DNA of 64,000 bases from an uncultured Acidobacteriota bacterium. Lineage in GTDB: Bacteria > Acidobacteriota > Thermoanaerobaculia > UBA5066 > Gp7-AA6. The stretch spans positions 9,533 to 73,532 of the forward strand of contig CAWAKL010000009.1 in assembly GCA_963782585.1 (NCBI GenBank), read 5' to 3'. The translations under genes were made by a program, and so were the position numbers. This document shows positions 1 to 64,000 of the stretch, in pieces. The notes under the pieces are model-generated. The model worked only from the letters and a program-made list of their open reading frames with translations, did no database searches and was not told where the DNA came from. The stretch's first letter is position 1. Each line of letters begins with the position of its first letter.

Positions 1-504
1 CCAGTCCCAGTCGGCCCGGCTGTAGAGTGCGTCGGCCAGGCGTCGGACGTCGGCCTCTTCCTCCGTGTCGGCGTCGAAGTAGGTGGCACAGGTCAGGGCA
101 CCCGCGAACAAGAACGCCGAGTCGAGCGTGGAGAGCTCGCAACTCCAGACGCGACGGCCGGTATCGATGTCGAGGAAGTGATAGAAGAACCCCTTGTACC
201 CGGCCGTATCCGGCTCAGGTCCGTGCGGGAGGTTCATGAGGCTGCGGAGTTTGCGGCGGGCGACCTTCGCACCGAACTTGCGAATGAGCACGCCGCGCTC
301 GACAACAGCCGGGATCGTCGCCAGGGCGAGACCGACGGCCGCGATGCTGCATGGCGCGTCGGGGTCGGTCTTGTCACGGACCAGCCCATTGTCCGGGTTG
401 GTCTCGTGAAGGTAGTACTGCACCGTGGTCCGCTGAAGCCGGGCGAGTTCCTCGTCCGTCGGCAGCCGGTTTAAGTCCTCCTCTGCCGGCAGCTGGTCGG
501 CCAT
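1..504 (-). CDS. Glucoamylase-like / GH144-type (PF10091-like) protein, N-terminal 168 codons; continues past the left edge
   Basis: My own translation from ATG at 504-502 gives MADQLPAEEDLNRLPTDEELARLQRTTVQYYLHETNPDNGLVRDKTDPDAPCSIAAVGLALA...GYKGFFYHFLDIDTGRRVWSCELSTLDSAFLFAGALTCATYF. The frame is open to base 1. Absent from the track because there is no in-window stop. Family assignment is from remembered motifs. Confidence 0.6.
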   Translation of the reverse strand, partial: MADQLPAEEDLNRLPTDEELARLQRTTVQYYLHETNPDNGLVRDKTDPDAPCSIAAVGLALATIPAVVERGVLIRKFGAKVARRKLRSLMNLPHGPEPDTAGYKGFFYHFLDIDTGRRVWSCELSTLDSAFLFAGALTCATYFDADTEEEADVRRLADALYSRADWDW

Positions 505-549
505 CCTTTTCTTCCTGTCCTCCCTTCCGCTGTCCCTCAGCCCAGCTCG

Positions 550-2078
550 TTACGGCGCCTGCGACAGACAGTATGGTTCGGGCTCGCCCCGATCCGGAAG
601 CCAGACGACGCGGGCGAGCGGCCCGGACCGTCCCGCCCAGCGGATCTCACCCGCAATCGCAATCGACTCACCGACGTGGCATCGCTCCCGGGGGCCGATC
701 AGCGGCAGGGCCTTGTCGAGCGACAACACCCAGGTCTTCGCCGCGTCTTCGGCGGACCAGCCGAGCGTCATCTTGCTCGTCGAGACCGGGCCGCTCAACG
801 GGGAGGGGTCCTCAGGCACGACCGCGAGCGTGATTCCCGGGCTTCTCCGCACGATGGGCTGGAGGACGCGCCCCCGGTCCCGGGCCCGGGCCTGAGCCCG
901 CCGCATCTCGAAGGCGCCCTGCCACGCCTGCTGCACGCAGAGAAACACGAGCACGGCGGCCGCCGCCGGAAGGACACCGGGAACGAGGAGGCGGACCAGC
1001 GCGGCGGCCACGAGCACGCAGGCGAACGGCAGGGCCGGCAGCAGGAATCGCGTTTCGTAACTCGAGATGAGCGCGCCGTGCCACGCGACGCTCCGGCCCG
1101 CCAGGACGACCGGCAGAGTCGCCGCGCCGATCGCGACGACCAGCGCCGTGGCGCGGCGACGATCGAACCCTCGCGGATCCGGAGCCGCGAAGCGGCGAAC
1201 CGCCGTCACGACGAACGGCATGGCGGCGAGCCCGAGGGCGAGCGCGACGAGCGTCCCTCTCGAGTCGGGATCGAGCTCCAGGCGCCACGCGGCGTCGCCG
1301 TAGGCCCCGATCAGCGCATACCAGAACCCGGCGAGCCATACGTCCGACGGGCCGCAGCGGATGATCGAGGAGGTTCGAAAGCAGCGCGGCCGGCGCGACG
1401 TCCGGGCGAGCGGCGGCGTCCGCGGTCAGACGAAACAGGACGGCGCCCGCTCCCGCGCCGAGCGCCAGGAGAGCGGCGGTCCGGCGATGACGCATCACGA
1501 GGGCCAGGGCGGCGCCGCCGAACGCGGTCGCCACGCCATATTCGCTGATGACGGCGGCGAGTCCCGTCAGGAGCAGGACGGCGGCCGCGCGAGCCGGACG
1601 GCGGACTCCCGGCGCCGGGAGATCGAGGAGAAGCGCTCCGAGGACGAGCGACACCGGAAGGACGTCCGGATAAGCGATCGTCAGGCCCACGAACTGCACC
1701 TGCACGACGATCGGCGAAAGAAGGAGCAGCGCGGGCAGCCACGACCACCGCTCCTCACCGGGAAAGAGCCGTTTCCAGAGAAGGGACGTCAGCCACGCGA
1801 GGACCGCCCAGGCCGCGAGGGCGATGCCGACTTGCACGACCCGTCCCGAGCCGACGACGTTCTCGGTCATCTGAAGCATCCAGCCGTAGAGAGGCCGGTC
1901 CGAGTGGTACGCCGCGAGCGCGGCCTTTCCGCGCTCGCGCTCGAGCAGCGGCAGGATCGGCGTCGCTGTGGACGGGAAAGCCGGTCCAGGCACCGAATCC
2001 CACGGCCGCGAACATCGCAGCGAACGGTGCGAGAAGAGGCAGCGGAGGTTTCGTCCCGACCCTCATCAATGGTGGCAC
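550..2078 (-). pseudogene. Polytopic GT-C-like membrane protein, read through three frames (two apparent frameshifts)
   Basis: TM-rich segments lie in three frames: 2078->~1985 (KPPLPLLAPFAAMFAAVGFGAWTGF), ~1990->~1350 (PILPLLERERGKAALAAYHSDRPLYGWMLQ...LLLSPIVVQVQFVGLTIAYPDVLP...) and ~1345->550 (DVWLAGFWYALIGAYGDAAWRLELD...FLLPALPFACVLVAAALVRLL...). Each frame becomes Arg-rich nonsense past the junction. Confidence 0.55.
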
Positions 2079-2097
2079 AGCCGGCGGCGCGCTCGCT

Positions 2098-3245
2098 TCA
2101 CAGCTGACCGCGCTTCAGCGCGGCCACCTCCGCCCGCAGGGCTTCGATCTGGACCTGCTGCTCCTGCACGGCCTTGACCAGGGGCGCGATGAGCTGAGCG
2201 TAGCGCATCGACAGCGTGCGATCCGGATCGCCGCCCGCGTCCACGACGTTGTACGCGTCGCCCAGAACGGCCTCGACGTCCTGCGCCACGAATCCCATGT
2301 CGGCGCGGCCGTTGCCGCCCCGGAGTCGGTACGACACGGGCTTCAACGCGAGAACGAGCGGCAGCCCCTGCTCGAGCGCGCGCACATCCGTCTTCGCGCG
2401 CCCGTCCGATAGCGTGCTCCATGCGACCTTGCCGCCGATCGAGTTGACGAAGACGTTTCCGAGGCGCACCTGGTTTGTGGCGTCACAGTACGCGTCCATG
2501 CCGACGGCCGTGCAGTTGTCGACCTCCGCCGTGGCGCCAGCGGAGCCGACAAACGTGTTGTAGCTGCCGGTGTCGAGGGCATCGAACGTGACAGGCGTGC
2601 CGAGATACCCCGTGATCTGGTCGACGCGCGCCCCGGCGTTGTATCCGAGCGCCGTGTTGAAAGACCCGACGTCGAGGGCAACGAGAGCCTGGGCGCCGAG
2701 GGCGGAGTTGAAAGCTCCGGCCTGACTGAACATGAGGGCGCCCGAGCCGATGGCCGTGTTGCTGTGACCGTTGGTGGTGGCCGTGGGCTGGTTGTTCCCA
2801 AGCGCAAACTCGCCCACGGCGGTATTCCCTGCGTACCAGAACGAACCGTTGTCGAAGGACTGTACGGCGAGCGCCGCGCTGCCGACGGCCGTGTTGCCCA
2901 CCGCGCTCGTGTTGTTCTGCAGAGCGTGAAAGCCGATCGCCGTGTTGCCGCCGTCCTTCTGTCCCGGGCTCCACGTGGCCGTCCCCCGTACCGCCTTCTC
3001 GACGAAGACCGCCATCTGTCCGCGCGTCACCGGGTTGTTCGGGCAGTAGTTGCCGCCGCCACACCCGCCGGTGATCTCGTCCGCCGCGTACTGCTCGATC
3101 CAGGCGTCGAACAGGCCGCTGCAGTTGACGTCGTTGAAGACCGCGCCCGTGCACGGGGGGGCTCGAACTGCGCCATGGCCGGCGCCGCCACCAGCGTCGC
3201 CAAAAGGAATCCCGAGAGCCGCGGGGCCACTCGTCGCTCGCTCAT
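2098..3245 (-). CDS. Secreted surface protein: signal peptide, one Cys-rich SLH-like module, NTA(I/V)G head-like repeats, C-terminal peptidase S74 / tail-fibre intramolecular-chaperone domain; frameshift at a G7 run
   Basis: ATG at 3245 follows AAGGAGGA and encodes MSERRVAPRLSGFLLATLVAAPAMAQFEPP. After the homopolymer at 3155-3161 the protein continues in the 2098..3030 frame: CTGAVFNDVNCSGLFDAWIEQYAADEITGGCGGGNYCPNNPVTRGQMAVFVEKAV. The C-terminus (SDGRAKTDVRALEQGLPLVLALKPVSYRL...MGFVAQDVEAVL...RYAQLIAPLVKAVQEQQVQIEALRAE) is S74-like. Confidence 0.7.
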
Positions 3246-3319
3246 TGCTTCCTCCTTCTGGAAAACCTTCAGCATAGACCCGGACGACACCTGTCTCCCG
3301 CCAGGACTACGATCGGGCC

Positions 3320-5242
3320 ATGAGCCAGACCGATCGCATCCCCGACGTCCCTCCCTCGCGCCGCTGCGACGTGATCATGAAGGGCGGAATCACGAGCGGC
3401 GTGGTCTACCCGTCCGCCGGCGTGGAGCTCGCAAAACGCTTCACGCTCAAGAGCATCGGCGGGGCGAGCGCCGGAGCGATCGCCGCGGCGTTCTTTGCGG
3501 CCGCCGAGCACCGCCGCTCGGCGCTCGGATCGAGCGCGGGCTTCGCGGAGCTCGCGACATACCCGGATAAGTTCGGAGCGACGACGCCAGCGGGCACGTC
3601 GTTTCTTCTTTCGCTGTTCCAGCCGGCGAAAAATGCCCGGCGGCTCTTCCGGCTGCTCCTCGCCTTCCTCGGCAACGACAAGTGGCGGAAGCTCTTCCGC
3701 GTTCTGGGAACGGCCGTGCTCCAGTATCCGCTGGCGTTTGTCGTCGGGTTTTTGCCCGGTGCGGCGTTCGGGTGGCTCGCGTTTGTGAGCGATTCGCCCG
3801 CGAGCGTCCGCGTCCTGCTTCTGGCGCTCGCCCTGGCCACCCTCGTCCTGGGTCTGTTGATTCCGGTCGCCGTCATCCTGCTCGACCTCGTCCGGGCCAC
3901 GACGAAAAACCAGTACGGGCTATGCCCCGGACGGCGTGGCGCTTCCGAGAAGCCCGGGGACCCGCCGCCTCTGACCGACTGGGTGGAGGAGAGGCTCGAC
4001 GAGATCGCCTTCGGCGGCGCGGCGAGCCCTCCCCGGCCCACGGGCTACTCGGCGAACGACCCGCTGACTTTCGCCGACCTCTGGGGCGCGCGCACCGCCG
4101 AGGACCGCCGCCGCCTCGAAGACGACGCGAGCGGACGCCGGATCAGCCTCGAAGTCATGACGACCAACCTCACCCAGGCCCGGCCGTATCGTCTTCCCTT
4201 CGAGTCGCAGACGCTCTACTTCGACCCGGCGGAGCTCGCGCCGTTGTTTTCGCCCCGCGTCATCGAGTTCATGAAGCGGCAGAGGCGCCCGCCCTCGGAC
4301 GATCGGGACTCGCTGGCCGGCCTCGCCTCGGCTCGCGGCCTGGTCGCGTTTCCGCGGCCTGCGGATCTGCCGGTCGTCGTGGCCGTGCGGATGAGCCTGA
4401 GCTTTCCGATCCTCATCAGCGCCGTGCCGCTATGGGGCTTCGACTTCAGCTATGCCGCGAAGGACTCGGGAGGAGAGCGCGGCGTGCCCCTGCTGACGCG
4501 CTGCTGGTTCTCCGACGGCGGCATCACGAGCAACTTCCCCATCCACTTCTTCGACGGTCCGCTTCCCCGCTGGCCGACGTTCGCCTTCAACCTCACGCCG
4601 TTTCATCCGAAGTTCGCCTACGACCCGAAGGACGAGACGAAGAACGTCTGGCTTCCGCGGACCAACGGCGACGGCCAGACCGAGAACTGGGCGAACCCTC
4701 CCGAGGGCGGAGCCCTTTCGCGACTGCTCTGGTTTCTGGGCCGGATCGTCGAGACGATGCACAACTGGCGCGACAACATCCAGCTGAAAGTCCCCGGATA
4801 CCGGGACCGGATCGCGCAGGTGCACCTGCGGGACGAAGAGGGCGGCATCAATCTCCGGATGGAGAAGGACGCGATCGAGGCCCTGAGCGCGCGGGGCGCT
4901 CATGCGGCCCGCGTCCTCGCCGAGCGGTTCAGCGATGTCCCGCCCGCGGGAACCATCCTGACCTGGGACAACCACTGCTGGGTCCGCCTGCGCTCGATGA
5001 TGAGCCTGCTCGAGCAGCAGCTCGCCCGGATCCGGCGCGCGGTCGCCGGCAAAGAGGGGACGCGCTCCTACGCCGACCTCGAGGAAGGGCCTCCGTCCTA
5101 TCGCTTCGAGGATCCCGCCGCGGCGGCGGAGATGCTCGATGGGCTCGAAGGGCTGGCGAACGCCTGGTCCGCCCACCCGCGGGCGCTTACGGAGAGAGCT
5201 CCCAGGCCCTCGCCGGAGCTCCGCATCCTGCCCCGGGTCTGA
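3320..5242 (+). CDS. Patatin-like phospholipase family protein (long form with hydrophobic insertion and extended C-terminal domain)
   Basis: 640-aa ORF with oxyanion motif KGGITSG, nucleophile elbow GGASAG (GxSxG) and catalytic Asp motif FSDGGITSNFP. Two to three hydrophobic helices sit between the catalytic motifs. Confidence 0.9.
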   Translation: MSQTDRIPDVPPSRRCDVIMKGGITSGVVYPSAGVELAKRFTLKSIGGASAGAIAAAFFAAAEHRRSALGSSAGFAELATYPDKFGATTPAGTSFLLSLFQPAKNARRLFRLLLAFLGNDKWRKLFRVLGTAVLQYPLAFVVGFLPGAAFGWLAFVSDSPASVRVLLLALALATLVLGLLIPVAVILLDLVRATTKNQYGLCPGRRGASEKPGDPPPLTDWVEERLDEIAFGGAASPPRPTGYSANDPLTFADLWGARTAEDRRRLEDDASGRRISLEVMTTNLTQARPYRLPFESQTLYFDPAELAPLFSPRVIEFMKRQRRPPSDDRDSLAGLASARGLVAFPRPADLPVVVAVRMSLSFPILISAVPLWGFDFSYAAKDSGGERGVPLLTRCWFSDGGITSNFPIHFFDGPLPRWPTFAFNLTPFHPKFAYDPKDETKNVWLPRTNGDGQTENWANPPEGGALSRLLWFLGRIVETMHNWRDNIQLKVPGYRDRIAQVHLRDEEGGINLRMEKDAIEALSARGAHAARVLAERFSDVPPAGTILTWDNHCWVRLRSMMSLLEQQLARIRRAVAGKEGTRSYADLEEGPPSYRFEDPAAAAEMLDGLEGLANAWSAHPRALTERAPRPSPELRILPRV

Positions 5243-5251
5243 CGAAGCGCC

Positions 5252-5449
5252 TCACACCCACGTGACGCCGTAGATGGCGGGCTCGCGGCCGGGCTGCGGC
5301 CGCACGATGGCCGTGGCGAGGTGCTCGGCCTCGCAGCCCTCGCAGCGGACGGCGAGGAGTCGGCCGTGCTGGGTGTCTTGCGGAATGAGGCGGGTGTTGC
5401 GCGTGAGGCATCTCGGACAGGTCCAGTTCATCTGTCGGTGGTTGTTCAT
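5252..5449 (-). CDS. Small zinc-ribbon protein (two CxxC pairs)
   Basis: 65-aa ORF MNNHRQMNWTCPRCLTRN...VRCEGCEAEH with non-shadow composition. Function unknown. Confidence 0.45.
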   Translation of the reverse strand: MNNHRQMNWTCPRCLTRNTRLIPQDTQHGRLLAVRCEGCEAEHLATAIVRPQPGREPAIYGVTWV

Positions 5450-5532
5450 GGCGGACGCGATCGTCGTCCGCGCAGGCGAGAAGCGCGTGAAGGCGAGGTA
5501 AGAGTTTCCATCAGCCGCCGGTCCTCAACCCG

Positions 5533-5802
5533 TTGAGCGACCGACGCCGCCGGGCGACGGCACTCCAAGTTCCCCGGCCCGGCACGACGGCCTATACTGG
5601 ATTCGTGAACCCGAGAGACGAGCCGATCGGAGAGCGTGAACTGCGCGACGCACTCAGAGCGCAGCAGGATCCCGAGGCGCACGACCGGGGCCTGATCGCC
5701 GAGCGTCTGGGTTGGACTCCGGAGGAGCGCCTGGAGGCCAACGCTGCGTTCCTGCGCTTCTACCTCGCGGTTCGACCCCAGGGCCCGCTCATCCGGGAGT
5801 AA
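5533..5802 (+). CDS. Small hypothetical protein, upstream partner of the NTase-fold gene (start uncertain; GTG at 5605 possible)
   Basis: ORF ends in TAA at 5800-5802, 2 nt before the next ATG. The plausible part is VNPRDEPIGERELRDALRAQQDPEAHDRGLIAERLGWTPEERLEANAAFLRFYLAVRPQGPLIRE. Confidence 0.45.
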   Translation: MSDRRRRATALQVPRPGTTAYTGFVNPRDEPIGERELRDALRAQQDPEAHDRGLIAERLGWTPEERLEANAAFLRFYLAVRPQGPLIRE

Positions 5803-5804
5803 CG

Positions 5805-6305
5805 ATGAGCCCGTTGAGGGCCGACGAGATGTTCGCCTGCCTCGATCGCCACGGCGTGCGCTACGTCCTCATCGGAGGTCTGGCGGCCGTTCTTCACGGT
5901 TCTCCGCTGCAGACTTCCGACGCCGACATTTGCCCGGACCGCGAGGAAGGAAACCTGTCGAGACTGGCGGACGCCCTGCGCGAGATGGATGCGCGCCTTC
6001 GAACGACGGAGGCGGAGAACGGCGTCCCCTTCCCGCGCGAGGCCGCGTTCCTGGCAAATGCGCAGCTGCTGAATCTCATTACGCGCTTTGGCGATCTGGA
6101 TCTCGCATTCGAGCCCGCCGGAACCAACGGTTTCGGAGAGCTGGCCAGCCGCGCCGAGCCCGTCACCATCCAGGGCACAACCGTTCCGGTCGCCCGTCTC
6201 GAGGACGTCATCCGGTCCAAGGAAGCGGCGAACCGCCCGAAGGACCAGAGAGCCCTTCCGCTGCTTCGACTTCTGCTCGAGGAAGTCAAGAAACAGAGGC
6301 GGTAA
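5805..6305 (+). CDS. Minimal nucleotidyltransferase-fold protein (AbiEii/MNT/DUF6036-like)
   Basis: ATG at 5805. MSPLRADEMFACLDRHGVRYVLIGGLAAVLHGSPLQTSDADICPD carries the GG...DxD NTase signature, and the C-terminus has RSKEAANRPKDQRALPLLRLL. The track ORF 5712..6305 starts too early. Confidence 0.65.
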   Translation: MSPLRADEMFACLDRHGVRYVLIGGLAAVLHGSPLQTSDADICPDREEGNLSRLADALREMDARLRTTEAENGVPFPREAAFLANAQLLNLITRFGDLDLAFEPAGTNGFGELASRAEPVTIQGTTVPVARLEDVIRSKEAANRPKDQRALPLLRLLLEEVKKQRR

Positions 6306-6366
6306 GCCGCGACGGTTCGGCGCGCCGCGATGCGGCAGCGCCGTCGAGTCCCTGCTGTCTGAAGGG

Positions 6367-8931
6367 CTAGCCCCGCGCCGCGACCTGCCGTTCGGCGAAC
6401 CAGGCCGCGAGGCCGTCCGCCTCGAGTGGCGGGCAGACGTAGTCGCCCTGGGCGAGGTCGCACCCGAGCGCCGAGAGCCGCTCCCAGGCTTCCGCGCTCT
6501 CGACGCCCTCGGCCACCACGCGGCAGCCGAGGTGATGGGCGAGGTCGATGATGGATCGGACGATCGCCGCATCCATCTTCTCCGCTGTCATCCGAAGGAC
6601 GAACGACTTGTCGATCTTGATCTCTTCGACCGGAAGCTGCTTGAGCGTCAGCAGCGACAGGGCGCCGACGCCGAAGTCGTCGATCGAGAGGCGCACGCCG
6701 GCGGCGCGAAGCTCCTGGAGGGTCGTGAGGGCGTCGAGCGGCTCGGCCATGAGGCTCTCGGTGATCTCGAGCGTCAGAAGCTCGGGAGCGAGGCGGAGCT
6801 CTTCGAGTAGCGCCCGCACCCGCGCCGCGAAGCTCGTGTCCCGGAGGATGCGGGTCGACGCATTGACGGAGACAGGCAGCGTGAGGCCTTCGGCCTGCCA
6901 CCGCCGGGCCTGGCCGAGCGCCGTCTCGAGGATCCAGTCGGTCAGCCGCCGGCTCAGCCCGATCCGTTCGGCCCCGGAAATGAACTCGTCGGGAAGGACG
7001 AGGCCCCGTTCCGGGTGGCGCCAGCGCACGAGCGCCTCGACATGGGAAACCTGTCGCGTGCGCATGTCGACCTGGGGCTGGTAGGCGAGGAAGAGCTCGC
7101 CGGCCTCGATCCCGCGACGCAGCTCCTCGAGCAGGACGAGGCGCCGTTTCTGGAAGGCGTCCTCGCCGGCCGAATAGACCGAGTAGGCCTTGCTCGACCG
7201 CTTGGCCATGTACATGGCCGCGTCGGCGGCGCGCAGGAGGCGCAGACCGTCCGCGCCATGCTCGGGATACAGTGCGATGCCGATCGACGCCGAGACCTCG
7301 GCGGCGAGGCCCTCGACGGCGAAGGGCGCCTCGAGCGTCTCGAGGATCTTTTCCGCGCTCCGGCCGACGTCCTCGGCGCGGCCCCCCGCCGGCAGCAGCA
7401 CGACGAACTCGTCGCCACCCACGCGGGCGATCGTGTCGACCGAGCGGAGCACGCCGCGAAGTCTCGGGCCGACCTGCGCCAGAAGGGCGTCGCCGGCCGC
7501 GTGGCCGTAGGTGTCGTTGACGTCCTTGAAGCGGTCGAGGTCGATCAGGAGCACCGCGAGCGAGCCGCCTTCCCGCTCGGCGGCCCGGATCGATTGCTCC
7601 AGCCGATCATCGAGGAGCAGGCGGTTCGGCAGGCCCGTCAGCGAGTCGTGCAGGGCCTGGTGCTCGAGCGCCGCCACATGCAGCCGGCGCTCGCTGACGT
7701 CGCGGAGGATGACCACCCAGTACTGCGAGGCGCCGCGGCCGGGGGCGGGCATGATCTCCATCTCCAGGGTGTACTGAGAGCCGTCCTTCCGCGTGGCGAG
7801 CATCTCCCGCTCGAACGCCTCCCCCACCGCGAAGGCCCTCCGGGCCGAGGCCATCACATCGCGCGGAGTCACGTCGAGAAGATCGAGTGTTCCTCCCAGC
7901 GCTTCCTCCGAGGAGAGACCCGTCAGCTTCCGGAATCCTTCGTTGGTGAAAATGATGCGCGGCCGCGATGGCGTCGCGCCGCTCGCGAGGATCACGACGC
8001 CCTCGACCGAGTTGTCGACCGCCGACTCGAGCAGCGCGAGCGCCTGTGTCACGCGGCGCCGCTCGGCGACGACGGCGGCGAGCGCGGCGATCGTCAGCGT
8101 CACGACGGCCGTGAAGGACTGCATCAGAACGAGGGACAGATTCGGATCCGGACGGTAGAAGGGGCCCGTGCCGCGGAGCGTGCCCCAGATCGCGACGGCC
8201 GCGAGAACCGCGTTCGCCGTGACCGCCTCGCGCACTCCGAAGCGAAAGGCGATCGCCACGAGAAAGGGCAGGGAGAGAAACCCGAGCGGAAGATCCTGGG
8301 TCCCCGCCGGACCGAGCCCGCCGTAGACGAAGACGCCCGTGACGAGGACGCCCGCGAGAAGAAGGACGGCGTCCAACCGCGGCTGCCGGTCCGCGGCCTC
8401 GGCGGGCTTCTGGAACCAGACCAGCAGAAGGGGCGCGACGAGCAGCGCGCCCGACGCGTCGCCCAGCCACCAGGTGAACCAGATCGACCAGAAGTCCGCC
8501 CACCGGGCGAGGCCGGCGAGACACAGACTCGTGGGACCGATCGTGGCGCTCAAGAGCGTGCTCGCGCCCGCCGCGAGCCCGGCGAATCGGAAGATGTCGC
8601 GCGCCCGTTCGAAAGCATGACTCCCGCCCGCGAAGCGGGTGACCAGCCACGCCGCGACGACCGCCTCGAGCGTGTTTCCGACCGCGATGCCGAGCGACGG
8701 GACGACGGCACCCGAGATCCAGACGTTCGCGACGAACGCACCGATGAAGATGCCGGGCCAGACCCACGGACCGAAGAGCAGAAGCGCGGCGATCGAGATT
8801 CCGGTCGGCGGCCATACGGGCGTCGCGCTCGGGTGGACGTACGCGAGGGAGAACCCCAGCTTGGCCGCACCGACGTAGATCGCGGCGAGAGCCGCGATGA
8901 CCGCCAGCCGAGGGGCGATCCGCTGGGGCAC
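6367..8931 (-). CDS. MASE1-PAS-GGDEF-EAL c-di-GMP signalling protein
   Basis: 854 aa. N-terminal polytopic MASE1-like region, then a PAS-like segment, then GGDEF (RVGGDEFVVLL, RFKDVNDTYGHAAGD) and EAL (EALVRWRHPERG, EITES, DDFGVG, KIDKSFV). Confidence 0.92.
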   Translation of the reverse strand: MPQRIAPRLAVIAALAAIYVGAAKLGFSLAYVHPSATPVWPPTGISIAALLLFGPWVWPGIFIGAFVANVWISGAVVPSLGIAVGNTLEAVVAAWLVTRFAGGSHAFERARDIFRFAGLAAGASTLLSATIGPTSLCLAGLARWADFWSIWFTWWLGDASGALLVAPLLLVWFQKPAEAADRQPRLDAVLLLAGVLVTGVFVYGGLGPAGTQDLPLGFLSLPFLVAIAFRFGVREAVTANAVLAAVAIWGTLRGTGPFYRPDPNLSLVLMQSFTAVVTLTIAALAAVVAERRRVTQALALLESAVDNSVEGVVILASGATPSRPRIIFTNEGFRKLTGLSSEEALGGTLDLLDVTPRDVMASARRAFAVGEAFEREMLATRKDGSQYTLEMEIMPAPGRGASQYWVVILRDVSERRLHVAALEHQALHDSLTGLPNRLLLDDRLEQSIRAAEREGGSLAVLLIDLDRFKDVNDTYGHAAGDALLAQVGPRLRGVLRSVDTIARVGGDEFVVLLPAGGRAEDVGRSAEKILETLEAPFAVEGLAAEVSASIGIALYPEHGADGLRLLRAADAAMYMAKRSSKAYSVYSAGEDAFQKRRLVLLEELRRGIEAGELFLAYQPQVDMRTRQVSHVEALVRWRHPERGLVLPDEFISGAERIGLSRRLTDWILETALGQARRWQAEGLTLPVSVNASTRILRDTSFAARVRALLEELRLAPELLTLEITESLMAEPLDALTTLQELRAAGVRLSIDDFGVGALSLLTLKQLPVEEIKIDKSFVLRMTAEKMDAAIVRSIIDLAHHLGCRVVAEGVESAEAWERLSALGCDLAQGDYVCPPLEADGLAAWFAERQVAARG

Positions 8932-9029
8932 GGTCGGCAGATCTTACATTCGGAACGGTCGCGAATCGGGGCGCAACATGCGCGTAGTGAGCAGCATCAC
9001 AACGCGCCCGCTCGAGCGGCGGAAGCGCC

Positions 9030-9064
9030 GAGGCGGCGGCCTCGTGCCGCCGCCTCCGTTTTTT
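9030..9064. terminator. GC-rich hairpin (11-bp perfect stem) followed by T6 on the plus strand; lies 14-40 nt past the stop of the minus-strand DoxX-like gene
   Basis: gaggcggcggc (9030-9040), loop ctcgt, gccgccgcctc (9046-9056), then cgtttttt. The U-tract orientation is plus while the adjacent gene end is minus. Confidence 0.5.
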
Positions 9065-9069
9065 CGAGC

Positions 9070-9468
9070 CTAAGCGCGTGCCGGAGTCGCGACCCTCACC
9101 CGGGCGTGGACCTCGGCGAGACGCGCGAGGGCGAGCGCGCCGAGCGCCAACCCGAGGTCGCGGAGAGCGACGTCGAGGTATCCGCCCACGAGCAGGAGGT
9201 TGATGATGATCCCGACGAGCCAGGCCGAGACCACGTATCCCCCGATCCGCGGGTTGACCGCGACGAGCAGCCCGGCGACGATCTCGATCGCGCCGACGAT
9301 CATCATGAACGTGTGGGGCTGCATGCCGAGCGCGTTGGGCACCGCCGGAGCCAGGTACTTGTCCCAGTTGGTCAGAAGCTGGAGGAACTTGTCGAGTCCG
9401 GCGATGATCGGCGCCACCGTGAATCCGAGTCGCAGGATCTGAAAGGCCTGATGCGATCCGTTGTCCAT
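9070..9468 (-). CDS. DoxX-like small membrane protein
   Basis: ATG at 9468 is preceded by GGAGGAG. MDNGSHQAFQILRLGFTVAPIIAGLDKFLQLLTNWDKYLAP...IVGAIEIVAGLLVAV. The upstream part of track ORF 9070..9618 is not protein-like. Confidence 0.7.
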   Translation of the reverse strand: MDNGSHQAFQILRLGFTVAPIIAGLDKFLQLLTNWDKYLAPAVPNALGMQPHTFMMIVGAIEIVAGLLVAVNPRIGGYVVSAWLVGIIINLLLVGGYLDVALRDLGLALGALALARLAEVHARVRVATPARA

Positions 9469-9685
9469 CGAGACTCCTCCTCGGGGGGCCAAAAAAGCAA
9501 GAAGGATGCCGTTTGCGGGCATCCCACCTTCGGCCGGGGTGGCCCCGAAACCGCCCCGCCTGCCCAGACAGAGTGAAACGCGGGCGGCGGGTGACACCTT
9601 CGGAGCCCCCGGCGCCACGGGATCCTCCCGATCAGGAATGCGCGCGGCATCCCGGGCCGTTTATGCTCCTCGCAGAGGAGGATCG

Positions 9686-10012
9686 ATGAAAAAGCTCGCC
9701 GTGGCCGCTGCCCTGTTCGTGCTTCCCCTGGCGTTGTCCGCCGCCGAGCTCCATGGCACGGTCAGCGAGGGCGGCAAGACGGTCGCGGCGGGAGTCGGCC
9801 TCAAGCTCGACTGCGGAGGCACGACGGCGTCCGCGTCCACCGATCAGTTCGGCGGATACAGCCTCAAGATCGCGGCCTCCGGCCAGTGCAAGATGACGAT
9901 CGACTACAAGGGAGCGAGCGCTTCGCTCACCGTGGCCGTTTTCGAGAAGCCCAGCCGCTACGACCTCGAGGTCCGGCAGGAGGCCGGCAAACTCACGCTC
10001 GCGCGGAAATAG
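9686..10012 (+). CDS. Small secreted protein with carboxypeptidase-regulatory-like beta-sandwich
   Basis: ATG at 9686 follows GAGGAGG. Signal peptide MKKLAVAAALFVLPLALSAAE, then LHGTVSEGGKTVAAGVGLKLDCGG...DQFGGYSLKI. Confidence 0.7.
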   Translation: MKKLAVAAALFVLPLALSAAELHGTVSEGGKTVAAGVGLKLDCGGTTASASTDQFGGYSLKIAASGQCKMTIDYKGASASLTVAVFEKPSRYDLEVRQEAGKLTLARK

Positions 10013-10015
10013 CTG

Positions 10016-10981
10016 GTGAGCGACGAGCAGCGAGACGCGCCCCCGCGCCGCGACACCTGGGACAAGGTCGCAATCGTCCTCCAGCCGGTCGGCGGACTGC
10101 TCACGGCCATCGCCGTCGCCGTCCTCGGATTCTGGACCTCCTCGTACCTGCGGGAACGCGAACGGAACGATGCGGTGTTCCGCGAGCGGATGCAGACCGC
10201 CGATACGAACGCCCGCCTCTACTCGGAGCTCACCAGCCGCCGGGAGGAGTCGGAGAGCGCACTCCGGAAAGACATGTTCACCTCGATCATCACCTCGTTT
10301 CTGGGCGCCGGGCCGCAGACGCTCGAGCAGAAGCTTCTGAACCTCGAGCTCCTCATCTACAACTTTCACGAGTCGCTGAACCTCAAGCCGCTCTTTCTCC
10401 ACCTCGAGCGGCAGGTCCGGCAGAGCGGCGAACGGCGCGATCTCGCGCGCCTCGAGCGCGTGGCTGAGGAGGTCGCCAAGAAGCAGATGCTCGTGATCGA
10501 CGAAGGCGGCGAGACGTTCGACGCCACCGTCAACACGAAGACGCTGGCGTTCCCGTCTTCCGACGGCCAGGGCGAGACGCCATTCATCGCGCGGGACCTC
10601 GTCGTCGACGGGATCAAGCGCAACCTCCGCCTCGAGGTCCTCGGCGCCACGACCGACCTCGAGCAGCTCCAGCTGCGCATCACCGTCCGGACCGAGGAGG
10701 GCGGACGCACCGACACGACGGCGACCGAGTTCTGGCTGGGTCACTTCGACTTCCCGATGATCGACAACATCCGGCTGCCGCACGACCAGCGCCTGGCGGT
10801 CGTGTTGAACGCCTTCGACGGGCCGAGCGGCCTCGCCGACGTGACCGTCGCCTGCTTCCCCGGAAAGTACGCGGGCCTGCGCGAGAAGCCCTACTACGAC
10901 GAAGTGCTCGCCAAGCTCCTCGCCGCCAACCGCAGCGCGGCACCGGGAGCGGACACGCCGACCCCCACACCGCGTCCCTGA
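10016..10981 (+). CDS. Hypothetical membrane-anchored protein (one N-terminal TM), no family recognised
   Basis: 321-aa ORF with a GTG start 3 nt after the previous stop. Balanced composition (KDMFTSIITSFLGAGPQTLEQKLLNLELLIYNFHESLNLKPLFLHLER...). TM segment VAIVLQPVGGLLTAIAVAVLGFW. Confidence 0.65.
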   Translation: MSDEQRDAPPRRDTWDKVAIVLQPVGGLLTAIAVAVLGFWTSSYLRERERNDAVFRERMQTADTNARLYSELTSRREESESALRKDMFTSIITSFLGAGPQTLEQKLLNLELLIYNFHESLNLKPLFLHLERQVRQSGERRDLARLERVAEEVAKKQMLVIDEGGETFDATVNTKTLAFPSSDGQGETPFIARDLVVDGIKRNLRLEVLGATTDLEQLQLRITVRTEEGGRTDTTATEFWLGHFDFPMIDNIRLPHDQRLAVVLNAFDGPSGLADVTVACFPGKYAGLREKPYYDEVLAKLLAANRSAAPGADTPTPTPRP

Positions 10982-10999
10982 TCCGGCGTCGAAGGCTTC

Positions 11000-12349
11000 C
11001 TAGGGCGCCGCGCAGGCGGGCTCGGCCCCGAGCAGCGCCGGGCCCAGCTCGCCGCGCAGCGACAGCAGATGCACGCGCTCCAGCAGCGAGTCCAGGTTCG
11101 CCCGGGCGGCCTCCTCGTCGGCGTCGGCGAGCGCCATCTCGCGCTCGTCGAGGTCCACGAGCTCACTCCGCCCCTCGCGGACGAGCAGCTCCTCGGCGCT
11201 CCGCGTCCGGTCGGCGATCCCGCGGGCCCGGCGCGACAGGCTCCTCTCCGCCATCGACCGGGCGACGGCGGCCTCGGCCCGCCGCACGGCCATGTCGAGA
11301 TCGTTCTCGCGCGTGCGCAGCTCCGCCTCGGCACGCTCGAAGCGGGCGCGGGCCTGCCGCTCCCCGTCTTCGAACCGGCCTCCCGTCCAGATCGGCACGA
11401 TGATCGAGACGCCGACCGCCACGGAGTCCGGCGTGAAGTTCAGGTAGTAGTCGTCGTAGTTGTTGAATTTCGCGAGCCGCCGGTACGACGCCGAGGCGAC
11501 GATGGTTGGCGCCCAGCGTTTCGACTCGAGGTTCGCGGATTTGGAAAGGAGGGCGACCTCGCGCTCGAGCGACGCGAGCTCGGGGTCCGCGGCGCGCGCC
11601 GAGTCCAGATTCTCCGTCGCCGTGAGCTCCGGAACGACCGCGTCGGGATCGCCCGCGAGGTGCAGAGGCGCGCTGCCCGGCCAGCCGATCAGGCGCTTGA
11701 GCTCGAGCTCGCCGAGGTCCCGGTCCGACTCGGCGTTGAGGACCTTCTGGCGGGCCCGCGCGGCCTGGAGCGTCGCCTCCTCGAGCTCGAGCTCCGAGCG
11801 CCGGCCCTCCTCGTAGAGGGCGGTCGTCCGGCGGGCGATGGCGTCGGCGGCTTCGAGCCGGCGGCGGGCGGCGTCGACGCGCGTTCCGTCGAGATGGGCG
11901 CGCCCGTACGCGGCCACCGTCGCCTCCATCGTCGCGCGGCAGGAGAGCGCGAGTGACGCGTCGACCGAGGAGGCCGAGGCCTCGGCGCGCAGCGCCGCCG
12001 AGCGGCGCGCCGGGTCATAGATCGGCTGCACGACCTCGACGGCGAAGAGCGACGGGACCTGGCCCACCACGAGCGTCGGCAGCCCGTAGGTGTAGCCCGG
12101 CGTCGTCGAGAAGTACGCCGACGGCATGAACGCGTCGCGGGCGAGCTCCGCCGATGCGGCGCCTTCCTCCCTCGCCGCCCGCGCGGCTGCGAGGCCGGGG
12201 GCGCGCGCGAGGGCGAGCTCGACGGCGCGGCGAAGCGTCAGCGGCTCGGGAGCCGCCGCCTGGCCGCGGGCACCGGGCGGAAGCACGGCCATGCCGAGCA
12301 GGGCGAATCCGACGATCTGAATACGAATGCGAGTCCAGCGACTATTCAT
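11000..12349 (-). CDS. TolC-family outer-membrane efflux protein
   Basis: 449 aa with signal peptide and a typical start LTLRRAVELALARAPGLAAARAAREEGAASAELARDAF, followed by two repeat halves rich in coiled-coil segments. Its start overlaps the permease stop by 8 nt. Confidence 0.85.
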   Translation of the reverse strand: MNSRWTRIRIQIVGFALLGMAVLPPGARGQAAAPEPLTLRRAVELALARAPGLAAARAAREEGAASAELARDAFMPSAYFSTTPGYTYGLPTLVVGQVPSLFAVEVVQPIYDPARRSAALRAEASASSVDASLALSCRATMEATVAAYGRAHLDGTRVDAARRRLEAADAIARRTTALYEEGRRSELELEEATLQAARARQKVLNAESDRDLGELELKRLIGWPGSAPLHLAGDPDAVVPELTATENLDSARAADPELASLEREVALLSKSANLESKRWAPTIVASASYRRLAKFNNYDDYYLNFTPDSVAVGVSIIVPIWTGGRFEDGERQARARFERAEAELRTRENDLDMAVRRAEAAVARSMAERSLSRRARGIADRTRSAEELLVREGRSELVDLDEREMALADADEEAARANLDSLLERVHLLSLRGELGPALLGAEPACAAP

Positions 12350-13547
12350 GGTGAAGCGCCTCCGACGGGTTCAAGAGCGAAGCGCGGTACGCCGGTACCG
12401 CGCCGAAAACGACAGCCACGCCGCACGAAAACAGAAACGCGATGACGGCCGAGAGAATCGACACGCGGACGTCGACGCCCCGCACGAAGAGCCGCGCGAG
12501 GTAAGGCAGGCCCAGTCCGACGCCGACACCGATCGAGGCGCCCATGACTCCGAGCGAGAGCGCCTCGAAGAGGAACTGGCCCAGGATGTCGCGCCGCCGC
12601 GCTCCGACGGACATGCGCACGCCGATCTCGCGCGTGCGCTGCTCGACCGAGGCGAGCAGGATGTTCATGATGCCCACGCCGCCCACGACGACCGAAACCG
12701 CCGCCGCCAGGATGAAGACGACGATGAGGGCCACCGAGATCGCGCGCGCCAGGCGAACGACGGTCGTCATGCTCTCGACCTCGTAGACCGAGCCCGGCCG
12801 GTGCCGCTCCGCGAGGATCTCCTCGACGGCGCGCACGGCGGTCGGAAGCGAGTCGAAGTTCCGCGCCTCGGCGAACAGGGTTTTGATCTGCCGCGTGGGC
12901 GTGTAGTACCAGGCGACGGAGGCCGGGATGAGGATGGTCTCGGGCACGACTTCGCCGCGGCCGAGCGTGTCGACGGGCTCTTCGAACTCGCCGATGACCT
13001 GGAAGGTCGTTCCGAGCGTGCGGATGGTCTTGTCGGGCGACTCGTCGTTCGCGAAGAGCTCGTCGTAGAGGTCCTTGTTGACGACGCAGACCCGGGCCCG
13101 CTCGAGCATGTCGTCCTCGTCGAGAAAGCGGCCGCGGAGGATGCGCATGTTCTTGCGGACGTCGCCGTAGTTGGGCAGGACTCCGAGAATCGTCAGCGTC
13201 TTCGACTGCGACTGGACCGTGACCGTGCCGCGGAGGGTCAGGATCCCCGTCACGCCGGAGAAGAGGTCGGTGCGCCCGGCGATGGCCTGGATGTCGGTAT
13301 CCGTCATGACGTCGTCGGCGGCGCGCGAAACGCCCGCGGTCACCGTGCCGCGGTAGTTCGCCCAGACGAGCTTCGAGCCGACGCCTTCGATCTGTCGCAG
13401 CACGTATTCGCGCCCGGTCAGGCCGAGGCTGACGACGAGGATGATCGCGGCCGTCCCGACCACGAGGCCGGCGAGCGTGAGGGACGTCTGGACGGGATGC
13501 TTGCGGAAGCGATCGACCGCCATCCCGATGACTTCGCGATTGAACAT
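12342..13547 (-). CDS. MacB/FtsX-type ABC transporter permease (no fused ATPase domain)
   Basis: 401 aa. N-terminal TM, large periplasmic domain, then three C-terminal TMs with REIGVRMSVGARRRDILGQFLFEAL (FtsX motif). Confidence 0.88.
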   Translation of the reverse strand: MFNREVIGMAVDRFRKHPVQTSLTLAGLVVGTAAIILVVSLGLTGREYVLRQIEGVGSKLVWANYRGTVTAGVSRAADDVMTDTDIQAIAGRTDLFSGVTGILTLRGTVTVQSQSKTLTILGVLPNYGDVRKNMRILRGRFLDEDDMLERARVCVVNKDLYDELFANDESPDKTIRTLGTTFQVIGEFEEPVDTLGRGEVVPETILIPASVAWYYTPTRQIKTLFAEARNFDSLPTAVRAVEEILAERHRPGSVYEVESMTTVVRLARAISVALIVVFILAAAVSVVVGGVGIMNILLASVEQRTREIGVRMSVGARRRDILGQFLFEALSLGVMGASIGVGVGLGLPYLARLFVRGVDVRVSILSAVIAFLFSCGVAVVFGAVPAYRASLLNPSEALHHE

Positions 13548-13569
13548 GCCCGTCGCCTCGCGGACCGCC

Positions 13570-14727
13570 TCAGGCGCTCGGCCGGACGCGCAGGCCCTCG
13601 GAGAGGGCGGTCGAGCCCGGCAGGATGACGGCGTCCTTCTCCGAAACGCCGCCGAGGATCTCGACCTCGGTCAGGCCCGAGAGTCCGACCTGGACCTCGC
13701 GGCGGCGCGCCCGCCCGTCCTCGGCGAGGTAGAGGAATCGCTTCTCCCCGTCGCGGAGCACGCTGGCCCGCGGAACGACGAGCGTGTTGCTCTTCTCGCC
13801 GGCGACGATCTCCACTTCGACCGCGGCGTTCGTCGGCAGGCGGTGTGAGGGGTCGGCCACGTCGCCGAGCACCTCACCGACTTCGCGGCCCTCGATCCGC
13901 GTCAGCCCCGGGGAGACGAAGGTGACCGTCCCTTCCCACTTATCCCGCGGAAGACCGTCGAAGGAGAGGATCAGACGCTGGCCGACCGCGATCCGCGGAA
14001 GGTCCGGCTGGTCGACCCGCGCGCGCAGGCGCCGCTTCTCCGGATCGACCACGCTGGCGACGACCGCTCCGGCCGCGACCGTTTCGCCGACACGGCGCGG
14101 AAGTCCGTACACGACGCCGGGCCCCGGAGCCTTGAGAGTCAGCGCGGCGACTCGCCGCTCGAGCTCGGCGGCGGAGCGCTCCGCGAGGGCGAGCCGCGAG
14201 CCGGCGCCATCGAGGCCCTCGGCCTGCGCGCGGGCGGCACGCGTCCGATCCTCGGCCTGCCGGAGGGCCCGTTCGTCGGCTTCGACGCTGGCGCGCGAGA
14301 TCGCGCCGCTCGACAGAAGGCGCGCGTCGGCCTCGACCACCTCGCGCTGGTGCTTCTCCGCCCGTTCGGCCTCGGCGAGATCGGCCCCGGAAGTCGCCCG
14401 GTCGGCGCGCAGCCGCAAGGCCTCCGAGCGGGCGTCGAGCGCCTTCTGCGAGAGCTCGGCGTTCTCGAGCCGGACGAGCGTGGCGCCGGCGACCACCCGA
14501 TCGCCTTCGCGGGCCGGGATCTCGGCGACCGTCGCCGCTTCGGCCGATCGCAGCTCACCGCCCGGCGGCGGCTCGAGCGTCCCGTCACACTGGACCGGGA
14601 CGATCAGGTCGCCACGGCGGACGTCGACGACCTGCACCGGGACCCCCTTCGGCCGGGTCAGGGCCGTCAGAAGTACCGCCACCAGGGCAAGGCCGGCGAG
14701 GCCGGCCACCCAGCGCCATCCCCTCAT
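13570..14727 (-). CDS. HlyD/MacA-type periplasmic adaptor (membrane fusion protein)
   Basis: 385 aa. N-terminal anchor, a barrel-sandwich plus coiled-coil hairpin region (AELSQKALDARSEALRLRADRATSGADLAEAERAEKHQ), and a C-terminal beta-barrel. Confidence 0.85.
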   Translation of the reverse strand: MRGWRWVAGLAGLALVAVLLTALTRPKGVPVQVVDVRRGDLIVPVQCDGTLEPPPGGELRSAEAATVAEIPAREGDRVVAGATLVRLENAELSQKALDARSEALRLRADRATSGADLAEAERAEKHQREVVEADARLLSSGAISRASVEADERALRQAEDRTRAARAQAEGLDGAGSRLALAERSAAELERRVAALTLKAPGPGVVYGLPRRVGETVAAGAVVASVVDPEKRRLRARVDQPDLPRIAVGQRLILSFDGLPRDKWEGTVTFVSPGLTRIEGREVGEVLGDVADPSHRLPTNAAVEVEIVAGEKSNTLVVPRASVLRDGEKRFLYLAEDGRARRREVQVGLSGLTEVEILGGVSEKDAVILPGSTALSEGLRVRPSA

Positions 14728-14768
14728 CCCTCAATTCTAAGGGTTTGTGGCGGCGGGCCTTTCGGCCT

Positions 14769-17115
14769 TCAGGGGCGTTCCAGGACGCGGGGAGCGGGCC
14801 GGGGGAGCGGGAGCGGCTCGGCGTGGCGCTCGACGGGCGCCACGACGACGAAGGCGGCCTTCTGCCGGTAAGCCTCCCCGCCGGCTCCGCTCACCGTGAG
14901 ACGGACATCGAAGCGGCCGCCGGAACGGTACACGTGCTCGGGGTCCCGCTCGTCGCTGGTCGCGCCGTCGCCGAACTCCCAGTGCCACGCGGCGGCCCCG
15001 GGAACGTTCGAGGCGTCGTGGAACTGGACGGCGAGGGGCGAATCTCCGGCCACGACCTCCGCGGTGAAGTCCGCGATCCCCGTCCAGGAAATGCGGAAAA
15101 CGCTCGCCCCCGCCTCGGTCGGCGTCGCGGCGCCGAAGTTCTTGTAGAGGTCGGAGAAATAGAGCCCGTCGGGCCCGGCGGCGAGCGCGACCGCGGTCCC
15201 GCGGCCCGCGCCGCTGTATTCGAGAAGCGGCGCCGGCGTACGGACGAGATTGCCGGCGCCGTCGAGAACGATTTCCGTGATTCGTTTTCCCAGAGCGTTC
15301 GGCCCGGGCGCGTAGGTGGGGCCGGACTCGGTGACGTAGCCGTGGTTGAGCTTCTCCGGCGGAAAACCGCTGCCTCCGAAAGTCGAGAGCTGCGTGAACG
15401 CGAGATTCACGGGGGCGTGCGACGGGAACCACGTGTACGCGGCATGGGTATGCATGCTGCCGTCCGATCCGTCCCAGCCGTAGTTGCGGCCGGCGACGAC
15501 CTTCGCGAGTCGATCCGTGCCCGGACCGTTCTCCACTTCCCAGAGGGCGCCGTCGGCCTCGCGCCAGGCGCCCCCGAACGGATTACGCAGCCCGACGGCG
15601 AACAGGAGGTCCTTGTCGGTCAGTCCGTCGCCGGCGTTGTAGAACGGATTGTCGGCGACCGGCGCGCCGTCGAGCTCGACGCGAAGGATCTTGCCGCGGA
15701 CCGACTCGAGATCCTGCGCGGGCGACGTCAGCAGCCCGTCGCCGATATGCACGTAGAGCTTGCCGTCGGGGCCGAGCGTCACGGTGGACGTCTGGTGGGA
15801 GGCGCCCATGGGCTCGTCGGGAAACTGCAGGATGGGCGTTTGAGTCGCCGCGGTGCGGCCCCCGTCTTCGCTGTGGAGACGGCGGACCTCGGGAAAGTGG
15901 GAACTGGTCTCGCCGGCCACGGCGAAGACCGAGCTCACGAAGACGTCGCCGGTCGCGGGCTCGACGACGATTCCCACGAGCCCCTTCTCACCCGAGCCGG
16001 GAAATCCTCCGGTGGGATCGAAGTTCAGCAGGTTCGTCGCGTAGTCGGAGATCGCGCCGGACCGCGTCACGAGCTTGATCGAGCCGTACAGCTCCGTCAC
16101 GTAGAAAAACGGGTCGTCCGCGTTCGGCCCGGGCGCCGGCAGAAACGCGACGTTGACCGGCAACCGGAGGCCCGTGGCGACTCGGTCGACGCGAAACCCC
16201 GGCTGCCGCACCGCCCAGGGCACGGGAGGCTCGTTGAGCGGCGTCGAGAAGTCGGGCGCAGCCAGCGGGTCGCCGCCGGAGGGGTCGGTGAACGCTCCTC
16301 CGCCCTCGCCGATCCAGAACGCCCGGACCTCTCCCAGGGCCAGATCGACGGCCGGCAGGTAGACCTCGCGGTCCTGCCCGCTGCCGTCGGTGAATGACAG
16401 AACCGAGGCCGGCAGCGTGAGCGCGGAATCGCGGGCCTCGAGGATGACGCGCGCGGCTCCGTGGACGGACAGCACCTCCGCGTTGGTCACGAGATTCGAA
16501 ACGCCGTCGAGGCCGGCGAAGGTGAGCGCCGTCCCGCCCCCCGAGACTTCGAGGCGCAGGCGCGAGGAGCGCGTCTGCACCGCGGGCAGCACGACGTCTT
16601 CGCCCGCCTCGTCCTGCCAGCGCGGCGCCGGAACGACCGAAACGTCCGAGAGCACGAGGGGCCGGATCCCGGAGGCCGCCGTCGTCTGGAACTCGCGCAC
16701 GGCCCAGTCGCTGAAGTCGGTTCCCTCCGGAGGGGCGTTGCCCAGGAATCGCACCCGCAGGCGGTAGGGCGTCGAGGAGTTCAGCTGGTGGCGGCCCTCG
16801 AGCTGGCCGACGAAAGTTCCGTCGCCGAGGTGCACGTGGACGAGGGCCGAGCCCGTAACGCACGGCAGCCGTCCAGACGAGCTCATCGGAGGGGACGTTG
16901 CGGATCTCCCAGTCGGTGCACACGTGGCCCTCGCCGGGCGAGCCGACGAAGGGCCCGGCGACCATGTGGACATCGTAGGGGTTGACCAGCTGGCCGTCGG
17001 AAGCCGGCTCGGTGATCACGGGCGTCGTGACGGTAGCGCTCGAAGCCGTCGAGCGGGACGGGTTCGAGGCCGCCAATACGGCCACGAGGAGCGCGAACAG
17101 GAGTGTGCGTTTCAT
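14769..17115 (-). CDS. Secreted PQQ-type sugar dehydrogenase (SGDH)-like beta-propeller protein with C-terminal PKD domain; one apparent frameshift near 16855-16870
   Basis: ATG at 17115 overlaps the upstream stop (ATGA). MKRTLLFALLVAVLAASNP...CTDWEIRNVPSDELVWTAA lies in one frame, then CVTGSALVHVHLGDGTFVGQ... continues in the 14769..16973 frame. Propeller motifs include GLRNPFGGAW and NYGWDG. The PKD part reads FTAEVVAGDSPLAVQFHDAS...WEFGDGATS...HVYRSGGRFDVRLTV. Confidence 0.75.
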
Positions 17116-18615
17116 TTCGCCGGACTCCCTGTACCTGTACCCGTACCCGTCAGCACGCGGCCGGGACGTTTCCCGGTGACGGCGCCGTCCGACCAGACGA
17201 GCTCGCCGTTGACGTAGACCCGGCTGATCCCGACCGAGAGCTTGCGGGGCTCTTCGAAGGTGGAGCGGTCGATTACGGTCTTCGGGTCGAAGAGAACGAG
17301 GTCCGCCTTCGCGCCCGGGGCGATGCGGCCCCGGTCGGAAAGTTTCATCCGCCGGGCCGGCAGCGACGTCATCTTGCGGATCGCCTCGGGGAGCGGGAAG
17401 AGATGCTTCTCCCGCACGAACCGGCCGAGGACGCGCGGGAAAGTCCCCGCGCCGCGCGGGTGGTCGTTGTCGATGCCTCCATCGGAGGCGACCATGACCC
17501 AGGGCTGCTTGTAGAGGGCGAGGACGTCTTCCTCCCGCATCGAGTGGCCGATGATGTCGGCGCCGCCCTCGCGAACCATGCGCGAGTAGAGAGCGACGGG
17601 CGAGATCTTCTCGTTCTTCGCGATCTGCTCGAGTGTCTTGCCAGCGTACTCGGGATGGGCCTCGCACGCGGTCACGGTGATTCGCGAGGGACCGCCCAGG
17701 ACGCGGAGGGCCTCGGTCACGCTCTGCGGGTTGTCGTACTGCTTGTCGGGAACGATGACCTCGAGATTCGAGTGCCAGGCCTCGTACGGGTAGCAATCCG
17801 CGGTGGCGTCGAGGCCTCCCTTGCGGGCCGCGTCGAAGAGGTCGATCGTTTTCTGCGTCTTCCCCCAGACGCCGACCGTGGCGAGCTTGATGTGGGAGAT
17901 CTCGAGCGGCACGCCCGCCGTCTTCGCGATCGTGATCGCCTCCTCGAACGCCTCGAACGTCTTCTCCGCCTCGTCGCGGGTGTGGGTCATGTAGAAGCCG
18001 CCCAGGCCGCCGGCCGCCTTCGCCAGCGCGGCGACCTCCTCGGTCGCGGAGTAGCTGCCGACGTCGTACTCGAGGCCCGAGGAGAGGCCCGCGGCGCCCT
18101 CCCGCATGCCCTGCTCGACGAGCGCCGCCATCTTCGCGATCTCCTCGGGGGTCGCCTTGCGCCGGTAGTCCTTCCCCATCACGAGCTCGCGCACGGTCGC
18201 GTGGCCGACCATGGTCATCACGTTGACGGCCGGCGGCGAGGCGCGCCGGGCGGCGAGGTAGTCGGCGATGGGCCACGCGGATTCGCCGTCCGGGCCCAGG
18301 ACGAGCGTCGTGATGCCCTGCGATACCTGCGTCTCGGCGGACGGATCGCGGACGAGGCCGCCCTCCGAATGGTTGTGGACGTCGATGAAGCCCGGCGCGA
18401 GCGCGAGCCCCTTGCCGTCGACGACGAGCTCGCCCGCCTTGGGCTGGAGCCTGCCGACCTCGAGGATGCGGTCGCCTTCGATCCGGACGTCTCCGCCCGT
18501 GATCGGCCCGCCCGTCCCGTCCACGAGCTGGGCTCCGCGGATGAGCCAGCGTCGCCGGCGGCTCCGCGGCGAGCAGAGAGAGAGCCACCGCCCACGCCGT
18601 TAAGAAGTGCGTCAT
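17112..18615 (-). CDS. N-acyl-D-amino-acid deacylase (D-aminoacylase) family amidohydrolase; apparent frameshift between signal peptide and mature domain (~18540-18560)
   Basis: Signal peptide MTHFLTAWAVALSLLAAEPPATL starts at ATG 18615 in one frame. LIRGAQLVDGTGGPITGGDVRIEGDRILEVG...PGFIDVHNHSE...MVASDGG... lies in the 17112..18524 frame. Confidence 0.8.
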
Positions 18616-18650
18616 GGCCGGGGATTCTATAGAGAGCTGCGGGGAGAAAC

Positions 18651-20768
18651 TCAGAGCCCCCGGCGGGACATGTCCGCGAGGGCGCCGCGCACTTCGGCGA
18701 GATCCTTCCCGTACTGCTTCGGGGGAGCCGTCTTCACGAACTGTTCCAGCGCGGCGCGCGCGATCTTCCACTCCCCGATCTGCCCGGCGACCCGCCCGAT
18801 GTTGTAGAGCGCGTCGTACTGCTCGGAGTTGAGCTCGAGGCACTTCTGCCAGCACTCCATCGCGCGCCGGGGATCCCCGAGCTGCAGCCAGGCGACGCCC
18901 AGGGCGTTCCAGGCGCGGACGCGCCGCTTGCCGAGCGCGACGGCCTGCTCGAGATTCTTGCGGGCGTCCTCGGGCCGATCCAGTTTCAGCAGCGCAATGC
19001 CCATGTTCTGGAAGGCGTCCCCGTTGGTCGGGTCGATTTCGAGTCCCCGCGCGAAGACGGCGAGCGCCTCCTGCGGCCGGCCGGCGTCGGTCAGCGCGAT
19101 GCCCAGCGAATTGAGCGTCTCGAGCTCGTTGCTTTCCCGATACGGCAGGAGCACCTCGAGCGCCCGCTTCGGCCGGCCCATCTCGGAGAGCTGCAACGCG
19201 TGCTGGCGGGCCAGGCTCTCGCTGTCCGGGATGTTGCGGGACGCGCTCTCGAAGACTCGGAGAACCCCTTCCAGGTCGCCCTTGCAGCGGAGAACCTTGG
19301 CGAGGTGCATGTGCGCCAGCTTCGTCTTCGGGTTCTCGGCCACGACGCGGCGGGCGATGACGAGGGCTTCGTCACACTTTCCGGTCTCGCTCAGCTCCAT
19401 GATCTGGTGGAGCGCCTGGTCCACGCCGATGAGGGTCTTCGGGTCATCCTGCGGCCCGTACGCCGCCTTGATCTCGCCGGAGCCCGTGAGGTAGCCGAGG
19501 CTGCGGAGCTTGGCCGCCTCGTCGGAACCGATCGTGCCCCGCTCGCTCGGCGTTGCGGGGAGCTCGAGCAGGCGCTTGCGCAGCCGCCGCAGGGCGTCGG
19601 GCGCCTCTCCCACGAGATTCTTCACCTCGGCCGGATCCGACGGGAGGTTGTAGAGCTCCGGGATCGGCAGGTCGATGTACTTGTCTCCTCGCGCCATGAG
19701 TCCCCGCAGCGGCGCCCAGCCGCGGTTGAAGGTCGCCGAGAGCGCTTCGAAGTAGTTGCCTTCCGCCGCTTCCTGGCGGCCCGCCGGAAGGAGCGATTGT
19801 CCCGTGAGCTCTTTCGGTTTCGCCTCACCGACGGCGTCGAGGATCGTGGGAAGGATGTCGATGTGCCGCGCCGCGACGTCGTTCTTGCCGGGCCCGAGCA
19901 GCGGAGGGCACCAGACGAAGAGCGGGACACGGAGCGTCGACTCGTAGCAGAAGAGACCGTGCGTGAGCTCCCCGTGGTCGCCGCGGGCCTCGCCGTGGTC
20001 GGCCGTGACGACGAGAAGCGGCGGAGGGTCGGCCGTGCGCACGACATCGAGGAGGGGCGCGAGCGCCGCATCGGTATAGGCGACTTCGCCGAGGTAGGCA
20101 TCGTCCGCGAAACGCTCCCGGTACGCCTGCGGCGGATCGTAGGGCGCGTGCGGATCGTAGAGATGCACCCAGAGGAACCGGGGCTTGCCCTGCTCGGCGC
20201 GGTACCACGCGACGGCCGCCTTCACCACGTCTTCCGCCCGCGCCTGCTGGATGGAGAACTCGAACTGCTCGTCGAGATGGCGGTAGAGCTCGTTGTAGGC
20301 GTCGAAGTCGTGGCCGAGGCCGTAGCGCGAGTCGAGAACGTACGCGGCCACGAACGCGCCGCTCGCGTAGCCCTTCGCCTCGAGCCGCCCGGCCGCCGTC
20401 GGGATCTTCGGCGAAAGCCGGAAGCCCGCGTTCTCGCGCACGCCGTGCTCGTAGGGAAGCAGTCCCGTGAGGATGTTGGCGTGGGACGGGAGCGTGATGA
20501 CGTTGTGCGCGTGCGCTTTCGAAAATACGCGTCCCTCCGCGGCGAAGCGGTCGAGGTGGGGCGTCGTGCCGCGGGTGTTGCCCCCGAAGCCGACAGCGTC
20601 CGCGCGCAGCGTGTCGATCGTGACGAGGATGACGTCCCGGGGCACCCGCGCTGCGGAACGGGCGGCGGCCGCGGGGGCTTCGCGGCGGCACGCGAAAAGC
20701 GAAAGCGCGGCAAACAGGAGCGCGCAGGCTTCGGCCGCTGCCCGCCGGGTTTTCGTCACGCCCGCCAC
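18651..20768 (-). CDS. Alkaline-phosphatase-superfamily (sulfatase/NPP-like) hydrolase or transferase with C-terminal TPR repeats
   Basis: 705 aa. VILVTIDTLRADAVG and NVITLPSHANILTGLLPYEHG place Thr, not Cys/Ser, at the nucleophile position (NPP-like TxPxH...TG...HG). The C-terminal ~250 aa are TPR-like. Confidence 0.85.
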   Translation of the reverse strand: MAGVTKTRRAAAEACALLFAALSLFACRREAPAAAARSAARVPRDVILVTIDTLRADAVGFGGNTRGTTPHLDRFAAEGRVFSKAHAHNVITLPSHANILTGLLPYEHGVRENAGFRLSPKIPTAAGRLEAKGYASGAFVAAYVLDSRYGLGHDFDAYNELYRHLDEQFEFSIQQARAEDVVKAAVAWYRAEQGKPRFLWVHLYDPHAPYDPPQAYRERFADDAYLGEVAYTDAALAPLLDVVRTADPPPLLVVTADHGEARGDHGELTHGLFCYESTLRVPLFVWCPPLLGPGKNDVAARHIDILPTILDAVGEAKPKELTGQSLLPAGRQEAAEGNYFEALSATFNRGWAPLRGLMARGDKYIDLPIPELYNLPSDPAEVKNLVGEAPDALRRLRKRLLELPATPSERGTIGSDEAAKLRSLGYLTGSGEIKAAYGPQDDPKTLIGVDQALHQIMELSETGKCDEALVIARRVVAENPKTKLAHMHLAKVLRCKGDLEGVLRVFESASRNIPDSESLARQHALQLSEMGRPKRALEVLLPYRESNELETLNSLGIALTDAGRPQEALAVFARGLEIDPTNGDAFQNMGIALLKLDRPEDARKNLEQAVALGKRRVRAWNALGVAWLQLGDPRRAMECWQKCLELNSEQYDALYNIGRVAGQIGEWKIARAALEQFVKTAPPKQYGKDLAEVRGALADMSRRGL

Positions 20769-20826
20769 GAAACGAAAGGGCCCGCCCGGAATTCCCGGAC
20801 GGGCCCTGGAGATGCTGAGAATCGGC

Positions 20827-23800
20827 TTAGAAGGCGACCGCGATCCCCAGACGAAGGATCCGGGGGCTCTGGACCTCGACGATGTCGTTGAAGAAAGCGT
20901 TTTGGGTGAACTCCCCGGTGCTGGCCCGGTAGTCGCCGGTCCGCTGATAACGCTCCAGGATCGCGTTGTTGTTGGTCACGTTGAAGATCTCGGCCGCCGG
21001 CGTGATCGTGAAGCCGCCGATCGTGAACGCTTTCTCGAGGCGGAAGTCGAGCTGGTAGACGTTCTCGTAGCGGAAGGTGTCCACCTGATCGATGAGGATG
21101 CTGTAGATGTGGGAGATGCCCGCGGCGTCGGTCGCCCGGGTGCGCACGTAGTAGGGGTTCGGGTAGCCCTGGCGTCCGAAGAAGTTGACGCCGAAGTTGA
21201 TCCCCCACGGCGCCTGGTAGAGCCCGGTGACGTTGAACTGCCACTCCCCGTTCAGAAAGACCTGGTCCCGGGAGGAGAATCCCACGGCAGGACACGAAGT
21301 CTCGGGCGGCGACCCGCAGTTCGAGCCTCCCGTACTCCAGAAATTGTTGGGGTTCCGGATCGATTCCGCGGTCAGGTGCTGCCGGAAGTTGTTCCACCCG
21401 AAGTTGCCCCGCAGCATCCACTTGTCCGATAGTCGCTTCACGATCGACAGGTCGACGCCGTAGTACTTCTGCACCGCACCCGGTCGATTGGAAATTGTCA
21501 CGCCCGCCGGCTCTTCATCCAGGGTCAGGCTGTAGAACGGCACGTCGAACGGCAGCGTGAAACCGTTGGTCGCAGTGGCCACGCAGGGGACACGCGGCGA
21601 GTTTTCGTCCTCTGGATCCTGGAGGCACTGTGTCCGCCCGGCGAGCTCCCACGTCCCGATGTTCGAGCCGTTGGGCTGGTCCTCGAAAAGGTTGTTCGTA
21701 GAGCGGTAGGAGAACGTCGCCGACACCGCGAAGTTGTCGCTGAGCTGGTGATCGGCGCCGAAGGTGAGCTCCTGGGTCTTGGGCGTCTTGAGATTCGGGT
21801 CGATCATGTTCGGAACGTTCGGCAGAACGAACGGGTCGACCGAGTTGTAGAAGGCGTAGACCCCGTACTCCCAGAGGATCTCGTTGGGCTGGACGGTGTG
21901 GTCCGTGTTGATGTCGTTCCAGTAGTAGTAGGCGCCGTTCGATATCGGCACGCCGCTTCCGTAGTAGCCGATGAAGCCGAGCTGGTCGGCGAACTGCGCG
22001 TAGGACGCCCGGAGCAGGGTGTTCTTCTTTTCGCCCAGCGCATACGACGCCGAGACGCGCGGCTGCCAGTTCGTGAAGTCGAACTGCCAGTCGTCGGAGC
22101 CGTGGTAGAAGACGGCCGGCAGGCCGGGGAAGGGTTCGCCATCCGGACCGAGGCAGGTCGGGCACGGGTCCTCGAACAGCGGGTTCGCGAAGGCCTGGCC
22201 CGGAAGGTTCCTGGCCTGCTGCCGGTCGTAGCGCACGCCGAGCTGGGCCGTGAAGTTGCCGGCGGTGATCGTGTCGCCGAGCGTTCCGCTCCAGATCTGG
22301 TTCTCGAACACGGGCCGCACGCCGCGCGAGATCAGCGCCGTGTTGGAGGACGGGTCCGCGTATTCGAATCCATTGTTCTGGTTTCCCGGCAGTCCCGTCG
22401 CGGAGTCGGCGATCTGCTGGCGGTAGTTGAAGCTGAACTTGACCTCGTGGTTGATGGTCCCCGTGTTGAAGAACTTGGACATCTGCAGGTTCCCCTGCTT
22501 CTGCGGATCCTTGGCCCAGTAGTAGGTGTAGTTGTTGTGGTACCCGTCGTCGAAGTACTGGATGTCCTTCGAGCCATCCCCCGCGCACGGGATCTGGAAT
22601 CGGACCGGGTCGCAGTCGAGGGAACCGATCGGGATCTCCGAGTAGCTCGGCGCCTGATAGTTCCCGAAGATCGAAGCGAAGAAGTCCGAGGAGAAGACGT
22701 GGGAGTCCTCGATCTTGTAGAAGTTGGTGATGATGGGATAGTCGATGCGGGTCTCGATCGGACGGCCCGGCGCCGCTCCCGCGCCGAACTGCTGGCGGTC
22801 GCTGCGCGAGTAGTAGAGCTGGGCCGAGTTCGCGTTCGTGATCTGCCAGTTCAGCTTGGCGCTCCAGGGCTCGAGGTTCGCCGTTTCGGGGAAGTCCCCT
22901 CCTTCCGTGTAGAAGTCGGACGGGTTGACCGAAACCGTCTGGTAGGCGCCGGCGAACCAGAGCCAGACCTTGTCCTTGACGATCGGCCCGCCGAAGTCCG
23001 CGCCGTACTCCCGGATGAAACGGATGTCGTTGGCCGTGAAGCCCTGCGCGGCGAGCTCGTCCGGCGTGTTGTCTGACTGCCAGTTGTCCGAGGCGTAGAG
23101 GAAACGCGCGTTGCCCCTGTACTCGTTGGTGCCGCGCTTGGTGACGACGTTGATCGTGACGCCCGAGGTCTGCTGCTCGAGGACCGAACCTCCCGTCGCC
23201 ACCTCCACGTCCTCGAACGTCGAGAAGTCGAGGAACGTGTTGGTGCCGCCGTTCTGGCGCTGGAACGGGTTGCCGTAGGTGTTGTCGGTGATCGTGGAGC
23301 CGTCCACCTGGTAGACGACGTTGCCGGAGCCCTTGTTGATGAAGTCGGGCCCGCCGACGGTCGCGCTGTTGGCGCCCGCCCCCTGGACCGAGTCGATCTG
23401 AATGCCCGGCACCTGCTGGATGAGGCCCCAGACGTCGCGTGCGGTCGGGATCTCCTGGAGCTCGTCGCGCGAGAAGTTCTGGCCCGTCTCGACCTTGCGC
23501 GTGTCGATGAGGGGCGTGGCGCTCGTGACCGTCACCGCCTCCTGCACGGCGGACAGCCGCAGCTGCATGTCGACCTGCGTGTTGCCGCCGACGTTGACGA
23601 TCACGTTCTCGCGCGTGACGGTCGTGAAGCCGGGCATGGCGACGGTGACGGTGTACCTGCCCGGGGGAACCTTGAGGAAGCGGAAGAGACCGTTGGAGTC
23701 GACGCTGGTCGTCACCGGCGCCCGGTCACCGGTCAGCGTCGCGGTGCCTCCCGGGAGCACGCCGCCGGACTCGTCGATGACGTTGCCGTAGACGTTGCCG

Positions 23801-23901
23801 GTGTTGACCTGCGCCGCGGCGTGGAGTCCAAGTCCGGCGAGCGCCACGAACCAGACCAGCACTCGAGCCAAGTAGGATCTCCACATAGACGCCCTCCTCA
23901 A
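20827..23901 (-). CDS. TonB-dependent outer-membrane receptor with N-terminal carboxypeptidase-regulatory-like domain
   Basis: 1024 aa. Signal peptide, then GNVYGNVIDESGGVLPGGTATL...NGLFRFLKVPPGRYTVTV, a plug region (IPTARDVWGLIQQVPGIQID), a long beta-barrel and a terminal aromatic residue (..LGIAVAF). Confidence 0.9.
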   Translation of the reverse strand: MRRASMWRSYLARVLVWFVALAGLGLHAAAQVNTGNVYGNVIDESGGVLPGGTATLTGDRAPVTTSVDSNGLFRFLKVPPGRYTVTVAMPGFTTVTRENVIVNVGGNTQVDMQLRLSAVQEAVTVTSATPLIDTRKVETGQNFSRDELQEIPTARDVWGLIQQVPGIQIDSVQGAGANSATVGGPDFINKGSGNVVYQVDGSTITDNTYGNPFQRQNGGTNTFLDFSTFEDVEVATGGSVLEQQTSGVTINVVTKRGTNEYRGNARFLYASDNWQSDNTPDELAAQGFTANDIRFIREYGADFGGPIVKDKVWLWFAGAYQTVSVNPSDFYTEGGDFPETANLEPWSAKLNWQITNANSAQLYYSRSDRQQFGAGAAPGRPIETRIDYPIITNFYKIEDSHVFSSDFFASIFGNYQAPSYSEIPIGSLDCDPVRFQIPCAGDGSKDIQYFDDGYHNNYTYYWAKDPQKQGNLQMSKFFNTGTINHEVKFSFNYRQQIADSATGLPGNQNNGFEYADPSSNTALISRGVRPVFENQIWSGTLGDTITAGNFTAQLGVRYDRQQARNLPGQAFANPLFEDPCPTCLGPDGEPFPGLPAVFYHGSDDWQFDFTNWQPRVSASYALGEKKNTLLRASYAQFADQLGFIGYYGSGVPISNGAYYYWNDINTDHTVQPNEILWEYGVYAFYNSVDPFVLPNVPNMIDPNLKTPKTQELTFGADHQLSDNFAVSATFSYRSTNNLFEDQPNGSNIGTWELAGRTQCLQDPEDENSPRVPCVATATNGFTLPFDVPFYSLTLDEEPAGVTISNRPGAVQKYYGVDLSIVKRLSDKWMLRGNFGWNNFRQHLTAESIRNPNNFWSTGGSNCGSPPETSCPAVGFSSRDQVFLNGEWQFNVTGLYQAPWGINFGVNFFGRQGYPNPYYVRTRATDAAGISHIYSILIDQVDTFRYENVYQLDFRLEKAFTIGGFTITPAAEIFNVTNNNAILERYQRTGDYRASTGEFTQNAFFNDIVEVQSPRILRLGIAVAF

Positions 23902-24158
23902 TTGCTAATGGAAAGCTTCTCCGCGGCTCAGGAACTCCTTCGATCCATCGTGCGCGAACGCCTCCGAAATCGAAACGAACCGCTCCCGGTGATCGTTGCG
24001 ATTATGCTATCGCGGTTTTCATCGACGTAAAGCGCAAAGCGAGGACGTTCATCCCGCGGGCGACGGATTCAAATTCGTGTACGCGACGCGACGTTTCTTA
24101 ATCCGATGACTTCCGGTCACGGGAGGGAGATCTGAAGAAACCGGCGAGCGGGCTCCGG

Positions 24159-25079
24159 ATGGCGGCGGTCCTGATTCCCGTGCTCTTCATCCTCGCCTGC
24201 GCGTCGGCAACGCCGAGCGGCGGAGACCGCCGCGCGAGCGATCCCGCTCGGGCGAAGGGCTCGCTTCTGATCGTTGGCGGCGGGCCGATTCCGGACGCCA
24301 TCCTGGAGCGCTTCCTCGCGCTGGCGGGAGGCGCGGGGAAGGCGCGGATCGTCATCTATCCCATGGCCTCGGAGTGGGAGGACTCGGGCGTCGAGCTCGC
24401 CGAGACGTTCACCAAGCTCGGCGCTTTCGCCGAACGCCGTGTCCTCACCCGAGAGCAGGCGAGCCGCCCAGTGGCCGCCGAAGAGCTCGCGGGCATCACG
24501 GGAATCTGGTTCGGCGGCGGCGACCAGTCGCGCCTGACTGCGGCGCTGCTCGACACGCCGGTCGAAGCGGCGGTCGCCGCCCGGTATCGCGCCGGTGCCG
24601 TCGTGGGCGGCACGTCGGCCGGAGCGGCCGTGATGTCGACGCCGATGATCACGGGAGACGAGAAACGGCCGGGTGGCGACCGTCCTCCGGGGAAGGACTC
24701 GAGCGACGCTTGGATGACCATCGCCCGGGAAAACGTCGTGACCGCGCGGGGGTTCGGCCTGCTCCCCGGCACGATCGTGGACCAGCACTTCGTCCGCCGC
24801 CGCCGCAACAACCGCCTGCTCTCGCTGGTCCTCGAAAACCCCTCTCTCGTGGGCGTCGGAATCGACGAGTCCACCGCCCTCGAGGTCGGCCCCGACGGCG
24901 TATGGCGAATCCTCGGGGAGAGCGTCGCCGTGATCTACGACGCGCGGAAAGCGGCCCTCACGCCCGCCGGAGCGCCGGCCCTGGGCGCGACGGACCTGCG
25001 CCTCGATGTCCTTCCCCCGGGAAGCACTTACGACCCGAGGACGGCCAGGGCCGTCCTTCCAGGACCAGCCGGGCGCTGA
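24159..25079 (+). CDS. Cyanophycinase (peptidase S51), probable lipoprotein
   Basis: 306 aa. Lipobox-like VLFILAC, then LLIVGGGPIPDAILERF, GIWFGGGDQSRL and the nucleophile motif VGGTSAGAAV. Confidence 0.85.
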   Translation: MAAVLIPVLFILACASATPSGGDRRASDPARAKGSLLIVGGGPIPDAILERFLALAGGAGKARIVIYPMASEWEDSGVELAETFTKLGAFAERRVLTREQASRPVAAEELAGITGIWFGGGDQSRLTAALLDTPVEAAVAARYRAGAVVGGTSAGAAVMSTPMITGDEKRPGGDRPPGKDSSDAWMTIARENVVTARGFGLLPGTIVDQHFVRRRRNNRLLSLVLENPSLVGVGIDESTALEVGPDGVWRILGESVAVIYDARKAALTPAGAPALGATDLRLDVLPPGSTYDPRTARAVLPGPAGR

Positions 25080-25397
25080 AATATGGATGCGGGCGTCGTG
25101 TCCGGCACTTTGCGCGCGTCGCCGCAACGGCCCGTAGCCCTTCATCGGGTTAGTGGCGGTCGAGCGGCGCCGGCAAAGTGCCGGCCACCCTTCGGGTTAC
25201 GGCGGCGCGGGGCCGTCTGCGGCGTCATCGCTCCTCGACGATGCGAAGGCATCGCCATCGTCGCGCTTCCTTGCAGCCGACCCCCGGCGCTCGTAACGCC
25301 GCCTCACACCATCTTTCAGCGCCCGACTAAAGCCTTCCTAAATCGGTTGCGGCCGGCCCGCCCCGGCCATACGCTCGGGTTGGTGCCGGAGGCGAAC

Positions 25398-26501
25398 ATG
25401 CGCAAGCTCTTCCTGTCTTTTGCCGTCTTTCTCGCCGCTTCGGGAATCTCCGCCGAGGACGTCACGCTGCCGGCGGCAGCGTCGATCGTCGGCGGGGCGC
25501 CCTTCTTCTCGGACGTGCGGGCCTTCAACACGTCCTATTCGGGCGCTCTCGAGGTGACGGCGCGCTACCGCTGCTTCATCTCCTGTACCGCGGTCGGCGC
25601 GCCGGAAATCGTTTTCACGCTGAACCCGCGCGAGTCCCGATCCTTCGACGACATCGTCCAGAACACCTTTCTGGCGCCGAACACCGCGGGTGGCGTGGAG
25701 TTCGAGCACGGCGGCGGGAGCGATCAGCTCGTCGTGACGAGCCGTCTCTACTCGACCGCCCCCGAACCGACGGTCGGCATGTTCATCCCCGGAGTCAAGA
25801 ACAACGAGGCGCATGCCCGGACGGTGCTGACCTCCATCCGCAACGGAGGCCAGAACGAGGGCTTCCGGACCAACGTCGGCGTCTTCAACCGCGAGGACGG
25901 CGCCGTCACGGTGACCTTCACGATCTTCGACGCCGGCGTCCAGGTCGGTACTCCGGTGTCCCGCCCCGTCACGGGACACTCCGGCGTCCAGGTGAACGGA
26001 ATCTTCGGCGCGGCCGGCCAGGGGCCGCACGTCACCGACAACGCCGTCGTGGTCGTCTCGTCGACGGGCGAGGTCTTTTCCTACGCCGCCGTCCTCGACA
26101 ACCACACGCAGGATCCCATCTTCGTCCGCGGGGCCGAGGACCGGGAACCTCAGGCCGTGGGCCCGTCGCAGCGTACGGTCCAGGTCGGCGCGGGGGGTCT
26201 CGTTTTCGTCGACGAGCAAAGCCAGGGGACCATCACCCGGATCCAGGTCGGCGACACGGTGAAGTGGACCTGGGGCAGCAGCACGGTGCAGCACGGAGTC
26301 GCTTCCGGCACGTGCACCCCCGGCGGCTACTACGACGACGGGACCTGCACCGCCGACGGCGTGTTCTCCTCGGGCACCTACCGGCCGCCCCACGAGTTCA
26401 CCCGCACCTTCACCGAGCCGGGGACCTACCAGTACTTCTGCCCGGTCCACCTGGGCTCGATGCGCGGGCGGGTCGTCGTCGAAGCGCCTCCCGGCAGCTG
26501 A
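25398..26501 (+). CDS. Secreted protein: unrecognised N-terminal beta-rich domain fused to a C-terminal cupredoxin (type-1 copper) domain
   Basis: ATG at 25398. Signal peptide MRKLFLSFAVFLAASGISAED. The C-terminus reads IQVGDTVKWTWGSSTVQHGV...GTYQYFCPVHLGSMRGRVVV, giving His...Cys-x2-His-x3-Met ligands. Confidence 0.75.
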   Translation: MRKLFLSFAVFLAASGISAEDVTLPAAASIVGGAPFFSDVRAFNTSYSGALEVTARYRCFISCTAVGAPEIVFTLNPRESRSFDDIVQNTFLAPNTAGGVEFEHGGGSDQLVVTSRLYSTAPEPTVGMFIPGVKNNEAHARTVLTSIRNGGQNEGFRTNVGVFNREDGAVTVTFTIFDAGVQVGTPVSRPVTGHSGVQVNGIFGAAGQGPHVTDNAVVVVSSTGEVFSYAAVLDNHTQDPIFVRGAEDREPQAVGPSQRTVQVGAGGLVFVDEQSQGTITRIQVGDTVKWTWGSSTVQHGVASGTCTPGGYYDDGTCTADGVFSSGTYRPPHEFTRTFTEPGTYQYFCPVHLGSMRGRVVVEAPPGS

Positions 26502-26536
26502 CAGGCTGCTGGGCGAAGGCGGCGGACCGCGGCCGG

Positions 26537-26926
26537 CTAGTCGGCGACGGAGTAGATCTGCCGCGTCGCCGCGACGCCGCGCCGGCGCTCACCGACCCGG
26601 CGCTCACCCTGCCGCCTGTCCCCCGCCCGCCGGTCGTGGATGAAGAACTCGGCCGGGTCGAGGTTTGCGACGTCCTGGGGCAGCGGGTGAATGCGGATCG
26701 TCACCGCGCTCGTCGACTCGGGACGAGGCACGAGGATCTCGCGGATGAACCCCGCTTCCAGGGCAGCGGTCGGGATTCCGAGGACGTCGTTGACGGCGGC
26801 GACGATGCGTCGGGCGTCCGCCTCGAAGATGGTTTTCGCCAGTGTCCAACCGGCGGAGTTCAGGATCGCGCGGCCTTCGTACGACCAGGGCTCCGGCTGG
26901 TGCTGATCCCTGCCCCATCCCACCAT
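26537..26926 (-). CDS. Hypothetical small protein with Arg-rich DRRxGxRR C-terminal tail
   Basis: ATG at 26926 is preceded by GAGGAG. MVGWGRDQHQPEPWSYEGRAILNSAGWTLAKTIFEADARRIVAAVNDVLGIP...FFIHDRRAGDRRQGERRVGERRR. No family recognised. Confidence 0.5.
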   Translation of the reverse strand: MVGWGRDQHQPEPWSYEGRAILNSAGWTLAKTIFEADARRIVAAVNDVLGIPTAALEAGFIREILVPRPESTSAVTIRIHPLPQDVANLDPAEFFIHDRRAGDRRQGERRVGERRRGVAATRQIYSVAD

Positions 26927-27046
26927 GCGGTCACTCCTCTTCGAACCGCGACCTTGCATCCGCCGCAGAGGGCCAGGTTCGACGAATCTTAGCATCGAAG
27001 CCCGCGCAAGCCGAGCGCTTCTGCGAGCAGCGACATAATCCGCGGC

Positions 27047-28240
27047 GTGGCGACTCGTCGCGCTCTCTCGCGCCGCACGCGGCCGTTCCAGGAGTCGGTG
27101 ATCCGCGAGATGACGCGCCTTCACGCCGAAGTCGGCGGCGTCAACCTCGCGCAGGGGCTTCCCGACTTCGATCCGCCGGAAGCGTTACTGGCCGCACTCG
27201 CCCGCGCCGCCGCGCGGCCCGAGAGCCACCAGTACGGATTCACCTGGGGCCTGCCGGCGTTCCGCGCCGCGGTGGCGGAAAAGACGTTCCGGGTCAACGG
27301 CATCCGCGCGGATCCGGAGACGGAGGTCACGATCACGTGCGGCGTCTCCGAGGCCGTCGCGGCGGCGGTCCTCGCGCTGACCGAGCCGGGCGACGAGGCG
27401 CTCATCCTCGAGCCGTGGTACGAGAACTACGTGCCCGCCTGCGCCCTGGCCGGCGTCACGCCGCGGTTCGTGCGGCTCTCCGAGCCCGACTTCCGCCTCG
27501 ACGCCGACGCGCTCGCCCGCGCCGTCACGCGCAAGACGCGCCTGATCTTCGTCAACACGCCGGGCAACCCGTCCGGACGCGTCTTTTCGCGCGAGGAGCT
27601 CTCCGCCATCGCCGCGGTCTGCCAGCGGCACGGCCTCGTGGCCGTCACGGACGAGATCTACGAGCACATCTGGTTCGATCCGCACCGGCACGTCAGCCTC
27701 GGATCGCTGCCCGGCATGGGGGATCGCACCGTTACCGTGTCCGGTCTCGGCAAGACGTACGCGGTGACCGGCTGGCGCATCGGCTGGGCCGTGGCGGCAA
27801 AGCCGCTTTCCGCGCTCGTGCGCAAGGTCCACGACTATCTGACGATCTGCGCGCCCACGCTCTTCCAGGAGGCGGGGCTCGCCGCCCTGGCGCTGCCCGA
27901 CGCCTACTACGTCGAGCTGCGCCGAGCGTATGCGGACCGCAGGGAGATCCTGCTGACCGCCCTCGGGAAAGCGGGCCTCGCGTTTGCTCCTCCCGAGGGC
28001 GCCTACTACGTCATGGCCGACGTGCGGGGGCTCGGCTGGAGAAACGATGTTGCCTTCGTCGATTTCCTTGCCCGCAAGGTCGGCGTCACCGCCGTTCCCG
28101 GCTCGAGCTTCTACGCCCGCGGCGGGGGAAAGACGAAGGTCCGCCTCAACTTCGCGAAGAAAGAGGCGACGCTCCGTCAGGCGGCTCGCCGGCTGGCCGC
28201 GTCGGATCTGCGGGCGCCGCGCGGACGCCGCTCACCGTAG
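27047..28240 (+). CDS. Class I/II PLP-dependent aminotransferase (MetC-independent methionine/kynurenine aminotransferase-like)
   Basis: 397 aa with NLAQGLPDF, FVNTPGNPSGRVFSREEL and VSGLGKTYAVTGWRIGW (PLP-binding Lys). Confidence 0.9.
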   Translation: MATRRALSRRTRPFQESVIREMTRLHAEVGGVNLAQGLPDFDPPEALLAALARAAARPESHQYGFTWGLPAFRAAVAEKTFRVNGIRADPETEVTITCGVSEAVAAAVLALTEPGDEALILEPWYENYVPACALAGVTPRFVRLSEPDFRLDADALARAVTRKTRLIFVNTPGNPSGRVFSREELSAIAAVCQRHGLVAVTDEIYEHIWFDPHRHVSLGSLPGMGDRTVTVSGLGKTYAVTGWRIGWAVAAKPLSALVRKVHDYLTICAPTLFQEAGLAALALPDAYYVELRRAYADRREILLTALGKAGLAFAPPEGAYYVMADVRGLGWRNDVAFVDFLARKVGVTAVPGSSFYARGGGKTKVRLNFAKKEATLRQAARRLAASDLRAPRGRRSP

Positions 28241-30817
28241 CCCCTCCACCAGATAGAGCGCCGAGGCGATGCCCCAGGCGCCGTAGACGTAGCCCTGACC
28301 ATCGGGCGTGAGGCGCACGGAGAATCTCGTGAGGGACTCGTCGATCGGGATCACCTTCCAGGGCCGCCTCTCGGACGTCTCGACATCGTAGAGCTCGACT
28401 TTGATCCCGCGGTTCACGTGCGAGTAGACGTACAGCGAGCGCGAGTCGGCGCTCCACTGCGCGGGACGTTCCTTTGGAGACGAGAGTCCCGGGAGCTCGC
28501 GCGGCTCGCCGGAGCCGTCGAGGGAGAACACGACCAGCTTGCCCGCTCGAACCCCGACCGCGCGCCGGCCGTCGCGAGAAATCGGGCTCAGCCACTGCTG
28601 GAAGGAAACACCGGGCGGGCCGACCGGCCGCGGCTCTCCGCCGGCCGCGTCGACGATGTAGATGCGGTTCGGCTGCCCGGCGGCGCTCGCCTCGAACGCG
28701 ATCCGGGAGCCGTCCGGCGTAAAGGCTCCCGTGGCGACGTCGAGCCCTTCGAAACCCAGGGCTCTCGCCTGACCGACGCCCGTCGGAACGACGAACAGCT
28801 TTCGCGTCCCGCCCTCCTCTCGCCTGGCCAGCGCCCACTTCTTGTCGTTTGAAAGCGCGATCGCCTCGCCCTCCGCAATCCTCACGGCCGGCGCGCCGTC
28901 GGTCGTTCGAAGGTAGATCTCGGGATGATCTCCCGCTCCTTCCCCATCCTCGGTGATGAGGACCATGGTGCCGTCCGTCGAGAGATCTGCCGGTCGCGAG
29001 CTGTCCAGCCAGGCCAGATCGACTTCGGATTCCTGGCCGGGGACGAGGCCGCGCAGGACACGGGTGATCGTGTGGTGCGCGAGAAGCGCCCGCCCGTCTT
29101 TTGAAACGTCGTAGAGCTCGAGGCTGCCCGGAATCCGTACGAGCTGGCGGAGCTGCCCGGACCGGCGGAGCGCCCACAACGACTCCGTCCCTCTGGTCCG
29201 AGAACCGGTAAACCAGAGCTCGCGGCCGTCGGCGGCCCAGCACGGTGCGCCCTCCGCCGTCTTCCAGCCGGCAGAAAGGACCTCCTCACGCTTGCCGAGG
29301 CGGTCGACGACGGAGAGCCTGCCCTCTCCACCCTCGACCTTCCAGAAGGCAATCTCGCGCCCGTCCGGGGAGAAGCGCGGGCCGAAGGTCTGACCGGGGA
29401 CGAGCATCTTCCCGACCGGGAACTCGAGTTGTCGCTTGCCCTCGAGTTGGCGCACGACGGCGAGCTCGCTTCCGCTCGTCGGGTCCCAGTCCGCGGATCC
29501 CCAGATTACGTCCTCGACGAGGGGCCGCGGAGCGCCGCCGCCAATCGGAACGACAGCGAGCGTGCCGACGGCGCCGACTTTCCCTTCCGCCCCCCAGATC
29601 GCAAGATCGCCGGACTTCGAGATGGACAGGATGTCTCCCGAGAAAGTCGAAGGGCTTGGACTGCACGCTTTCCGGACGGGTCAGGAACAGGTGCGTTCGG
29701 AGTCGTTCCGGAGTCGTGAACGCCGTAGACAACTTCTCCGCTCGGCGCGAAGCGCGCGTTCCCGAGGCTCGCCGCGCGAAAGCTCAGGCGGCGGAACGAA
29801 GGCGCGGCCGCGACTCGCGACCCGAAGGCTTTCGCGACGAGCCACCCCGCGAGGCCGGCGCCAACGGCCAGAGCGAGACGCCGCGCGACCCAGCCGGACA
29901 CGCGTACGCCTCCGGGCCGGCGAGACCAGGAGCGTCTCGCCGCCGGAAGTCGCTTCCGAAAGGTGGTCGCGAAGGCCCGACAGATCCCGCGCGAGGTCCC
30001 GCGTCGAGGCGTAACGCTCCTCGCGGTCCTTGGCCAGGCAGCGCTCGAGGACCCAGCGGACGGGCAGCGGCAGATCCGGGCGAAGCCGGCTCGCCGGCTC
30101 GGGCTCCTCGCGAATGATCGCCGACATGGTCTCGGCCGCCGTCTTCCGCTGGAAGGGTTGGCGGCCCGTGAGCATCTCGTAGAGCAGGGACCCGAGAGAG
30201 AACTGATCGGATCGGTAGTCGACCGGCTCGCCCGACGCCTGCTCCGGCGACATGTAGCCGACCGTGCCCATGACGGTGCCGGGGCGCGTATGCGGCTGGG
30301 CGGCGGTCGGCATCGCGGAGTCGCCGCTCGCGCCGGTCTCCATCAGCTTCGCGAGGCCGAAGTCGAGGATCTTCACGAAACCGTCGCGGGAGACCATCAC
30401 GTTTTCCGGCTTGAGGTCCCGGTGCACGATCCCGGCGTCGTGCGCCTTCGCGAGTCCTTCCGAGACCTGCGCGGCCACGTTGAGGACCTTTTTCACGGGC
30501 AACGGACCGGACACCGAGAGCTCGCGCAGGGTCTTGCCGTCGACGAGCTCCATGGCCACGAACGTGGTCTCTCCGTCGCGGCCGATCTCGTGGATCGTGA
30601 CGATGTTGGGATGGTTGAGCGCCGAGGCGGCACGGGCCTCCCCCTCGAAACGAGAAATCCGCTCACGATCTGCAGAGAGCGCTTCGGGAAGGACCTTCAG
30701 CGCGACTTCGCGGCCGAGGCGCGTATCGCGTGCCCGGTAGACCTCTCCCATTCCGCCGGCCCCGAGAGGGCCGAGCACTTCGAAGCCCCCGAGTCGGCTA
30801 CCGGCCGATATCGTCAT
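28232..30817 (-). pseudogene. Ser/Thr protein kinase - TM - PD40/TolB-like beta-propeller protein, interrupted by about three frameshifts between 29640 and 29960
   Basis: The kinase domain is intact in 29681..30817 (GAGGMGEVYRARD, HRDLKPENVM, DFGLAK, GTVGYMSPEQ). The TM plus FRRLSF...ARFAPSGEVVYG lies in frame 29506..29901. THLFLTRPESVQSKPFDF lies in a third frame. SGDILSISKSGDLAIWG... through the propeller lies in the 28232..29455 frame. An intact paralog is at 56176..58875. Confidence 0.7.
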
Positions 30818-30861
30818 GCCGTCGGAGCCGTGACGCTAATCGGCGCGAACTCTTCGACGGA

Positions 30862-32793
30862 CTAAGGACATGTCGCAAACGCGTCGGTGTCCTGAACCGG
30901 CGCGAACGGGGTTCCCAGGGGATTGCTGTACGGCTTGCTCGCGCCGTTCGAGGTGTCAGTGACCTGGAGAGCCACCTCCACGTTCGTCAGCCCCGCGGCG
31001 AACACCCAGTAACGCTGATTGAGACCGCAGGCGCGGAGCACCTTGATGACGATCTCGATATTGTCCTCGTTGAAGAAATAGAAGTACCCGGCGTCGTCGG
31101 TCAGCTCGGTGCCGATCGCGTTGCCGGTCTGGCCCTGGTTCGTGCGGAACGTCGCTGAAATCGCGAAGCGGTCGTTGTTCAGGCAGAGCGTCGTGGGCGA
31201 AGCTGTGCAGCCGCCCGTGCCCGAGCCCACGGTCACGGTCTTCGTGACCCGGCTTCCGCCGTTGAGGTTTCCGGCATACATGTCGACCGTGTACGTGCCC
31301 GGAGCGTTGTAGGTGTGCGTCGGGTTCCGGCTCCTCGAAACGTTCGACGAGGATGCGGACTCGCCGAAGAACCAGACCCAGCCGGTCGGCGAATTGGTCG
31401 AGGTGTCGGTGAACGTGACCAGTTCACCGGCCGTTGGAGAAGCGCTGACGTTGAAGTTGGCCACCGGAGCCGGCCCGGGCGCCGCCGTGCCGTAATAGAA
31501 CTGCATCGCCTGGATGTCGTCGGCCTGCGGCGTCACCTTCGAAGGGGTGTGCGCCTGCGAATTCATGACGGCCTGTTCCCATTGCGTCGAGGTCGTCTGA
31601 CTGTGGATGCTCTGAAACTGATTGGGATGGTTGAGGCCCAGCACGTGCCCGAGCTCGTGCATGAGAATCTCGGTGAACTCGCTCGTCGGATAGTCGCAGG
31701 TCCAGCGCCGCATGGAGACCCTTCCGGTGGTCGCGGCATAGTAGGGAGTAATGCCCCGATAGTTGTGGGCGCCCCCCTGCGTCTGCGGACCTCCGATGCC
31801 GACGGCACCGCCGCCGTTGCAGTTGTAGGGGGTCGACCACGCCGTGCCGTTGTGCGGGGTGTCCCGGTCGAGCAGGATCTCGACCGCGGCCGGAGTCGTC
31901 GGACCGCTGATGCGAATGTCGGTGCCGGCGATGCCGTGCCATTGGTCCGCGATGTAGTCGGTCAGGCAGGCCTGATCGACGCCGCAGAAGCCGGTGTTCG
32001 AGACCAGGCGGGTCTGCGTGCCGGTCAGCGAGAGGGTGGCGTCGGGTGAGTCGCCGTTGTCCCAGAACCAGCGGAAGAGGCAGTTCTGTCCGCCGCAGTT
32101 TCCGGGCTCCACACCGCCCAGGTTCCCGAACTTCTGACGCACGCCCCGCGTGACCGGCACGAGCTCGCCTCTCGGCCGCGCGTAGGCGACCCGGCCGAGC
32201 TCACGCCCCGTCCGCAGCGCGCGCAGGGCCGCGACGAACGAGTCGCCGTCGCGGGCGGCGACGGACGAGCCGGGCGCCGCGGCGGCCACGATCCGAGTGT
32301 CCTGTTTGGAGAGCCGCAGATCCTCTTCGGCGCCGAAGACCGGCCGCACCGCAAAGCGCCGCCCTTGCTCGTCGGTCGCCAGGTCGAACTTCGAGAGGCC
32401 GAACTCCGAGAGGCCGAATTCCCCGGAGCCGCTCGGAAGCGGGTTGAGCATCAGCAGGACTTCCTGCGACTCTTCGAAGGCCGGCGCACCCGCGACCGCC
32501 CACGCGAAATCACCGACGACGCCTCCCGGAATCACGACATGGAAGGTTTCGCCTATGTCGCCCCGGAACGTCTCGAGCCGGCGGAGCGTGACGACCGTGA
32601 AGGGCAGATCGTCCCCGCCGTCCCGATCCAGGCGAACCGCAATGTCGACGACCTCCGCGTGCACCACGACCTTTGACGTGCGCACGAGGTCCGCGTCGGA
32701 CATGGGAAAGTAGGTGGCGGCACCCAGGGCGAGCGCGTAGAGAGAGCCGATGGCGGCGAGAATGACCCGGCGGGCATCGGAACGAGACGGCAT
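30862..32793 (-). CDS. Secreted zinc metalloprotease (HExxHxxGxxH, metzincin-like) with PKD domain and conserved C-terminal beta domain
   Basis: ATG at 32793 follows GGGAGG. Contains ILMHELGHVLGLNHP. The PKD-like part reads ANFNVSASPTAGELVTFTDTS...HTYNAPGTYTVDMYA. The C-terminal part reads CLNNDRFAISATFRTNQGQTG...YFYFFNEDNIEIVIKVL. Confidence 0.8.
   Translation of the reverse strand: MPSRSDARRVILAAIGSLYALALGAATYFPMSDADLVRTSKVVVHAEVVDIAVRLDRDGGDDLPFTVVTLRRLETFRGDIGETFHVVIPGGVVGDFAWAVAGAPAFEESQEVLLMLNPLPSGSGEFGLSEFGLSKFDLATDEQGRRFAVRPVFGAEEDLRLSKQDTRIVAAAAPGSSVAARDGDSFVAALRALRTGRELGRVAYARPRGELVPVTRGVRQKFGNLGGVEPGNCGGQNCLFRWFWDNGDSPDATLSLTGTQTRLVSNTGFCGVDQACLTDYIADQWHGIAGTDIRISGPTTPAAVEILLDRDTPHNGTAWSTPYNCNGGGAVGIGGPQTQGGAHNYRGITPYYAATTGRVSMRRWTCDYPTSEFTEILMHELGHVLGLNHPNQFQSIHSQTTSTQWEQAVMNSQAHTPSKVTPQADDIQAMQFYYGTAAPGPAPVANFNVSASPTAGELVTFTDTSTNSPTGWVWFFGESASSSNVSRSRNPTHTYNAPGTYTVDMYAGNLNGGSRVTKTVTVGSGTGGCTASPTTLCLNNDRFAISATFRTNQGQTGNAIGTELTDDAGYFYFFNEDNIEIVIKVLRACGLNQRYWVFAAGLTNVEVALQVTDTSNGASKPYSNPLGTPFAPVQDTDAFATCP
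32386..32430. repeat. 15-bp tandem repeat, two good copies plus a degenerate third, in frame inside the metalloprotease gene (GSGEF-GLSEF-GLSKF)
   Basis: gaacttcgagaggcc / gaactccgagaggcc / gaattccccggagcc, read directly from the sequence. Confidence 0.6.
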
Positions 32794-32872
32794 GGAACCT
32801 CCCGTTTGTTCGCGAAGCATACGCCGGACAGGGCCCTGTGGGAAACTCGCAGCGCCCGTGACCAAGCCGCGG

Positions 32873-33334
32873 ATGCCGGCCGCCTACCTCGCGATCATCG
32901 TCTTCAAGTACGCGAAGCTCGCCGCGTTCCTCGTCCTCGGGGTGGCCGCTTTGCGCTACGCGCGCCTGCCGGCCGGGTCGCTCGCGGAGGAGGCGGCCCA
33001 GCTTCTCGGGGCGCATGCGAGGAATCCTCTCGTCCAGAGCCTCGCTTCCGCGCTCTCGGTCCTGACTCAGGGGGAAATCCGGACGATCGGCTCGGCGTCG
33101 ATTCTCCTCGGACTCGTGTTCGGAACCGAAGGGACGCTGCTCGCCCTGCGGGTCTGGTGGGCGCCGTACCTCACCGTCGTCCTGACGGCGCTGGGCCTGC
33201 CGGTCGAGCTTTTCGAAATCGCCCGCCACCCGGCGAGCCTGCAGGATTACCTGTTGTTCGCGGCCAACGTCGCGATCCTCGTCTACCTCTGGCGGCGGAA
33301 GGACGACTTCAGGCCGGCGGCGCGGGAGGCTTGA
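32873..33334 (+). CDS. DUF2127-like small membrane protein
   Basis: ATG at 32873. MPAAYLAIIVFKYAKLAAFLVLGVAALRYARL... has four hydrophobic helices. No obvious SD, so the start is uncertain. Confidence 0.55.
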   Translation: MPAAYLAIIVFKYAKLAAFLVLGVAALRYARLPAGSLAEEAAQLLGAHARNPLVQSLASALSVLTQGEIRTIGSASILLGLVFGTEGTLLALRVWWAPYLTVVLTALGLPVELFEIARHPASLQDYLLFAANVAILVYLWRRKDDFRPAAREA

Positions 33335-33986
33335 CGTCCGGGAAGCGCTTCGAAAGCCAGGCCTCGACTTCCTCGGGGTGGTAGCCGAAGGGGCCGGGCT
33401 CGCCCTTGTAGACGATCGTCCCCGACTCGTCGAGGATGTAGAAGCGCTCGGGCCAGCCGGCGTAGGCGGCGTTCGCCGGGTTCTCGATCGGGTCGACGAG
33501 AAGCGGGAGCTCGTAGCGGAAGCGCTTGACGAAGTCGTTCGCGATCTTCGTGCGCTCGTCGAGCGTCGTCGGCTGCGGGTAGCAGACGTCCTCCTTCTCG
33601 TTCGAGTCCATCTGCCATTCGTCGAGCGGGTGGGCTTCCTTGATGTAGAGCGTCAAAAACTGCGCGTGGCCGCCGTACGTCTTGTGCAGGCCGTGCAGCC
33701 GCTCGACCGAGCGACGGAACGGAGGTCAGGTGAAGCTGCCGAAGACGAGAACGGTCGGCTTGCTGGCGCCGAGCCGCTCGGAGAGTTTGACCGGCGTCTT
33801 CCCGTCCAGCTCGAGCAGCGTCACGTCCGGCGCGCGATCGCCGACTTTGAGCGTTCCCTCCTCGCGCTGGTCGTAGCGGATCATCCCGATCAGGTTGCGC
33901 GGGCCGCCGACCATGTAGGTGAACCCGGCGAGCGCCAGGACGAGCAGACATCCCACCCCGATGAGGAGCTTCTTCCAGAGCTTCAT
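33309..33986 (-). CDS. Membrane-anchored iodothyronine-deiodinase-like thioredoxin-fold protein with in-frame UGA (probable selenocysteine) at 33728-33726
   Basis: Track ORFs 33726..33986 and 33309..33656 share one frame, and the only break is a TGA. The read-through product is MKLWKKLLIGVGCLLVLALAGF...KPTVLVFGSFT-U-PPFRRSVERLHGLHKTYGGHAQFLTLYIKEAHPLDEWQMD... This matches the deiodinase active-site pattern FGSxT-U-PPF ... YIxEAHPxDxW. Confidence 0.8.
33698..33715 (-). promoter_or_regulatory. Candidate bacterial SECIS stem-loop 3' of the in-frame UGA
   Basis: On the mRNA: UGA + 10 nt, then g-u-CGCUC [GGUC] GAGCG-g-c. That is 5 Watson-Crick pairs plus G.U and G-C extensions, with the GGUC tetraloop at +18..+21 after the UGA (33708-33705). 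Confidence 0.6.
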
Positions 33987-33998
33987 GGACCCGGAATC

Positions 33999-35027
33999 TT
34001 AAGGCTTTCCCGCCTTCGGCAGGCGCGCCTTCGGAATCTTGACGAGAACCGTGTAGAGGGGATCCACGATTTCGATCACCGGAGCGACGGCGTTCTGCGA
34101 GACGAACTGGTAGGCGTCGAGCATCGATAGTCCGGTCTTCTCCATGACCCACTGGACCATGTCCTTGAAGGCGATCCGCGCCGCGTCCTCGAGCGGCCGG
34201 GCGGCGCCGAGCGACATGATCCACTCCGCGTTCTCGATCCTGGGCCACGGCGTCTCTTTGCCCTTGATGAGGTCCACCGTGAGCTGCACGTTCATCGCGC
34301 CCTCGACGGCCGTGCCGATGATCTCGCCGTCCCCCTGCGCGTAGTGACCGTCGCCGAAGGAGAGGAGCCCGCCGGGGACGCGTACGCCGAGGTAGACCGT
34401 GTTGCCGGCGCGGACTTCCTGGCAATCCATGTTGCCCCCGAAGTTGTCGGGCACGATGGTCGAGCGCGCCTCGCCGTGCGCCGGCGCTACGCCGAGGCCG
34501 CCGAGAAACGGAGCGAGAGGGACCTCCCAGGTGTGCTTGCCGTCGGTCGACTTCGTCCGGGCCACGTTCTTCGCGCGGTCGACTTCGTACCACCAGACCG
34601 TCTCCGGCAGGTCGGGCTGGAGGATGGCGGTGCGGTCGGTTCCGTTCAGCGCGCCGAAGCCCGGGAAGAGCGACGAGATTCCGTAGTCCCGCGCGGGCTC
34701 GAGTGTCTCGAGGTGGATCGCGAGGGTGTCGCCGGGGACCGCGCCCTCGACGTAGAAGGGGCCGGTCTGGGGGTTCTCGTGTCCCGCGGGCTGAACCTTG
34801 CTCGGGAGCTGCCCCGGCTTCGTGACGGCGCCGTCGTAGCAGTCCTCGGTCCACGTGATGATGCGCGTTCCCGGCGCGATGCGGCGTACGGGCGCATGTC
34901 CTCCGTAGGTGTACTTGAGCTCCTCGTGCTTCGGCACGTACCGGAGAACCGGGCGCTCCTGCGCCGCCGCGGCCGTCGCCATCGCGCCCGCCGCGCAGAG
35001 GATCGTCGCCCTCGCCGTCCATCCCAT
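33999..35027 (-). CDS. Acetamidase/formamidase family amidohydrolase
   Basis: 342 aa. ATG is preceded by AGGAGG. Contains GPFYVEGAVPGDTLAIHL, GGNMDCQEVRAGNTVYLGVRVPGGLLSFGDGHYAQGDGEI. Ends 12 nt upstream of the deiodinase-like gene. Confidence 0.88.
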   Translation of the reverse strand: MGWTARATILCAAGAMATAAAAQERPVLRYVPKHEELKYTYGGHAPVRRIAPGTRIITWTEDCYDGAVTKPGQLPSKVQPAGHENPQTGPFYVEGAVPGDTLAIHLETLEPARDYGISSLFPGFGALNGTDRTAILQPDLPETVWWYEVDRAKNVARTKSTDGKHTWEVPLAPFLGGLGVAPAHGEARSTIVPDNFGGNMDCQEVRAGNTVYLGVRVPGGLLSFGDGHYAQGDGEIIGTAVEGAMNVQLTVDLIKGKETPWPRIENAEWIMSLGAARPLEDAARIAFKDMVQWVMEKTGLSMLDAYQFVSQNAVAPVIEIVDPLYTVLVKIPKARLPKAGKP

Positions 35028-35044
35028 CGCTGACCTCCTGCTGT

Positions 35045-35060
35045 TAATCTACTAATCTAT
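35045..35060. promoter_or_regulatory. AT-rich tandem octamer TAATCTAC-TAATCTAT in the divergent intergenic region (candidate -10 elements or operator)
   Basis: This is the only AT-rich patch between the formamidase start (35027, minus) and the 35103 plus-strand gene. TAATCT on plus and TAGATT on minus resemble -10 hexamers. Confidence 0.3.
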
Positions 35061-35102
35061 CGCCTCGACAACCGATCGCTCACCCTGTACACGGGAGCAC
35101 AG

Positions 35103-37875
35103 ATGCCATCGACCAGTCTGACCCGAGCGATGCGAGCCCTCCTCGCTGCCCTCCTCTTCACGCCGATGGGGCTGCGGGCCGCCGAAACCGGGACGTTTCA
35201 GAAGTCCGTGGCTTCCATCATGGCGAGCCCGGAGAGCTCTGGTCCGAGACTTTCGCCTCCCCGCCTGGCCGCTCCTCGCCGCCACCTGGGCGACCGCCCG
35301 GATTCGCCGCGGACGGCCGGCTTCCCCGGCGGCTCCGAGTCCGCCGCGCCGGGAGCGCCCGCCGCTCCGCAAGCCCTGGGCGTCAACTACCTCGCCGCCA
35401 CGCTCGCCGACACGGACGCGTTTCCCCCGGACACCTCGGGCGCCGCGGGACCGACGCAGTTTCTCGTCGGCCTGAACGGCCGGATCCGGACCTTCGCGAA
35501 AGACACCGGCGTCGCCGACGGCGTGCTGAACGCGAGCATGGACCTTTTCTTCGACTCCGTGCGCAACGGCAATCCGACCGGCGCGCCGCGCGTTCGTTAC
35601 GACCGGCTCTCCTCGCGCTGGATGGTCACGATCGGCAACTTCAACGCCTCGTTCACCAACAACCGGATGCTGCTCGCCGTCTCCGACGCGGCGTCCGCGG
35701 GCGTCATCTCGAACACGACCGTCTGGACGTACTTCTTCTTCCAGCACAACCTCGTGTCGCCGGCTGGCGATACGGACCTCTTCTTCGACTCCCCCTCGCT
35801 CGGGGTCGACGCGAACGCCCTGACGATCGGAGGCAACCTCTTCAACGCGGCCGGCGGGTATCTGGGCACGAGCGTGCACGTCGTCCGCAAGAGCCGCGCC
35901 CTGTCGGGGCCGGGCGGCGACCTCGTGCCATCCGGCGACGTCGTCGCGTTCCGCAACCTGACGACGACACCCGCGGGAGAAGGACCGTACTCCCCCCAGG
36001 GAGTCGACGACCTCCACGACGCGCGCCGCCACCGAGTCGTGGATCGCGGGCGTCGAGAACGCGGGCTTCGGCGCGCTCAGCTTCCGCCGGATCACGTTCG
36101 CCTCGACCGGGGCGTGGCCTCCCTCGGGGATCTCCGCCAATCTGCCCCTGACGGTGCCCGCGACGTCGGTTCCGCTGACCGTGCCCCACCAGGGGAACGT
36201 CTTCGGGGTCGACGGCGAGCTCGACGCCATCGACGACCGCCTCTCCGCCGCGAGCCTGCGCGACGGACAGCTCTGGACCGCGCACAACATCTCGGTGGGC
36301 TCGGGAGGCGTCTCGCCCGGCGACCGGAACGGATCCCGCTGGTACGAGATCGACCTGTCCTCCGGCACTCCCGTGCTCACGCAGTCGGGAACGCTCTTCG
36401 ACACGGCGGTGACGAACCCTCGCTTCTACTGGATCCCCGCGATCGCGGCCTCGGGACAGGGCCACGCCGCGATCGGCACGAGCGCGTCCGGGGCGACCCA
36501 GCGGATCAACGCCGCGACCGCCGGGCGCCTCGCGACCGACGCGCCCGGCACGCTGGGGACCCCGACGCTCTACACGACGACCACGTTCGCCTACAACCCC
36601 GCGGGCGACCCGGGCCCCACGCGCCGCTGGGGCGACTACTCGTTCACGGCCGTCGATCCTTCCGACGACATGACGATGTGGACGATCCAGCAGTACTGCA
36701 ACGCGGCGGACTCCTATGGCGTCCGTGTGGTCGAGATCCTCGCGCCGCCGCCGGCGTCCTTCGGGACGGCCGCACCGAACACCGTGGTTTCGGGACAGCT
36801 TTCGGTCGACGTCGTCATCACCGGAACCTCCTCCGCGGGTTCCGGGTACTTCGATCCGGGAGCGGGCTTCCCCAACCGACTGGCGGCCTCGGTCTCGGGA
36901 GGAGTCACCGTCAACTCCGTGACCTACACGAGCCCGACGTCGGTCACTCTCGACCTCGACACGACCGCCGCGGCCGCCGGCCCCGTCACCGTGACGATCA
37001 CGAACCCCGACGGCCAGTCGGCGACGAGCGCCTCGGGATTTTTGACCATCACGGCCGGATCGGGGCCGGGCGTCAGCGCGATCGCTCCGACGTCGGGCAC
37101 CGCCGCCGGTGGAACGCTCGCGACTCTGACCGGCACAAACTTCGTCGCCGGCGCCTCCGTGACGATCGGCGGCGTGGCGGCGACGGGCGTCCTCGTGACC
37201 TCCTCGACCACCGCGGACCTCACGACGCCGGCTCTCGCCGCGGGCGAGCTCCACGACGTCACGTTGACGAACGCCGACACGCAGAGCGGGACGCTGCTCG
37301 ACGGCTGGTTCGCCGACTTCCTCGACGTCCCGCAAGAAGACATCTTTCACTCCCATGTCGAGAAGCTCATTCGAAACGGCGTGACCGTGGGCTGCGGCGG
37401 CGGAAACTACTGCCGCAACGACTCCGTCACGCGCGCCCAGATGGCGGTCTTCCTGCTGAAGTCCGACCTCGGGTCGGCGTACATCCCGCCGGCGTGCACG
37501 GGCACGGTGTTCCCGGACGTGCCCTGCACGGGCGGGCTGTTCGATCCGTGGATCGAGGACCTCGCCAACCGCGGAATCACGAGCGGCTGCGGAGGCGGCC
37601 TCTACTGCCCGAACGACCCGGTGACGCGGGCACAGATGTCGGTTTTTCTGCTCAAGACGCTCGAGGGATCGGCCTACACGCCGCCGGCCTGCACGGGGAC
37701 GGTGTTCGACGACGTGCCCTGCACGGGAGGGATCTTCGATCCCTGGATCGAGGAACTGGCCGACCGGGGAATCACCGCGGGCTGCAGCGTCGTGCCGCCG
37801 CTCTTCTGCCCCGGAGATTCGAACACGCGCGGCGAGATGGCGGTGTTTTTGGTGCTGACGTTCAGCCTCCCCTAG
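35103..37875 (+). CDS. Large secreted protein: unrecognised N-terminal domain, IPT/TIG-like domains, three C-terminal Cys-rich SLH-like modules; one apparent frameshift near 36015-36030
   Basis: Frame 35103.. is protein-like up to ...EGPYSPQGVDDLHDA. The 36154..37875 frame is open and protein-like from AATESWIAGVENAGFGALSFRRITF... IPT-like part: VSAIAPTSGTAAGGTLATLTGTNFVAGASVTIGG. Modules occupy 37309-37872. Confidence 0.75.
37309..37872 (+). other. Three tandem Cys-rich SLH-like modules (protein-level repeat)
   Basis: The pattern F.DVP....F..(W)IE.L...G(I/V)T.GCGGG.YCP...VTRAQM.VFLLK occurs three times, joined by linkers of the form G.AY.PP.CTG. Confidence 0.7.
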
Positions 37876-37894
37876 GCGGAGTCACTCTCCGGTC

Positions 37895-37991
37895 GTAGGG
37901 GCGGCCCTTGTGGCCGCCCCCTCGGATGCTCATCAGGGGCGGTCCGCTTTTCGGATCGGCGAGAGGGGGCAGGGGCAAGCCCCGCCCCTAC
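37895..37991. repeat. REP-like palindromic element between convergent genes: flanking inverted repeat GTAGGGGCGG / CCGCCCCTAC enclosing three GC hairpins
   Basis: ggggcggcc-cttgt-ggccgcccc (37898-37920, perfect 9 bp); ggtccg-ctttt-cggatc (37941-37957); ggggc-a-ggggc-aa-gcccc-gcccc (~37966-37988). Confidence 0.5.
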
Positions 37992-38003
37992 GTCAAGCCC
38001 GGA

Positions 38004-38648
38004 CTAGTACCCCTTGAGCAGCGTGCTCTCCGTCCGCTTGTAGACGCGGTCGGAGCCGTCCCGGCTCTTGATGACGAGCTGGCTGTTCTCGATCCGGAAG
38101 GGATAGGTCCCGGGAGGCTGGCCGAAGATCGCGACGGTGAGCTTGTCACCCTCGACCTTGTAGGTTCCGCGGAGAGTGACGGCCGGCATTCGGACGAAGA
38201 GCTTTCCGTCGGGCGTGAACTGACGGTACTGCGTCAGCAGCTCCATGAAGACGGAGCACCATTCCCCGACGAGAGGCGAACCCTTCCGCGGCGCCGGTGG
38301 GCCGATCCGTTCGGAGGAGCCCTGCTCGGCGCCGTCCTCGCCTTTCTCGGCGAATTTGTCGGGACCTTCGAACTCGACCTTGAGCGCGGACTCGCGCACC
38401 TCTCCGGTCGCTTCGTCGGTGTAGAAAGTCCGCAGCCATTCGCCTTCGACCTCGTAGGTCGTGTCGCCCATCGCCGCCGAGATCTGCGTGACCCGGCCGT
38501 CCGGATGAAACTCGAGGATGTTCCCGACGCCACCCTTGTTGCGCACGGCCGACTCCCACTGGCCGAGGATCGCCGCCGGCGGCGGCGCGGGCGCCGGAGC
38601 AGTCTGCACCAGCGCGGAGAGAACGATCGCGAGATGGAACGAGGTCAT
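38004..38648 (-). CDS. Secreted hypothetical protein (lipocalin-like size, no family recognised)
   Basis: 214 aa. Signal peptide MTSFHLAIVLSALVQTAPAPA, then balanced composition (ILGQWESAVRNKGGVGNILEFHPDGRVTQISAAMGDTTYEVEGEWLRTFY...). Confidence 0.7.
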   Translation of the reverse strand: MTSFHLAIVLSALVQTAPAPAPPPAAILGQWESAVRNKGGVGNILEFHPDGRVTQISAAMGDTTYEVEGEWLRTFYTDEATGEVRESALKVEFEGPDKFAEKGEDGAEQGSSERIGPPAPRKGSPLVGEWCSVFMELLTQYRQFTPDGKLFVRMPAVTLRGTYKVEGDKLTVAIFGQPPGTYPFRIENSQLVIKSRDGSDRVYKRTESTLLKGY

Positions 38649-38870
38649 TACCGAAATCCTCCGTTTCGCGCTTCGGGACGCCCGAACATACCCGAGCCTT
38701 TCGCCAATGTCATCGTGGGCCCTGTGCGCCTGACAACCGACGTCAGGTGACAGGGGTCACCGCCCGCAACGCCTTCCGCCGCCTACTGTTGGCTTCGCCC
38801 GCCGGCTGGCCCGCTCCTTGCGGATTCGCCGAGTCAGACCAACGACCTGTTTCCGGCGGAAGGAGACGCG

Positions 38871-40730
38871 ATGCAGCGAAGAACAATACGTGCGGCGATT
38901 CTCGGGATCGCCGCCGCAGCCACCGCCTTCACGGCGGCCGCGGCGACGGTCTCGAGCCCGTACCGGCCCACGTCCTCCCCGATCTCCGCGGCGAGGCTGG
39001 CGGCTCCCGGCCAGGAGGCCCTGGACCTGGACCGCTCGGCGCTCGCCGCTCTGCGCTCGGCCGAGGGCGAGATCCGCATCCCGGGGTTCCCCGTGGCGCC
39101 CGGAGCGCTCGAGACGCTCGCCGTGAAGCGCTTCGAGGTCGCGACCCCGGACGCGCGCGTCACCGTCTCCGGGCCGGACGGCGAGAAGTCGCTGCCCTTC
39201 CCGTCGATCGCCCACTTCTCCGGCACGATCGAGGGCGAGCCCGGCTCCTCGGTCTACCTCTCGGCCCAGCGCGAAGTTCTCTACGCGTACGTCCGCCGCT
39301 CGGGCGGAGCCACGGTCTACGTCGGTCCGGCGGCGTCGCGTAAGGCCGGAGACTACGTCGCGCGCAGCGACGACTCTCCCGCCAACGAGCTGCCCCTCGA
39401 GCCGTGGGCATGCGCCACTGAGGAGCTGCCGGCTGCGCTCACGGACATGGCGGAGCCCTCCTTCCCCGCGCCGCAGGCGCCCCTCGAGGGACTCCAGCAG
39501 GCGGCCGTGCGGGTCGACACCGACTACGAGATGTATCTGAAGCACGACAACGACGCCGAAGAGGTCGCCGCCTGGGTCGCGACTCTCTACGGCGCCATCA
39601 ACATCGTCTACGAGCGCGACCTCGACCTTCATCTCTCGCTGGCGGAAGTCCACGTCTGGACCGGATCCGGGGACCCTTACGTTTCGACGAACACGCGCAC
39701 GCAGCTCGACGAGGTCGGCGACTGGTGGCACACCAATCGGCCGATGGGCACCTATCCGCGCGCGATCGTGCACTATCTGTCCGGCAAGGGCCCATCGGGC
39801 GGCATCGCGTGGCTCTCGGTCCTCTGTCAGGGAGACTTCAACTCCGGCGGGCACTGGGGCGGCGCTTACGGCGTGACGCAGGTCAACGGCACCTATCCGC
39901 TGGGCAACTGGGACCAGTTCGCGACCGCCCACGAGACCGGCCACAACGCGGGATCGCACCACACGCACTGCTACGTGCCGGCGATCGACCATTGCTACAA
40001 CGGCGAAGGGGGCTGCTACTCGGGGACCGTCCAGAACCCCGGCGCGGGCAACGGCACGATCATGAGCTACTGCCACCTGCTCGGCTGGAGCTACGTCTCG
40101 TTCGAGTTCCACCAGCGCTGCATCGACGAGCAGCTCATGCCGGAGATCAACTCCGCTGCCTGTCTCACGGAGGCCTCGACCTTCCTCGACGTACCACCCT
40201 CGCACCAGTTTTACGAGTTCGTCGAGACGCTGGCCGCGAACGGCGTGACCGGCGGCTGCGCTCCCAACTACTACTGCCCGAACAACCCCGTCACGCGCGC
40301 GCAGATGGCCGTCTTTCTCCTGAAGGCGAAGTACGGAGCCGCGCACGTGCCGCCGGCCGCGACCGGGACGGTCTTCGGGGACGTGTCGGCCGGCGCCTTC
40401 GCCGCGGCCTGGATCGAGGAGCTCGCGAGTCTCGGCGTCACGAGCGGCTGCGGCGGCGGAAACTACTGCCCGAACCAGACCGTCACGCGGAAGCAGATGT
40501 CGACGTTTCTCCTAAAGACGAAGTTCGGCGCTGCCCACGTGCCTCCGGCGCCGGCCGGCATCTTCGCGGACGTCTCCATGCAGGATCCATTCGCGAGCTG
40601 GATCGAGGAGCTCTACGCCGACGAGATCACCGGAGGCTGCCAGCCGAACCCGCTCCGCTACTGCCCGAACGACCCGAACACGCGGGGGCAGATGGCGGTG
40701 TTTCTGGTCAAGGCGTTCGATCTCCAGTAA
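38871..40730 (+). CDS. Secreted reprolysin/ADAM-like (M12B-type) zinc metalloprotease with three C-terminal Cys-rich SLH-like modules
   Basis: 619 aa. ATG is preceded by GGAAGGAG. Signal peptide present. Zinc motif FATAHETGHNAGSHHTH followed by GTIMSYC. Modules occupy 40182-40727. Confidence 0.85.
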   Translation: MQRRTIRAAILGIAAAATAFTAAAATVSSPYRPTSSPISAARLAAPGQEALDLDRSALAALRSAEGEIRIPGFPVAPGALETLAVKRFEVATPDARVTVSGPDGEKSLPFPSIAHFSGTIEGEPGSSVYLSAQREVLYAYVRRSGGATVYVGPAASRKAGDYVARSDDSPANELPLEPWACATEELPAALTDMAEPSFPAPQAPLEGLQQAAVRVDTDYEMYLKHDNDAEEVAAWVATLYGAINIVYERDLDLHLSLAEVHVWTGSGDPYVSTNTRTQLDEVGDWWHTNRPMGTYPRAIVHYLSGKGPSGGIAWLSVLCQGDFNSGGHWGGAYGVTQVNGTYPLGNWDQFATAHETGHNAGSHHTHCYVPAIDHCYNGEGGCYSGTVQNPGAGNGTIMSYCHLLGWSYVSFEFHQRCIDEQLMPEINSAACLTEASTFLDVPPSHQFYEFVETLAANGVTGGCAPNYYCPNNPVTRAQMAVFLLKAKYGAAHVPPAATGTVFGDVSAGAFAAAWIEELASLGVTSGCGGGNYCPNQTVTRKQMSTFLLKTKFGAAHVPPAPAGIFADVSMQDPFASWIEELYADEITGGCQPNPLRYCPNDPNTRGQMAVFLVKAFDLQ

Positions 40731-40765
40731 GCGCAGCGTCCGATCTAGCTCCATTCGAGTTACCG

Positions 40766-40802
40766 CCGAGTCAGACGCCGGCTTTGCCGGCGTCAAGCTC
40801 GG
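40766..40802 (+). other. Long GC hairpin 36 nt after the protease stop
   Basis: ccgag-tca-gacgccggc-ttt-gccggcgtc-aag-ctcgg. No U-tract follows it. Confidence 0.5.
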
Positions 40803-40880
40803 CGTTGCCTACTGCCGGGGGTCTGCCTTTGGTGGTCGGCTCGATCTGCAATAGACCTCTCCCCCAAATTGCTTCCCCAA

Positions 40881-40907
40881 ACGCCGGCTCACGCCGGCGT
40901 TTTTTTT
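40881..40907 (+). terminator. Canonical intrinsic terminator (7-bp stem plus T8)
   Basis: acgccgg-ctcacg-ccggcgt is followed by tttttttt. It lies 53 nt upstream of the next start codon. Confidence 0.65.
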
Positions 40908-40959
40908 CTTGCGGCTCCACCCGGGCCGCGTAGAGAATCCCCGTCCAACCGGAGGACAC

Positions 40960-42807
40960 ATGAGCTCGAGGTTCGCGGCGACCATCGTGGTCGCATGGCT
41001 GGCGGGGTGCGCGGTCGCCGGAGCCGGGGTGCCCAACCTGGTGAGCCCCGTCCGATCATCCATGTTGAAGCGCGCCACTCCCGGGGAAGAATCCGTCGCT
41101 CTCGATCGCGGAAGCCTCGCGTCGCTGCGCCGCCAGGGAAACGAACCCTTCCGCATGTCGGGTTTTCCGACGGGCCCCGGCGTGCGCTCCGATCTCGTCC
41201 TCCGCCGGTTCGACATCGTTTCGCCGGGCGCGCGCATCCGCGTGACCGGAGCAAACGGCGACACCTTCCGGCCGATGCCCGAGGTCGTGCACTTCGAAGG
41301 AACCGTCGCGGGCGAACCCGACTCGCGGGTCTACGTCGCCGTCCTGCCGGACGGTCTCGTGTCCTGGCTTCGCTCCTCCGCGGGAGCGACCTACGTGGGT
41401 CCCGACGAGTCGCGCCGGGGCTACGTGGTGCGCGATGCGTCGCTCGCGACGCGGCCGTCGGACTGGAGCTGTTTCGCCGACGAGCTCGCTCCGGCGCCGC
41501 AGCCCTCCGTGGTTTCAAAGTCGGGTGCGGGGCCCGCCACACCGCAGATCACGGGCTTCCAGAAGGCGAGTCTCATCCTCGAGACCGACCAGGAGCTGCT
41601 CGCCGACTTCTCAGGCGACGCCGACGCGATGTCCGCGTACCTGCTGACGCTCTCGGCCCAGTTCAACCTGATCTACGAGCGCGACCTCTCGTTCCACTTC
41701 ACCGTCACGGAGATCCACGTCTGGACGACGACCGATCCCTGGGACGGGCCGACCACCAACGAGCAACTCCTGCAGATCGGCGACTGGTACCACGCCAATC
41801 GGCCGCTCGACACGTTTCCGCGAGCCGCGGCGTTTCTCATGTCGGGCCGCCCGGTGGCGGGTGGCGTCGCCTATCTGCCGGCCGTCTGCCTCGACGACTT
41901 CCCGGTCGACGGCGGCCACTGGGGCGGTTCGTACGGCGTGACCCAGCTCTACACGGACTGGCCCGCGCAGCAGTGGGACCTCTTCTCGCTGCTCCACGAG
42001 GTCGGGCACATCTGCGGCAGCGCGCACACCCATTGCTACGTCCCGCCCATCGACATGTGCTGGTCCGGCGAGCCCGGCTGCTACAGCGGGCCGGTCTCCG
42101 TGCCGCCCGGTGGAGGCACGATCATGAGCTACTGCTATCTGCAGCCCGGCGGAGACGCGAACGTCAACCTCGTCTTCCATCCGCGGTGCATCAACGAGCA
42201 GCTGCTGCCCTACATCCAGGCGGCGACGTGCACGACCGCGGTCGCAACCTTCCCCGACGTGCCGGTCTCGAACCCGTTCTTCCACTACGTCCAGACGATC
42301 TTCCAGCTCGGCATCACCAGCGGCTGCGCCGGCGGCAACTACTGCCCCGCAAGTCCCGTCACGCGCGCGCAGATGGCGGTGTTTCTGCTGAAGGCGAAGG
42401 AAGGCGCGGCCTACGTTCCGCCCGCGTGCCCCGGCGGGTTCAACGACGTCCCCTGCGAGAACAACCCGTTCGCCCCGTGGATCTACGAGCTGGCGGCGCG
42501 CGGGATCACGAGCGGCTGCGGCAGCGGCAACTACTGTCCGGACAATCCCGTCAATCGCCGGCAGATGGCGCCGTTTCTCCTGAAGACCCTCTATGGGTCT
42601 TCGCACGTCCCGACGACGTGCACGGGCGTCTTCTCCGACGTGCCCTGCGCCGCCGGCGTCGGGTTCGACGATTTCATCGAGGAGCTCTACTCGCTCGGGA
42701 TCACCGGAGGCTGCGCCACGGCTCCGCTGCGCTACTGTCCCGAGAACCCGAACACGCGCGCGCAGATGGCGGTGTTCCTGGTCAAGACGTTTGGCCTAGT
42801 CTGGTAG
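40960..42807 (+). CDS. Paralogous secreted reprolysin-like zinc metalloprotease with three C-terminal Cys-rich SLH-like modules
   Basis: ATG at 40960 follows GGAGGA. MSSRFAATIVVAWLAGCAVAGAG..., zinc motif FSLLHEVGHICGSAHTH followed by GTIMSYC. Collinear with 38871..40730. Modules occupy 42250-42804. Confidence 0.85.
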   Translation: MSSRFAATIVVAWLAGCAVAGAGVPNLVSPVRSSMLKRATPGEESVALDRGSLASLRRQGNEPFRMSGFPTGPGVRSDLVLRRFDIVSPGARIRVTGANGDTFRPMPEVVHFEGTVAGEPDSRVYVAVLPDGLVSWLRSSAGATYVGPDESRRGYVVRDASLATRPSDWSCFADELAPAPQPSVVSKSGAGPATPQITGFQKASLILETDQELLADFSGDADAMSAYLLTLSAQFNLIYERDLSFHFTVTEIHVWTTTDPWDGPTTNEQLLQIGDWYHANRPLDTFPRAAAFLMSGRPVAGGVAYLPAVCLDDFPVDGGHWGGSYGVTQLYTDWPAQQWDLFSLLHEVGHICGSAHTHCYVPPIDMCWSGEPGCYSGPVSVPPGGGTIMSYCYLQPGGDANVNLVFHPRCINEQLLPYIQAATCTTAVATFPDVPVSNPFFHYVQTIFQLGITSGCAGGNYCPASPVTRAQMAVFLLKAKEGAAYVPPACPGGFNDVPCENNPFAPWIYELAARGITSGCGSGNYCPDNPVNRRQMAPFLLKTLYGSSHVPTTCTGVFSDVPCAAGVGFDDFIEELYSLGITGGCATAPLRYCPENPNTRAQMAVFLVKTFGLVW

Positions 42808-42817
42808 GGGGAGCGGG

Positions 42818-44302
42818 CTACTTCAGGTAGCCGAGGGCGCGGAGCTCCTTGACCACTTCGCTCTCCTCGGTGAGGCCGTAGTGGCCCATGACCTGCTTCA
42901 TCCAGGTCTCGTAGGACGGCGCGGCGCCGCCGGCGGCCACCTGCCCGGCCTGGCCGCCGAGGTGCTTCATCAGGACGTGGTACAGCGTCCGCACCGAGTC
43001 GCGGCCGCTGTCTTCCATGGCGAGGTTCTTCTTCTCTCCGGGATCGCTCGCGAGGTCGAAGAGCATCCGGTCCTGGGGTGTGACGAGGATGAACTTGCGA
43101 TCGCCCGAGAGAACGCTGCCGATCCAGAACGTCCAGGCGCCCTCGGAGAAGGCCGGGGGCGGCGAGACTTTGCCCGAAGCGGCCGGACTCGGCTTCCCGG
43201 CGAGCGCCCAGGCGAGGCTGCGGCCGCTCCAGCCCGCCGGCCGCTCCACGCCGACCATGTCCAGAAGCGTCGGCGCGATGTCGAGGTTCTGAACGAGCTC
43301 GGCCACGGCCCTTCCGGCCACCGGAGTCTTCGGCGCCGCGATCAGAAGCGGCGTGCGGATGACGCCGTCGTAGTACGTCTGGCCGTGGCTGATGACGCCG
43401 TGCTCGTCGAACTCCTCGCCGTGGTCCGCGTTGAAGACGAGGATCGTCTTCTCCGAAAGCCCCGTCTTCTGCAGGAGATCGAAGAGCGGGGCGAGGTCCG
43501 CGTCGGCCCAGTGGAGCCCCTCGTCGTAGAGGGCCATCGCGTTCGCCATGTCCTCGGCCGACGGACGGAGCTTTCCCTCACGCACGCCGTGGATCGCGTC
43601 GAGCGTGAAGTCGAAGTCGCTCGCGTAGCGGCCGTAGAGGTACTTCCGCTCGTGGGCGTGCAGGAACGGATAGTGCGTGTCGGTGGTGTAGAGGAACGCG
43701 AAGAACTTCCGGTCGCGGTTCTCTTCGATGAAGCGGAGGACCTCGGGCATCTTCTCCTTCAGGGTCTCCTGGCGGTGCCGGAAGAGATCCCACCCCTGGT
43801 CGAAACCGAGAGGCTTCGAGATCCAGCTCTGCACGAACGCGGCCGTCCGGTAGCCCGCGCCGCGCAGTGTTTCGGAGATCAGCGCGTCGTTTTCGGACGG
43901 GCCGGGCGCGATGCCGAGGATCTTCGCCCGGTCCTTCTCGTCGCGCTGCTCCTGGACGGCGAGCTCGGCGACGTAGCGGGAGGTCAGCATCGAGGCGTAG
44001 GAAGGCAGCGTGTAGGGCGCCTGCGCGATGCAGCGCGAGAATCGCACGCCGCGCTTCGCCACGCCGTCGAGCAGCGGCGTCGTATTCCGCGAGTAGCCTT
44101 CGAAGGAGCAATGGTCGGCGCGCACGGAGTCGAACGAGATCCAGATCACGTTCATGCCGCGCCAGGCGTCGGCGGGATCCCGGCGGCAGGCCATCGACAT
44201 CGCCGCGACGGGAAGCACGAGCAGAAACGCGGCGGCGAGACGCGCGAAGCGGCGGATCATCGCGCGGAGCATAGCGGGTAAACTGCCGCGAATGAGGCGC
44301 AC
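42818..44302 (-). CDS. Alkaline-phosphatase-superfamily (sulfatase-like) hydrolase or transferase, membrane-anchored or secreted
   Basis: 494 aa. VIWISFDSVRADHCSF and APYTLPSYASMLTS (Thr at the nucleophile position), then FNADHGEEF. The start could be one of the internal Met codons (44272 or 44260). Confidence 0.8.
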   Translation of the reverse strand: MRLIRGSLPAMLRAMIRRFARLAAAFLLVLPVAAMSMACRRDPADAWRGMNVIWISFDSVRADHCSFEGYSRNTTPLLDGVAKRGVRFSRCIAQAPYTLPSYASMLTSRYVAELAVQEQRDEKDRAKILGIAPGPSENDALISETLRGAGYRTAAFVQSWISKPLGFDQGWDLFRHRQETLKEKMPEVLRFIEENRDRKFFAFLYTTDTHYPFLHAHERKYLYGRYASDFDFTLDAIHGVREGKLRPSAEDMANAMALYDEGLHWADADLAPLFDLLQKTGLSEKTILVFNADHGEEFDEHGVISHGQTYYDGVIRTPLLIAAPKTPVAGRAVAELVQNLDIAPTLLDMVGVERPAGWSGRSLAWALAGKPSPAASGKVSPPPAFSEGAWTFWIGSVLSGDRKFILVTPQDRMLFDLASDPGEKKNLAMEDSGRDSVRTLYHVLMKHLGGQAGQVAAGGAAPSYETWMKQVMGHYGLTEESEVVKELRALGYLK

Positions 44303-47300
44303 CGTCGTTCTCGCCGGCTACTACGGCTTCGGGAACACGGGCGACGAAGCGATCCTCACCTCGATTCTGGCGGGCCTGCGGCGGCGGGTGCCGGGCACCG
44401 TCTTCGTCGTCGTCTCGGGCGATCCCGAAGCGACGCGGCGGCAGCACGGCGTGGAGGCGATCGACTGGCGGGATCTTCCGGCGCTCTCCGAGAGCGTCAC
44501 GAAGAGCGACGCCGTTCTTGTCGGAGGCGGCGGCCTCTTCCAGGACTACTGGGGCCTCGACGTCAAAACGCTCCTGACCCCGCGGCACGGAGAAATCGCC
44601 TTCTACGCCGGGCCCGTCGTCCTCGCGGCCCTCGCGCGCAAACCGGCGCTGCTCTACGGGCTCGGCTTCGGTCCCCTGTCCTCGCCGGAGGCCCGCCGGT
44701 ACGCCCGGGCCGTCGCGGACGCCGCCGTGCACGTTTCGGTCCGCGACGAGGCCTCGCGGGAGCTCCTCCTCGCGACGGGCGTGCCCGAAGCGCGCGTCCA
44801 CCTGAGTGCGGATCCGGCCTTCGCCCTCGAGACGGCCGAGAACGTCCCGACACCCGCGGATCTCTGCCGGTCCGCCGGAGTCGAGCCCCGCTCGCCGATT
44901 CTGGGCGTGGCGCTGCGCCCCTGGTCGATCGGTGTGGAGCAGGAGGCATGGGAGAAAGAAATCGTCTCGGCGCTCGACGGTTTTCTCGAGCGCACCAACG
45001 GCACGCTTCTCTTTTCGCCGTTCGAGAAGAGTCCCTGGACGGAGAAAGACGACTTCGAGCAGGCCTCGCGGCTGGCCGCGGCGCTCTCCCGCCCCGGACG
45101 CGCCGCCGTCGCGGGCTTCCGGCAGGACCGTCCGCCCCGCGAGACGGCGGCTCTTCTCGCGGGCTGCGATCTCGTTCTCGGGATGCGGCTCCACTCGCTC
45201 GTTTTCGCAGCCGTGGGAGGCGTTCCCGCGGTGGGCCTCGCCTACGACCCGAAGGTCACCGCTCTGCTCGCGCGCCTGGGCGGGCCGGCCGCGCTTCCCC
45301 TCGCGAAGGCGACGTCGCGAGGCGTTCTCGACGCGCTGATCCACTCGCTCGCGCAACGGACCGCGATCTCCGCGCGCCTCCGAACGGCCGCGGCGGAGCA
45401 GAAGGCCCTCGCGGAAGACGACCTCGACCGCGCCGCCCGCCTCATCGCGGAGCCTCCAGCCGCGCCGGAGGTCAGCCGCGCGGTCCTGAGCCTCTTCGAC
45501 GACGCGCTCGAGGCCAACCGCGGCCGAGCGAGCGAGATCGAGGCGAGCCTCGCCGCCGCGAAGGGCGGACTCGAGGCGCTCGAACGCGCGCACGCTCGCG
45601 AGAAAGCCCTGCTCGAGGAGCGCCTGGGAGAAACGCGACAGGAGCTGGCCCGGCTTCAGGGCTCCCGGCTCTGGCGCCTCGCCAACCTCTACGGGCGCCT
45701 CCGACGGTCGGCCGCCGGATTCGCGCGGCGGGTTCTGGGCCGTCCCGCCTCCGACTGGGCGGGCCCGGATGCCGGAGCCGACGCGGCGCGTCGCGCGACG
45801 CCGATGCGCGACGAGAGCCGATACGACGTCGTGTGGCTGGGGCGCGGTTCTGAAGCCTCGCTCCCCGAGCGCTCGCGGGCCATCCTCGACGCTTACCGGA
45901 AGGCCGGGGATCGCGTCTTTCCGATACCTCCGCGAAAATGCCGGCGGCCTCGACGCGCTTCGGCGAACGGAGACGCTCGCGGCGACGGCGGTCTTCGTCG
46001 AGGACCCGTCCGGACGTCCGCACGCGAAGCGCCTGCGCCAGTCCCGCGGCTGGCTCCTCGTGGACGCGACCGGCGAGGCCGACCACTCGGCCGAGCCGCC
46101 GGACGTCGTCCTCGATCCCGCGGCCTCGCCCGAGGACGTCCTCCACGCGATCCCGGGCTTCTTCCCGAAGGTCTCGATCGTCGTCGTGACCCGCGACAAC
46201 CGGGACTTGAACCGACTGTGTCTCGAGAGCCTGCGCGCGCGGACCGAGTGGCCCAACTTCGAGGTTCTCGTGGTCGACAACGGCTCGACCGACGGAACCG
46301 TGGAGCTCCTCCGCGAGATCGCGCGGAGCTGGCCGCGGCTCTCCGTGATCGAAAACGCGGAGAACCGCGGGTTCGCGGCGGCCGTCAACCAGGGTTTCGC
46401 CGCGGCCACTCCGGACGCGGTCTTCTTCGTCACGCTCAACAACGACACGGTCGTGACACGGGGCTGGCTCACGACGCTTCTCGCGCACCTGCGCGCCGAT
46501 CCGAAGCTCGGGCTCGTCGGTCCGGTCACGAACGCGATCTCGAACGAGGCCCAGGTGGACATCGGCTACGGCGACCTCGCGGAGCTGCCGGCGCGCGCGG
46601 CGCAGTGGGCAAGCGCCCACGACGGCGAGAGCTTCGCGATCCCGATGCTCGCGTTCTTCTGCGCGGCGCTCCGCCGGCAGACCTGGGAGGCGGTCGGTCC
46701 GCTCGACGAGCGCTTCGGCGTCGGCATGTTCGAGGACGACGACTGGTGCCGCCGCGCCCGGGCCCAGGGCTGGGAGATCCGGTGCGCGCGCGATGCCTTC
46801 GTGCATCACTGGCAGAAAGCGACGTTCCGCAAGCTCGGAGAGAAGACGTACCGCGCGCTCTACGAGGAGAACCGGCGCAAGTACGAGGAGAAGTGGGGCG
46901 GGGATGCGACGACCGCCGCGGCCGCGTCGCAGGGCGCCCCGCGCGCCGATCTCGGAAAGTACCGCAGCCAGCTCGCCACGCTGCTCGAGTCGCGAGGCGG
47001 AAGCGCCGACGGGAAAACCGTCGTTTTCCTGCCGTCGATCGGCTGGGGCATCCATCTCTTCCAGCGGCCGCACCACCTCGCACGGGCGTTCGCGCGGGCC
47101 GGGTGGCTCTCCATCTTCGACTGCTCGAACGCTCAGGACCGGGTCGACGGCTTCAAGGAGATCGAGCCCAATCTCTTCCTCTATCGCGGTCCCGCCGGAG
47201 TTCTCGAGCGCCTCCCGGGGCCGATCCTCTGGAGCTTCCCGTACAACTTTCACCAGACCCGGGCGTTCCCCTCCGACGCGCGAGTCGTCTACGACTGGAT

Positions 47301-48063
47301 CGACGACCTCTCGGTCTTCCCCTACGAGCGGGCCCTGCTCGACGAGAACCACGCACGGGCGCTTTCCGACGCGACGGTCGTCGCCGCCGTGGCCCGCCGG
47401 CTGCACGAGGAGGCCCGGGCGCAGCGGCCGGACGCGTTGTATCTGCCCAACGGCGTCGAGTTCGAGCGTTTCTCCGCCGCCGCGGCGCCGGCCTCGACCG
47501 ATCGCGACGTCTCCCCGCTGCTCTCCGCCGGCCGGCCGATCGCCGGCTACTACGGGGCGCTCGCCGAGTGGTTCGACTACGAGCTCGTCGACGAAACCGC
47601 CCGCCTCCGCCCGGACTGGAGCTTTCTACTCATCGGGCCGATGTACGACCAGAGCCTCCAGGGACGCCCGATGCTGAAGCGCGAGAACGTCCGCTGGATC
47701 GGCCCGCGCGACTACCATCTGCTGCCCGGCTACCTCGCCCTCTTCGATGTCGCGACGATCCCGTTCCGGATCAACCCGATCACGACCGCGACTTCGCCTC
47801 TGAAGCTCTACGAGTACTTCGCCGGCGGGAAGCCCGTCGTCACCACCCCGATGCCCGAGTGCGCCGCCTTCCCCGAGGTGACGATCGCGCGAAACGCGCG
47901 GGAGCTCGCCGACGCTCTCGATCCGGCGAGGGCGAAGGGGCGCGACCCGGCCTTCCGCGAGCGGCTCCGCTCCCTCGGCCGCGAGAACTCCTGGGACGCT
48001 CGCGTGAAGGCGGTGCTCACGCAGCTCGAGCTCGCATCCGAGACGTCCGCGCCCGCTCGCTGA
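44292..48063 (+). CDS. Multidomain glycan-synthesis protein: CsaB-like polysaccharide pyruvyltransferase - coiled coil - GT2 - GT1/TuaH-like glycosyltransferase; one apparent frameshift near 45915-45925
   Basis: ATG at 44292. MRRTVVLAGYYGFGNTGDEAILTSIL...VGGGGLFQD...LYGLGFGPL...VSVRDEASRELL is CsaB-like. After ...AYRKAGDRVF the protein continues in the 45769..48063 frame. GT2 part: VSIVVVTRDN...VVDNGSTDGT...NRGFAAAVNQG...FEDDDWC. GT1-like part: IAGYYGAL...SPLKLYEYFAGGKPVVTTP. Confidence 0.75.
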
Positions 48064-49468
48064 GCGCCTGCGCCAGCCACGCGGCGTCGGCGATCAGGAC
48101 CAGATCGCAGAGCGCGTGGAACACGAAGAGGTGACGGCCGAGATCGTCGAGCGCATCCGCGAAGGCGCACACGCCGAACTCGAGGCCCGCGGTGAGGAGC
48201 GCGACGAGTAGGGCGAAGAGAAACATCCGGCCGCGTGGCGAAGCTTTTCGCCAGGCCAGGGCCACGGCCAGCAGGTTTCCGCCGAAGAAGGCGAGCAGCC
48301 AGCCGAGAGCGTGGGCTTCGCCCTTCGCCCGGAGATCGCTCCAGAGGGCGAAGCGCTTCGACCGCGTGCGCGGAGGGACGCCGGTCGCCTTCTCGAAGTT
48401 CCCGAGGTACTTCGGCCGCAGCCGGAACACCGCCGGCGCGGCCCGTCGGATCCGGTCGACGAAACGCCCGGGGTGCCGGAGGTAGAAGGCCACGAGCTTC
48501 GCGTAGCCGAAGCGGTCCAGGAAACGCGCCTGAAAGTCGGGGTCCCGCATCGGCGCGCCCGGCATGTACGCGTGCATGCCGACGTACCGGGCCAGGTCCG
48601 CGTCGATGCCGAGCTCGTTCATGTCGCGACGCGGATCGGGCGAGTACTGCAGAAGGTCGTGAAAGACCGTGTGGAAGAGGCCCACGTGCCGGATGCCGGC
48701 CGGAGGTATCTGCCGGTAGTACCAGAGCGCGAGCACGCAGAGACCGGCCGCGAGCCCGACCGCCGCCGCCGGCCGACGCCACGCGAACCCCGCCCGGCCG
48801 GAAAGGAAGACTCCGAGGCCCGCGAGGAGCGGCGCGTGGACGAATTCCTGCGGCTTCGAGCACACGAAGAGCGCGGCCGCCGCGAAGTACGCCACGAGAA
48901 GCCACCCGCGCAGCCGGCCTTCGCGCACTCCCGCCGCCGCGAACGCGAACGTGAGCAGGACGAAGAGAAGGGACGAGGTCTGGGCGAAGAAGGAGTTGAA
49001 CGGGGCGGCATAACCAACGTCCGTGAAGACGAGCACGAGCAGGGCGGCGCCGAGAACCTGCGCGACCGGAGACAGATCCCGGCAGGCCCTCACGAAGAGG
49101 CCGATCGCCAGAAGCAGGAGCAGGATGTGGATCGTCGCCAGGATCCGGATGTCGAACATCCGGCCCGGAAAGAGACCGAGACTTGCATGGCGCGCGGCGA
49201 ACGCCAGCGGCGTCTCCGACGTGAGGTAGCCGCTGACATACCAGCCCGGAGCGACGATCGAGAGCTTCGGGACGATGTGCCCGTAATACTTCTCGTCGAA
49301 CTTCTCGGTCGGATACCGAAACCCGGCGTATCCCATGACCCGTTCGCCATCGCCCTCGTCGGCGAGCCCGACGATCGGGGGCACGAGCAACTGCAGCGAC
49401 AGAAGCGCCGCCGCGGCGGCGACCGCCGCGAGCGTGAGGAAGCGGTTCTGCCGGTCTCGGTCGGTCAC
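48017..49468 (-). CDS. Polytopic membrane protein of unknown function (envelope-glycan cluster)
   Basis: 483 aa with a GTG start and at least 9 hydrophobic helices (ILATIHILLLLLAIGLFV, LLFVLLTFAFAAAGV, ...). No family recognised by eye. Confidence 0.7.
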   Translation of the reverse strand: MTDRDRQNRFLTLAAVAAAAALLSLQLLVPPIVGLADEGDGERVMGYAGFRYPTEKFDEKYYGHIVPKLSIVAPGWYVSGYLTSETPLAFAARHASLGLFPGRMFDIRILATIHILLLLLAIGLFVRACRDLSPVAQVLGAALLVLVFTDVGYAAPFNSFFAQTSSLLFVLLTFAFAAAGVREGRLRGWLLVAYFAAAALFVCSKPQEFVHAPLLAGLGVFLSGRAGFAWRRPAAAVGLAAGLCVLALWYYRQIPPAGIRHVGLFHTVFHDLLQYSPDPRRDMNELGIDADLARYVGMHAYMPGAPMRDPDFQARFLDRFGYAKLVAFYLRHPGRFVDRIRRAAPAVFRLRPKYLGNFEKATGVPPRTRSKRFALWSDLRAKGEAHALGWLLAFFGGNLLAVALAWRKASPRGRMFLFALLVALLTAGLEFGVCAFADALDDLGRHLFVFHALCDLVLIADAAWLAQALSERARTSRMRARAA

Positions 49469-49469
49469 G

Positions 49470-51536
49470 GTGTATTCTCCATCGGTGCCGGGGCCCGAGC
49501 GTCGAAGCGCCCGACGCGGGCTTCGTATCCTGCCGATCGCGGTTCTCGCCGCCGAAAACCTCGTCGTCTACTGGCGCCACTACTTCGGCGGCTACGGCTT
49601 CCCCTGGGATTTCGTCGGCTCCTACTATGCGGCGGCCGCCTACTGGACCGAAGCCGTCTCGCGGGGCGGGCTGCCCGCGTGGATGCCCTTCCAGTCGATG
49701 GGCTACCCCTTTCTCCTGAACCTCCAGACCGGGTTCTTCTACCCGCCGATGTGGATCTTCCCGCTCCTGCGTATCCCTTACACGCTGCCCGCGGCCGTCG
49801 TCTTCCAGTGCCTGCACGTCTTCGCCGGAGCCCTCGGCATGTACGCTCTCGCGCGGGGCGTCCTGCGCTCGCGGCGCGTGGCGCTTCTGGCAGCGTTCTG
49901 TTTCCAGCTCTTCGGCGGCTTCTACTCGAACGCCGAGCACGTCGACATCGTGCGGTCGTTCGCGTTCACTCCCTGGCTCCTCTGGGCGTGCCTCCCGCCC
50001 CGCGCCTCGAAGGGCCCGCGGCTTCCCGGCCGGATCCTGCTCGCGCCGATCCTGGTCTTCCTGATGGCGGTGGGAGGCTACCCCGGCAATCTCTTATCCG
50101 CGCTCTTTCTGGTGGGCGTCTTCGCCGTCTTCGTTCTGGTGCAGCGAGGCTTCGCGCGCGGCGCGCTCGCCTGGACCGGAGCGCTGGCCGGCTCGGCCGT
50201 TCTGGGGCTCGGGATGGCCGCGATCCATCTCGGCCCGGCCTGGACATATCGGGACGAGATCCTTCGCTACCACAACGCCTCGCGCATCTTCCGCGCCTCG
50301 CTCGGTGTCGTGCACCTGCCGGCCCTCGTCCTTGAAAACCACCGCATGCCGATCGAAAAGAGCATGACCTCGACCTTCGTGGGCTTCGCGGTCCTCGCGG
50401 GGGTCTGTTTTTTGACGTGGAAGAGCTGGAGGCGGCTCTGGCCCTACGCCGCGCTCGCCGCCGTGTCCGCCGCCATGGTCGCCGGCAGCAGGCTTCCGAT
50501 TTATCCGCTCATCGGAAGTCTCGTGCCGCCCCTCGGTTACTCGCGCTTTCCAGCGAGCGACTACCGCGGCTTTTTCGCCATGCTGCTGATCCTGCTCGCG
50601 GCGGCCGGCTGGCGAGACCTGCGCCGGCGGCGGCTTTCGACCGTCGGTTTCCTCGTGCGCTCGTTGCCGATCATGCTGTTTGCCGCCTGGAGCATCGGCC
50701 GTCTCTACCCGGGCTTCTCCTACTGGCCGGATCCCGCCAGGGTGGAGATCTGCGTCGTCGCGACGCTCGCCGGGCTGGCGGTGTGGCGGACGCGCGGGCC
50801 GATCGTCGGGGTTCTCGCGATGCTCGCCGCCGTGTCGCTCGACGCGTCGCGCGTCCTTCCCAAGATCGAGGGCTGGGCCGAGGCGGACCAGCTCGCGACG
50901 TGCCGCGTTTTCGCGCCCACGCCCGCTCGGATGTACGACGCGGGCCTCGTCGTCGATCCAAAGCTCTTCGAGACGCGCGAGGGGCCGCGGCCTCCGCGCA
51001 ACGACGGCGACGGACCCTATCGCGCGAGCGGGTATCTCCAGGGGGACTACGTCGTCGCCGACTTCGGAGCCGCGGCCGGGCTCCGAGCCCGAGACGCGTT
51101 GTATCGGGACAAGCGCTATCTCGCCTTCATGTGCCGCGGGTGGACGCCGATCGTGCTCGAGCCGCAGGAGATGGCCGGGGGCCAGGTGGACGTTCCGAGT
51201 CTGCCGTCGCAGGCCCTCTCGGCGGCGCCCGATCCCCGCGTCGTCCAGGAGTCCGCCGGAATCGACTGGGCCCGATATAGCGTGGACTCCGACCAGCCGC
51301 TCCTTCTCGTCGAGAACGAAGTTTTCTTTCCCGGCTGGACCTCCTCCCGGGCCGGGCCCGCCATCCGGGTCAACACGTACTTCCGCGGCTGGATGCTGCC
51401 GGCCGGGCGTTACGAGCTCGAGACGAGATTCCGCATGGCCGGCCTGCCACGCTTCGCGGCCGTGAGCGTTACGGCGTGGATCGTGTGGCTCGTGTGGCTC
51501 GCCGCAGCGATACGCCGCCGGCGTCGCGCAGGATGA
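49470..51536 (+). CDS. YfhO-like polytopic membrane glycosyltransferase-family protein (start uncertain, GTG 49470 or 49485)
   Basis: The protein-like part starts at ...RRGLRILPIAVLAAENLVVYWRHYFGGYGFPWDFVGSYYAAAAYWTEAVSRGGLPAWMPFQSMGYPFLLNLQTGFFYPP. It has many TM helices, a large C-terminal extracytoplasmic domain and a terminal TM. Confidence 0.7.
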   Translation: MYSPSVPGPERRSARRGLRILPIAVLAAENLVVYWRHYFGGYGFPWDFVGSYYAAAAYWTEAVSRGGLPAWMPFQSMGYPFLLNLQTGFFYPPMWIFPLLRIPYTLPAAVVFQCLHVFAGALGMYALARGVLRSRRVALLAAFCFQLFGGFYSNAEHVDIVRSFAFTPWLLWACLPPRASKGPRLPGRILLAPILVFLMAVGGYPGNLLSALFLVGVFAVFVLVQRGFARGALAWTGALAGSAVLGLGMAAIHLGPAWTYRDEILRYHNASRIFRASLGVVHLPALVLENHRMPIEKSMTSTFVGFAVLAGVCFLTWKSWRRLWPYAALAAVSAAMVAGSRLPIYPLIGSLVPPLGYSRFPASDYRGFFAMLLILLAAAGWRDLRRRRLSTVGFLVRSLPIMLFAAWSIGRLYPGFSYWPDPARVEICVVATLAGLAVWRTRGPIVGVLAMLAAVSLDASRVLPKIEGWAEADQLATCRVFAPTPARMYDAGLVVDPKLFETREGPRPPRNDGDGPYRASGYLQGDYVVADFGAAAGLRARDALYRDKRYLAFMCRGWTPIVLEPQEMAGGQVDVPSLPSQALSAAPDPRVVQESAGIDWARYSVDSDQPLLLVENEVFFPGWTSSRAGPAIRVNTYFRGWMLPAGRYELETRFRMAGLPRFAAVSVTAWIVWLVWLAAAIRRRRRAG

Positions 51537-53130
51537 TGGCGTCGGCGCCAAGTGCGCCGTCGCGCACGAACCCGGCCGGCCCCTCGATACGGACGATGAG
51601 TGCTGCGGTTTCTGCGTCGTCGCCGGCACGGCAGCGAATGCGCGCCGTCTGATCCGCGCCTGCCGGCCGCAACCAGACCCGCCGCCACTCGAGCGAGGTC
51701 ACGTCGCCCTCCTCGACGACGCACCGAGCGATGCCGCCGCCCCCGACCTCCAGCGGAAATCGCGCGACTGGAAGCGGCGGTTCGTCCTTCGCGACGACGA
51801 ACGCGGTCAGGCGCGACTCGGCGAACAGCAGCGCCGCCGCCACGGCCACCGTCACGAGCCCGAAGCGCAGGCGCGATGTTCGCGACGCGGCCGCGAGCCC
51901 CGAGAGACCCAGCGCGATCGCGAGAAGCTCGAGAGCCGTCGCGGGCAGCATCAGGCGGCCCAGGGGCGAGGCGATGGATTGCAGCGCGAACTTCAGGAGA
52001 ATGCACGCGGCGAGCACCAGGACAGCGGCGTCGCGGCGCCGAAGCGCCCGGAGCAGGCTCGCGAGAAAGAGGCCCTGAATCAGAGCGAGCTCCCAGCGGA
52101 GGCGCGGGAACCATCGCGTGTAGAACCCGGCCCCGCGAGGACGCAGCGCCTCGGGGAGCGCCTGGGCCGAGCCGATGCTCCAGAAAAGACTGTCGGCGTC
52201 GCTCTCCACGGCGAGCCGGCCGGAGACCGATGCCGCGCGCAGAAGGTGAAAGCCGGGCCGGCGCTTCCACTCTTCGATCGCAAGGCGCGTCGCGGCCGCG
52301 CGGGCGACGGTCCGGTTCTCGAGCAACTCCGGCTCGACGGCCGCGATGTGGGCCCGTGGATCGACCCAGCCGGCCTGCGGCGCGCCGGGAACGACGCTCC
52401 CCAGAAGCGCCAGGCCGCCGTGCTCGGTCGTGATCGCGAAGCGGCCGCTGGCGGTGTGGCGTTGCCACGCGAACGCCAGGAGCGGCAGAGCCGCGAAGAC
52501 GGCGAGCCGGGCGGCGCGTCGGTGCCGCGCGCCGTCCTGACGGAGAAGGCCGGCGGCGGCGAGGGCCGCCGGGATCAGAACGACGAGCAGCTCCTGGCGG
52601 AAGACCGCGGCCAGCGCGAGCAGGAGACCCGCCGCGAGGGGCCGGGCAGCGCTCGCCGGCGACCGCACGACGCGGACGGCCAGCGCTCCGAGTGCGACCG
52701 CCGGAAGAAGCGCCCAGTTTTCCTGGGCAACCACGCCGGAAAAGAAGACCTGTCCCGGCCAGAGGGCGAGAAGAAGCCCCGACACGAAGCGCCACCCGAA
52801 GCTCAGGAACGGACGCCAGAGGAAAAACGGCAGGAGCGGCATCAGCCCCGTGACGGCGGCGGTCGCATGGCGCGCGGCCGTCTCGGGATCGGGGAAAACG
52901 GCGAACACCAGCGAAAGCGCCATCCCAACCCCGGGGTTGAACTGGATCCAGTGCCAGCTCTCGGCCGTCCAGCCGCGATCCTGCATCAGAAGGCCGAAGT
53001 CGATGAGCGCCCGAAAGTCCGAGAATGCCAGCGTCGGAAACCGGAGCGCGAACGCAATTCGAACTCCGACCCCGATCACGAGGAGCGCGGCCCCGGCCAG
53101 GATCTCGCGCCGGGACGCCTCTCGTGTCAC
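51469..53130 (-). CDS. GT-C fold (GT39/ArnT/PMT_2-like) membrane glycosyltransferase
   Basis: 553 aa. MTREASRREILAGAALLVIGVGVRIAFALRFPTLAFSDFRALIDFG... with about 10 TM helices plus a C-terminal soluble domain. Confidence 0.7.
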   Translation of the reverse strand: MTREASRREILAGAALLVIGVGVRIAFALRFPTLAFSDFRALIDFGLLMQDRGWTAESWHWIQFNPGVGMALSLVFAVFPDPETAARHATAAVTGLMPLLPFFLWRPFLSFGWRFVSGLLLALWPGQVFFSGVVAQENWALLPAVALGALAVRVVRSPASAARPLAAGLLLALAAVFRQELLVVLIPAALAAAGLLRQDGARHRRAARLAVFAALPLLAFAWQRHTASGRFAITTEHGGLALLGSVVPGAPQAGWVDPRAHIAAVEPELLENRTVARAAATRLAIEEWKRRPGFHLLRAASVSGRLAVESDADSLFWSIGSAQALPEALRPRGAGFYTRWFPRLRWELALIQGLFLASLLRALRRRDAAVLVLAACILLKFALQSIASPLGRLMLPATALELLAIALGLSGLAAASRTSRLRFGLVTVAVAAALLFAESRLTAFVVAKDEPPLPVARFPLEVGGGGIARCVVEEGDVTSLEWRRVWLRPAGADQTARIRCRAGDDAETAALIVRIEGPAGFVRDGALGADAIILRDAGGVSLRRATRATRSTP

Positions 53131-53191
53131 GAGCGCATTGTGGGCGGGCGAGGTTTCGGCAGCAAGTCGGGCATTCGATACCCTAAGGGTA

Positions 53192-54487
53192 GTGAACCGC
53201 CGCTTCGCCTTCGTCGCGGCCGTCTCGACGGGAGCGGCGGCGCTCGCTTTCCTCTTCTTTCGCGCCGGCTACCCCGGCGTCATCTACGACTCGTTTCACT
53301 ACTGGACGCTGTCGCAAATTGTTTCAATGGAAGGCCTGTGGAATCTCTCTTCGCGAGTCCGGATGTATGGGTATCCCCTCTTCGTTTCCTTCACGACGGG
53401 GTTTTCGAGTCCCCCGCCCGAGCTTGCGCGCGCGCTCGTCGCGACGCTTCAGCTGGTGATCTATCTCGCGGCGGCGCTCTGCATCGCGCGGGTCGCGGAG
53501 CGCGTGTTTCGAACGCCGCGCGTCTTCGAGGGCACGTATGCCCTGCTCGCGCTGAACCCCATCGCGCTGATCCGGGCGACGGAGCTTCTGTCGGACTCGC
53601 TCTCGGCCGTGCTCGTCGGACTTTCCCTCTTCGTCTCGCTCGAGGAAGGCTCGACCAGACGCCGCGCCCTTCTGGCGTTTCTGGCAGCGGGGGCCTCCGT
53701 CGCCGTCCGTGCGGCCAACCTCGTGATCCTGCCTGCCCTTCTGCTCCTCTGGATTCTGCGCTCGCGGCTCTACCGGGAGCGCCTGGCGGGCAGCCTCGCC
53801 CTCGGAACCCTCGCGGCGGCGCTCACGCTCGCGCCCCAGATCCACGGGAACGTTAAGGCCTGGGACGAGTGGACTCCGCTTCTCGTCGACCGCCTCTACA
53901 GCGCGCAGACGAGCTGGGGGACGGGGATCCTCAAGTACGCAACGCTCGTCGTGCCGGGCAAGGAGCCGCAGGTCGTCTACAGAAACCCGCTCCGGCCCGA
54001 AGGCGTCTCAACGGTCGGGGAGTTCGTGCGCGAGCGCCCGCTCGCCTACGTCCGGACGCTCGGAGCGCACGCTTTCGCGCTCGTGGACCACGATTTCCCT
54101 TTCACGTACATCACCGCGCCGCCGCCGGCTTGGGGCTGGGCGCTGGCCCTTGCGAACTATGCGTTCCTTTTTCTTTCGATCCTCGGACTCGGGCTGCTCC
54201 TGGCGAAGGAACGGGATTCGCCTGCGGGCCTCTACGGGGCCGGCGCCGCGCTCTTCTCGGCGGCGCTCGTCGCGGTCTACCTTCCGGTGGCCGTCGAGAG
54301 CCGTTTCTCCATGCCGCTCTACGTGATTCTGCCGCCGGCCGCCGTCTACGCCCTCGCGTGGCTCTCGAAAAGGCGCTCCGGGACCATCGTCGCGATCGCC
54401 ATCCTCGGCGTGGCCTTCGTTGGCGCCTGTGTGCAGCTATCGCGATGGCTGTCCGGACTCGCTTCCGGAATAGAGTTCCCCCCATGA
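53192..54487 (+). CDS. GT-C-like polytopic membrane protein
   Basis: GTG at 53192. VNRRFAFVAAVSTGAAALAFLFFRAGYPGVIYDSFHYWTLSQIV...YGYPLFVSF... with multiple TM helices. Its stop overlaps the next start (ATGA). Confidence 0.65.
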   Translation: MNRRFAFVAAVSTGAAALAFLFFRAGYPGVIYDSFHYWTLSQIVSMEGLWNLSSRVRMYGYPLFVSFTTGFSSPPPELARALVATLQLVIYLAAALCIARVAERVFRTPRVFEGTYALLALNPIALIRATELLSDSLSAVLVGLSLFVSLEEGSTRRRALLAFLAAGASVAVRAANLVILPALLLLWILRSRLYRERLAGSLALGTLAAALTLAPQIHGNVKAWDEWTPLLVDRLYSAQTSWGTGILKYATLVVPGKEPQVVYRNPLRPEGVSTVGEFVRERPLAYVRTLGAHAFALVDHDFPFTYITAPPPAWGWALALANYAFLFLSILGLGLLLAKERDSPAGLYGAGAALFSAALVAVYLPVAVESRFSMPLYVILPPAAVYALAWLSKRRSGTIVAIAILGVAFVGACVQLSRWLSGLASGIEFPP

Positions 54488-56171
54488 AAAAGCTTCTCGC
54501 GCTCTCGCTCGGTCTCTGCCTCGGCGTCGCCCTGCTCGGGCTCGCCCCCTCGGAGGAGCCCTACGACCTGCTCTTTTCGGGAGGCCGCGTCGTGGACGGC
54601 AGCGGCGCGCCCTGGTTCGCCGCGGACGTGGGTGTGCGCGGGGGCAAGATCGTGGCGGTCGGGGCTCTCGCCGGACAGCCGGCGAAGCGCACGATCGACG
54701 CGACCGGCCTCCTCGTCGTGCCGGGCTTCATCGACCTGCTCGGCCAGTCCGAGTACAACGTTCTCGTCGACAAGCGCGCGGCCTCGAAGATCACGCAGGG
54801 CATCACGACCGAGGTCACGGGCGAGGGCGCTTCGATCGCGCCGCTCAACGACGCGATGCTGGCCGAGGCGAAGGACGTCTACGCGCGATACGGCTATGCG
54901 CCGGAGTTCCGGACGATTGGCGGTTTCTACGACACCCTCGAGAAGCGCGGCACGGCCGTCAACCTCGCCACCTTCGTGGGCGCCGGAACGATCCGCGACT
55001 ACGTCATCGGCAAGGCCGATCGCCGCGCGACGCCAGAAGAGCTCTCGAAGATGACCGCTCTCGTCGACCAGGCCATGCGCGAGGGGGCGCTCGGCATCTC
55101 GACGTCACTCCAGTACGTGCCCGACATGTACAACTCGACCGACGAGATCATCGCGATGGCGAAGGTCGCGGCGAAGTACGGCGGCGCCTACTTCACGCAT
55201 CAACGCTCCGAGGCCAACGCCATCGACGCTTCGCTCGACGAGGTCTTCCGGATCGCGAAGGAGACGCCGATCCGCAGCCAGATCTGGCACCTGAAGACGG
55301 CCTACAAGCCCAACTGGGGCAAGATGCCCGCGGTCCTCGCGAAGATCCAGGCCGCGCGGGACTCGGGCATCGACGTGACGGCCAACCAGTACCCCTGGAC
55401 CGCGGGCTCCAACGGGCTCGACGCCTGCCTGCCTCCGTGGATCCGCGAGGGCGGACGGGAGGCGCTGCTCAAGCGCCTCGCCGACCCGAAGCTGCGCGAG
55501 CGGGCCAAGAAGGAGATGAACGAGGAAACGAGTCAGTGGTCGAACCAGTATCTCGGCGCCGGCGGCCCCGACCGGGTCCTCATCGCCTCGGTTCTGAACC
55601 CGAAGCTCAAGTCCTACGAGGGCAAGACCGTTTCACAGATGGCGGCCGAGGAGAAGAAAGACCCGCGCGACGCGCTGATCGATCTCGTCATCGCCGACCG
55701 GGCGAACGTCGCCTGCATCATCTTCATGATGGACGAGGCGGACGTGAAGGCCGGGCTCGCGAGCCCGCTCGTCGCCTTCTGCACCGACTCGCCCGCCGGG
55801 GCGACCGACGGGATCTTCTCGGAAGAGAAATCGCACCCGCGCGGCTGGGCATCCTCCGCGCGCATCCTCGGCAAGTACGTGCGCGACGAGAAGGTCCTCC
55901 GCCTCGAAGAGGCCATCCGCAAGATGACCTCCTTCCCGGCGGAGTCGGCCGGCATCCAGGGACGCGGCCTCTCAAGGTGGGATTCGCCGCGGACGTCGTG
56001 ACGGTCGACATGGCGAAGGTCAAGGACCTCGCGACCTACGAGGAGCCGCGCGTGTACAGCGCGGGGTTCCCCTACGTCGCTGTCAATGGGGTCCTCGTCG
56101 TAGACGGCGGAAGGATCACGGGCGCCGCGCCCGGAAAGGGGCTGCGCGGACCGGGGTATCGAGCTCCGTGA
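54484..56171 (+). CDS. D-aminoacylase family amidohydrolase (second copy); apparent 1-nt deletion near 55965-55975
   Basis: MKKLLALSLGLCLGVALLG...LLFSGGRVVDGSGAPWFAADVGVRGGKIVAVG...PGFIDLLGQSE... runs to ...FPAESAGIQGRGL in the 53869..56001 frame. LKVGFAADVVTVDMAKVKDLATYEEP...VAVNGVLVVDGGRITG then continues in the 55437..56171 frame. Confidence 0.8.
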
Positions 56172-56175
56172 GTCC

Positions 56176-58875
56176 TTGACGATCTCCGCGGGATCGCGGA
56201 TCGGCCGCTACGCCGTGCTGCGCGCGCTCGGCGCTGGCGGCATGGGAGAAATCTGGCTGGCGCGCGACGAGACCCTGGGACGGAACGTCGCGGTCAAGGT
56301 CCTTCCCGGGGAGTTCGAACGAGACCCGGAACGGCTCGCGCGCTGGGAGCGGGAGGCGAGAATCCTCGCGTCTCTCAATCACCCGAACATCGCGACCGTC
56401 TATGGAATCGAGCCGGCCGGGGGCTCGCACGTGCTCGCCCTCGAGCTCGTCGAGGGCCAGACGCTCGCCGAGAGGATCGCCGAGGGCCCGATGCCGGGGC
56501 GCGAGGCGCTCCCGGTCTTCCGGCAGATCGCGGCGGCGCTCGAAGCGGCGCACGAGGCGGGGATCGTTCACCGCGACCTGAAGCCCTCCAACGTCATGAT
56601 CACGCCCGCGGGGCGCGTCAAGGTCCTCGACTTCGGTCTCGCGAAGCCGATCGCCGGCGCGGCGGACGCCGCGAGCGATCAGACGCCGACGCTGACCGAA
56701 CGGGGAACCGAAGCCGGCGTCATCCTCGGGACGGCGGCCTATATGAGCCCGGAACAGGCGCGCGGCCGCGTGGTCGACCGGCGAACCGACATCTGGGCCT
56801 TCGGCTGCACGCTCTTCGAAGCGCTCTCAGGCAGAGCGCCATTTGCCGGAGCGACGCCGTCCGACACCCTCGCCCGTATTCTCGAGCGTGAGCCCGACGG
56901 GGCGTCGCTTCCCGCGGCGACTCCGCCCCTCGTGCGGCAGCTCCTGCGCCGGTGTCTCCAGAAGGACGCTGCCGAGCGCCTCCGGGATATGGGTGACGCG
57001 CGACTCCTGGTCGAGGAAGCGATCGCGGAGGCGAGCTCGCCGCAGGGCGAACCGGCCCCGCCGCCGAAGCCCGCGAAGCGCTTCGCGTCGCGCGCCGCGC
57101 TCTGGACCGTGGCCGGCGTCGCCCTCGGTCTCGCCGCTTCGTTTCTCTGGCGCTCGAGAGTCCCCGGGACCGTCGGGCCGGCCGTCCGCCCGGCGTCCGC
57201 CCAAGCGCCGCTCGTTTCCTTTGCGGTCGCGACTCCGCCGGGCCTGGGCCTGGCTGTCTACAACAGCGCGTCCCTGGCCTTTTCGCGCGACGGCAAGAGG
57301 CTCGCGATGGCCCTGCAGGGCCGCGAGGGCAGCGGCCTCTACGTCCGGCGCCTCGAGGCTCTCGGAGCGACGATGGTGCCGGGAACCGATCGGGCGGTCA
57401 GTCCCTTCTTCTACCCCGGCGACGATTGGGTCGGTTTCGAGTCCGGGGGCCGACTCCAGCGCGTCGCCGTGTCCGGGGGAGCGCCGCAGTCGCTGTGCGA
57501 GCTCCCGTATTCCGGCGGGGCGACGGCGACGGGATCCGGTGCCGCCGTCGTGGTCGTGCCGTCCTGGACGGGTGGTCTTTACGAGCTCGCCGGGCCCGGA
57601 GCGTTGCCCCGCCTCCTCGCCGCGCCCCGGAAGGCGAAGGGCGAAGGTGCCTATCTCTGGCCGGCGGCGCTGCCCGAGGGCCGAGGCGTCCTCTTCGCGA
57701 TCTGGAAGGGGGGCCGGAGCCACGACGAGGACTCGATCGCGGTCCTCGCCCGCGGCGAGTCCGAGCCCCGCATCGTGCTCGAAGGCGGCTACATGCCGCG
57801 CTACGCGCGAGGGAATCTTTTCTTCGTGCGCGGCGGCGAGATCCTCGCGGCCCCGTTCGACCTCGAGCGGCTCTCGTCGACGGGGCGAGCGGTTCCCGTC
57901 GCTTCCGGCGTGCTCGCAGACCCGGGGAGCGGGGCCGCACAGTACGACGTGTCGCCCGAAGGAACGCTCGCCTACGTGCCCGGTGGTGTGCGGGCCCCGG
58001 CGCGCCGGGTCGTCTTCGTGGACCGCACCGGCACGACACGGGTCGTCACTCAAACCGCCAATGCGTACATCGCCCCGCGCTTGTCTCCCGACGGCCGGCG
58101 TCTCGCCCTGTGGACCGAAGAGTCCGAAACCCACGCGTTCACGTATGACCTCGCCCGCGGCACGTTCTCGCGCGTCGGCTCGAGCGCCGACGACCACTCG
58201 CCGATGTGGTCGCCCGACGGAAAGCGTCTCGCCTACGAGTCGGGCCGCGAAGGCATCCACCAGGTCTTCGTCTCCGAGGAAGGCGGGACCGAGCGGCGCG
58301 TGACCTCCGGCGACCACCACCACTATCTCGGAGATTGGTCGCCCGATGGCCGCTGGCTCGTGTACACCGAGTTTCACCCGGAGACGGGCTCGGACCTCTG
58401 GGCCGTGGACCCGTCGGCTACGTCACCGCCGCAACCGGTCGTCCGCACCCGCTCCGCCGAACGCGAACCCGCTGTCTCGCGCGACGGCCGGTGGGTCGCT
58501 TATGCATCGGACGAATCCGGTCGATTCGAGATCTATGCTCAGCCCTTCCCCGGCCCGGGCGAGAGAACACAGATCTCGTCCGAGGGCGGCGAGGAGCCCG
58601 CCTGGTCCCGCGACGGCCACGAGCTCTTCTACCGCGCCGGCAACCGGATGATGGCGGTTCCCGCGCGCACGGATCCCACCCTGGAAGTCGGCCGCCCGGC
58701 CGTGATCTTCACCGGGTCGTACCACGACAACCTCTCCCCGGCGCGCACTTACGACGTCGCCCCGGATGGGAGCTTCGTGATGGTGACGGAGCCGACGGGC
58801 GAGGAGCTTCCGCAGGAGATTCGCGTCGTGCTCGGACTGCCCGACGACCTCGCGCGTCGGGCGCCGGCCCCCTAG
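56176..58875 (+). CDS. Ser/Thr protein kinase - TM - PD40/TolB-like beta-propeller protein (intact)
   Basis: 899 aa with a TTG start. GAGGMGEIWLARD, HRDLKPSNVM, DFGLAK, GTAAYMSPEQ. TM segment ALWTVAGVALGLAASFLW. Repeated PDG(K/R)...A(Y/F) propeller motifs. Confidence 0.9.
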   Translation: MTISAGSRIGRYAVLRALGAGGMGEIWLARDETLGRNVAVKVLPGEFERDPERLARWEREARILASLNHPNIATVYGIEPAGGSHVLALELVEGQTLAERIAEGPMPGREALPVFRQIAAALEAAHEAGIVHRDLKPSNVMITPAGRVKVLDFGLAKPIAGAADAASDQTPTLTERGTEAGVILGTAAYMSPEQARGRVVDRRTDIWAFGCTLFEALSGRAPFAGATPSDTLARILEREPDGASLPAATPPLVRQLLRRCLQKDAAERLRDMGDARLLVEEAIAEASSPQGEPAPPPKPAKRFASRAALWTVAGVALGLAASFLWRSRVPGTVGPAVRPASAQAPLVSFAVATPPGLGLAVYNSASLAFSRDGKRLAMALQGREGSGLYVRRLEALGATMVPGTDRAVSPFFYPGDDWVGFESGGRLQRVAVSGGAPQSLCELPYSGGATATGSGAAVVVVPSWTGGLYELAGPGALPRLLAAPRKAKGEGAYLWPAALPEGRGVLFAIWKGGRSHDEDSIAVLARGESEPRIVLEGGYMPRYARGNLFFVRGGEILAAPFDLERLSSTGRAVPVASGVLADPGSGAAQYDVSPEGTLAYVPGGVRAPARRVVFVDRTGTTRVVTQTANAYIAPRLSPDGRRLALWTEESETHAFTYDLARGTFSRVGSSADDHSPMWSPDGKRLAYESGREGIHQVFVSEEGGTERRVTSGDHHHYLGDWSPDGRWLVYTEFHPETGSDLWAVDPSATSPPQPVVRTRSAEREPAVSRDGRWVAYASDESGRFEIYAQPFPGPGERTQISSEGGEEPAWSRDGHELFYRAGNRMMAVPARTDPTLEVGRPAVIFTGSYHDNLSPARTYDVAPDGSFVMVTEPTGEELPQEIRVVLGLPDDLARRAPAP

Positions 58876-58899
58876 ACCCGTTTCACTCGCCGAAGCCGC

Positions 58900-59376
58900 T
58901 CAGCGGGCGATGACGTCCCGGATGTCGTCGGCTCCGAGTCCCGAGATGTTGCCGTCCCCGAACGGAGCGTCGAGACAACCCTCGAAGCGCGCGAGCTGCT
59001 CCGGCGTCAGAACCGCCGCGAGCTGAGTCTTCAGGGCCTCCCGGCCGTCCCGGACGGCCTGGAGGGCTTCTTCGACGTCCAGCGCCGCTTCGCCGACGGT
59101 GCAGGCGTCGGCCGGTTCGGCCTGAAGCGCCGCGCGCAGGGCCTCACCGGTCGTGCCGACAGCGGCCACGCGAGCGCGCAAATCGGGCCAGGCGGCCTGG
59201 AGGATCCCGTGGACCTGGGTCCGCTGCTCGGCCGTCAGGTCGATGACCAGAAGGCAAAGCGGGAAGCGCTGCTGGGAGGGCCGGCGGCGGACCGGCGCAT
59301 CCTGCGCCAGGGTCGACGCGGCGAGGCCGGCGATCAGGAGGGCCGCGGGAATCAGTCGGAACATGCGCGGTTTCAA
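58900..59376 (-). CDS. Periplasmic Spy/CpxP-like LTXXQ-motif protein
   Basis: 158 aa. Signal peptide, then LTAEQRTQVHGIL and LTPEQLARF motifs. Confidence 0.65.
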   Translation of the reverse strand: MKPRMFRLIPAALLIAGLAASTLAQDAPVRRRPSQQRFPLCLLVIDLTAEQRTQVHGILQAAWPDLRARVAAVGTTGEALRAALQAEPADACTVGEAALDVEEALQAVRDGREALKTQLAAVLTPEQLARFEGCLDAPFGDGNISGLGADDIRDVIAR

Positions 59377-59536
59377 GGAGAACCCCTTTCCGGCCGCGAG
59401 CTTTCAACTTGCGGTCCGAGCAAGCAGACGAGAAAAGCGATCCGAGGATTACCCGCAACGGCCGCGAATCTAGCCCTATTCCCCGAGCGCTGTGGGGCCG
59501 AAGGGGGTGCGGATCTTGCACTTAGGCCCCATTGAC

Positions 59537-60649
59537 ATGGAAGCGAAGCGCGAGGCGACGACCCCTCCGACTGCGGAGCGTTGCGGGCCCGACCCCGCCT
59601 GCGTCGAGCCGGACAAGATCCCGCCGAGCGAGATCCGCGAGCAGCCCGCCGTGCAGGAGGCGCTCGAAAAGGCGGCACGTCCGGCCGAAGTCGAGAAGAA
59701 GAAACGCCGCCAACCGCAGGCCTGGGGTCTCGGCCTTGCGGCGATCCTTCTCGGGGCGGCCTTTCTGCTGATCGACCTGGAGATGGTGCTGCCGGGTCTT
59801 CGCGGAACGGGCTGGCAGCAGGCGCTTCTGGCCGCTCTGATCGTCGTCGGGCTTCTCGCAGTTCTCACGATCGCCAAGGCCCTCATCCTGCCCCGCGTGA
59901 AGAGCCGCGCCACGGCCTACAACGTCCGCCGCGTGCTCAATCTGCTGGTCTTCCTGCTGATGGTCTTCCTGACGATCTCGGTGTTCTTCGTCGGCTGGTA
60001 CGGCGCCGCCGTTTCGCTCGGGCTCTTGTCCCTGCTCCTCGGCTTCGCGCTCCAGGCGCCGATCACGAGCTTCTTCGCGTGGATCTACATCCTCGCGCGC
60101 GCGCCGTACCGGGTCGGCGATCGGATCCGCATCGGCGATTCGACAGGCGACGTCATCGATGTCGGCTACCTCGATACGACGCTCTGGGAGTTCGGCGGCG
60201 AGCTGCTCTCGACCGACCATCCGAGCGGTCGCATCATCCGATTCCCGAACTCCGCCGTCTTCACGTCCTCGGTTTTCAACTACTCCTGGCCGCTCTTTCC
60301 CTACATCTGGAACGAGGTCACCGTCCAGGTGGCCTACCAGAGTGACCTCGAGTTCGTGGCCTCGGTCATGACCGAGGCCGTCGAGGAGGAGCTGGGCCCT
60401 CGCATGGAGGCGCGCATCCGCGTCTATCGCGGCCTGCTCGCGGAAACGCCGGTGGACCATCTCGACGTCGCCGAGCGGCCGACCGTGATCTTCCGGGTCA
60501 ATCCCATCACCTGGGTCGACGCGACCGTGCGGTACCTCGTCGCTCCGCGCAACGCCGGGCGGCGCAAGACCGTGCTGACGAAGCGGATCATCGAGCGACT
60601 CAACGCGGCGCCGGACCGGGTCATGTTTCCCGCCGCGAACACGCGCTAG
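59537..60649 (+). CDS. MscS-family mechanosensitive channel (start uncertain; the track ORF begins at 59492)
   Basis: TM helices, then the beta-domain motif PYRVGDRIRIGDSTGDVIDVGYLDTTLWEFGG...IRFPNSAVF. Confidence 0.85.
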   Translation: MEAKREATTPPTAERCGPDPACVEPDKIPPSEIREQPAVQEALEKAARPAEVEKKKRRQPQAWGLGLAAILLGAAFLLIDLEMVLPGLRGTGWQQALLAALIVVGLLAVLTIAKALILPRVKSRATAYNVRRVLNLLVFLLMVFLTISVFFVGWYGAAVSLGLLSLLLGFALQAPITSFFAWIYILARAPYRVGDRIRIGDSTGDVIDVGYLDTTLWEFGGELLSTDHPSGRIIRFPNSAVFTSSVFNYSWPLFPYIWNEVTVQVAYQSDLEFVASVMTEAVEEELGPRMEARIRVYRGLLAETPVDHLDVAERPTVIFRVNPITWVDATVRYLVAPRNAGRRKTVLTKRIIERLNAAPDRVMFPAANTR

Positions 60650-60656
60650 GTTCGGG

Positions 60657-61418
60657 TCACTCCCCCAGAACCGCCATCCGCTCCCGCGGCTTGTCGAGGC
60701 CGAATCCGCGGATCGCGTGCTTTTCGATGTGCTCCATGGCCTCGTCGACCGAGTCGGTCACGAGCAGGAGGTCGAGGTCCGTGTTGGAGATCGTCCCGGC
60801 TGCGACCATCTTCGCCAGCAGTCCCATGATCGGCCGGTAGTACTCCGTGGACATGAGAACGACCGGGAAGTTCTCGATCTTCTGCGTCTGGATGAGCGTC
60901 AGCGCCTCGAAGAGCTCGTCCATGGTCCCGAGGCCTCCGGGCATGACGACGAAGGCGTAGGAGTACTTGACGAGCATCACCTTGCGCACGAAGAAGTGAT
61001 CGAAGGTCACGGAACGGTCGACCCAGGGATTGACCTTCTGTTCCTCGGGCAGAACGATGTTGAGGCCTACGGTGAAACCGCCGGCCTCCTTGGCTCCGCG
61101 CAACGCGGCTTCCATGACGCCGGGGCCGCCGCCCGTCATGACCGTGAATCCCAGGTTCGCGAGGGCGGCGCCGACCTTTCGGGTCAGCTCGTAGTAGGGA
61201 TTGCCCTCGGTGAAGCGGGCCGAGCCGAAGACCGTGACGCAGGGTCCGACGAAGTGCAGCGTCCGGAAGCCGCGGAAAAACTCCTGCATGATTTCGAAGA
61301 CGGAGACGAGCTCTTTCCACCGCGACCGCGGCCCTTCGAGGAAGAGCCGCTCGTTGGGAACCGGGTCGGCCTCGACGGTACGCGGTCCGTCGGGTTGCGG
61401 GTCCTCCTCTTCGGCCAC
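60657..61418 (-). CDS. LOG-family (TIGR00730) nucleotide phosphoribohydrolase
   Basis: 253 aa. VTVFGSARF, MTGGGPGVMEA, VVMPGGLGTMDELFEALTLIQT (PGGxGTxxE). Confidence 0.9.
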   Translation of the reverse strand: MAEEEDPQPDGPRTVEADPVPNERLFLEGPRSRWKELVSVFEIMQEFFRGFRTLHFVGPCVTVFGSARFTEGNPYYELTRKVGAALANLGFTVMTGGGPGVMEAALRGAKEAGGFTVGLNIVLPEEQKVNPWVDRSVTFDHFFVRKVMLVKYSYAFVVMPGGLGTMDELFEALTLIQTQKIENFPVVLMSTEYYRPIMGLLAKMVAAGTISNTDLDLLLVTDSVDEAMEHIEKHAIRGFGLDKPRERMAVLGE

Positions 61419-61455
61419 CTCCGGATCTTAGCCGGACCCGGCGGCGGCGGGCGGC

Positions 61456-61635
61456 TTAGACGGTCCGGTCGGAACGCGGCAGCGTGCGGCGACGCAGCAG
61501 AAGCGCGCCCAGCGCCAGAAGGAGCAGTCCCGCCGGAACGAGCCCGCCCTCTTCGGACGGCACCCGGCGTGAGATGACGAAGCAGAGAAGCGTCGCGATC
61601 AGCAGGGCAGCCGGCCAGACGATGCGGCGGATCAT
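61456..61635 (-). CDS. Small two-TM membrane protein downstream of atpC
   Basis: ATG at 61635 is preceded by GGAG. MIRRIVWPAALLIATLLCFVISRRVPSEEGGLVPAGLLLLALGALLLRRR. Weak call. Confidence 0.4.
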   Translation of the reverse strand: MIRRIVWPAALLIATLLCFVISRRVPSEEGGLVPAGLLLLALGALLLRRRTLPRSDRTV

Positions 61636-61705
61636 GGGCGGAGGCTCCTCCTGCTCCGTCTCTCGACGAATCGGAGCGGGAGGGGCCACGCCGGGACGTG
61701 AAAGG

Positions 61706-62104
61706 CTACGAGGGCCGGCGGGCGGCCGTCAGGCGGGCGTCTGCGAGGTCGATGCGGGCTCGGATGGGCTCGAGGGTGTCGACGCCGGCCGTCTTCAGCT
61801 CGTCCTCGGCTTTCGCCTTTTCGCGCTCGGCCGCGCCGGCGTCGATCTCCGAGCCGGCCTCCGCGGAGTCGACGAGGACCGAGACCTTGTCCAACAGGAT
61901 CTCGGCGAAGCCCGAGGACACGGCGAAGGCCTGTGAGCGGCCGCCACGCTTGAAGGAAAGAACGCCGGGCTTGAGCAGCGTGATGAGCGCCGTGTGCCCG
62001 GGCAGGATGCCGAGGTAGCCCTCGGAGCCGGGCAGCTCGACCTCGTCCGCCTCGGTCTCGACGGCCTTTTTCTCCGGGGTGACGACGAGAAGCTGCAGAG
62101 CCAT
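61706..62104 (-). CDS. atpC: F1 ATP synthase epsilon subunit
   Basis: 132 aa. LQLLVVTPEKKAVETEADEVELPGSEGYLGILPGHTALITLLKPGVL. Sits directly downstream of atpD. Confidence 0.92.
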   Translation of the reverse strand: MALQLLVVTPEKKAVETEADEVELPGSEGYLGILPGHTALITLLKPGVLSFKRGGRSQAFAVSSGFAEILLDKVSVLVDSAEAGSEIDAGAAEREKAKAEDELKTAGVDTLEPIRARIDLADARLTAARRPS

Positions 62105-62110
62105 GCGCGC

Positions 62111-63580
<1,470 letters not shown>

Positions 63581-63595
63581 TTACTCCAGCTCGGT

Positions 63596-64000
63596 CTACT
63601 CGAGAGCGGCTGCGCCCGAGACGATTTCGATCAGTTCCTTCGTGATGCGCGCCTGCCGGGCGCGGTTGTAGGTCAGCGTGAGCTTGTCGATGATCTCGCC
63701 CGCGTTCTTCGAGGCGGAGTCCATGGCCGTCATGCGGGCGCCCATCTCCGCCGCGGCCGACTCGGCGAGGGCGCGGTAGATCGTGAACTCGAGGTAGCGC
63801 GGCAGCAGCCACGCCAGGATCGACTTCGCGTCGGGCTCGTAGAGGTAGTCGACGGGCGTGGCCTTCTCCTCGGCCTTGTTCGCGACCGGCTCTTCCGGGG
63901 GCGAGAGCGGGAGGAGCTTTACGGTCTGGACGACCTGCGAGAGGATCGAGCGGAACTCGTTGACGACGATGTAGGCGGCGTCGATGCGCTCCTCGAGAAA
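63596..64000 (-). CDS. atpG: F1 ATP synthase gamma subunit, C-terminal 134 codons; gene continues past the right edge
   Basis: My own translation gives ...YEPDAKSILAWLLPRYLEFTIYRALAESAAAEMGARMTAMDSASKNAGEIIDKLTLTYNRARQARITKELIEIVSGAAALE*, with the stop (TAG) at 63598-63596. Confidence 0.9.
   Translation of the reverse strand, partial: FLEERIDAAYIVVNEFRSILSQVVQTVKLLPLSPPEEPVANKAEEKATPVDYLYEPDAKSILAWLLPRYLEFTIYRALAESAAAEMGARMTAMDSASKNAGEIIDKLTLTYNRARQARITKELIEIVSGAAALE

Follow-up and report, generated by a model that had tools for sequence, protein, structure and literature searches.

A deiodinase-like gene of Thermoanaerobaculia with a conserved in-frame UGA, probably decoded as selenocysteine

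A gene on the minus strand of the window (the whole 64-kb stretch of DNA that was analysed) was found to encode, with a probability of about 0.9, a single membrane-anchored deiodinase-like enzyme, in which an in-frame UGA is recoded as selenocysteine (Sec) through a SECIS element. The complete coding sequence (33309..33986) consists of 225 codons plus a stop in a single frame. It begins with an ATG at 33986-33984, carries the UGA as codon 87 (33726..33728) within the motif FGSFT-U-PPF, and ends at an ordinary TGA (33309..33311), which has no SECIS behind it. As originally predicted, a single frame runs through both minus-strand ORFs (33726..33986 and 33309..33656), with coordinates and sequence as first given, and the TGA at 33728-33726 is the sole interruption between them. 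Translation through this codon yields ...KPTVLVFGSFT-[UGA]-PPFRRSVERLHGLHKTYGGHAQFLTLYIKEAHPLDEW..., a product of 225 residues. The GC fractions at codon positions 1, 2, and 3 are 0.64/0.43/0.90 in one half of the gene and 0.65/0.42/0.93 in the other, giving matching profiles. Gene callers split the gene in two, because the codon for its catalytic Sec is an in-frame UGA.

Membership in the deiodinase family was assessed with profile searches, including the search against Pfam PF00837 (T4_deiodinase) that had been proposed at the outset. The read-through product scored 123.2 bits (E=1.3e-35) against a cut-off of 27, and the match aligns residues 43-214 with positions 70-236 of the 237-position profile, spanning the UGA at residue 87. 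The downstream half alone scored 76.9 bits, and the upstream 86 residues alone gave no score. The deiodinase signature claimed for the protein was borne out by two segments, FGSFT-U-PPF (residues 82-90) and YIKEAHPLDEW (residues 114-124; 33615..33647, minus strand), whose columns are invariant in relatives. When the family profile was compared with PDB chains, the mouse structures of Dio3 (4tr3, E=9e-34) and Dio2 (9h48, E=4e-33) were matched. Weak matches of the read-through product to the Pfam families AhpC-TSA and Redoxin were also observed. Against the NCBIfam model NF038285 (“deiodinase family protein”), the product scored 194.4 bits, below the cut-off of 250, and matched profile positions 177-338 alone. 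The catalytic domain of this hypothetical-equivalog model of 347 positions is homologous to the window protein, whereas the first ~175 positions of the model have no counterpart in it. Membership in the equivalog was rejected, on the grounds of the score below the cut-off and the partial coverage of the profile.

The fold was approached by proxy, using an AF2 model of P0005, a homologue that has Cys in place of Sec and is 57% identical to the window protein (pLDDT 84). The top Foldseek matches of this model were 4tr3 and 9h48, with TM scores of 0.79-0.81 and rmsd values of 2.3-2.8 Å, and the matches that followed were six orders of magnitude weaker. As modelled through this homologue, the predicted structure of the window protein is a thioredoxin fold that carries the deiodinase-specific insertion and can be superimposed on the Dio structures.

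Comparative data were obtained by tblastn from the 80 closest related loci, which come from separate species genomes (Thermoanaerobaculia/Acidobacteriota MAGs, 62-86% amino acid identity). TGA occupies the same column in 80/80 of these loci, which, together with the Pfam domain that spans this codon, goes far beyond chance. The matches mostly begin at query residues 1-7 and extend to about residues 211-225, and variability peaks at third codon positions on either side of the TGA, as judged by codon-position entropy among the relatives. The close homologues are not meaningfully ended at the TGA, and their downstream sequence is conserved as protein. The earlier view that two separate genes would be implausible was upheld by these coding-type patterns on either side of the TGA in 80 genomes, and by the Pfam domain, which spans it. 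A base-call error at 33726-33728 is irrelevant to this reading, because the TGA is conserved in 80 other genomes.

The homologue comparison proposed for the Sec column, Cys versus Sec/UGA, gave UGA throughout the close clade, whereas full-length homologues at a greater distance (about 50% identity) have TGC, and with it Cys, where the window gene has UGA. The motif reads FGSFT-C-PPF in P0001, P0003, P0004, P0006, P0008, P0013, P0017, and P0018, and FGGFT-C-PPF in P0005. The TGC codon was confirmed at the DNA level for P0004 and P0005. In public protein collections, close relatives are present almost exclusively as fragments of ~125 residues, labelled either “hypothetical protein” or “type I thyroxine 5'-deiodinase”. 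These closest database proteins are C-terminal fragments of ~125 aa, which is the gene-caller output expected from a UGA-interrupted gene.

A search for a SECIS element behind the UGA had also been proposed. Comparative alignment and RNAalifold revealed a hairpin whose loop is GGUC, positioned 16-29 nt beyond the UGA and supported by covariation. The core of this bacterial SECIS-type hairpin, CGCUC-GGUC-GAGCG (33700..33713, minus strand), extends from +16 to +29, counted from the U of the UGA, and its GGUC apical loop (33708-33705) lies at +21 to +24. In the window sequence, the stem can be extended (33691..33722) by the pairs G14-C31, U15-G30, and C12-G33, and by a lower stem, CCGU/ACGG; position 15-30, the sole extension pair counted across the family, is paired in 56/78 sequences. 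The consensus hairpin comprises 5-6 bp, with 95% of cells paired and three pairs changed on both sides. Pairing-preserving changes include U-A to G-C in four sequences, C-G to G-C in one, and U-G wobbles in ten, and none of 500 shuffles reached the observed hairpin score.

Synonymous sites within the hairpin are frozen, whereas the neighbouring four-fold sites are free to vary. The hairpin Ser codon is TCG in 76/76 sequences, compared with 34% elsewhere in these genes, the Val codon is GTC in 81/81 (68% elsewhere), and the Arg codon is CGC in 79/81 (48% elsewhere). The conserved hairpin is part of the minimum free energy fold (-17.0 kcal/mol) calculated for the first 48 nt downstream of the UGA. 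Single-sequence folding of the window region was no more stable than that of shuffled sequence (z = 0.18), and in a 60-nt context, where an alternative fold competes, the pair probability of the hairpin is about 0.11. A hairpin with the loop GGCU, suggested by single-sequence folding, was rejected, since the comparative alignment identifies CGCUC-GGUC-GAGCG as the conserved element. Among the Cys homologues, P0005 retains the hairpin sequence and P0004 lacks the hairpin; because a Cys-form relative keeps it, the hairpin alone is not proof of decoding. A scan of the window for TGA codons followed by a GGU-loop hairpin returned the selenoprotein gene as the only match in a coding context. A second such match, at 46346 on the plus strand, was rejected because its in-frame translation is not coding-like.

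The SECIS of E. coli fdhF is the prototype bacterial Sec insertion element. Like it, the window hairpin is positioned directly 3' of the UGA inside the ORF, and the GGUC tetraloop is identical, located at +22 to +25 in fdhF and starting at +21 in the window, a shift of 1 nt. The window hairpin differs in its shorter conserved upper stem (5-6 bp), and in showing no evident bulged U. Taken together, the PF00837 match, the TGA in 80/80 loci, the Cys in distant homologues, and the SECIS-type hairpin support the original reading of the UGA as selenocysteine. In the proposed decoding event, a ribosome would reach the UGA at 33728-33726, and the hairpin 16-29 nt downstream, through its GGUC loop, would recruit SelB-GTP-Sec-tRNA(Sec). 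Sec would then be inserted instead of termination, and translation would end at the second TGA (33311-33309), which has no hairpin.

TGA is otherwise used as a normal stop in the window, and there is no general UGA reassignment. It is the commonest stop codon, ending 20 of the 39 window ORFs, the selenoprotein gene included, and it also ends 57 of the 81 orthologues of this gene. Within the 64-kb window, no tRNA gene was found by ARAGORN and no Rfam match was obtained, and no SelA, SelB, or SelD domains were detected when the GC3-supported window ORFs were scanned against Pfam. Searches by tblastn with E. coli SelA, SelB, and SelD had no matches, either in the window or across the 80 related loci (1.3 Mb), and ARAGORN found no tRNA-Sec in 60 related loci. 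We infer that SelB, SelA, SelD, and tRNA-Sec are encoded elsewhere in the genome; some Acidobacteria are known to have the Sec trait (PMC1794560).

Three alternatives to Sec insertion were weighed. The one that survives best, an improbable one, is that the UGA is decoded through a SECIS/SelB-like route as Cys, by a selC*-type tRNA(Cys) with a UCA anticodon, or as a Sec/Cys mixture set by selenium supply. Anaerobic bacteria have been described that possess tRNAs of this kind alongside a second copy of SelB, and unusual “allo-tRNAs” that resemble tRNA-Sec are present in Acidobacteria (PMC5389517); Cys is also functionally tolerated at the Sec column in related clades. However, selC* was reported in Firmicutes, Thermodesulfobacteria, Nitrospirae, and Proteobacteria, and not in Acidobacteria (PMC5389517). 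Furthermore, TGC is a single mutation away, yet neither the TGA nor the hairpin has been given up in any of the 80 genomes, and this suggests that selection favours Sec.

It is highly improbable that the UGA is read without Sec machinery, whether by genome-wide reassignment to Trp or Gly, or by readthrough with a near-cognate or suppressor tRNA. Suppressor-like allo-tRNAs exist in Acidobacteria (PMC5389517), and the database entry for P0010 translates the homologous TGA as Trp, but this “W” at the Sec column stems from the translation used by the source, the underlying DNA being TGA. Moreover, TGA ends more window ORFs than any other stop codon, the selenoprotein gene itself among them, and it ends most orthologues of that gene. 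An enzyme with Trp or Gly in place of the nucleophile would be inactive, whereas homologues have Cys there, and the conserved hairpin would be needless without SelB. That the TGA is a genuine stop is just as improbable; the locus would then be a pseudogene, contain a miscalled base, or hold two small genes, one for a membrane peptide of 86 aa and one for a C-terminal fragment of 115 aa. In favour of this reading, the C-terminal fragment is indeed what standard callers report, and two frameshifts in a nearby kinase gene (28232-30835) indicate that the assembly or genome is not free of defects, but the comparative data already refute it. The same TGA recurs in 80 independent genomes (62-86% amino acid identity), where both flanks are conserved in the manner of coding sequence; it lies inside the Pfam domain and the deiodinase fold, and it coincides exactly with the catalytic Sec/Cys position. 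A fragment starting from 33656 would be without the N-terminal half of the thioredoxin fold, which holds the catalytic residue.

Near its N-terminus, the complete protein has a hydrophobic segment (residues 7-27; 33906..33968, minus strand), predicted to be a signal anchor or transmembrane helix and preceded by K2, K5, and K6. A helix at residues 2-25 of the AF2 model of P0005 matches this N-terminal segment. A lipoprotein reading of Cys13 was rejected, since the lipobox is poor and Cys13 is not conserved in homologues. By the positive-inside rule, the single basis used for this placement, the catalytic domain may be located outside the cytoplasm, in the periplasm.

Alignment of the window protein to 4tr3 through the HMM showed conserved equivalents of Dio3 S167, T169, U170, Y197, E200, H202, W207, and E259, of which Y197, E200, H202, and W207 fall in the invariant YIKEAHPLDEW motif. 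In the same alignment, Dio3 Arg275, His219, and the distal Cys239 are matched by Pro197, Pro139, and Leu160 of the window protein. In Dio3, Arg275 is the proposed clamp for the substrate carboxylate and His219 serves as a proton relay (PMC11592359). Because all three residues are replaced, thyroid hormone is probably not the substrate, and judging from the aligned residues, thyroid-hormone deiodination by the window enzyme is unlikely; their loss speaks against this substrate, and not against family membership.

The only cysteine of the catalytic domain, Cys135 within “VCY” (33582..33584, minus strand), is a candidate resolving thiol. It is present in 81/81 Sec-clade sequences, each of which contains exactly one Cys after the Sec, and Val takes its place in the Cys-clade homologues. 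In the proposed cycle, the Sec87 selenolate would attack an electrophilic substrate, either a peroxide or a halogenated aromatic, the oxidised selenium would be resolved by Cys135 as a selenenyl-sulfide, and external thiols would then reduce the Sec87-Cys135 bond. This peroxiredoxin-like or deiodinase-like redox cycle and the periplasmic topology are much more tentative than the recoding itself, with the odds leaning somewhat against them. No characterised bacterial member of the deiodinase family was found in the literature searched.

Bacterial deiodinase-like selenoproteins were first reported from the Sargasso Sea metagenome by Zhang, Fomenko, and Gladyshev in 2005 (PMC1088965), and they are listed in reviews of the prokaryotic selenoproteome, with a presumed redox function (PMC9312934, PMC13188914). 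The window protein resembles them in its PF00837 domain, in the in-frame UGA at the catalytic position, in the existence of Cys homologues, and in a bacterial-type SECIS whose small apical loop contains a G and which immediately follows the UGA. Compared by description, the published bacterial family has a UxxC motif (PMC9312934, PMC13188914), whereas the window protein reads U-P-P-F, without Cys at +3, and its partner Cys is located 48 residues downstream of the Sec. The published form is from marine plankton, and the window clade belongs to Thermoanaerobaculia (Acidobacteriota), in soil-type MAGs. The literature search, in which published representatives were compared by description only, returned no paper reporting a deiodinase-like clade from Thermoanaerobaculia.

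The vertebrate enzymes Dio1-3 (4TR3 for Dio3, 9H48 for Dio2) share about 30-33% identity with the window protein over the whole catalytic domain and, by the proxy model of P0005, the same fold (TM about 0.8). The S-x-T-U-P-P-F site and Y197, E200, H202, W207, and E259 are identical, and an N-terminal hydrophobic anchor and a Sec nucleophile are common to both. However, the vertebrate SECIS is located in the 3'-UTR, whereas that of the window gene is a bacterial hairpin within the ORF, and Dio3 His219, Cys168, Cys239, and Arg275 correspond to Pro139, Phe85, Leu160, and Pro197. In addition, no thyroid hormones are expected in the window organism, and its enzyme may, from the predicted topology, be periplasmic. 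The next-best structural neighbours (Foldseek E about 1e-8) are TlpA/ResA-type periplasmic thiol-disulfide oxidoreductases, which are membrane-anchored, and 1-Cys peroxiredoxins. The shared features are an N-terminal anchor and the thioredoxin fold; the window protein differs in lacking CxxC and in possessing the deiodinase-specific insertion and the EAH motif, and identity is 13-21%.

The locus is thus a mis-annotated, class-wide addition to a bacterial family known since 2005, and no new category of system. As read from its sequences, the Thermoanaerobaculia clade is one that pairs a predicted vertebrate-like T-U-P-P-F site with one strictly conserved partner Cys. Recognition of the recoded UGA turns a systematically mis-annotated gene back into one for a complete enzyme with a membrane anchor. 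It also marks the organism as a user of selenocysteine, and the same apparently holds for much of the class Thermoanaerobaculia (80/80 closest species genomes). The scientific value is modest, in that a well-defined, SECIS-supported soil and sediment clade is added to the bacterial side of the family. Sec87 and Cys135 form a specific, testable pair, and the absence of the Dio3 carboxylate-clamp residue can guide substrate searches.

An acetamidase/formamidase-family gene with a signal-peptide-like N-terminus (33999..35027, minus strand; Pfam FmdA_AmdA, 92 bits) lies upstream of the selenoprotein gene. It had been described as a formamidase 12 nt away; the spacing, measured after its TAA at 34001-33999, is correct, but the name was overstated, as the protein is a distant member of the family, scoring 61 bits against the NCBIfam formamidase model with a cut-off of 500. 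The two genes are probably co-transcribed. A homologue of the upstream gene is located within 8 kb of the deiodinase-like gene in 56/80 loci, and directly upstream, no more than about 30 nt from its start, in 15 of these. A more speculative proposal, which we regard as unlikely, is that the Thermoanaerobaculia proteins, with their T-U-P-P-F site and invariant “VCY” Cys, constitute a separate subfamily that is Sec-dependent throughout, and are true reductive dehalogenases or deiodinases acting on halogenated phenolics that occur naturally in soil and sediment. They would work outside the cytoplasm with the neighbouring secreted amidase-family protein. If so, these proteins would be the bacterial equivalent, in function, of the animal deiodinases, whose chemistry may have evolved from theirs.

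On the other side, a convergent gene for a DUF2127 membrane protein (32750..33334, plus strand; Pfam DUF2127, 72 bits) overlaps the selenoprotein gene with its 3' end by 26 nt. Its homologue is present in 63/80 loci, mostly in the same convergent place directly downstream. Two other ORF pairs of the window were considered as read-through pairs and rejected: 24102/25080 represents two separate genes with a non-coding gap, and 28232/29681 is a single gene, the kinase at 28232-30835, which is broken by two frameshifts.

The deiodinase-like gene on the minus strand (33309-33986) is very probably (roughly 0.9, judged from its sequence and that of its relatives) a real selenoprotein gene, in which UGA is recoded as selenocysteine (Sec). 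Its frame runs from an ATG at 33986 to a TGA at 33311-33309, and the original prediction, that two minus-strand ORFs share one frame and are split by the TGA at 33728-33726 alone, was borne out by the sequence. The read-through product consists of 225 residues, with the UGA in the context ...KPTVLVFGSFT-[UGA]-PPFRRSVERL...FLTLYIKEAHPLDEW..., and the codon-position GC profiles of the two halves match (GC1/2/3 of 0.64/0.43/0.90 vs 0.65/0.42/0.93). The recognition of a selenoprotein was correct, as the UGA is conserved in 80/80 close loci, distant homologues carry Cys, and a SECIS-type hairpin, the element that directs Sec insertion, follows the codon.

Searches of a 5.8-billion-protein collection revealed that the closest matches (70-86% identity) are fragments of ~125 residues starting just past the UGA, as gene callers would yield from such a gene, while full-length matches are ~50% identical and read FGSFT-C-PPF. 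Scanning one genome per species (GTDB) identified 559 loci with relatives, and the best 80, nearly all labelled Thermoanaerobaculia or Acidobacteriota MAGs, have TGA at the same column, with the protein conserved on either side; a downstream part unconserved at the protein level, which would have spoken against the prediction, was thus not seen. Mean entropies at codon positions 1/2/3 of these loci and the window sequence (81 sequences, the Sec clade) were 0.50/0.36/0.86 upstream of the TGA and 0.53/0.41/0.92 downstream. Third positions are the most variable on both sides, indicating that both parts are under coding selection in one frame. Two homologues with Cys, P0004 and P0005, have TGC in their DNA. 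P0010, from metagenome contig L084, has “W” at the catalytic column of the protein and TGA in the DNA. Eight of 150 listed family matches, besides P0010, also have “W” at this column, and, judging from sequence, may represent additional Sec proteins of other lineages that were translated wrongly. Two of the Sec genes (L046 and L054) lie on two contigs of one MAG (MFD02199.bin.2.111) and could be a paralogue pair or reflect a mixed bin. L074, another of the 80 TGA-containing relatives, carries the label Polyangiaceae (Myxococcota) instead of Acidobacteriota, which could be due to horizontal transfer or mis-binning.

The 48 nt 3′ of the UGA align without gaps across the family, and the consensus structure of the alignment contains the hairpin CGCUC-GGUC-GAGCG (33713-33700, minus strand; nt +16 to +29 from the U of UGA). 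A covariation test on a user-specified structure (pairs 15-30 to 20-25) found 95% of cells paired, with two-sided changes at three pairs (U-A to G-C in four sequences, C-G to G-C in one, and G-C/C-G at 15-30) and a U-G wobble at pair 19-26 in 10 of the 81 sequences. The observed values were reached by 0/500 shuffles on four of five measures and by 2/500 on the fifth, and the signal collapses in slid registers. Amino-acid conservation could mimic a hairpin, as the codons for R-S-V-E-R lie beneath it, but synonymous sites argue against this: Arg +5 is CGC in 79/81 (48% elsewhere in these genes), Ser +6 is TCG in 76/76 (34%), Val +7 is GTC in 81/81 (68%), and Glu +8 is GAG in 66/66 (77%). Four-fold sites flanking the hairpin (codons +1, +2, +4, and +9) have entropies of 1.0-1.6 bits. 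P0004, which belongs to the more distant Cys clade, has RRNTSD there and no hairpin. In P0005 (metagenome contig L083), a sister-group protein with Cys and TGC in place of TGA, the SECIS hairpin sequence CGCTCGGTCGAGCG is still complete; this resembles a recent replacement of Sec by Cys that left a fossil SECIS. The GGUC tetraloop also occurs in the SECIS of E. coli fdhF (NC_000913.3), where it occupies +22 to +25, against +21 to +24 in the window. There, pairing continues beyond the hairpin to give an interrupted stem of 12 bp (33722-33691, -17 kcal/mol); single-sequence folding of the region was uninformative alone (z = 0.18).

UGA is not generally reassigned; TGA terminates 20/39 window ORFs, the deiodinase-like gene among them, and 57/81 orthologues. 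Sec decoding is known in some Acidobacteria (PMC1794560). Decoding of the UGA as Cys by a tRNA-Sec-like tRNA, of the Cys-inserting kind that exists in other phyla (PMC5389517), has a low probability. The window contains no tRNA or Rfam family match, its ORFs contain no SelA, SelB, or SelD domains, and tblastn with the E. coli proteins gave no match in the 64-kb window or the 80 flanking loci. A window scan for TGA codons with a GGU-loop hairpin downstream returned the deiodinase-like site and one other, 46346 (+), which was rejected as a second recoded UGA, its in-frame translation being not coding-like. The TGA at 29683-29681 was also rejected, as it sits in an out-of-frame stretch of a broken Ser/Thr protein kinase and PD40 beta-propeller gene (28232-30835, minus strand). 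Aligned with an intact 940-aa orthologue in the related locus L001, this gene breaks into three segments, the outer two in frame -1 and the middle one in frame -2, which places one frameshift near 29.9 kb and another near 29.7 kb; either the gene is a pseudogene or the assembly has indel errors here. An intact kinase paralogue is present at 56104-58875 (+).

With Cys in place of UGA, the product matches PF00837 (T4_deiodinase) at residues 43-214 with 123 bits (cut-off 27), a match that spans the UGA and upholds the proposed family assignment. A profile of the protein and its homologues strongly matched only two solved-structure groups, mouse Dio3 (4tr3, E=9e-34) and Dio2 (9h48, E=4e-33). The AlphaFold model (pLDDT 84) of P0005, a 57% identical proxy, likewise had 4tr3 and 9h48 as its best structural matches (TM 0.79-0.81), followed, six orders of magnitude weaker, by ResA/TlpA-type thioredoxins and 1-Cys peroxiredoxins. 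The NCBIfam “deiodinase family protein” (NF038285) is a longer relative, under whose cut-off the window protein scores. The wider family comprises 3040 representatives (50% identity) at E<=1e-10; among the matches listed, most full-length members have the active-site motif C-[PG]-P-F, and a number of entries, either truncated or with “W” at that site, suggest that the family has more Sec forms. In 2005, a Sargasso Sea study (PMC1088965) reported bacterial deiodinase-like selenoproteins along with Cys homologues and bacterial SECIS elements, and reviews of 2022 and 2026 list PF00837, with the motif “UxxC”, as without known function (PMC9312934, PMC13188914). Our literature search turned up no experiments on any bacterial member, and no paper tying the family to Acidobacteria or Thermoanaerobaculia. 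The gene is therefore a new member of a known family, not a new kind of system, and is set apart by a T-U-P-P-F site like that of vertebrates, a single distal Cys that is invariant, a SECIS with the fdhF-like GGUC loop, and class-wide conservation.

Alignment to 4tr3, combined with the residue roles summarised in PMC11592359, showed that Dio3 Ser167, Thr169, Sec170, Tyr197, Glu200, His202, Trp207, and Glu259 are conserved as Ser84, Thr86, Sec87, Tyr114, Glu117, His119, Trp124, and Glu180, whereas Cys168, His219, Cys239, and Arg275 are replaced by Phe85, Pro139, Leu160, and Pro197. Arg275 is the proposed substrate carboxylate clamp of Dio3 (PMC11592359), and the substrate here is probably not a thyronine. 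The only cysteine of the catalytic domain, Cys135 (in “VCY”), is kept in 81/81 Sec-clade sequences and is Val in the Cys clade. The active-site residues and this sole invariant cysteine suggest that the Sec87 selenolate would act as the nucleophile and that Cys135 would resolve the oxidised selenium, in a peroxiredoxin- or deiodinase-like cycle. The N-terminus (K2, K5, K6, then 21 hydrophobic residues; helix 2-25 in the P0005 model) is predicted to be a signal anchor, which would place the catalytic domain outside the cytoplasm; that of the upstream amidase-family protein also appears signal-peptide-like.

The TAA of this upstream gene (34001-33999) lies 12 nt ahead of the ATG. This spacing agrees with the prediction, but the “formamidase” named there is only a distant acetamidase/formamidase-family protein (Pfam FmdA_AmdA, 92 bits; NCBIfam formamidase, 61 bits vs a cut-off of 500). 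In 56/80 loci, the deiodinase-like gene has an FmdA_AmdA-family homologue no more than 8 kb away, whose place varies between immediately upstream, upstream by ~1 kb, and downstream in the same orientation. The ~1 kb between the two genes was examined closely in L001 alone, where it contains a transposase-like ORF of ~320 aa (MARPLRLEHAGALWHVTSRGNER...HYHLLLETP...; 9015-9980, plus strand), which we take to resemble REP-associated/IS200-like tyrosine transposases; about 20 further loci have a gap of similar size where the window has its 12-nt spacer. A convergent DUF2127 membrane-protein gene occurs in 63/80 loci, directly downstream in most. Since all the genomes are from one class, this synteny argues only weakly for a functional link. 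The locus is surrounded by a cluster of genes (35962-37875, 38751-40730, and 40855-42807, plus strand; 30862-32865, minus strand) whose products are secreted or located at the cell surface. One product has TIG/IPT and SLH (S-layer-homology) domains, two are reprolysin-like (M12) metalloproteases that also carry SLH domains, and one is a matrixin-like (M10) protease bearing a PKD domain. In Acidobacteriota, SLH domains are unusual.

Follow-up and report, generated by a model that had tools for sequence, protein, structure and literature searches.

The window analysed here, a 64,000-nucleotide stretch of DNA from an uncultured acidobacterium, carries three genes for SLH-domain proteins and, within 9 kb of them, a large fusion gene (Table 1). 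The fusion gene opens with an ATG at 44292 and closes with a stop codon at 48061-48063 and, when one extra base at 45933 is skipped, specifies a soluble product of 1,256 residues. A CsaB-family pyruvyltransferase, a coiled coil, a vestigial GT-B half-domain, a GT2 (GT-A) module and a TuaH-like GT-B module follow one another along this chain, whose N-terminus, MRRTVVLAGYYGF, agrees with the N-termini of its homologues. The motifs on which the original prediction had been built are all present: frame 0, read from the ATG, contains GGGGLFQD, LYGLGFGPL and VSVRDEASRELL, and frame 1, with its end at 48063, contains the GT2 motifs VVDNGSTDGT and FEDDDWC. The same architecture occupies a single open reading frame in more than 60 relatives from Thermoanaerobaculia/Acidobacteriota MAGs (1237-1340 aa, 52-91% identity, 99-100% query cover), and a Thermoanaerobaculia (Acidobacteriota) lineage normally carries the gene as this single-ORF fusion. 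The proposal of one fused polypeptide thus holds in the relatives, while in the window itself the reading frame is interrupted.

Table 1 Features of the fusion gene and of the genes around it in the window
Feature	Position	Strand	Basis
Secreted TIG-domain protein, three SLH repeats at the C-terminus; gene interrupted by a 1-nt insertion at ~36021-36030	35103-37875	+	TIG E = 1.3e-11, SLH E = 4.6e-11
Conserved 214-aa protein between SLH genes	38004-38648	-	Weak TIGR03066 match only
Secreted reprolysin-like (M12B) metalloprotease, three SLH repeats at the C-terminus	38871-40730	+	Reprolysin_5 E = 7.3e-19, SLH E = 1.9e-16
Second reprolysin-like metalloprotease, three SLH repeats at the C-terminus	40909-42807	+	Reprolysin_5 E = 6.8e-16, SLH E = 5.1e-13
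Exported alkaline-phosphatase-superfamily ("sulfatase") enzyme	42818-44302	-	PF00884 E = 6.3e-43
Fusion gene, 5' part	44292-45932	+	Frame 0, 547 codons
CsaB-family pyruvyltransferase domain	aa 5-333, ~44304-45290	+	PF04230, TIGR03609
Coiled-coil helices	aa 342-482, ~45315-45737	+	AlphaFold model
Small alpha/beta domain, its start	End of 5' part, before 45932	+	Frame 0
Extra base (+1 frameshift) splitting the fusion gene	45933	+	Comparison with homologues, L001
Fusion gene, 3' part	45934-48063	+	Frame 1
Vestigial TuaH-like GT-B N-terminal half-domain, remainder	Start of 3' part	+	Aligned to P0016
GT2 (GT-A) module, followed by a linker helix	~46165-46836	+	PF00535, PF13641
TuaH-like GT-B module	~47002-48048	+	PF13692, TuaH model 89 bits
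WsfD-family polytopic membrane hexosyltransferase	48017-49468	-	NF051875 glycan_WsfD 354.3 bits (cut-off 80), positions 2-448 of 452
Polytopic membrane protein	~49488-51536	+	Hydrophobic translation
Polytopic membrane protein	51469-53130	-	Hydrophobic translation
Polytopic membrane protein, GT22/GT-C-like	~53192-54487	+	PF03901 E = 6.1e-6

Reading frames were resolved by translation and by comparison with orthologues. At the interruption, the codon ccg (45930-45932) is followed by an additional c (45933) and then by gaa aat, where the related locus L001 reads ccg gag agt, and the homologues run through the site without a gap (...HRVFPIPPESAGGLD..., PIPPE(S/N)AGGLD). A frameshift had been placed at ~45915-45925; the break is indeed a feature of the given sequence, and its site, ~45933, is 8-18 nt away from that call. 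Past the break frame 0 stays open to 48134, but it encodes the Arg-rich nonsense typical of DNA with 69% GC. At least two further single-base frameshifts occur in other genes of the window, at ~36025 and ~16862. In the TIG-SLH gene, frame 0 encodes residues 1-310 and frame 1 the rest of the 926-residue L001 orthologue (89% identity), and the ~16862 frameshift, which lies in a GSDH-PKD gene, was confirmed against an intact orthologue. Because these two genes bear the same kind of one-base insertion, the break in the fusion gene is most likely an assembly error, and the gene is therefore probably intact in the organism. Were the insertions in the fusion and TIG-SLH genes real, ligand synthesis and one SLH client would have been lost together. 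Both breaks are present in the given sequence and affect two functionally linked genes 10 kb apart, yet such an inactivation is unlikely: the GSDH-PKD gene with the third, similar frameshift is unrelated, conservation on the 3' side of each break equals that on the 5' side (89-91%; the fusion is ~91% identical to P0001 both ahead of the break and across the whole protein), and related long-read MAGs ("contig_N" assemblies) contain split ATP synthase genes and internal frame errors. A frameshift was also suspected in a patatin-like gene (3320-5242) from a partial Pfam match and was rejected because the reading frame runs through both patatin motifs.

CsaB pyruvylates β-D-ManNAc at its 4,6 positions on a lipid-linked wall-polymer precursor, with PEP as the donor. 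The N-terminal 333 residues of the fusion match PF04230 (PS_pyruv_trans) over the entire profile (140.1 bits against a gathering threshold of 25.3, E = 1.7e-40, positions 1-280 of 280) and span the TIGR03609 CsaB model (positions 2-293 of 301) with 212.4 bits, 0.7 bits below the cut-off of 213.1. Scores in relatives fall on either side of this cut-off (215.8, 203.9, 208.9, 213.4, 210.5, 215.2 and 214.9). The next best model, WcaK, reaches 53 bits, ~160 bits lower, and by these profile scores the domain is CsaB-type and not WcaK/EPS-type. The profile scores thus support the predicted CsaB identity of the N-terminal domain.

The predicted catalytic residues are consistent with this assignment. 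Y11, F13, R151, R299-L-H301 and K321 are shared without exception by 51 relatives and by seven single-domain CsaBs of SLH-bearing phyla. In motif and spacing (R-x-H, K at +20) they correspond to Y14, F16, R148, R306/H308 and K328, which mutagenesis showed to matter in Paenibacillus alvei CsaB (PMC10435577); this numbering was mapped by motif and spacing, with the P. alvei protein outside the alignment. The fusion keeps R, R-x-H and K(+20) for PEP binding and Y-G-F at the acceptor site, and its gene, like those for the CsaBs of Bacillus anthracis, P. alvei and Thermus thermophilus, adjoins genes for SLH proteins. Unlike these single-domain enzymes of ~370-400 residues, the domain forms the head of a 1,256-residue multi-domain protein, has an insert of ~10 residues after GGGGLFQD and belongs to an acidobacterium with an outer membrane. 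It is 32-42% identical to single-domain CsaBs of Bacillota, Negativicutes, Sericytochromatia and Chloroflexota, and its closest non-acidobacterial relatives come from classical SLH phyla, in a set of loci that was retrieved with CsaB-motif patterns and may be biased by them. Searches of the PDB with the protein and with a 51-sequence profile matched no solved pyruvyltransferase; the matches obtained were to low-complexity coiled coil and, for the GT-B part, to PimB. Foldseek searches with both models returned generic GT-B and GT-A matches, which confirm the folds and do not separate CsaB from other GT-B-like enzymes.

In the AlphaFold model of the 5' part (pLDDT 90), a GT-B-like double Rossmann fold is followed by helices spanning residues 356-386, 396-456 and 459-482, the longest comprising 61 residues. 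Compared with orthologues, the coil differs in length by +7, +35 and +49 residues, all heptad multiples, and by one indel of +46 residues, which is not. The middle domain aligns to the N-terminal half of an extra GT-B module in P0016. The GT2 module is recognised by PF00535 (98.2 bits against 23.3, E = 6.4e-28) and PF13641 (E = 2.1e-17); its NNDT and FEDDD (DxD-type) motifs are invariant in 50 relatives, and Foldseek matches it to GT-A enzymes. The C-terminal module has a GT4-like GT-B fold (P0029 model, Foldseek) and contains PF13692 (E = 6.7e-9). Its best NCBIfam model is TuaH (NF047676), and the GT2 module gives a weak match to TuaG, both from Bacillus subtilis teichuronic acid synthesis. 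The scores (89 bits for TuaH) are far below the respective equivalog cut-offs of 550 and 400 and therefore indicate distant family resemblance only.

The three neighbours had been described as SLH-like, a label that proved too weak, as all carry genuine Pfam SLH domains (PF00395; 43.0, 60.2 and 49.2 bits against a cut-off of 20.8). Three tandem repeats are seen in each translation. Trp13 is found in the P/A/S-W-I-E-E/D-L motif of repeat 2 and usually of repeat 3, Gly29 in the G-[IV]-T-x-G motif of nearly all repeats, and Arg43, at the TRAE position, in T-R-[AGK]-[QE], with NRRQ in one repeat. These three residues are ligand contacts (Gly29 within GIIxG) in SLH domains, and TRAQ is a functional variant in SpaA (PMC6081394). 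The neighbours therefore resemble the SLH trimers of SpaA and Sap, which bind pyruvylated ManNAc, in repeat number and in all three positions, their TRAQ, TRGE and TRKQ being variants of the TRAE motif (PMC6081394). They differ in that the repeats are C-terminal, in a conserved Cys pair (G-C-x3-5-Y-C-P in place of the classical G-x-x-x-F-x-P) and in their cargo, reprolysin-like proteases and a TIG protein as opposed to an S-layer lattice protein. The first protease has a signal peptide and repeat motifs WIEEL, GVTSGC, TRAQ, TRKQ and TRGQ; translation of the second likely starts at a Met at ~40957, with a lipobox-like LAGC after it.

The last SLH gene ends 1.48 kb ahead of the fusion gene, in line with the predicted 1.5 kb. 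Between the two, the sulfatase-like gene is divergent from the fusion gene, with start codons ~20 nt apart, and on the other side the WsfD-family gene converges on it, overlapping its 3' end by 47 nt. SLH genes followed by the fusion gene were found in each of the seven relatives studied, the most distant at 53% identity, with the sulfatase-like gene at the same place in six of them, and 14 of the 16 closest loci have a TRAQMAVF-coding pattern upstream and on the same strand. Co-occurrence of the SLH and CsaB genes across genomes, a check called for in the original prediction, is thus one of conserved synteny and no coincidence of one window. The further suggestion that the whole of 35-54 kb may form one system needs to be narrowed: the conserved block covers only ~33-48 kb, and relatives differ in the membrane-protein genes found at 48-54.5 kb. 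The three such genes at 49488-54487 are present in L001, partly present in L085 and L087 and absent from L002-L004.

Could the conserved gene order mislead? Gene order shared within one lineage may in part have been passed on vertically along with neighbouring housekeeping genes (the ATP synthase operon), for reasons other than function. In the extreme case, the glycan would be a pyruvylated exopolysaccharide, capsule or O-antigen with no part in anchoring, and the SLH adjacency merely the inherited order of a conserved chromosomal region. EPS and O-antigens are also pyruvylated by PF04230 enzymes, the block does adjoin housekeeping genes in relatives, and the TIGR03609 score is marginally under its cut-off; we nevertheless regard this reading as very improbable given the score gap to WcaK, the SLH phyla of the nearest outside relatives (with the retrieval bias mentioned), a neighbourhood that persists where a two-component system or a methyltransferase has been inserted, the SLH protease duplicated or a domain of the fusion gained or lost, and the presence of SLH-type modules beside more distant, differently organised CsaB genes (L031, L033, L039, L040 and L046). 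Judged from sequence, a pyruvylated glycan serving as the SLH ligand would be the functional link between the two sets of genes.

Two characterised systems suggest how such a glycan may be made. WbbB of Klebsiella pneumoniae O12 and ORF6 of serotype O7 each join a terminator at the N-terminus to a coiled-coil ruler and, at the C-terminus, a pair of GT modules (PMC11231755). The models of the fusion, compared by domain order alone, show the same succession of N-terminal modifying enzyme, extended coil and C-terminal GT modules in one polypeptide, and this architecture is closer to a WbbB-type polymerase-ruler-terminator than to mere "CsaB plus helpers". By analogy, the coil would be a ruler setting chain length, for which the coil-length differences among orthologues (+7, +35 and +49 residues, and +46 in one case) offer indirect support. 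In contrast to WbbB and ORF6, the cap would be ketal pyruvate and not β-Kdo or methyl-phosphate, and no wzm/wzt with a carbohydrate-binding module was seen near the fusion. In K. pneumoniae O1b, the dual-GT polymerase WbbY acts with WbbZ, a PEP-dependent pyruvyltransferase that caps the non-reducing end; pyruvate ends polymerisation in vitro, and the locus is unlinked to transporter genes (PMC10629545). Unlike the fusion, WbbY and WbbZ are distinct proteins encoded by divergent genes and lack a ruler, and pyruvate there diversifies the antigen, SLH binding playing no part. Pyruvate-based chain-length control has been listed as lacking biochemical validation (Kelly et al. 2023).

In the mechanism that we propose, the two C-terminal GT modules would work on the cytoplasmic side of the inner membrane, where they would assemble a glycan with two linkages on a polyprenyl carrier. 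The pyruvyltransferase would sit at the far end of the coiled coil and place ketal pyruvate on the non-reducing end once the chain reaches it, following the chain-length logic of the Klebsiella O12 WbbB and O7 ORF6 polymerase-ruler-terminators. The pyruvate-bearing glycan would then be exported, possibly with hexose decoration by the neighbouring WsfD-like enzyme, and, bound by their SLH trimers, would hold the metalloproteases and the TIG protein encoded next to the fusion on the cell envelope. A pyruvate cap at the chain end is the epitope read by SLH trimers. That one polypeptide both polymerises the glycan and caps it with pyruvate, as ligand for the SLH trimers of its neighbours, we consider evenly balanced. 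The more specific version, in which a coil evolving in heptad steps measures the glycan and the cap docks the Cys-bridged SLH trimers of the secreted metalloproteases, is tentative and leans towards the doubtful.

Every repeat is pyruvylated in P. alvei, and CsaB enzymes are therefore not necessarily terminators. Somewhat unlikely in our estimate, but the strongest competitor, is a repeat-unit synthase, in which the GT modules would make a lipid-linked disaccharide and the CsaB domain would pyruvylate each repeat as in the P. alvei SCWP, with polymerisation and export taking place elsewhere and the coil merely oligomerising the enzyme; in this case, too, SLH trimers would have the product as their ligand. 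The substrate of CsaB in P. alvei is the lipid-linked ManNAc-GlcNAc disaccharide (PMC10435577), no ABC transporter was seen in the locus, and several GT-C-like membrane proteins encoded downstream could act after flipping. Yet a modifier at the far end of a heptad-variable coil, with both GTs at the opposite end, is the documented terminator format, and coil differences of 35-49 residues among orthologues are hard to explain by oligomerisation alone. On genes expected for either route, the larger ORFs scanned in the window, with incomplete coverage (some loci in one candidate frame, several ORFs without a match), included no ABC-2 (Wzm/Wzt), Wzx/Wzy, csaA, WecA/TagO, TagA or ManNAc-synthesis (MnaA) gene, and the 10-kb flanks of seven relatives likewise held no ABC-2/Wzt, Wzx/Wzy, WecA/TagO, TagA or ManNAc-synthesis gene. 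The pathway is therefore incomplete as seen, and an exporter could be encoded at another site in the genome.

Most work on SLH domains and CsaB concerns Firmicutes, Thermus/Deinococcus and cyanobacteria. In the present case both are conserved together in uncultured, outer-membrane-bearing Acidobacteriota from soil and sediment, and the ligand-making enzyme is merged with its own glycosyltransferases and a coiled coil. In the literature searched, we found no report of SLH/pyruvyl-glycan anchoring in Acidobacteriota. Were the docking of a pyruvate cap correct, the locus would represent such an anchoring system and a natural example of pyruvate-based chain-length control. A polymerase-ruler-terminator would, moreover, offer a compact, testable system for placing pyruvate only at chain ends and a means of tuning glycan length, and the neighbouring reprolysin-like proteases would be predicted to be retained on the envelope, which bears on protein degradation by abundant but uncultured bacteria. 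Even if that reading is wrong, a multi-domain enzyme family that is widespread but uncharacterised has been cleanly annotated.

Smaller features of the surrounding genes are also shared or distinctive. A counterpart of the 214-residue protein (208-217 aa) lies between the SLH genes in L001-L004, L085 and L087. The sulfatase-like enzyme has T-L-P-S-Y in place of the active-site motif C/S-x-P-x-R, and the L001 and L087 orthologues of the WsfD-family protein bear PF27133 (YfdI_N).

The fusion gene is covered by two overlapping plus-strand ORFs; long spurious ORFs are common in the window because of its GC content of ~69%. Translation revealed that frame 0 is protein-like up to ~45932 and Arg-rich nonsense beyond, and that frame 1 is protein-like from ~45934 to the stop at 48063. 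Every motif cited in the original prediction was found in the translated frames. Homologues align across the junction as ...HRVFPIPPESAGGLD..., the window reads PIPP (ccg, 45930-45932), an extra c (45933) and gaa aat (EN), and L001, a relative's locus with 91% identity, reads ccg gag agt. Since the homologues and L001 read through without the extra c, the break is a one-base insertion at 45933. The frameshift predicted at ~45915-45925 is thus present in the given sequence, ~10-20 nt away from the proposed position.

A search with the two frames joined (1,256 aa) returned more than 60 homologues encoded by single ORFs (1237-1340 aa, 99-100% query coverage, 52-91% identity), the named sources being Thermoanaerobaculia or Acidobacteriota MAGs. 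The proposal that CsaB, coiled coil, GT2 and GT1 domains form one polypeptide therefore holds in these relatives, and in the window that polypeptide is split by one base. Longer homologues contain an added methyltransferase (~1500-1630 aa) or an added full GT-B module (~1527-1600 and 2027-2053 aa), and shorter ones (770-900 aa) consist of CsaB and GT-B. The automatic database name of these proteins is "polysaccharide pyruvyl transferase (CsaB)". No description of CsaB fusions or multidomain pyruvyltransferases was found in the literature, and none of the papers found on CsaB, pyruvyltransferases and SLH mentions the Acidobacteria.

Pfam matches comprise PS_pyruv_trans (E=1.7e-40, residues 15-320 from the ATG at 44292), Glycos_transf_2 (E=6.4e-28) and Glyco_trans_1_4 (E=6.7e-9), and the C-terminal module matches TuaH (NCBIfam, 89 bits). 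The AlphaFold model of the frame-0 part (pLDDT 90) shows a GT-B-like double Rossmann fold (residues 1-330), helices 342-354, 356-386, 396-456 (61 residues) and 459-482, and the first strands of a small α/β domain truncated by the frameshift. In the model of P0029, a 956-aa relative lacking the CsaB head (pLDDT 82), the same long helices are followed by a confident ~110-residue α/β domain, GT-A, a linker helix and GT-B; the nearest solved folds (Foldseek) are GT-A enzymes (GT2/GT27-like) and GT4-like GT-B enzymes. The homologue P0016 has an additional TuaH-like GT-B module, which shares 32% identity with the C-terminal GT-B; because the small middle domain aligns to the N-terminal half of this additional module, it is a vestigial third GT module. 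Relative to the window, the coil is longer by 7 residues in P0005, 35 in P0033, P0050, P0018 and P0020, 49 in P0026 and 46 in P0030; such mostly heptad-multiple indels would be expected if the region is a true coiled coil whose length evolves.

The head scored 212.4 bits against the CsaB model TIGR03609 (model positions 2-293 of 301), 0.7 bits short of the curated cut-off of 213.1, and only 53 bits against the EPS-type WcaK model. Its relatives score 204-216 bits, so the family straddles the curated threshold. Alignment with seven single-domain CsaB-like sequences (Orenia, Negativicoccus, Desulfothermobacter, a Sporomusaceae MAG, Sericytochromatia, Chthonomonadaceae and Anaerolineae; 32-42% identity) revealed invariant residues, including Y10-Y11-G12-F13, R151-D152, R209, R299-L300-H301 and Y318-D319-P320-K321, which are also invariant across 51 closer relatives. 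In P. alvei CsaB, mutagenesis showed R148, H308 and K328 to be critical for PEP binding, R306 docked on PEP, and Y14 and F16 influenced the acceptor (PMC10435577). R-x-H, a Lys at +20 from it and Y-G-F match this enzyme by motif and spacing, the P. alvei sequence itself not being in the alignment. Rather than grouping solely with EPS-type pyruvyltransferases, the head thus conforms to the CsaB type originally predicted: by sequence, catalytic residues and SLH context it is a CsaB-family member, although it departs from the single-domain architecture of CsaB. A ~10-residue insert, YWGLDVKTLLTPRHG, behind GGGGLFQD (aa 86-100, ~44547-44591) occurs in the acidobacterial proteins and the Anaerolineae protein and is missing in the remaining six of the seven single-domain sequences (Bacillota, Sericytochromatia, Chthonomonadaceae).

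The upstream proteins had been called SLH-like, a label that proved too weak, as Pfam finds real SLH domains in all three, of which one is a TIG-domain protein and the others are reprolysin-like metalloproteases. All begin with a signal peptide, lipobox-like in the second protease, and each has three C-terminal repeats of the form F-x-D-V-...-W-I-E-E-L-...-G-I-T-x-G-C-G-G-G-N-Y-C-P-...-T-R-A-Q-M-A-V-F-L. SpaA contacts 4,6-pyruvyl-ManNAc through SLH-Trp13, Gly29 and Arg43, and TRAQ is a functional motif in it (PMC6081394). These three residues are largely kept in the neighbours' repeats, where a conserved Cys pair, unusual for SLH, lies either side of the post-Gly29 loop. The window also encodes TolC-like, HlyD, MacB-type and TonB-dependent-receptor proteins, and the organism therefore has an outer membrane.

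Seven relatives (L001-L004 and L085-L087; 53-91% identity) share the neighbourhood, in the order formamidase (-), TIG-SLH (+), a ~210-aa protein (-), reprolysin-SLH as one or two genes (+), a two-component system (present in five), a sulfatase-like gene (-; missing only in L086), a methyltransferase (its own gene in two relatives, part of the big protein in another) and the fusion (+). A strict TRAQMAVF DNA pattern, expected by chance in a rough reckoning at ~1e-5 matches per locus, lies upstream on the same strand at 14 of the 16 closest loci, consistent with the suggested co-occurrence of fusion and SLH module; several CsaB genes of more distant relationship likewise have the pattern nearby. 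The reprolysin-SLH gene is a tandem duplicate in the window and in L085 (1492-5329) and single in L001-L004. In L003 (8912-9922) and L085 (8889-9935) the SAM-methyltransferase has a divergent gene of its own, and in L086 (10001-14674) it is part of the big protein, as in the ~1500-1630-aa forms; this is reminiscent of WbdD-type methyltransferase terminators.

Features of the window and their coordinates
Feature	Coordinates	Strand	Remarks
310-aa ORF	2098-3030	-	C-terminal Peptidase_S74 domain ("chaperone of endosialidase"), E=4.5e-11
GSDH-PKD gene, secreted (glucose/sorbosone-dehydrogenase + PKD)	14769-~17000	-	one-base insertion gcc g tgc, break ~16862 (vs L100 orthologue)
Second sulfatase-family enzyme	18651-20768	-	fused to long TPR array; adjoins TonB-dependent receptor (20827-23901)
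PD40 beta-propeller ORF	28232-29455	-
Ser/Thr kinase ORF	29681-30817	-
Secreted metalloprotease with PKD	30862-32865	-	weak matrixin and reprolysin matches; directly upstream of cluster; no SLH match seen
TIG-SLH gene	35103-37875	+	one-base insertion in gcgcgccgcc, break ~36021-36030 (vs L001 orthologue)
Reprolysin-SLH genes	38871-40730, 40909-42807
"Sulfatase" adjoining fusion	42818-44302	-	T-L-P-S-Y vs C/S-x-P-x-R of sulfatases
Plus-strand ORF, frame 0	44154-48134	+	overlaps frame-1 ORF
Plus-strand ORF, frame 1	45769-48063	+	overlaps frame-0 ORF
WsfD-family glycan hexosyltransferase, membrane	48017-49468	-	354 bits vs cut-off 80
Kinase/PD40 paralogue	56176-58875		both domains in one 899-aa protein

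The conserved "sulfatase", whose start codon is only ~20 nt from that of the fusion on the opposite strand, weakly matches phosphoethanolamine transferases and LtaS. Instead of being a sulfatase, it may act on the glycan as a phosphotransferase or hydrolase with a Thr nucleophile. Downstream of the fusion the genes vary, with four polytopic membrane proteins in the window and L001. The first of these, the WsfD-family gene, which takes its name from a glycan biosynthesis cluster, converges on the fusion and overlaps its last 47 nt; another membrane protein is GT22/GT-C-like.

The domain order of the fusion, with a modifying enzyme, a coiled coil and two GT modules, is the format of WbbB (Klebsiella O12) and ORF6 (O7), in which the coil is a molecular ruler and the terminator acts only once the chain is sufficiently long (PMC11231755). 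In the Klebsiella O1b pair, WbbZ carries out PEP-dependent shortening of WbbY products, so that pyruvate is able to stop polymerisation; the authors note candidates for pyruvate-based chain-length control and that biochemical validation is lacking (PMC10629545). Pyruvate is carried by the terminal repeat in B. anthracis, and SpaA binds via the terminal monosaccharide (PMC6081394, PMC8942822). Because of the WbbB/ORF6 format, WbbZ/WbbY termination and a terminal pyruvate read by SLH, we favour by analogy a polymerase-ruler-pyruvate-cap enzyme: the fusion would polymerise a glycan, measure it via the coil and add a pyruvate cap, and the product would be the ligand for the neighbouring SLH trimers. 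Beyond domain identity and synteny we infer this mechanism, including that the whole protein would work like WbbB. WbbB has a linked ABC transporter, whereas none was seen near the fusion; neither an exporter nor an initiating enzyme was found among the scanned ORFs of the window and in the 10-kb flanks of the seven relatives, and these are main gaps in the proposed pathway.

One-base insertions of the same type occur in three genes within 64 kb, and the sequence is equally conserved before and after each break. In the TIG-SLH gene, frame 0 corresponds to residues 1-310 of the 926-aa L001 orthologue and frame 1 to the remainder (89% identity in both). The unrelated GSDH-PKD gene reads ELVWTAA and CVTGSALVHV in two frames and its signal peptide, MKRTLLFALLVAV, lies in a different frame; its L100 orthologue (83% identity) has EVVWTAPCVTGAGLVHV in a single frame, continuous over the break point. 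Three like insertions with undiminished downstream conservation point to assembly indels, and the break in the fusion gene is probably such an artefact. Frame errors seem common in the long-read-style assemblies of relatives ("contig_N" MAGs), since in L086 the genes for the ATP synthase gamma subunit (97 + 195 aa, 19548-20425) and formamidase (4366-5381) are both split, and L100 has an out-of-frame stretch inside its GSDH gene (2752-5100).

Peptidase_S74, found in one ORF of the window, is a module that cleaves itself and is typically seen in tail-fibre and spike-like proteins. The Ser/Thr kinase and PD40 ORFs lie in the same frame with a stop between them; this stop may be another error or a nonsense mutation, or the two genes may be truly separate.
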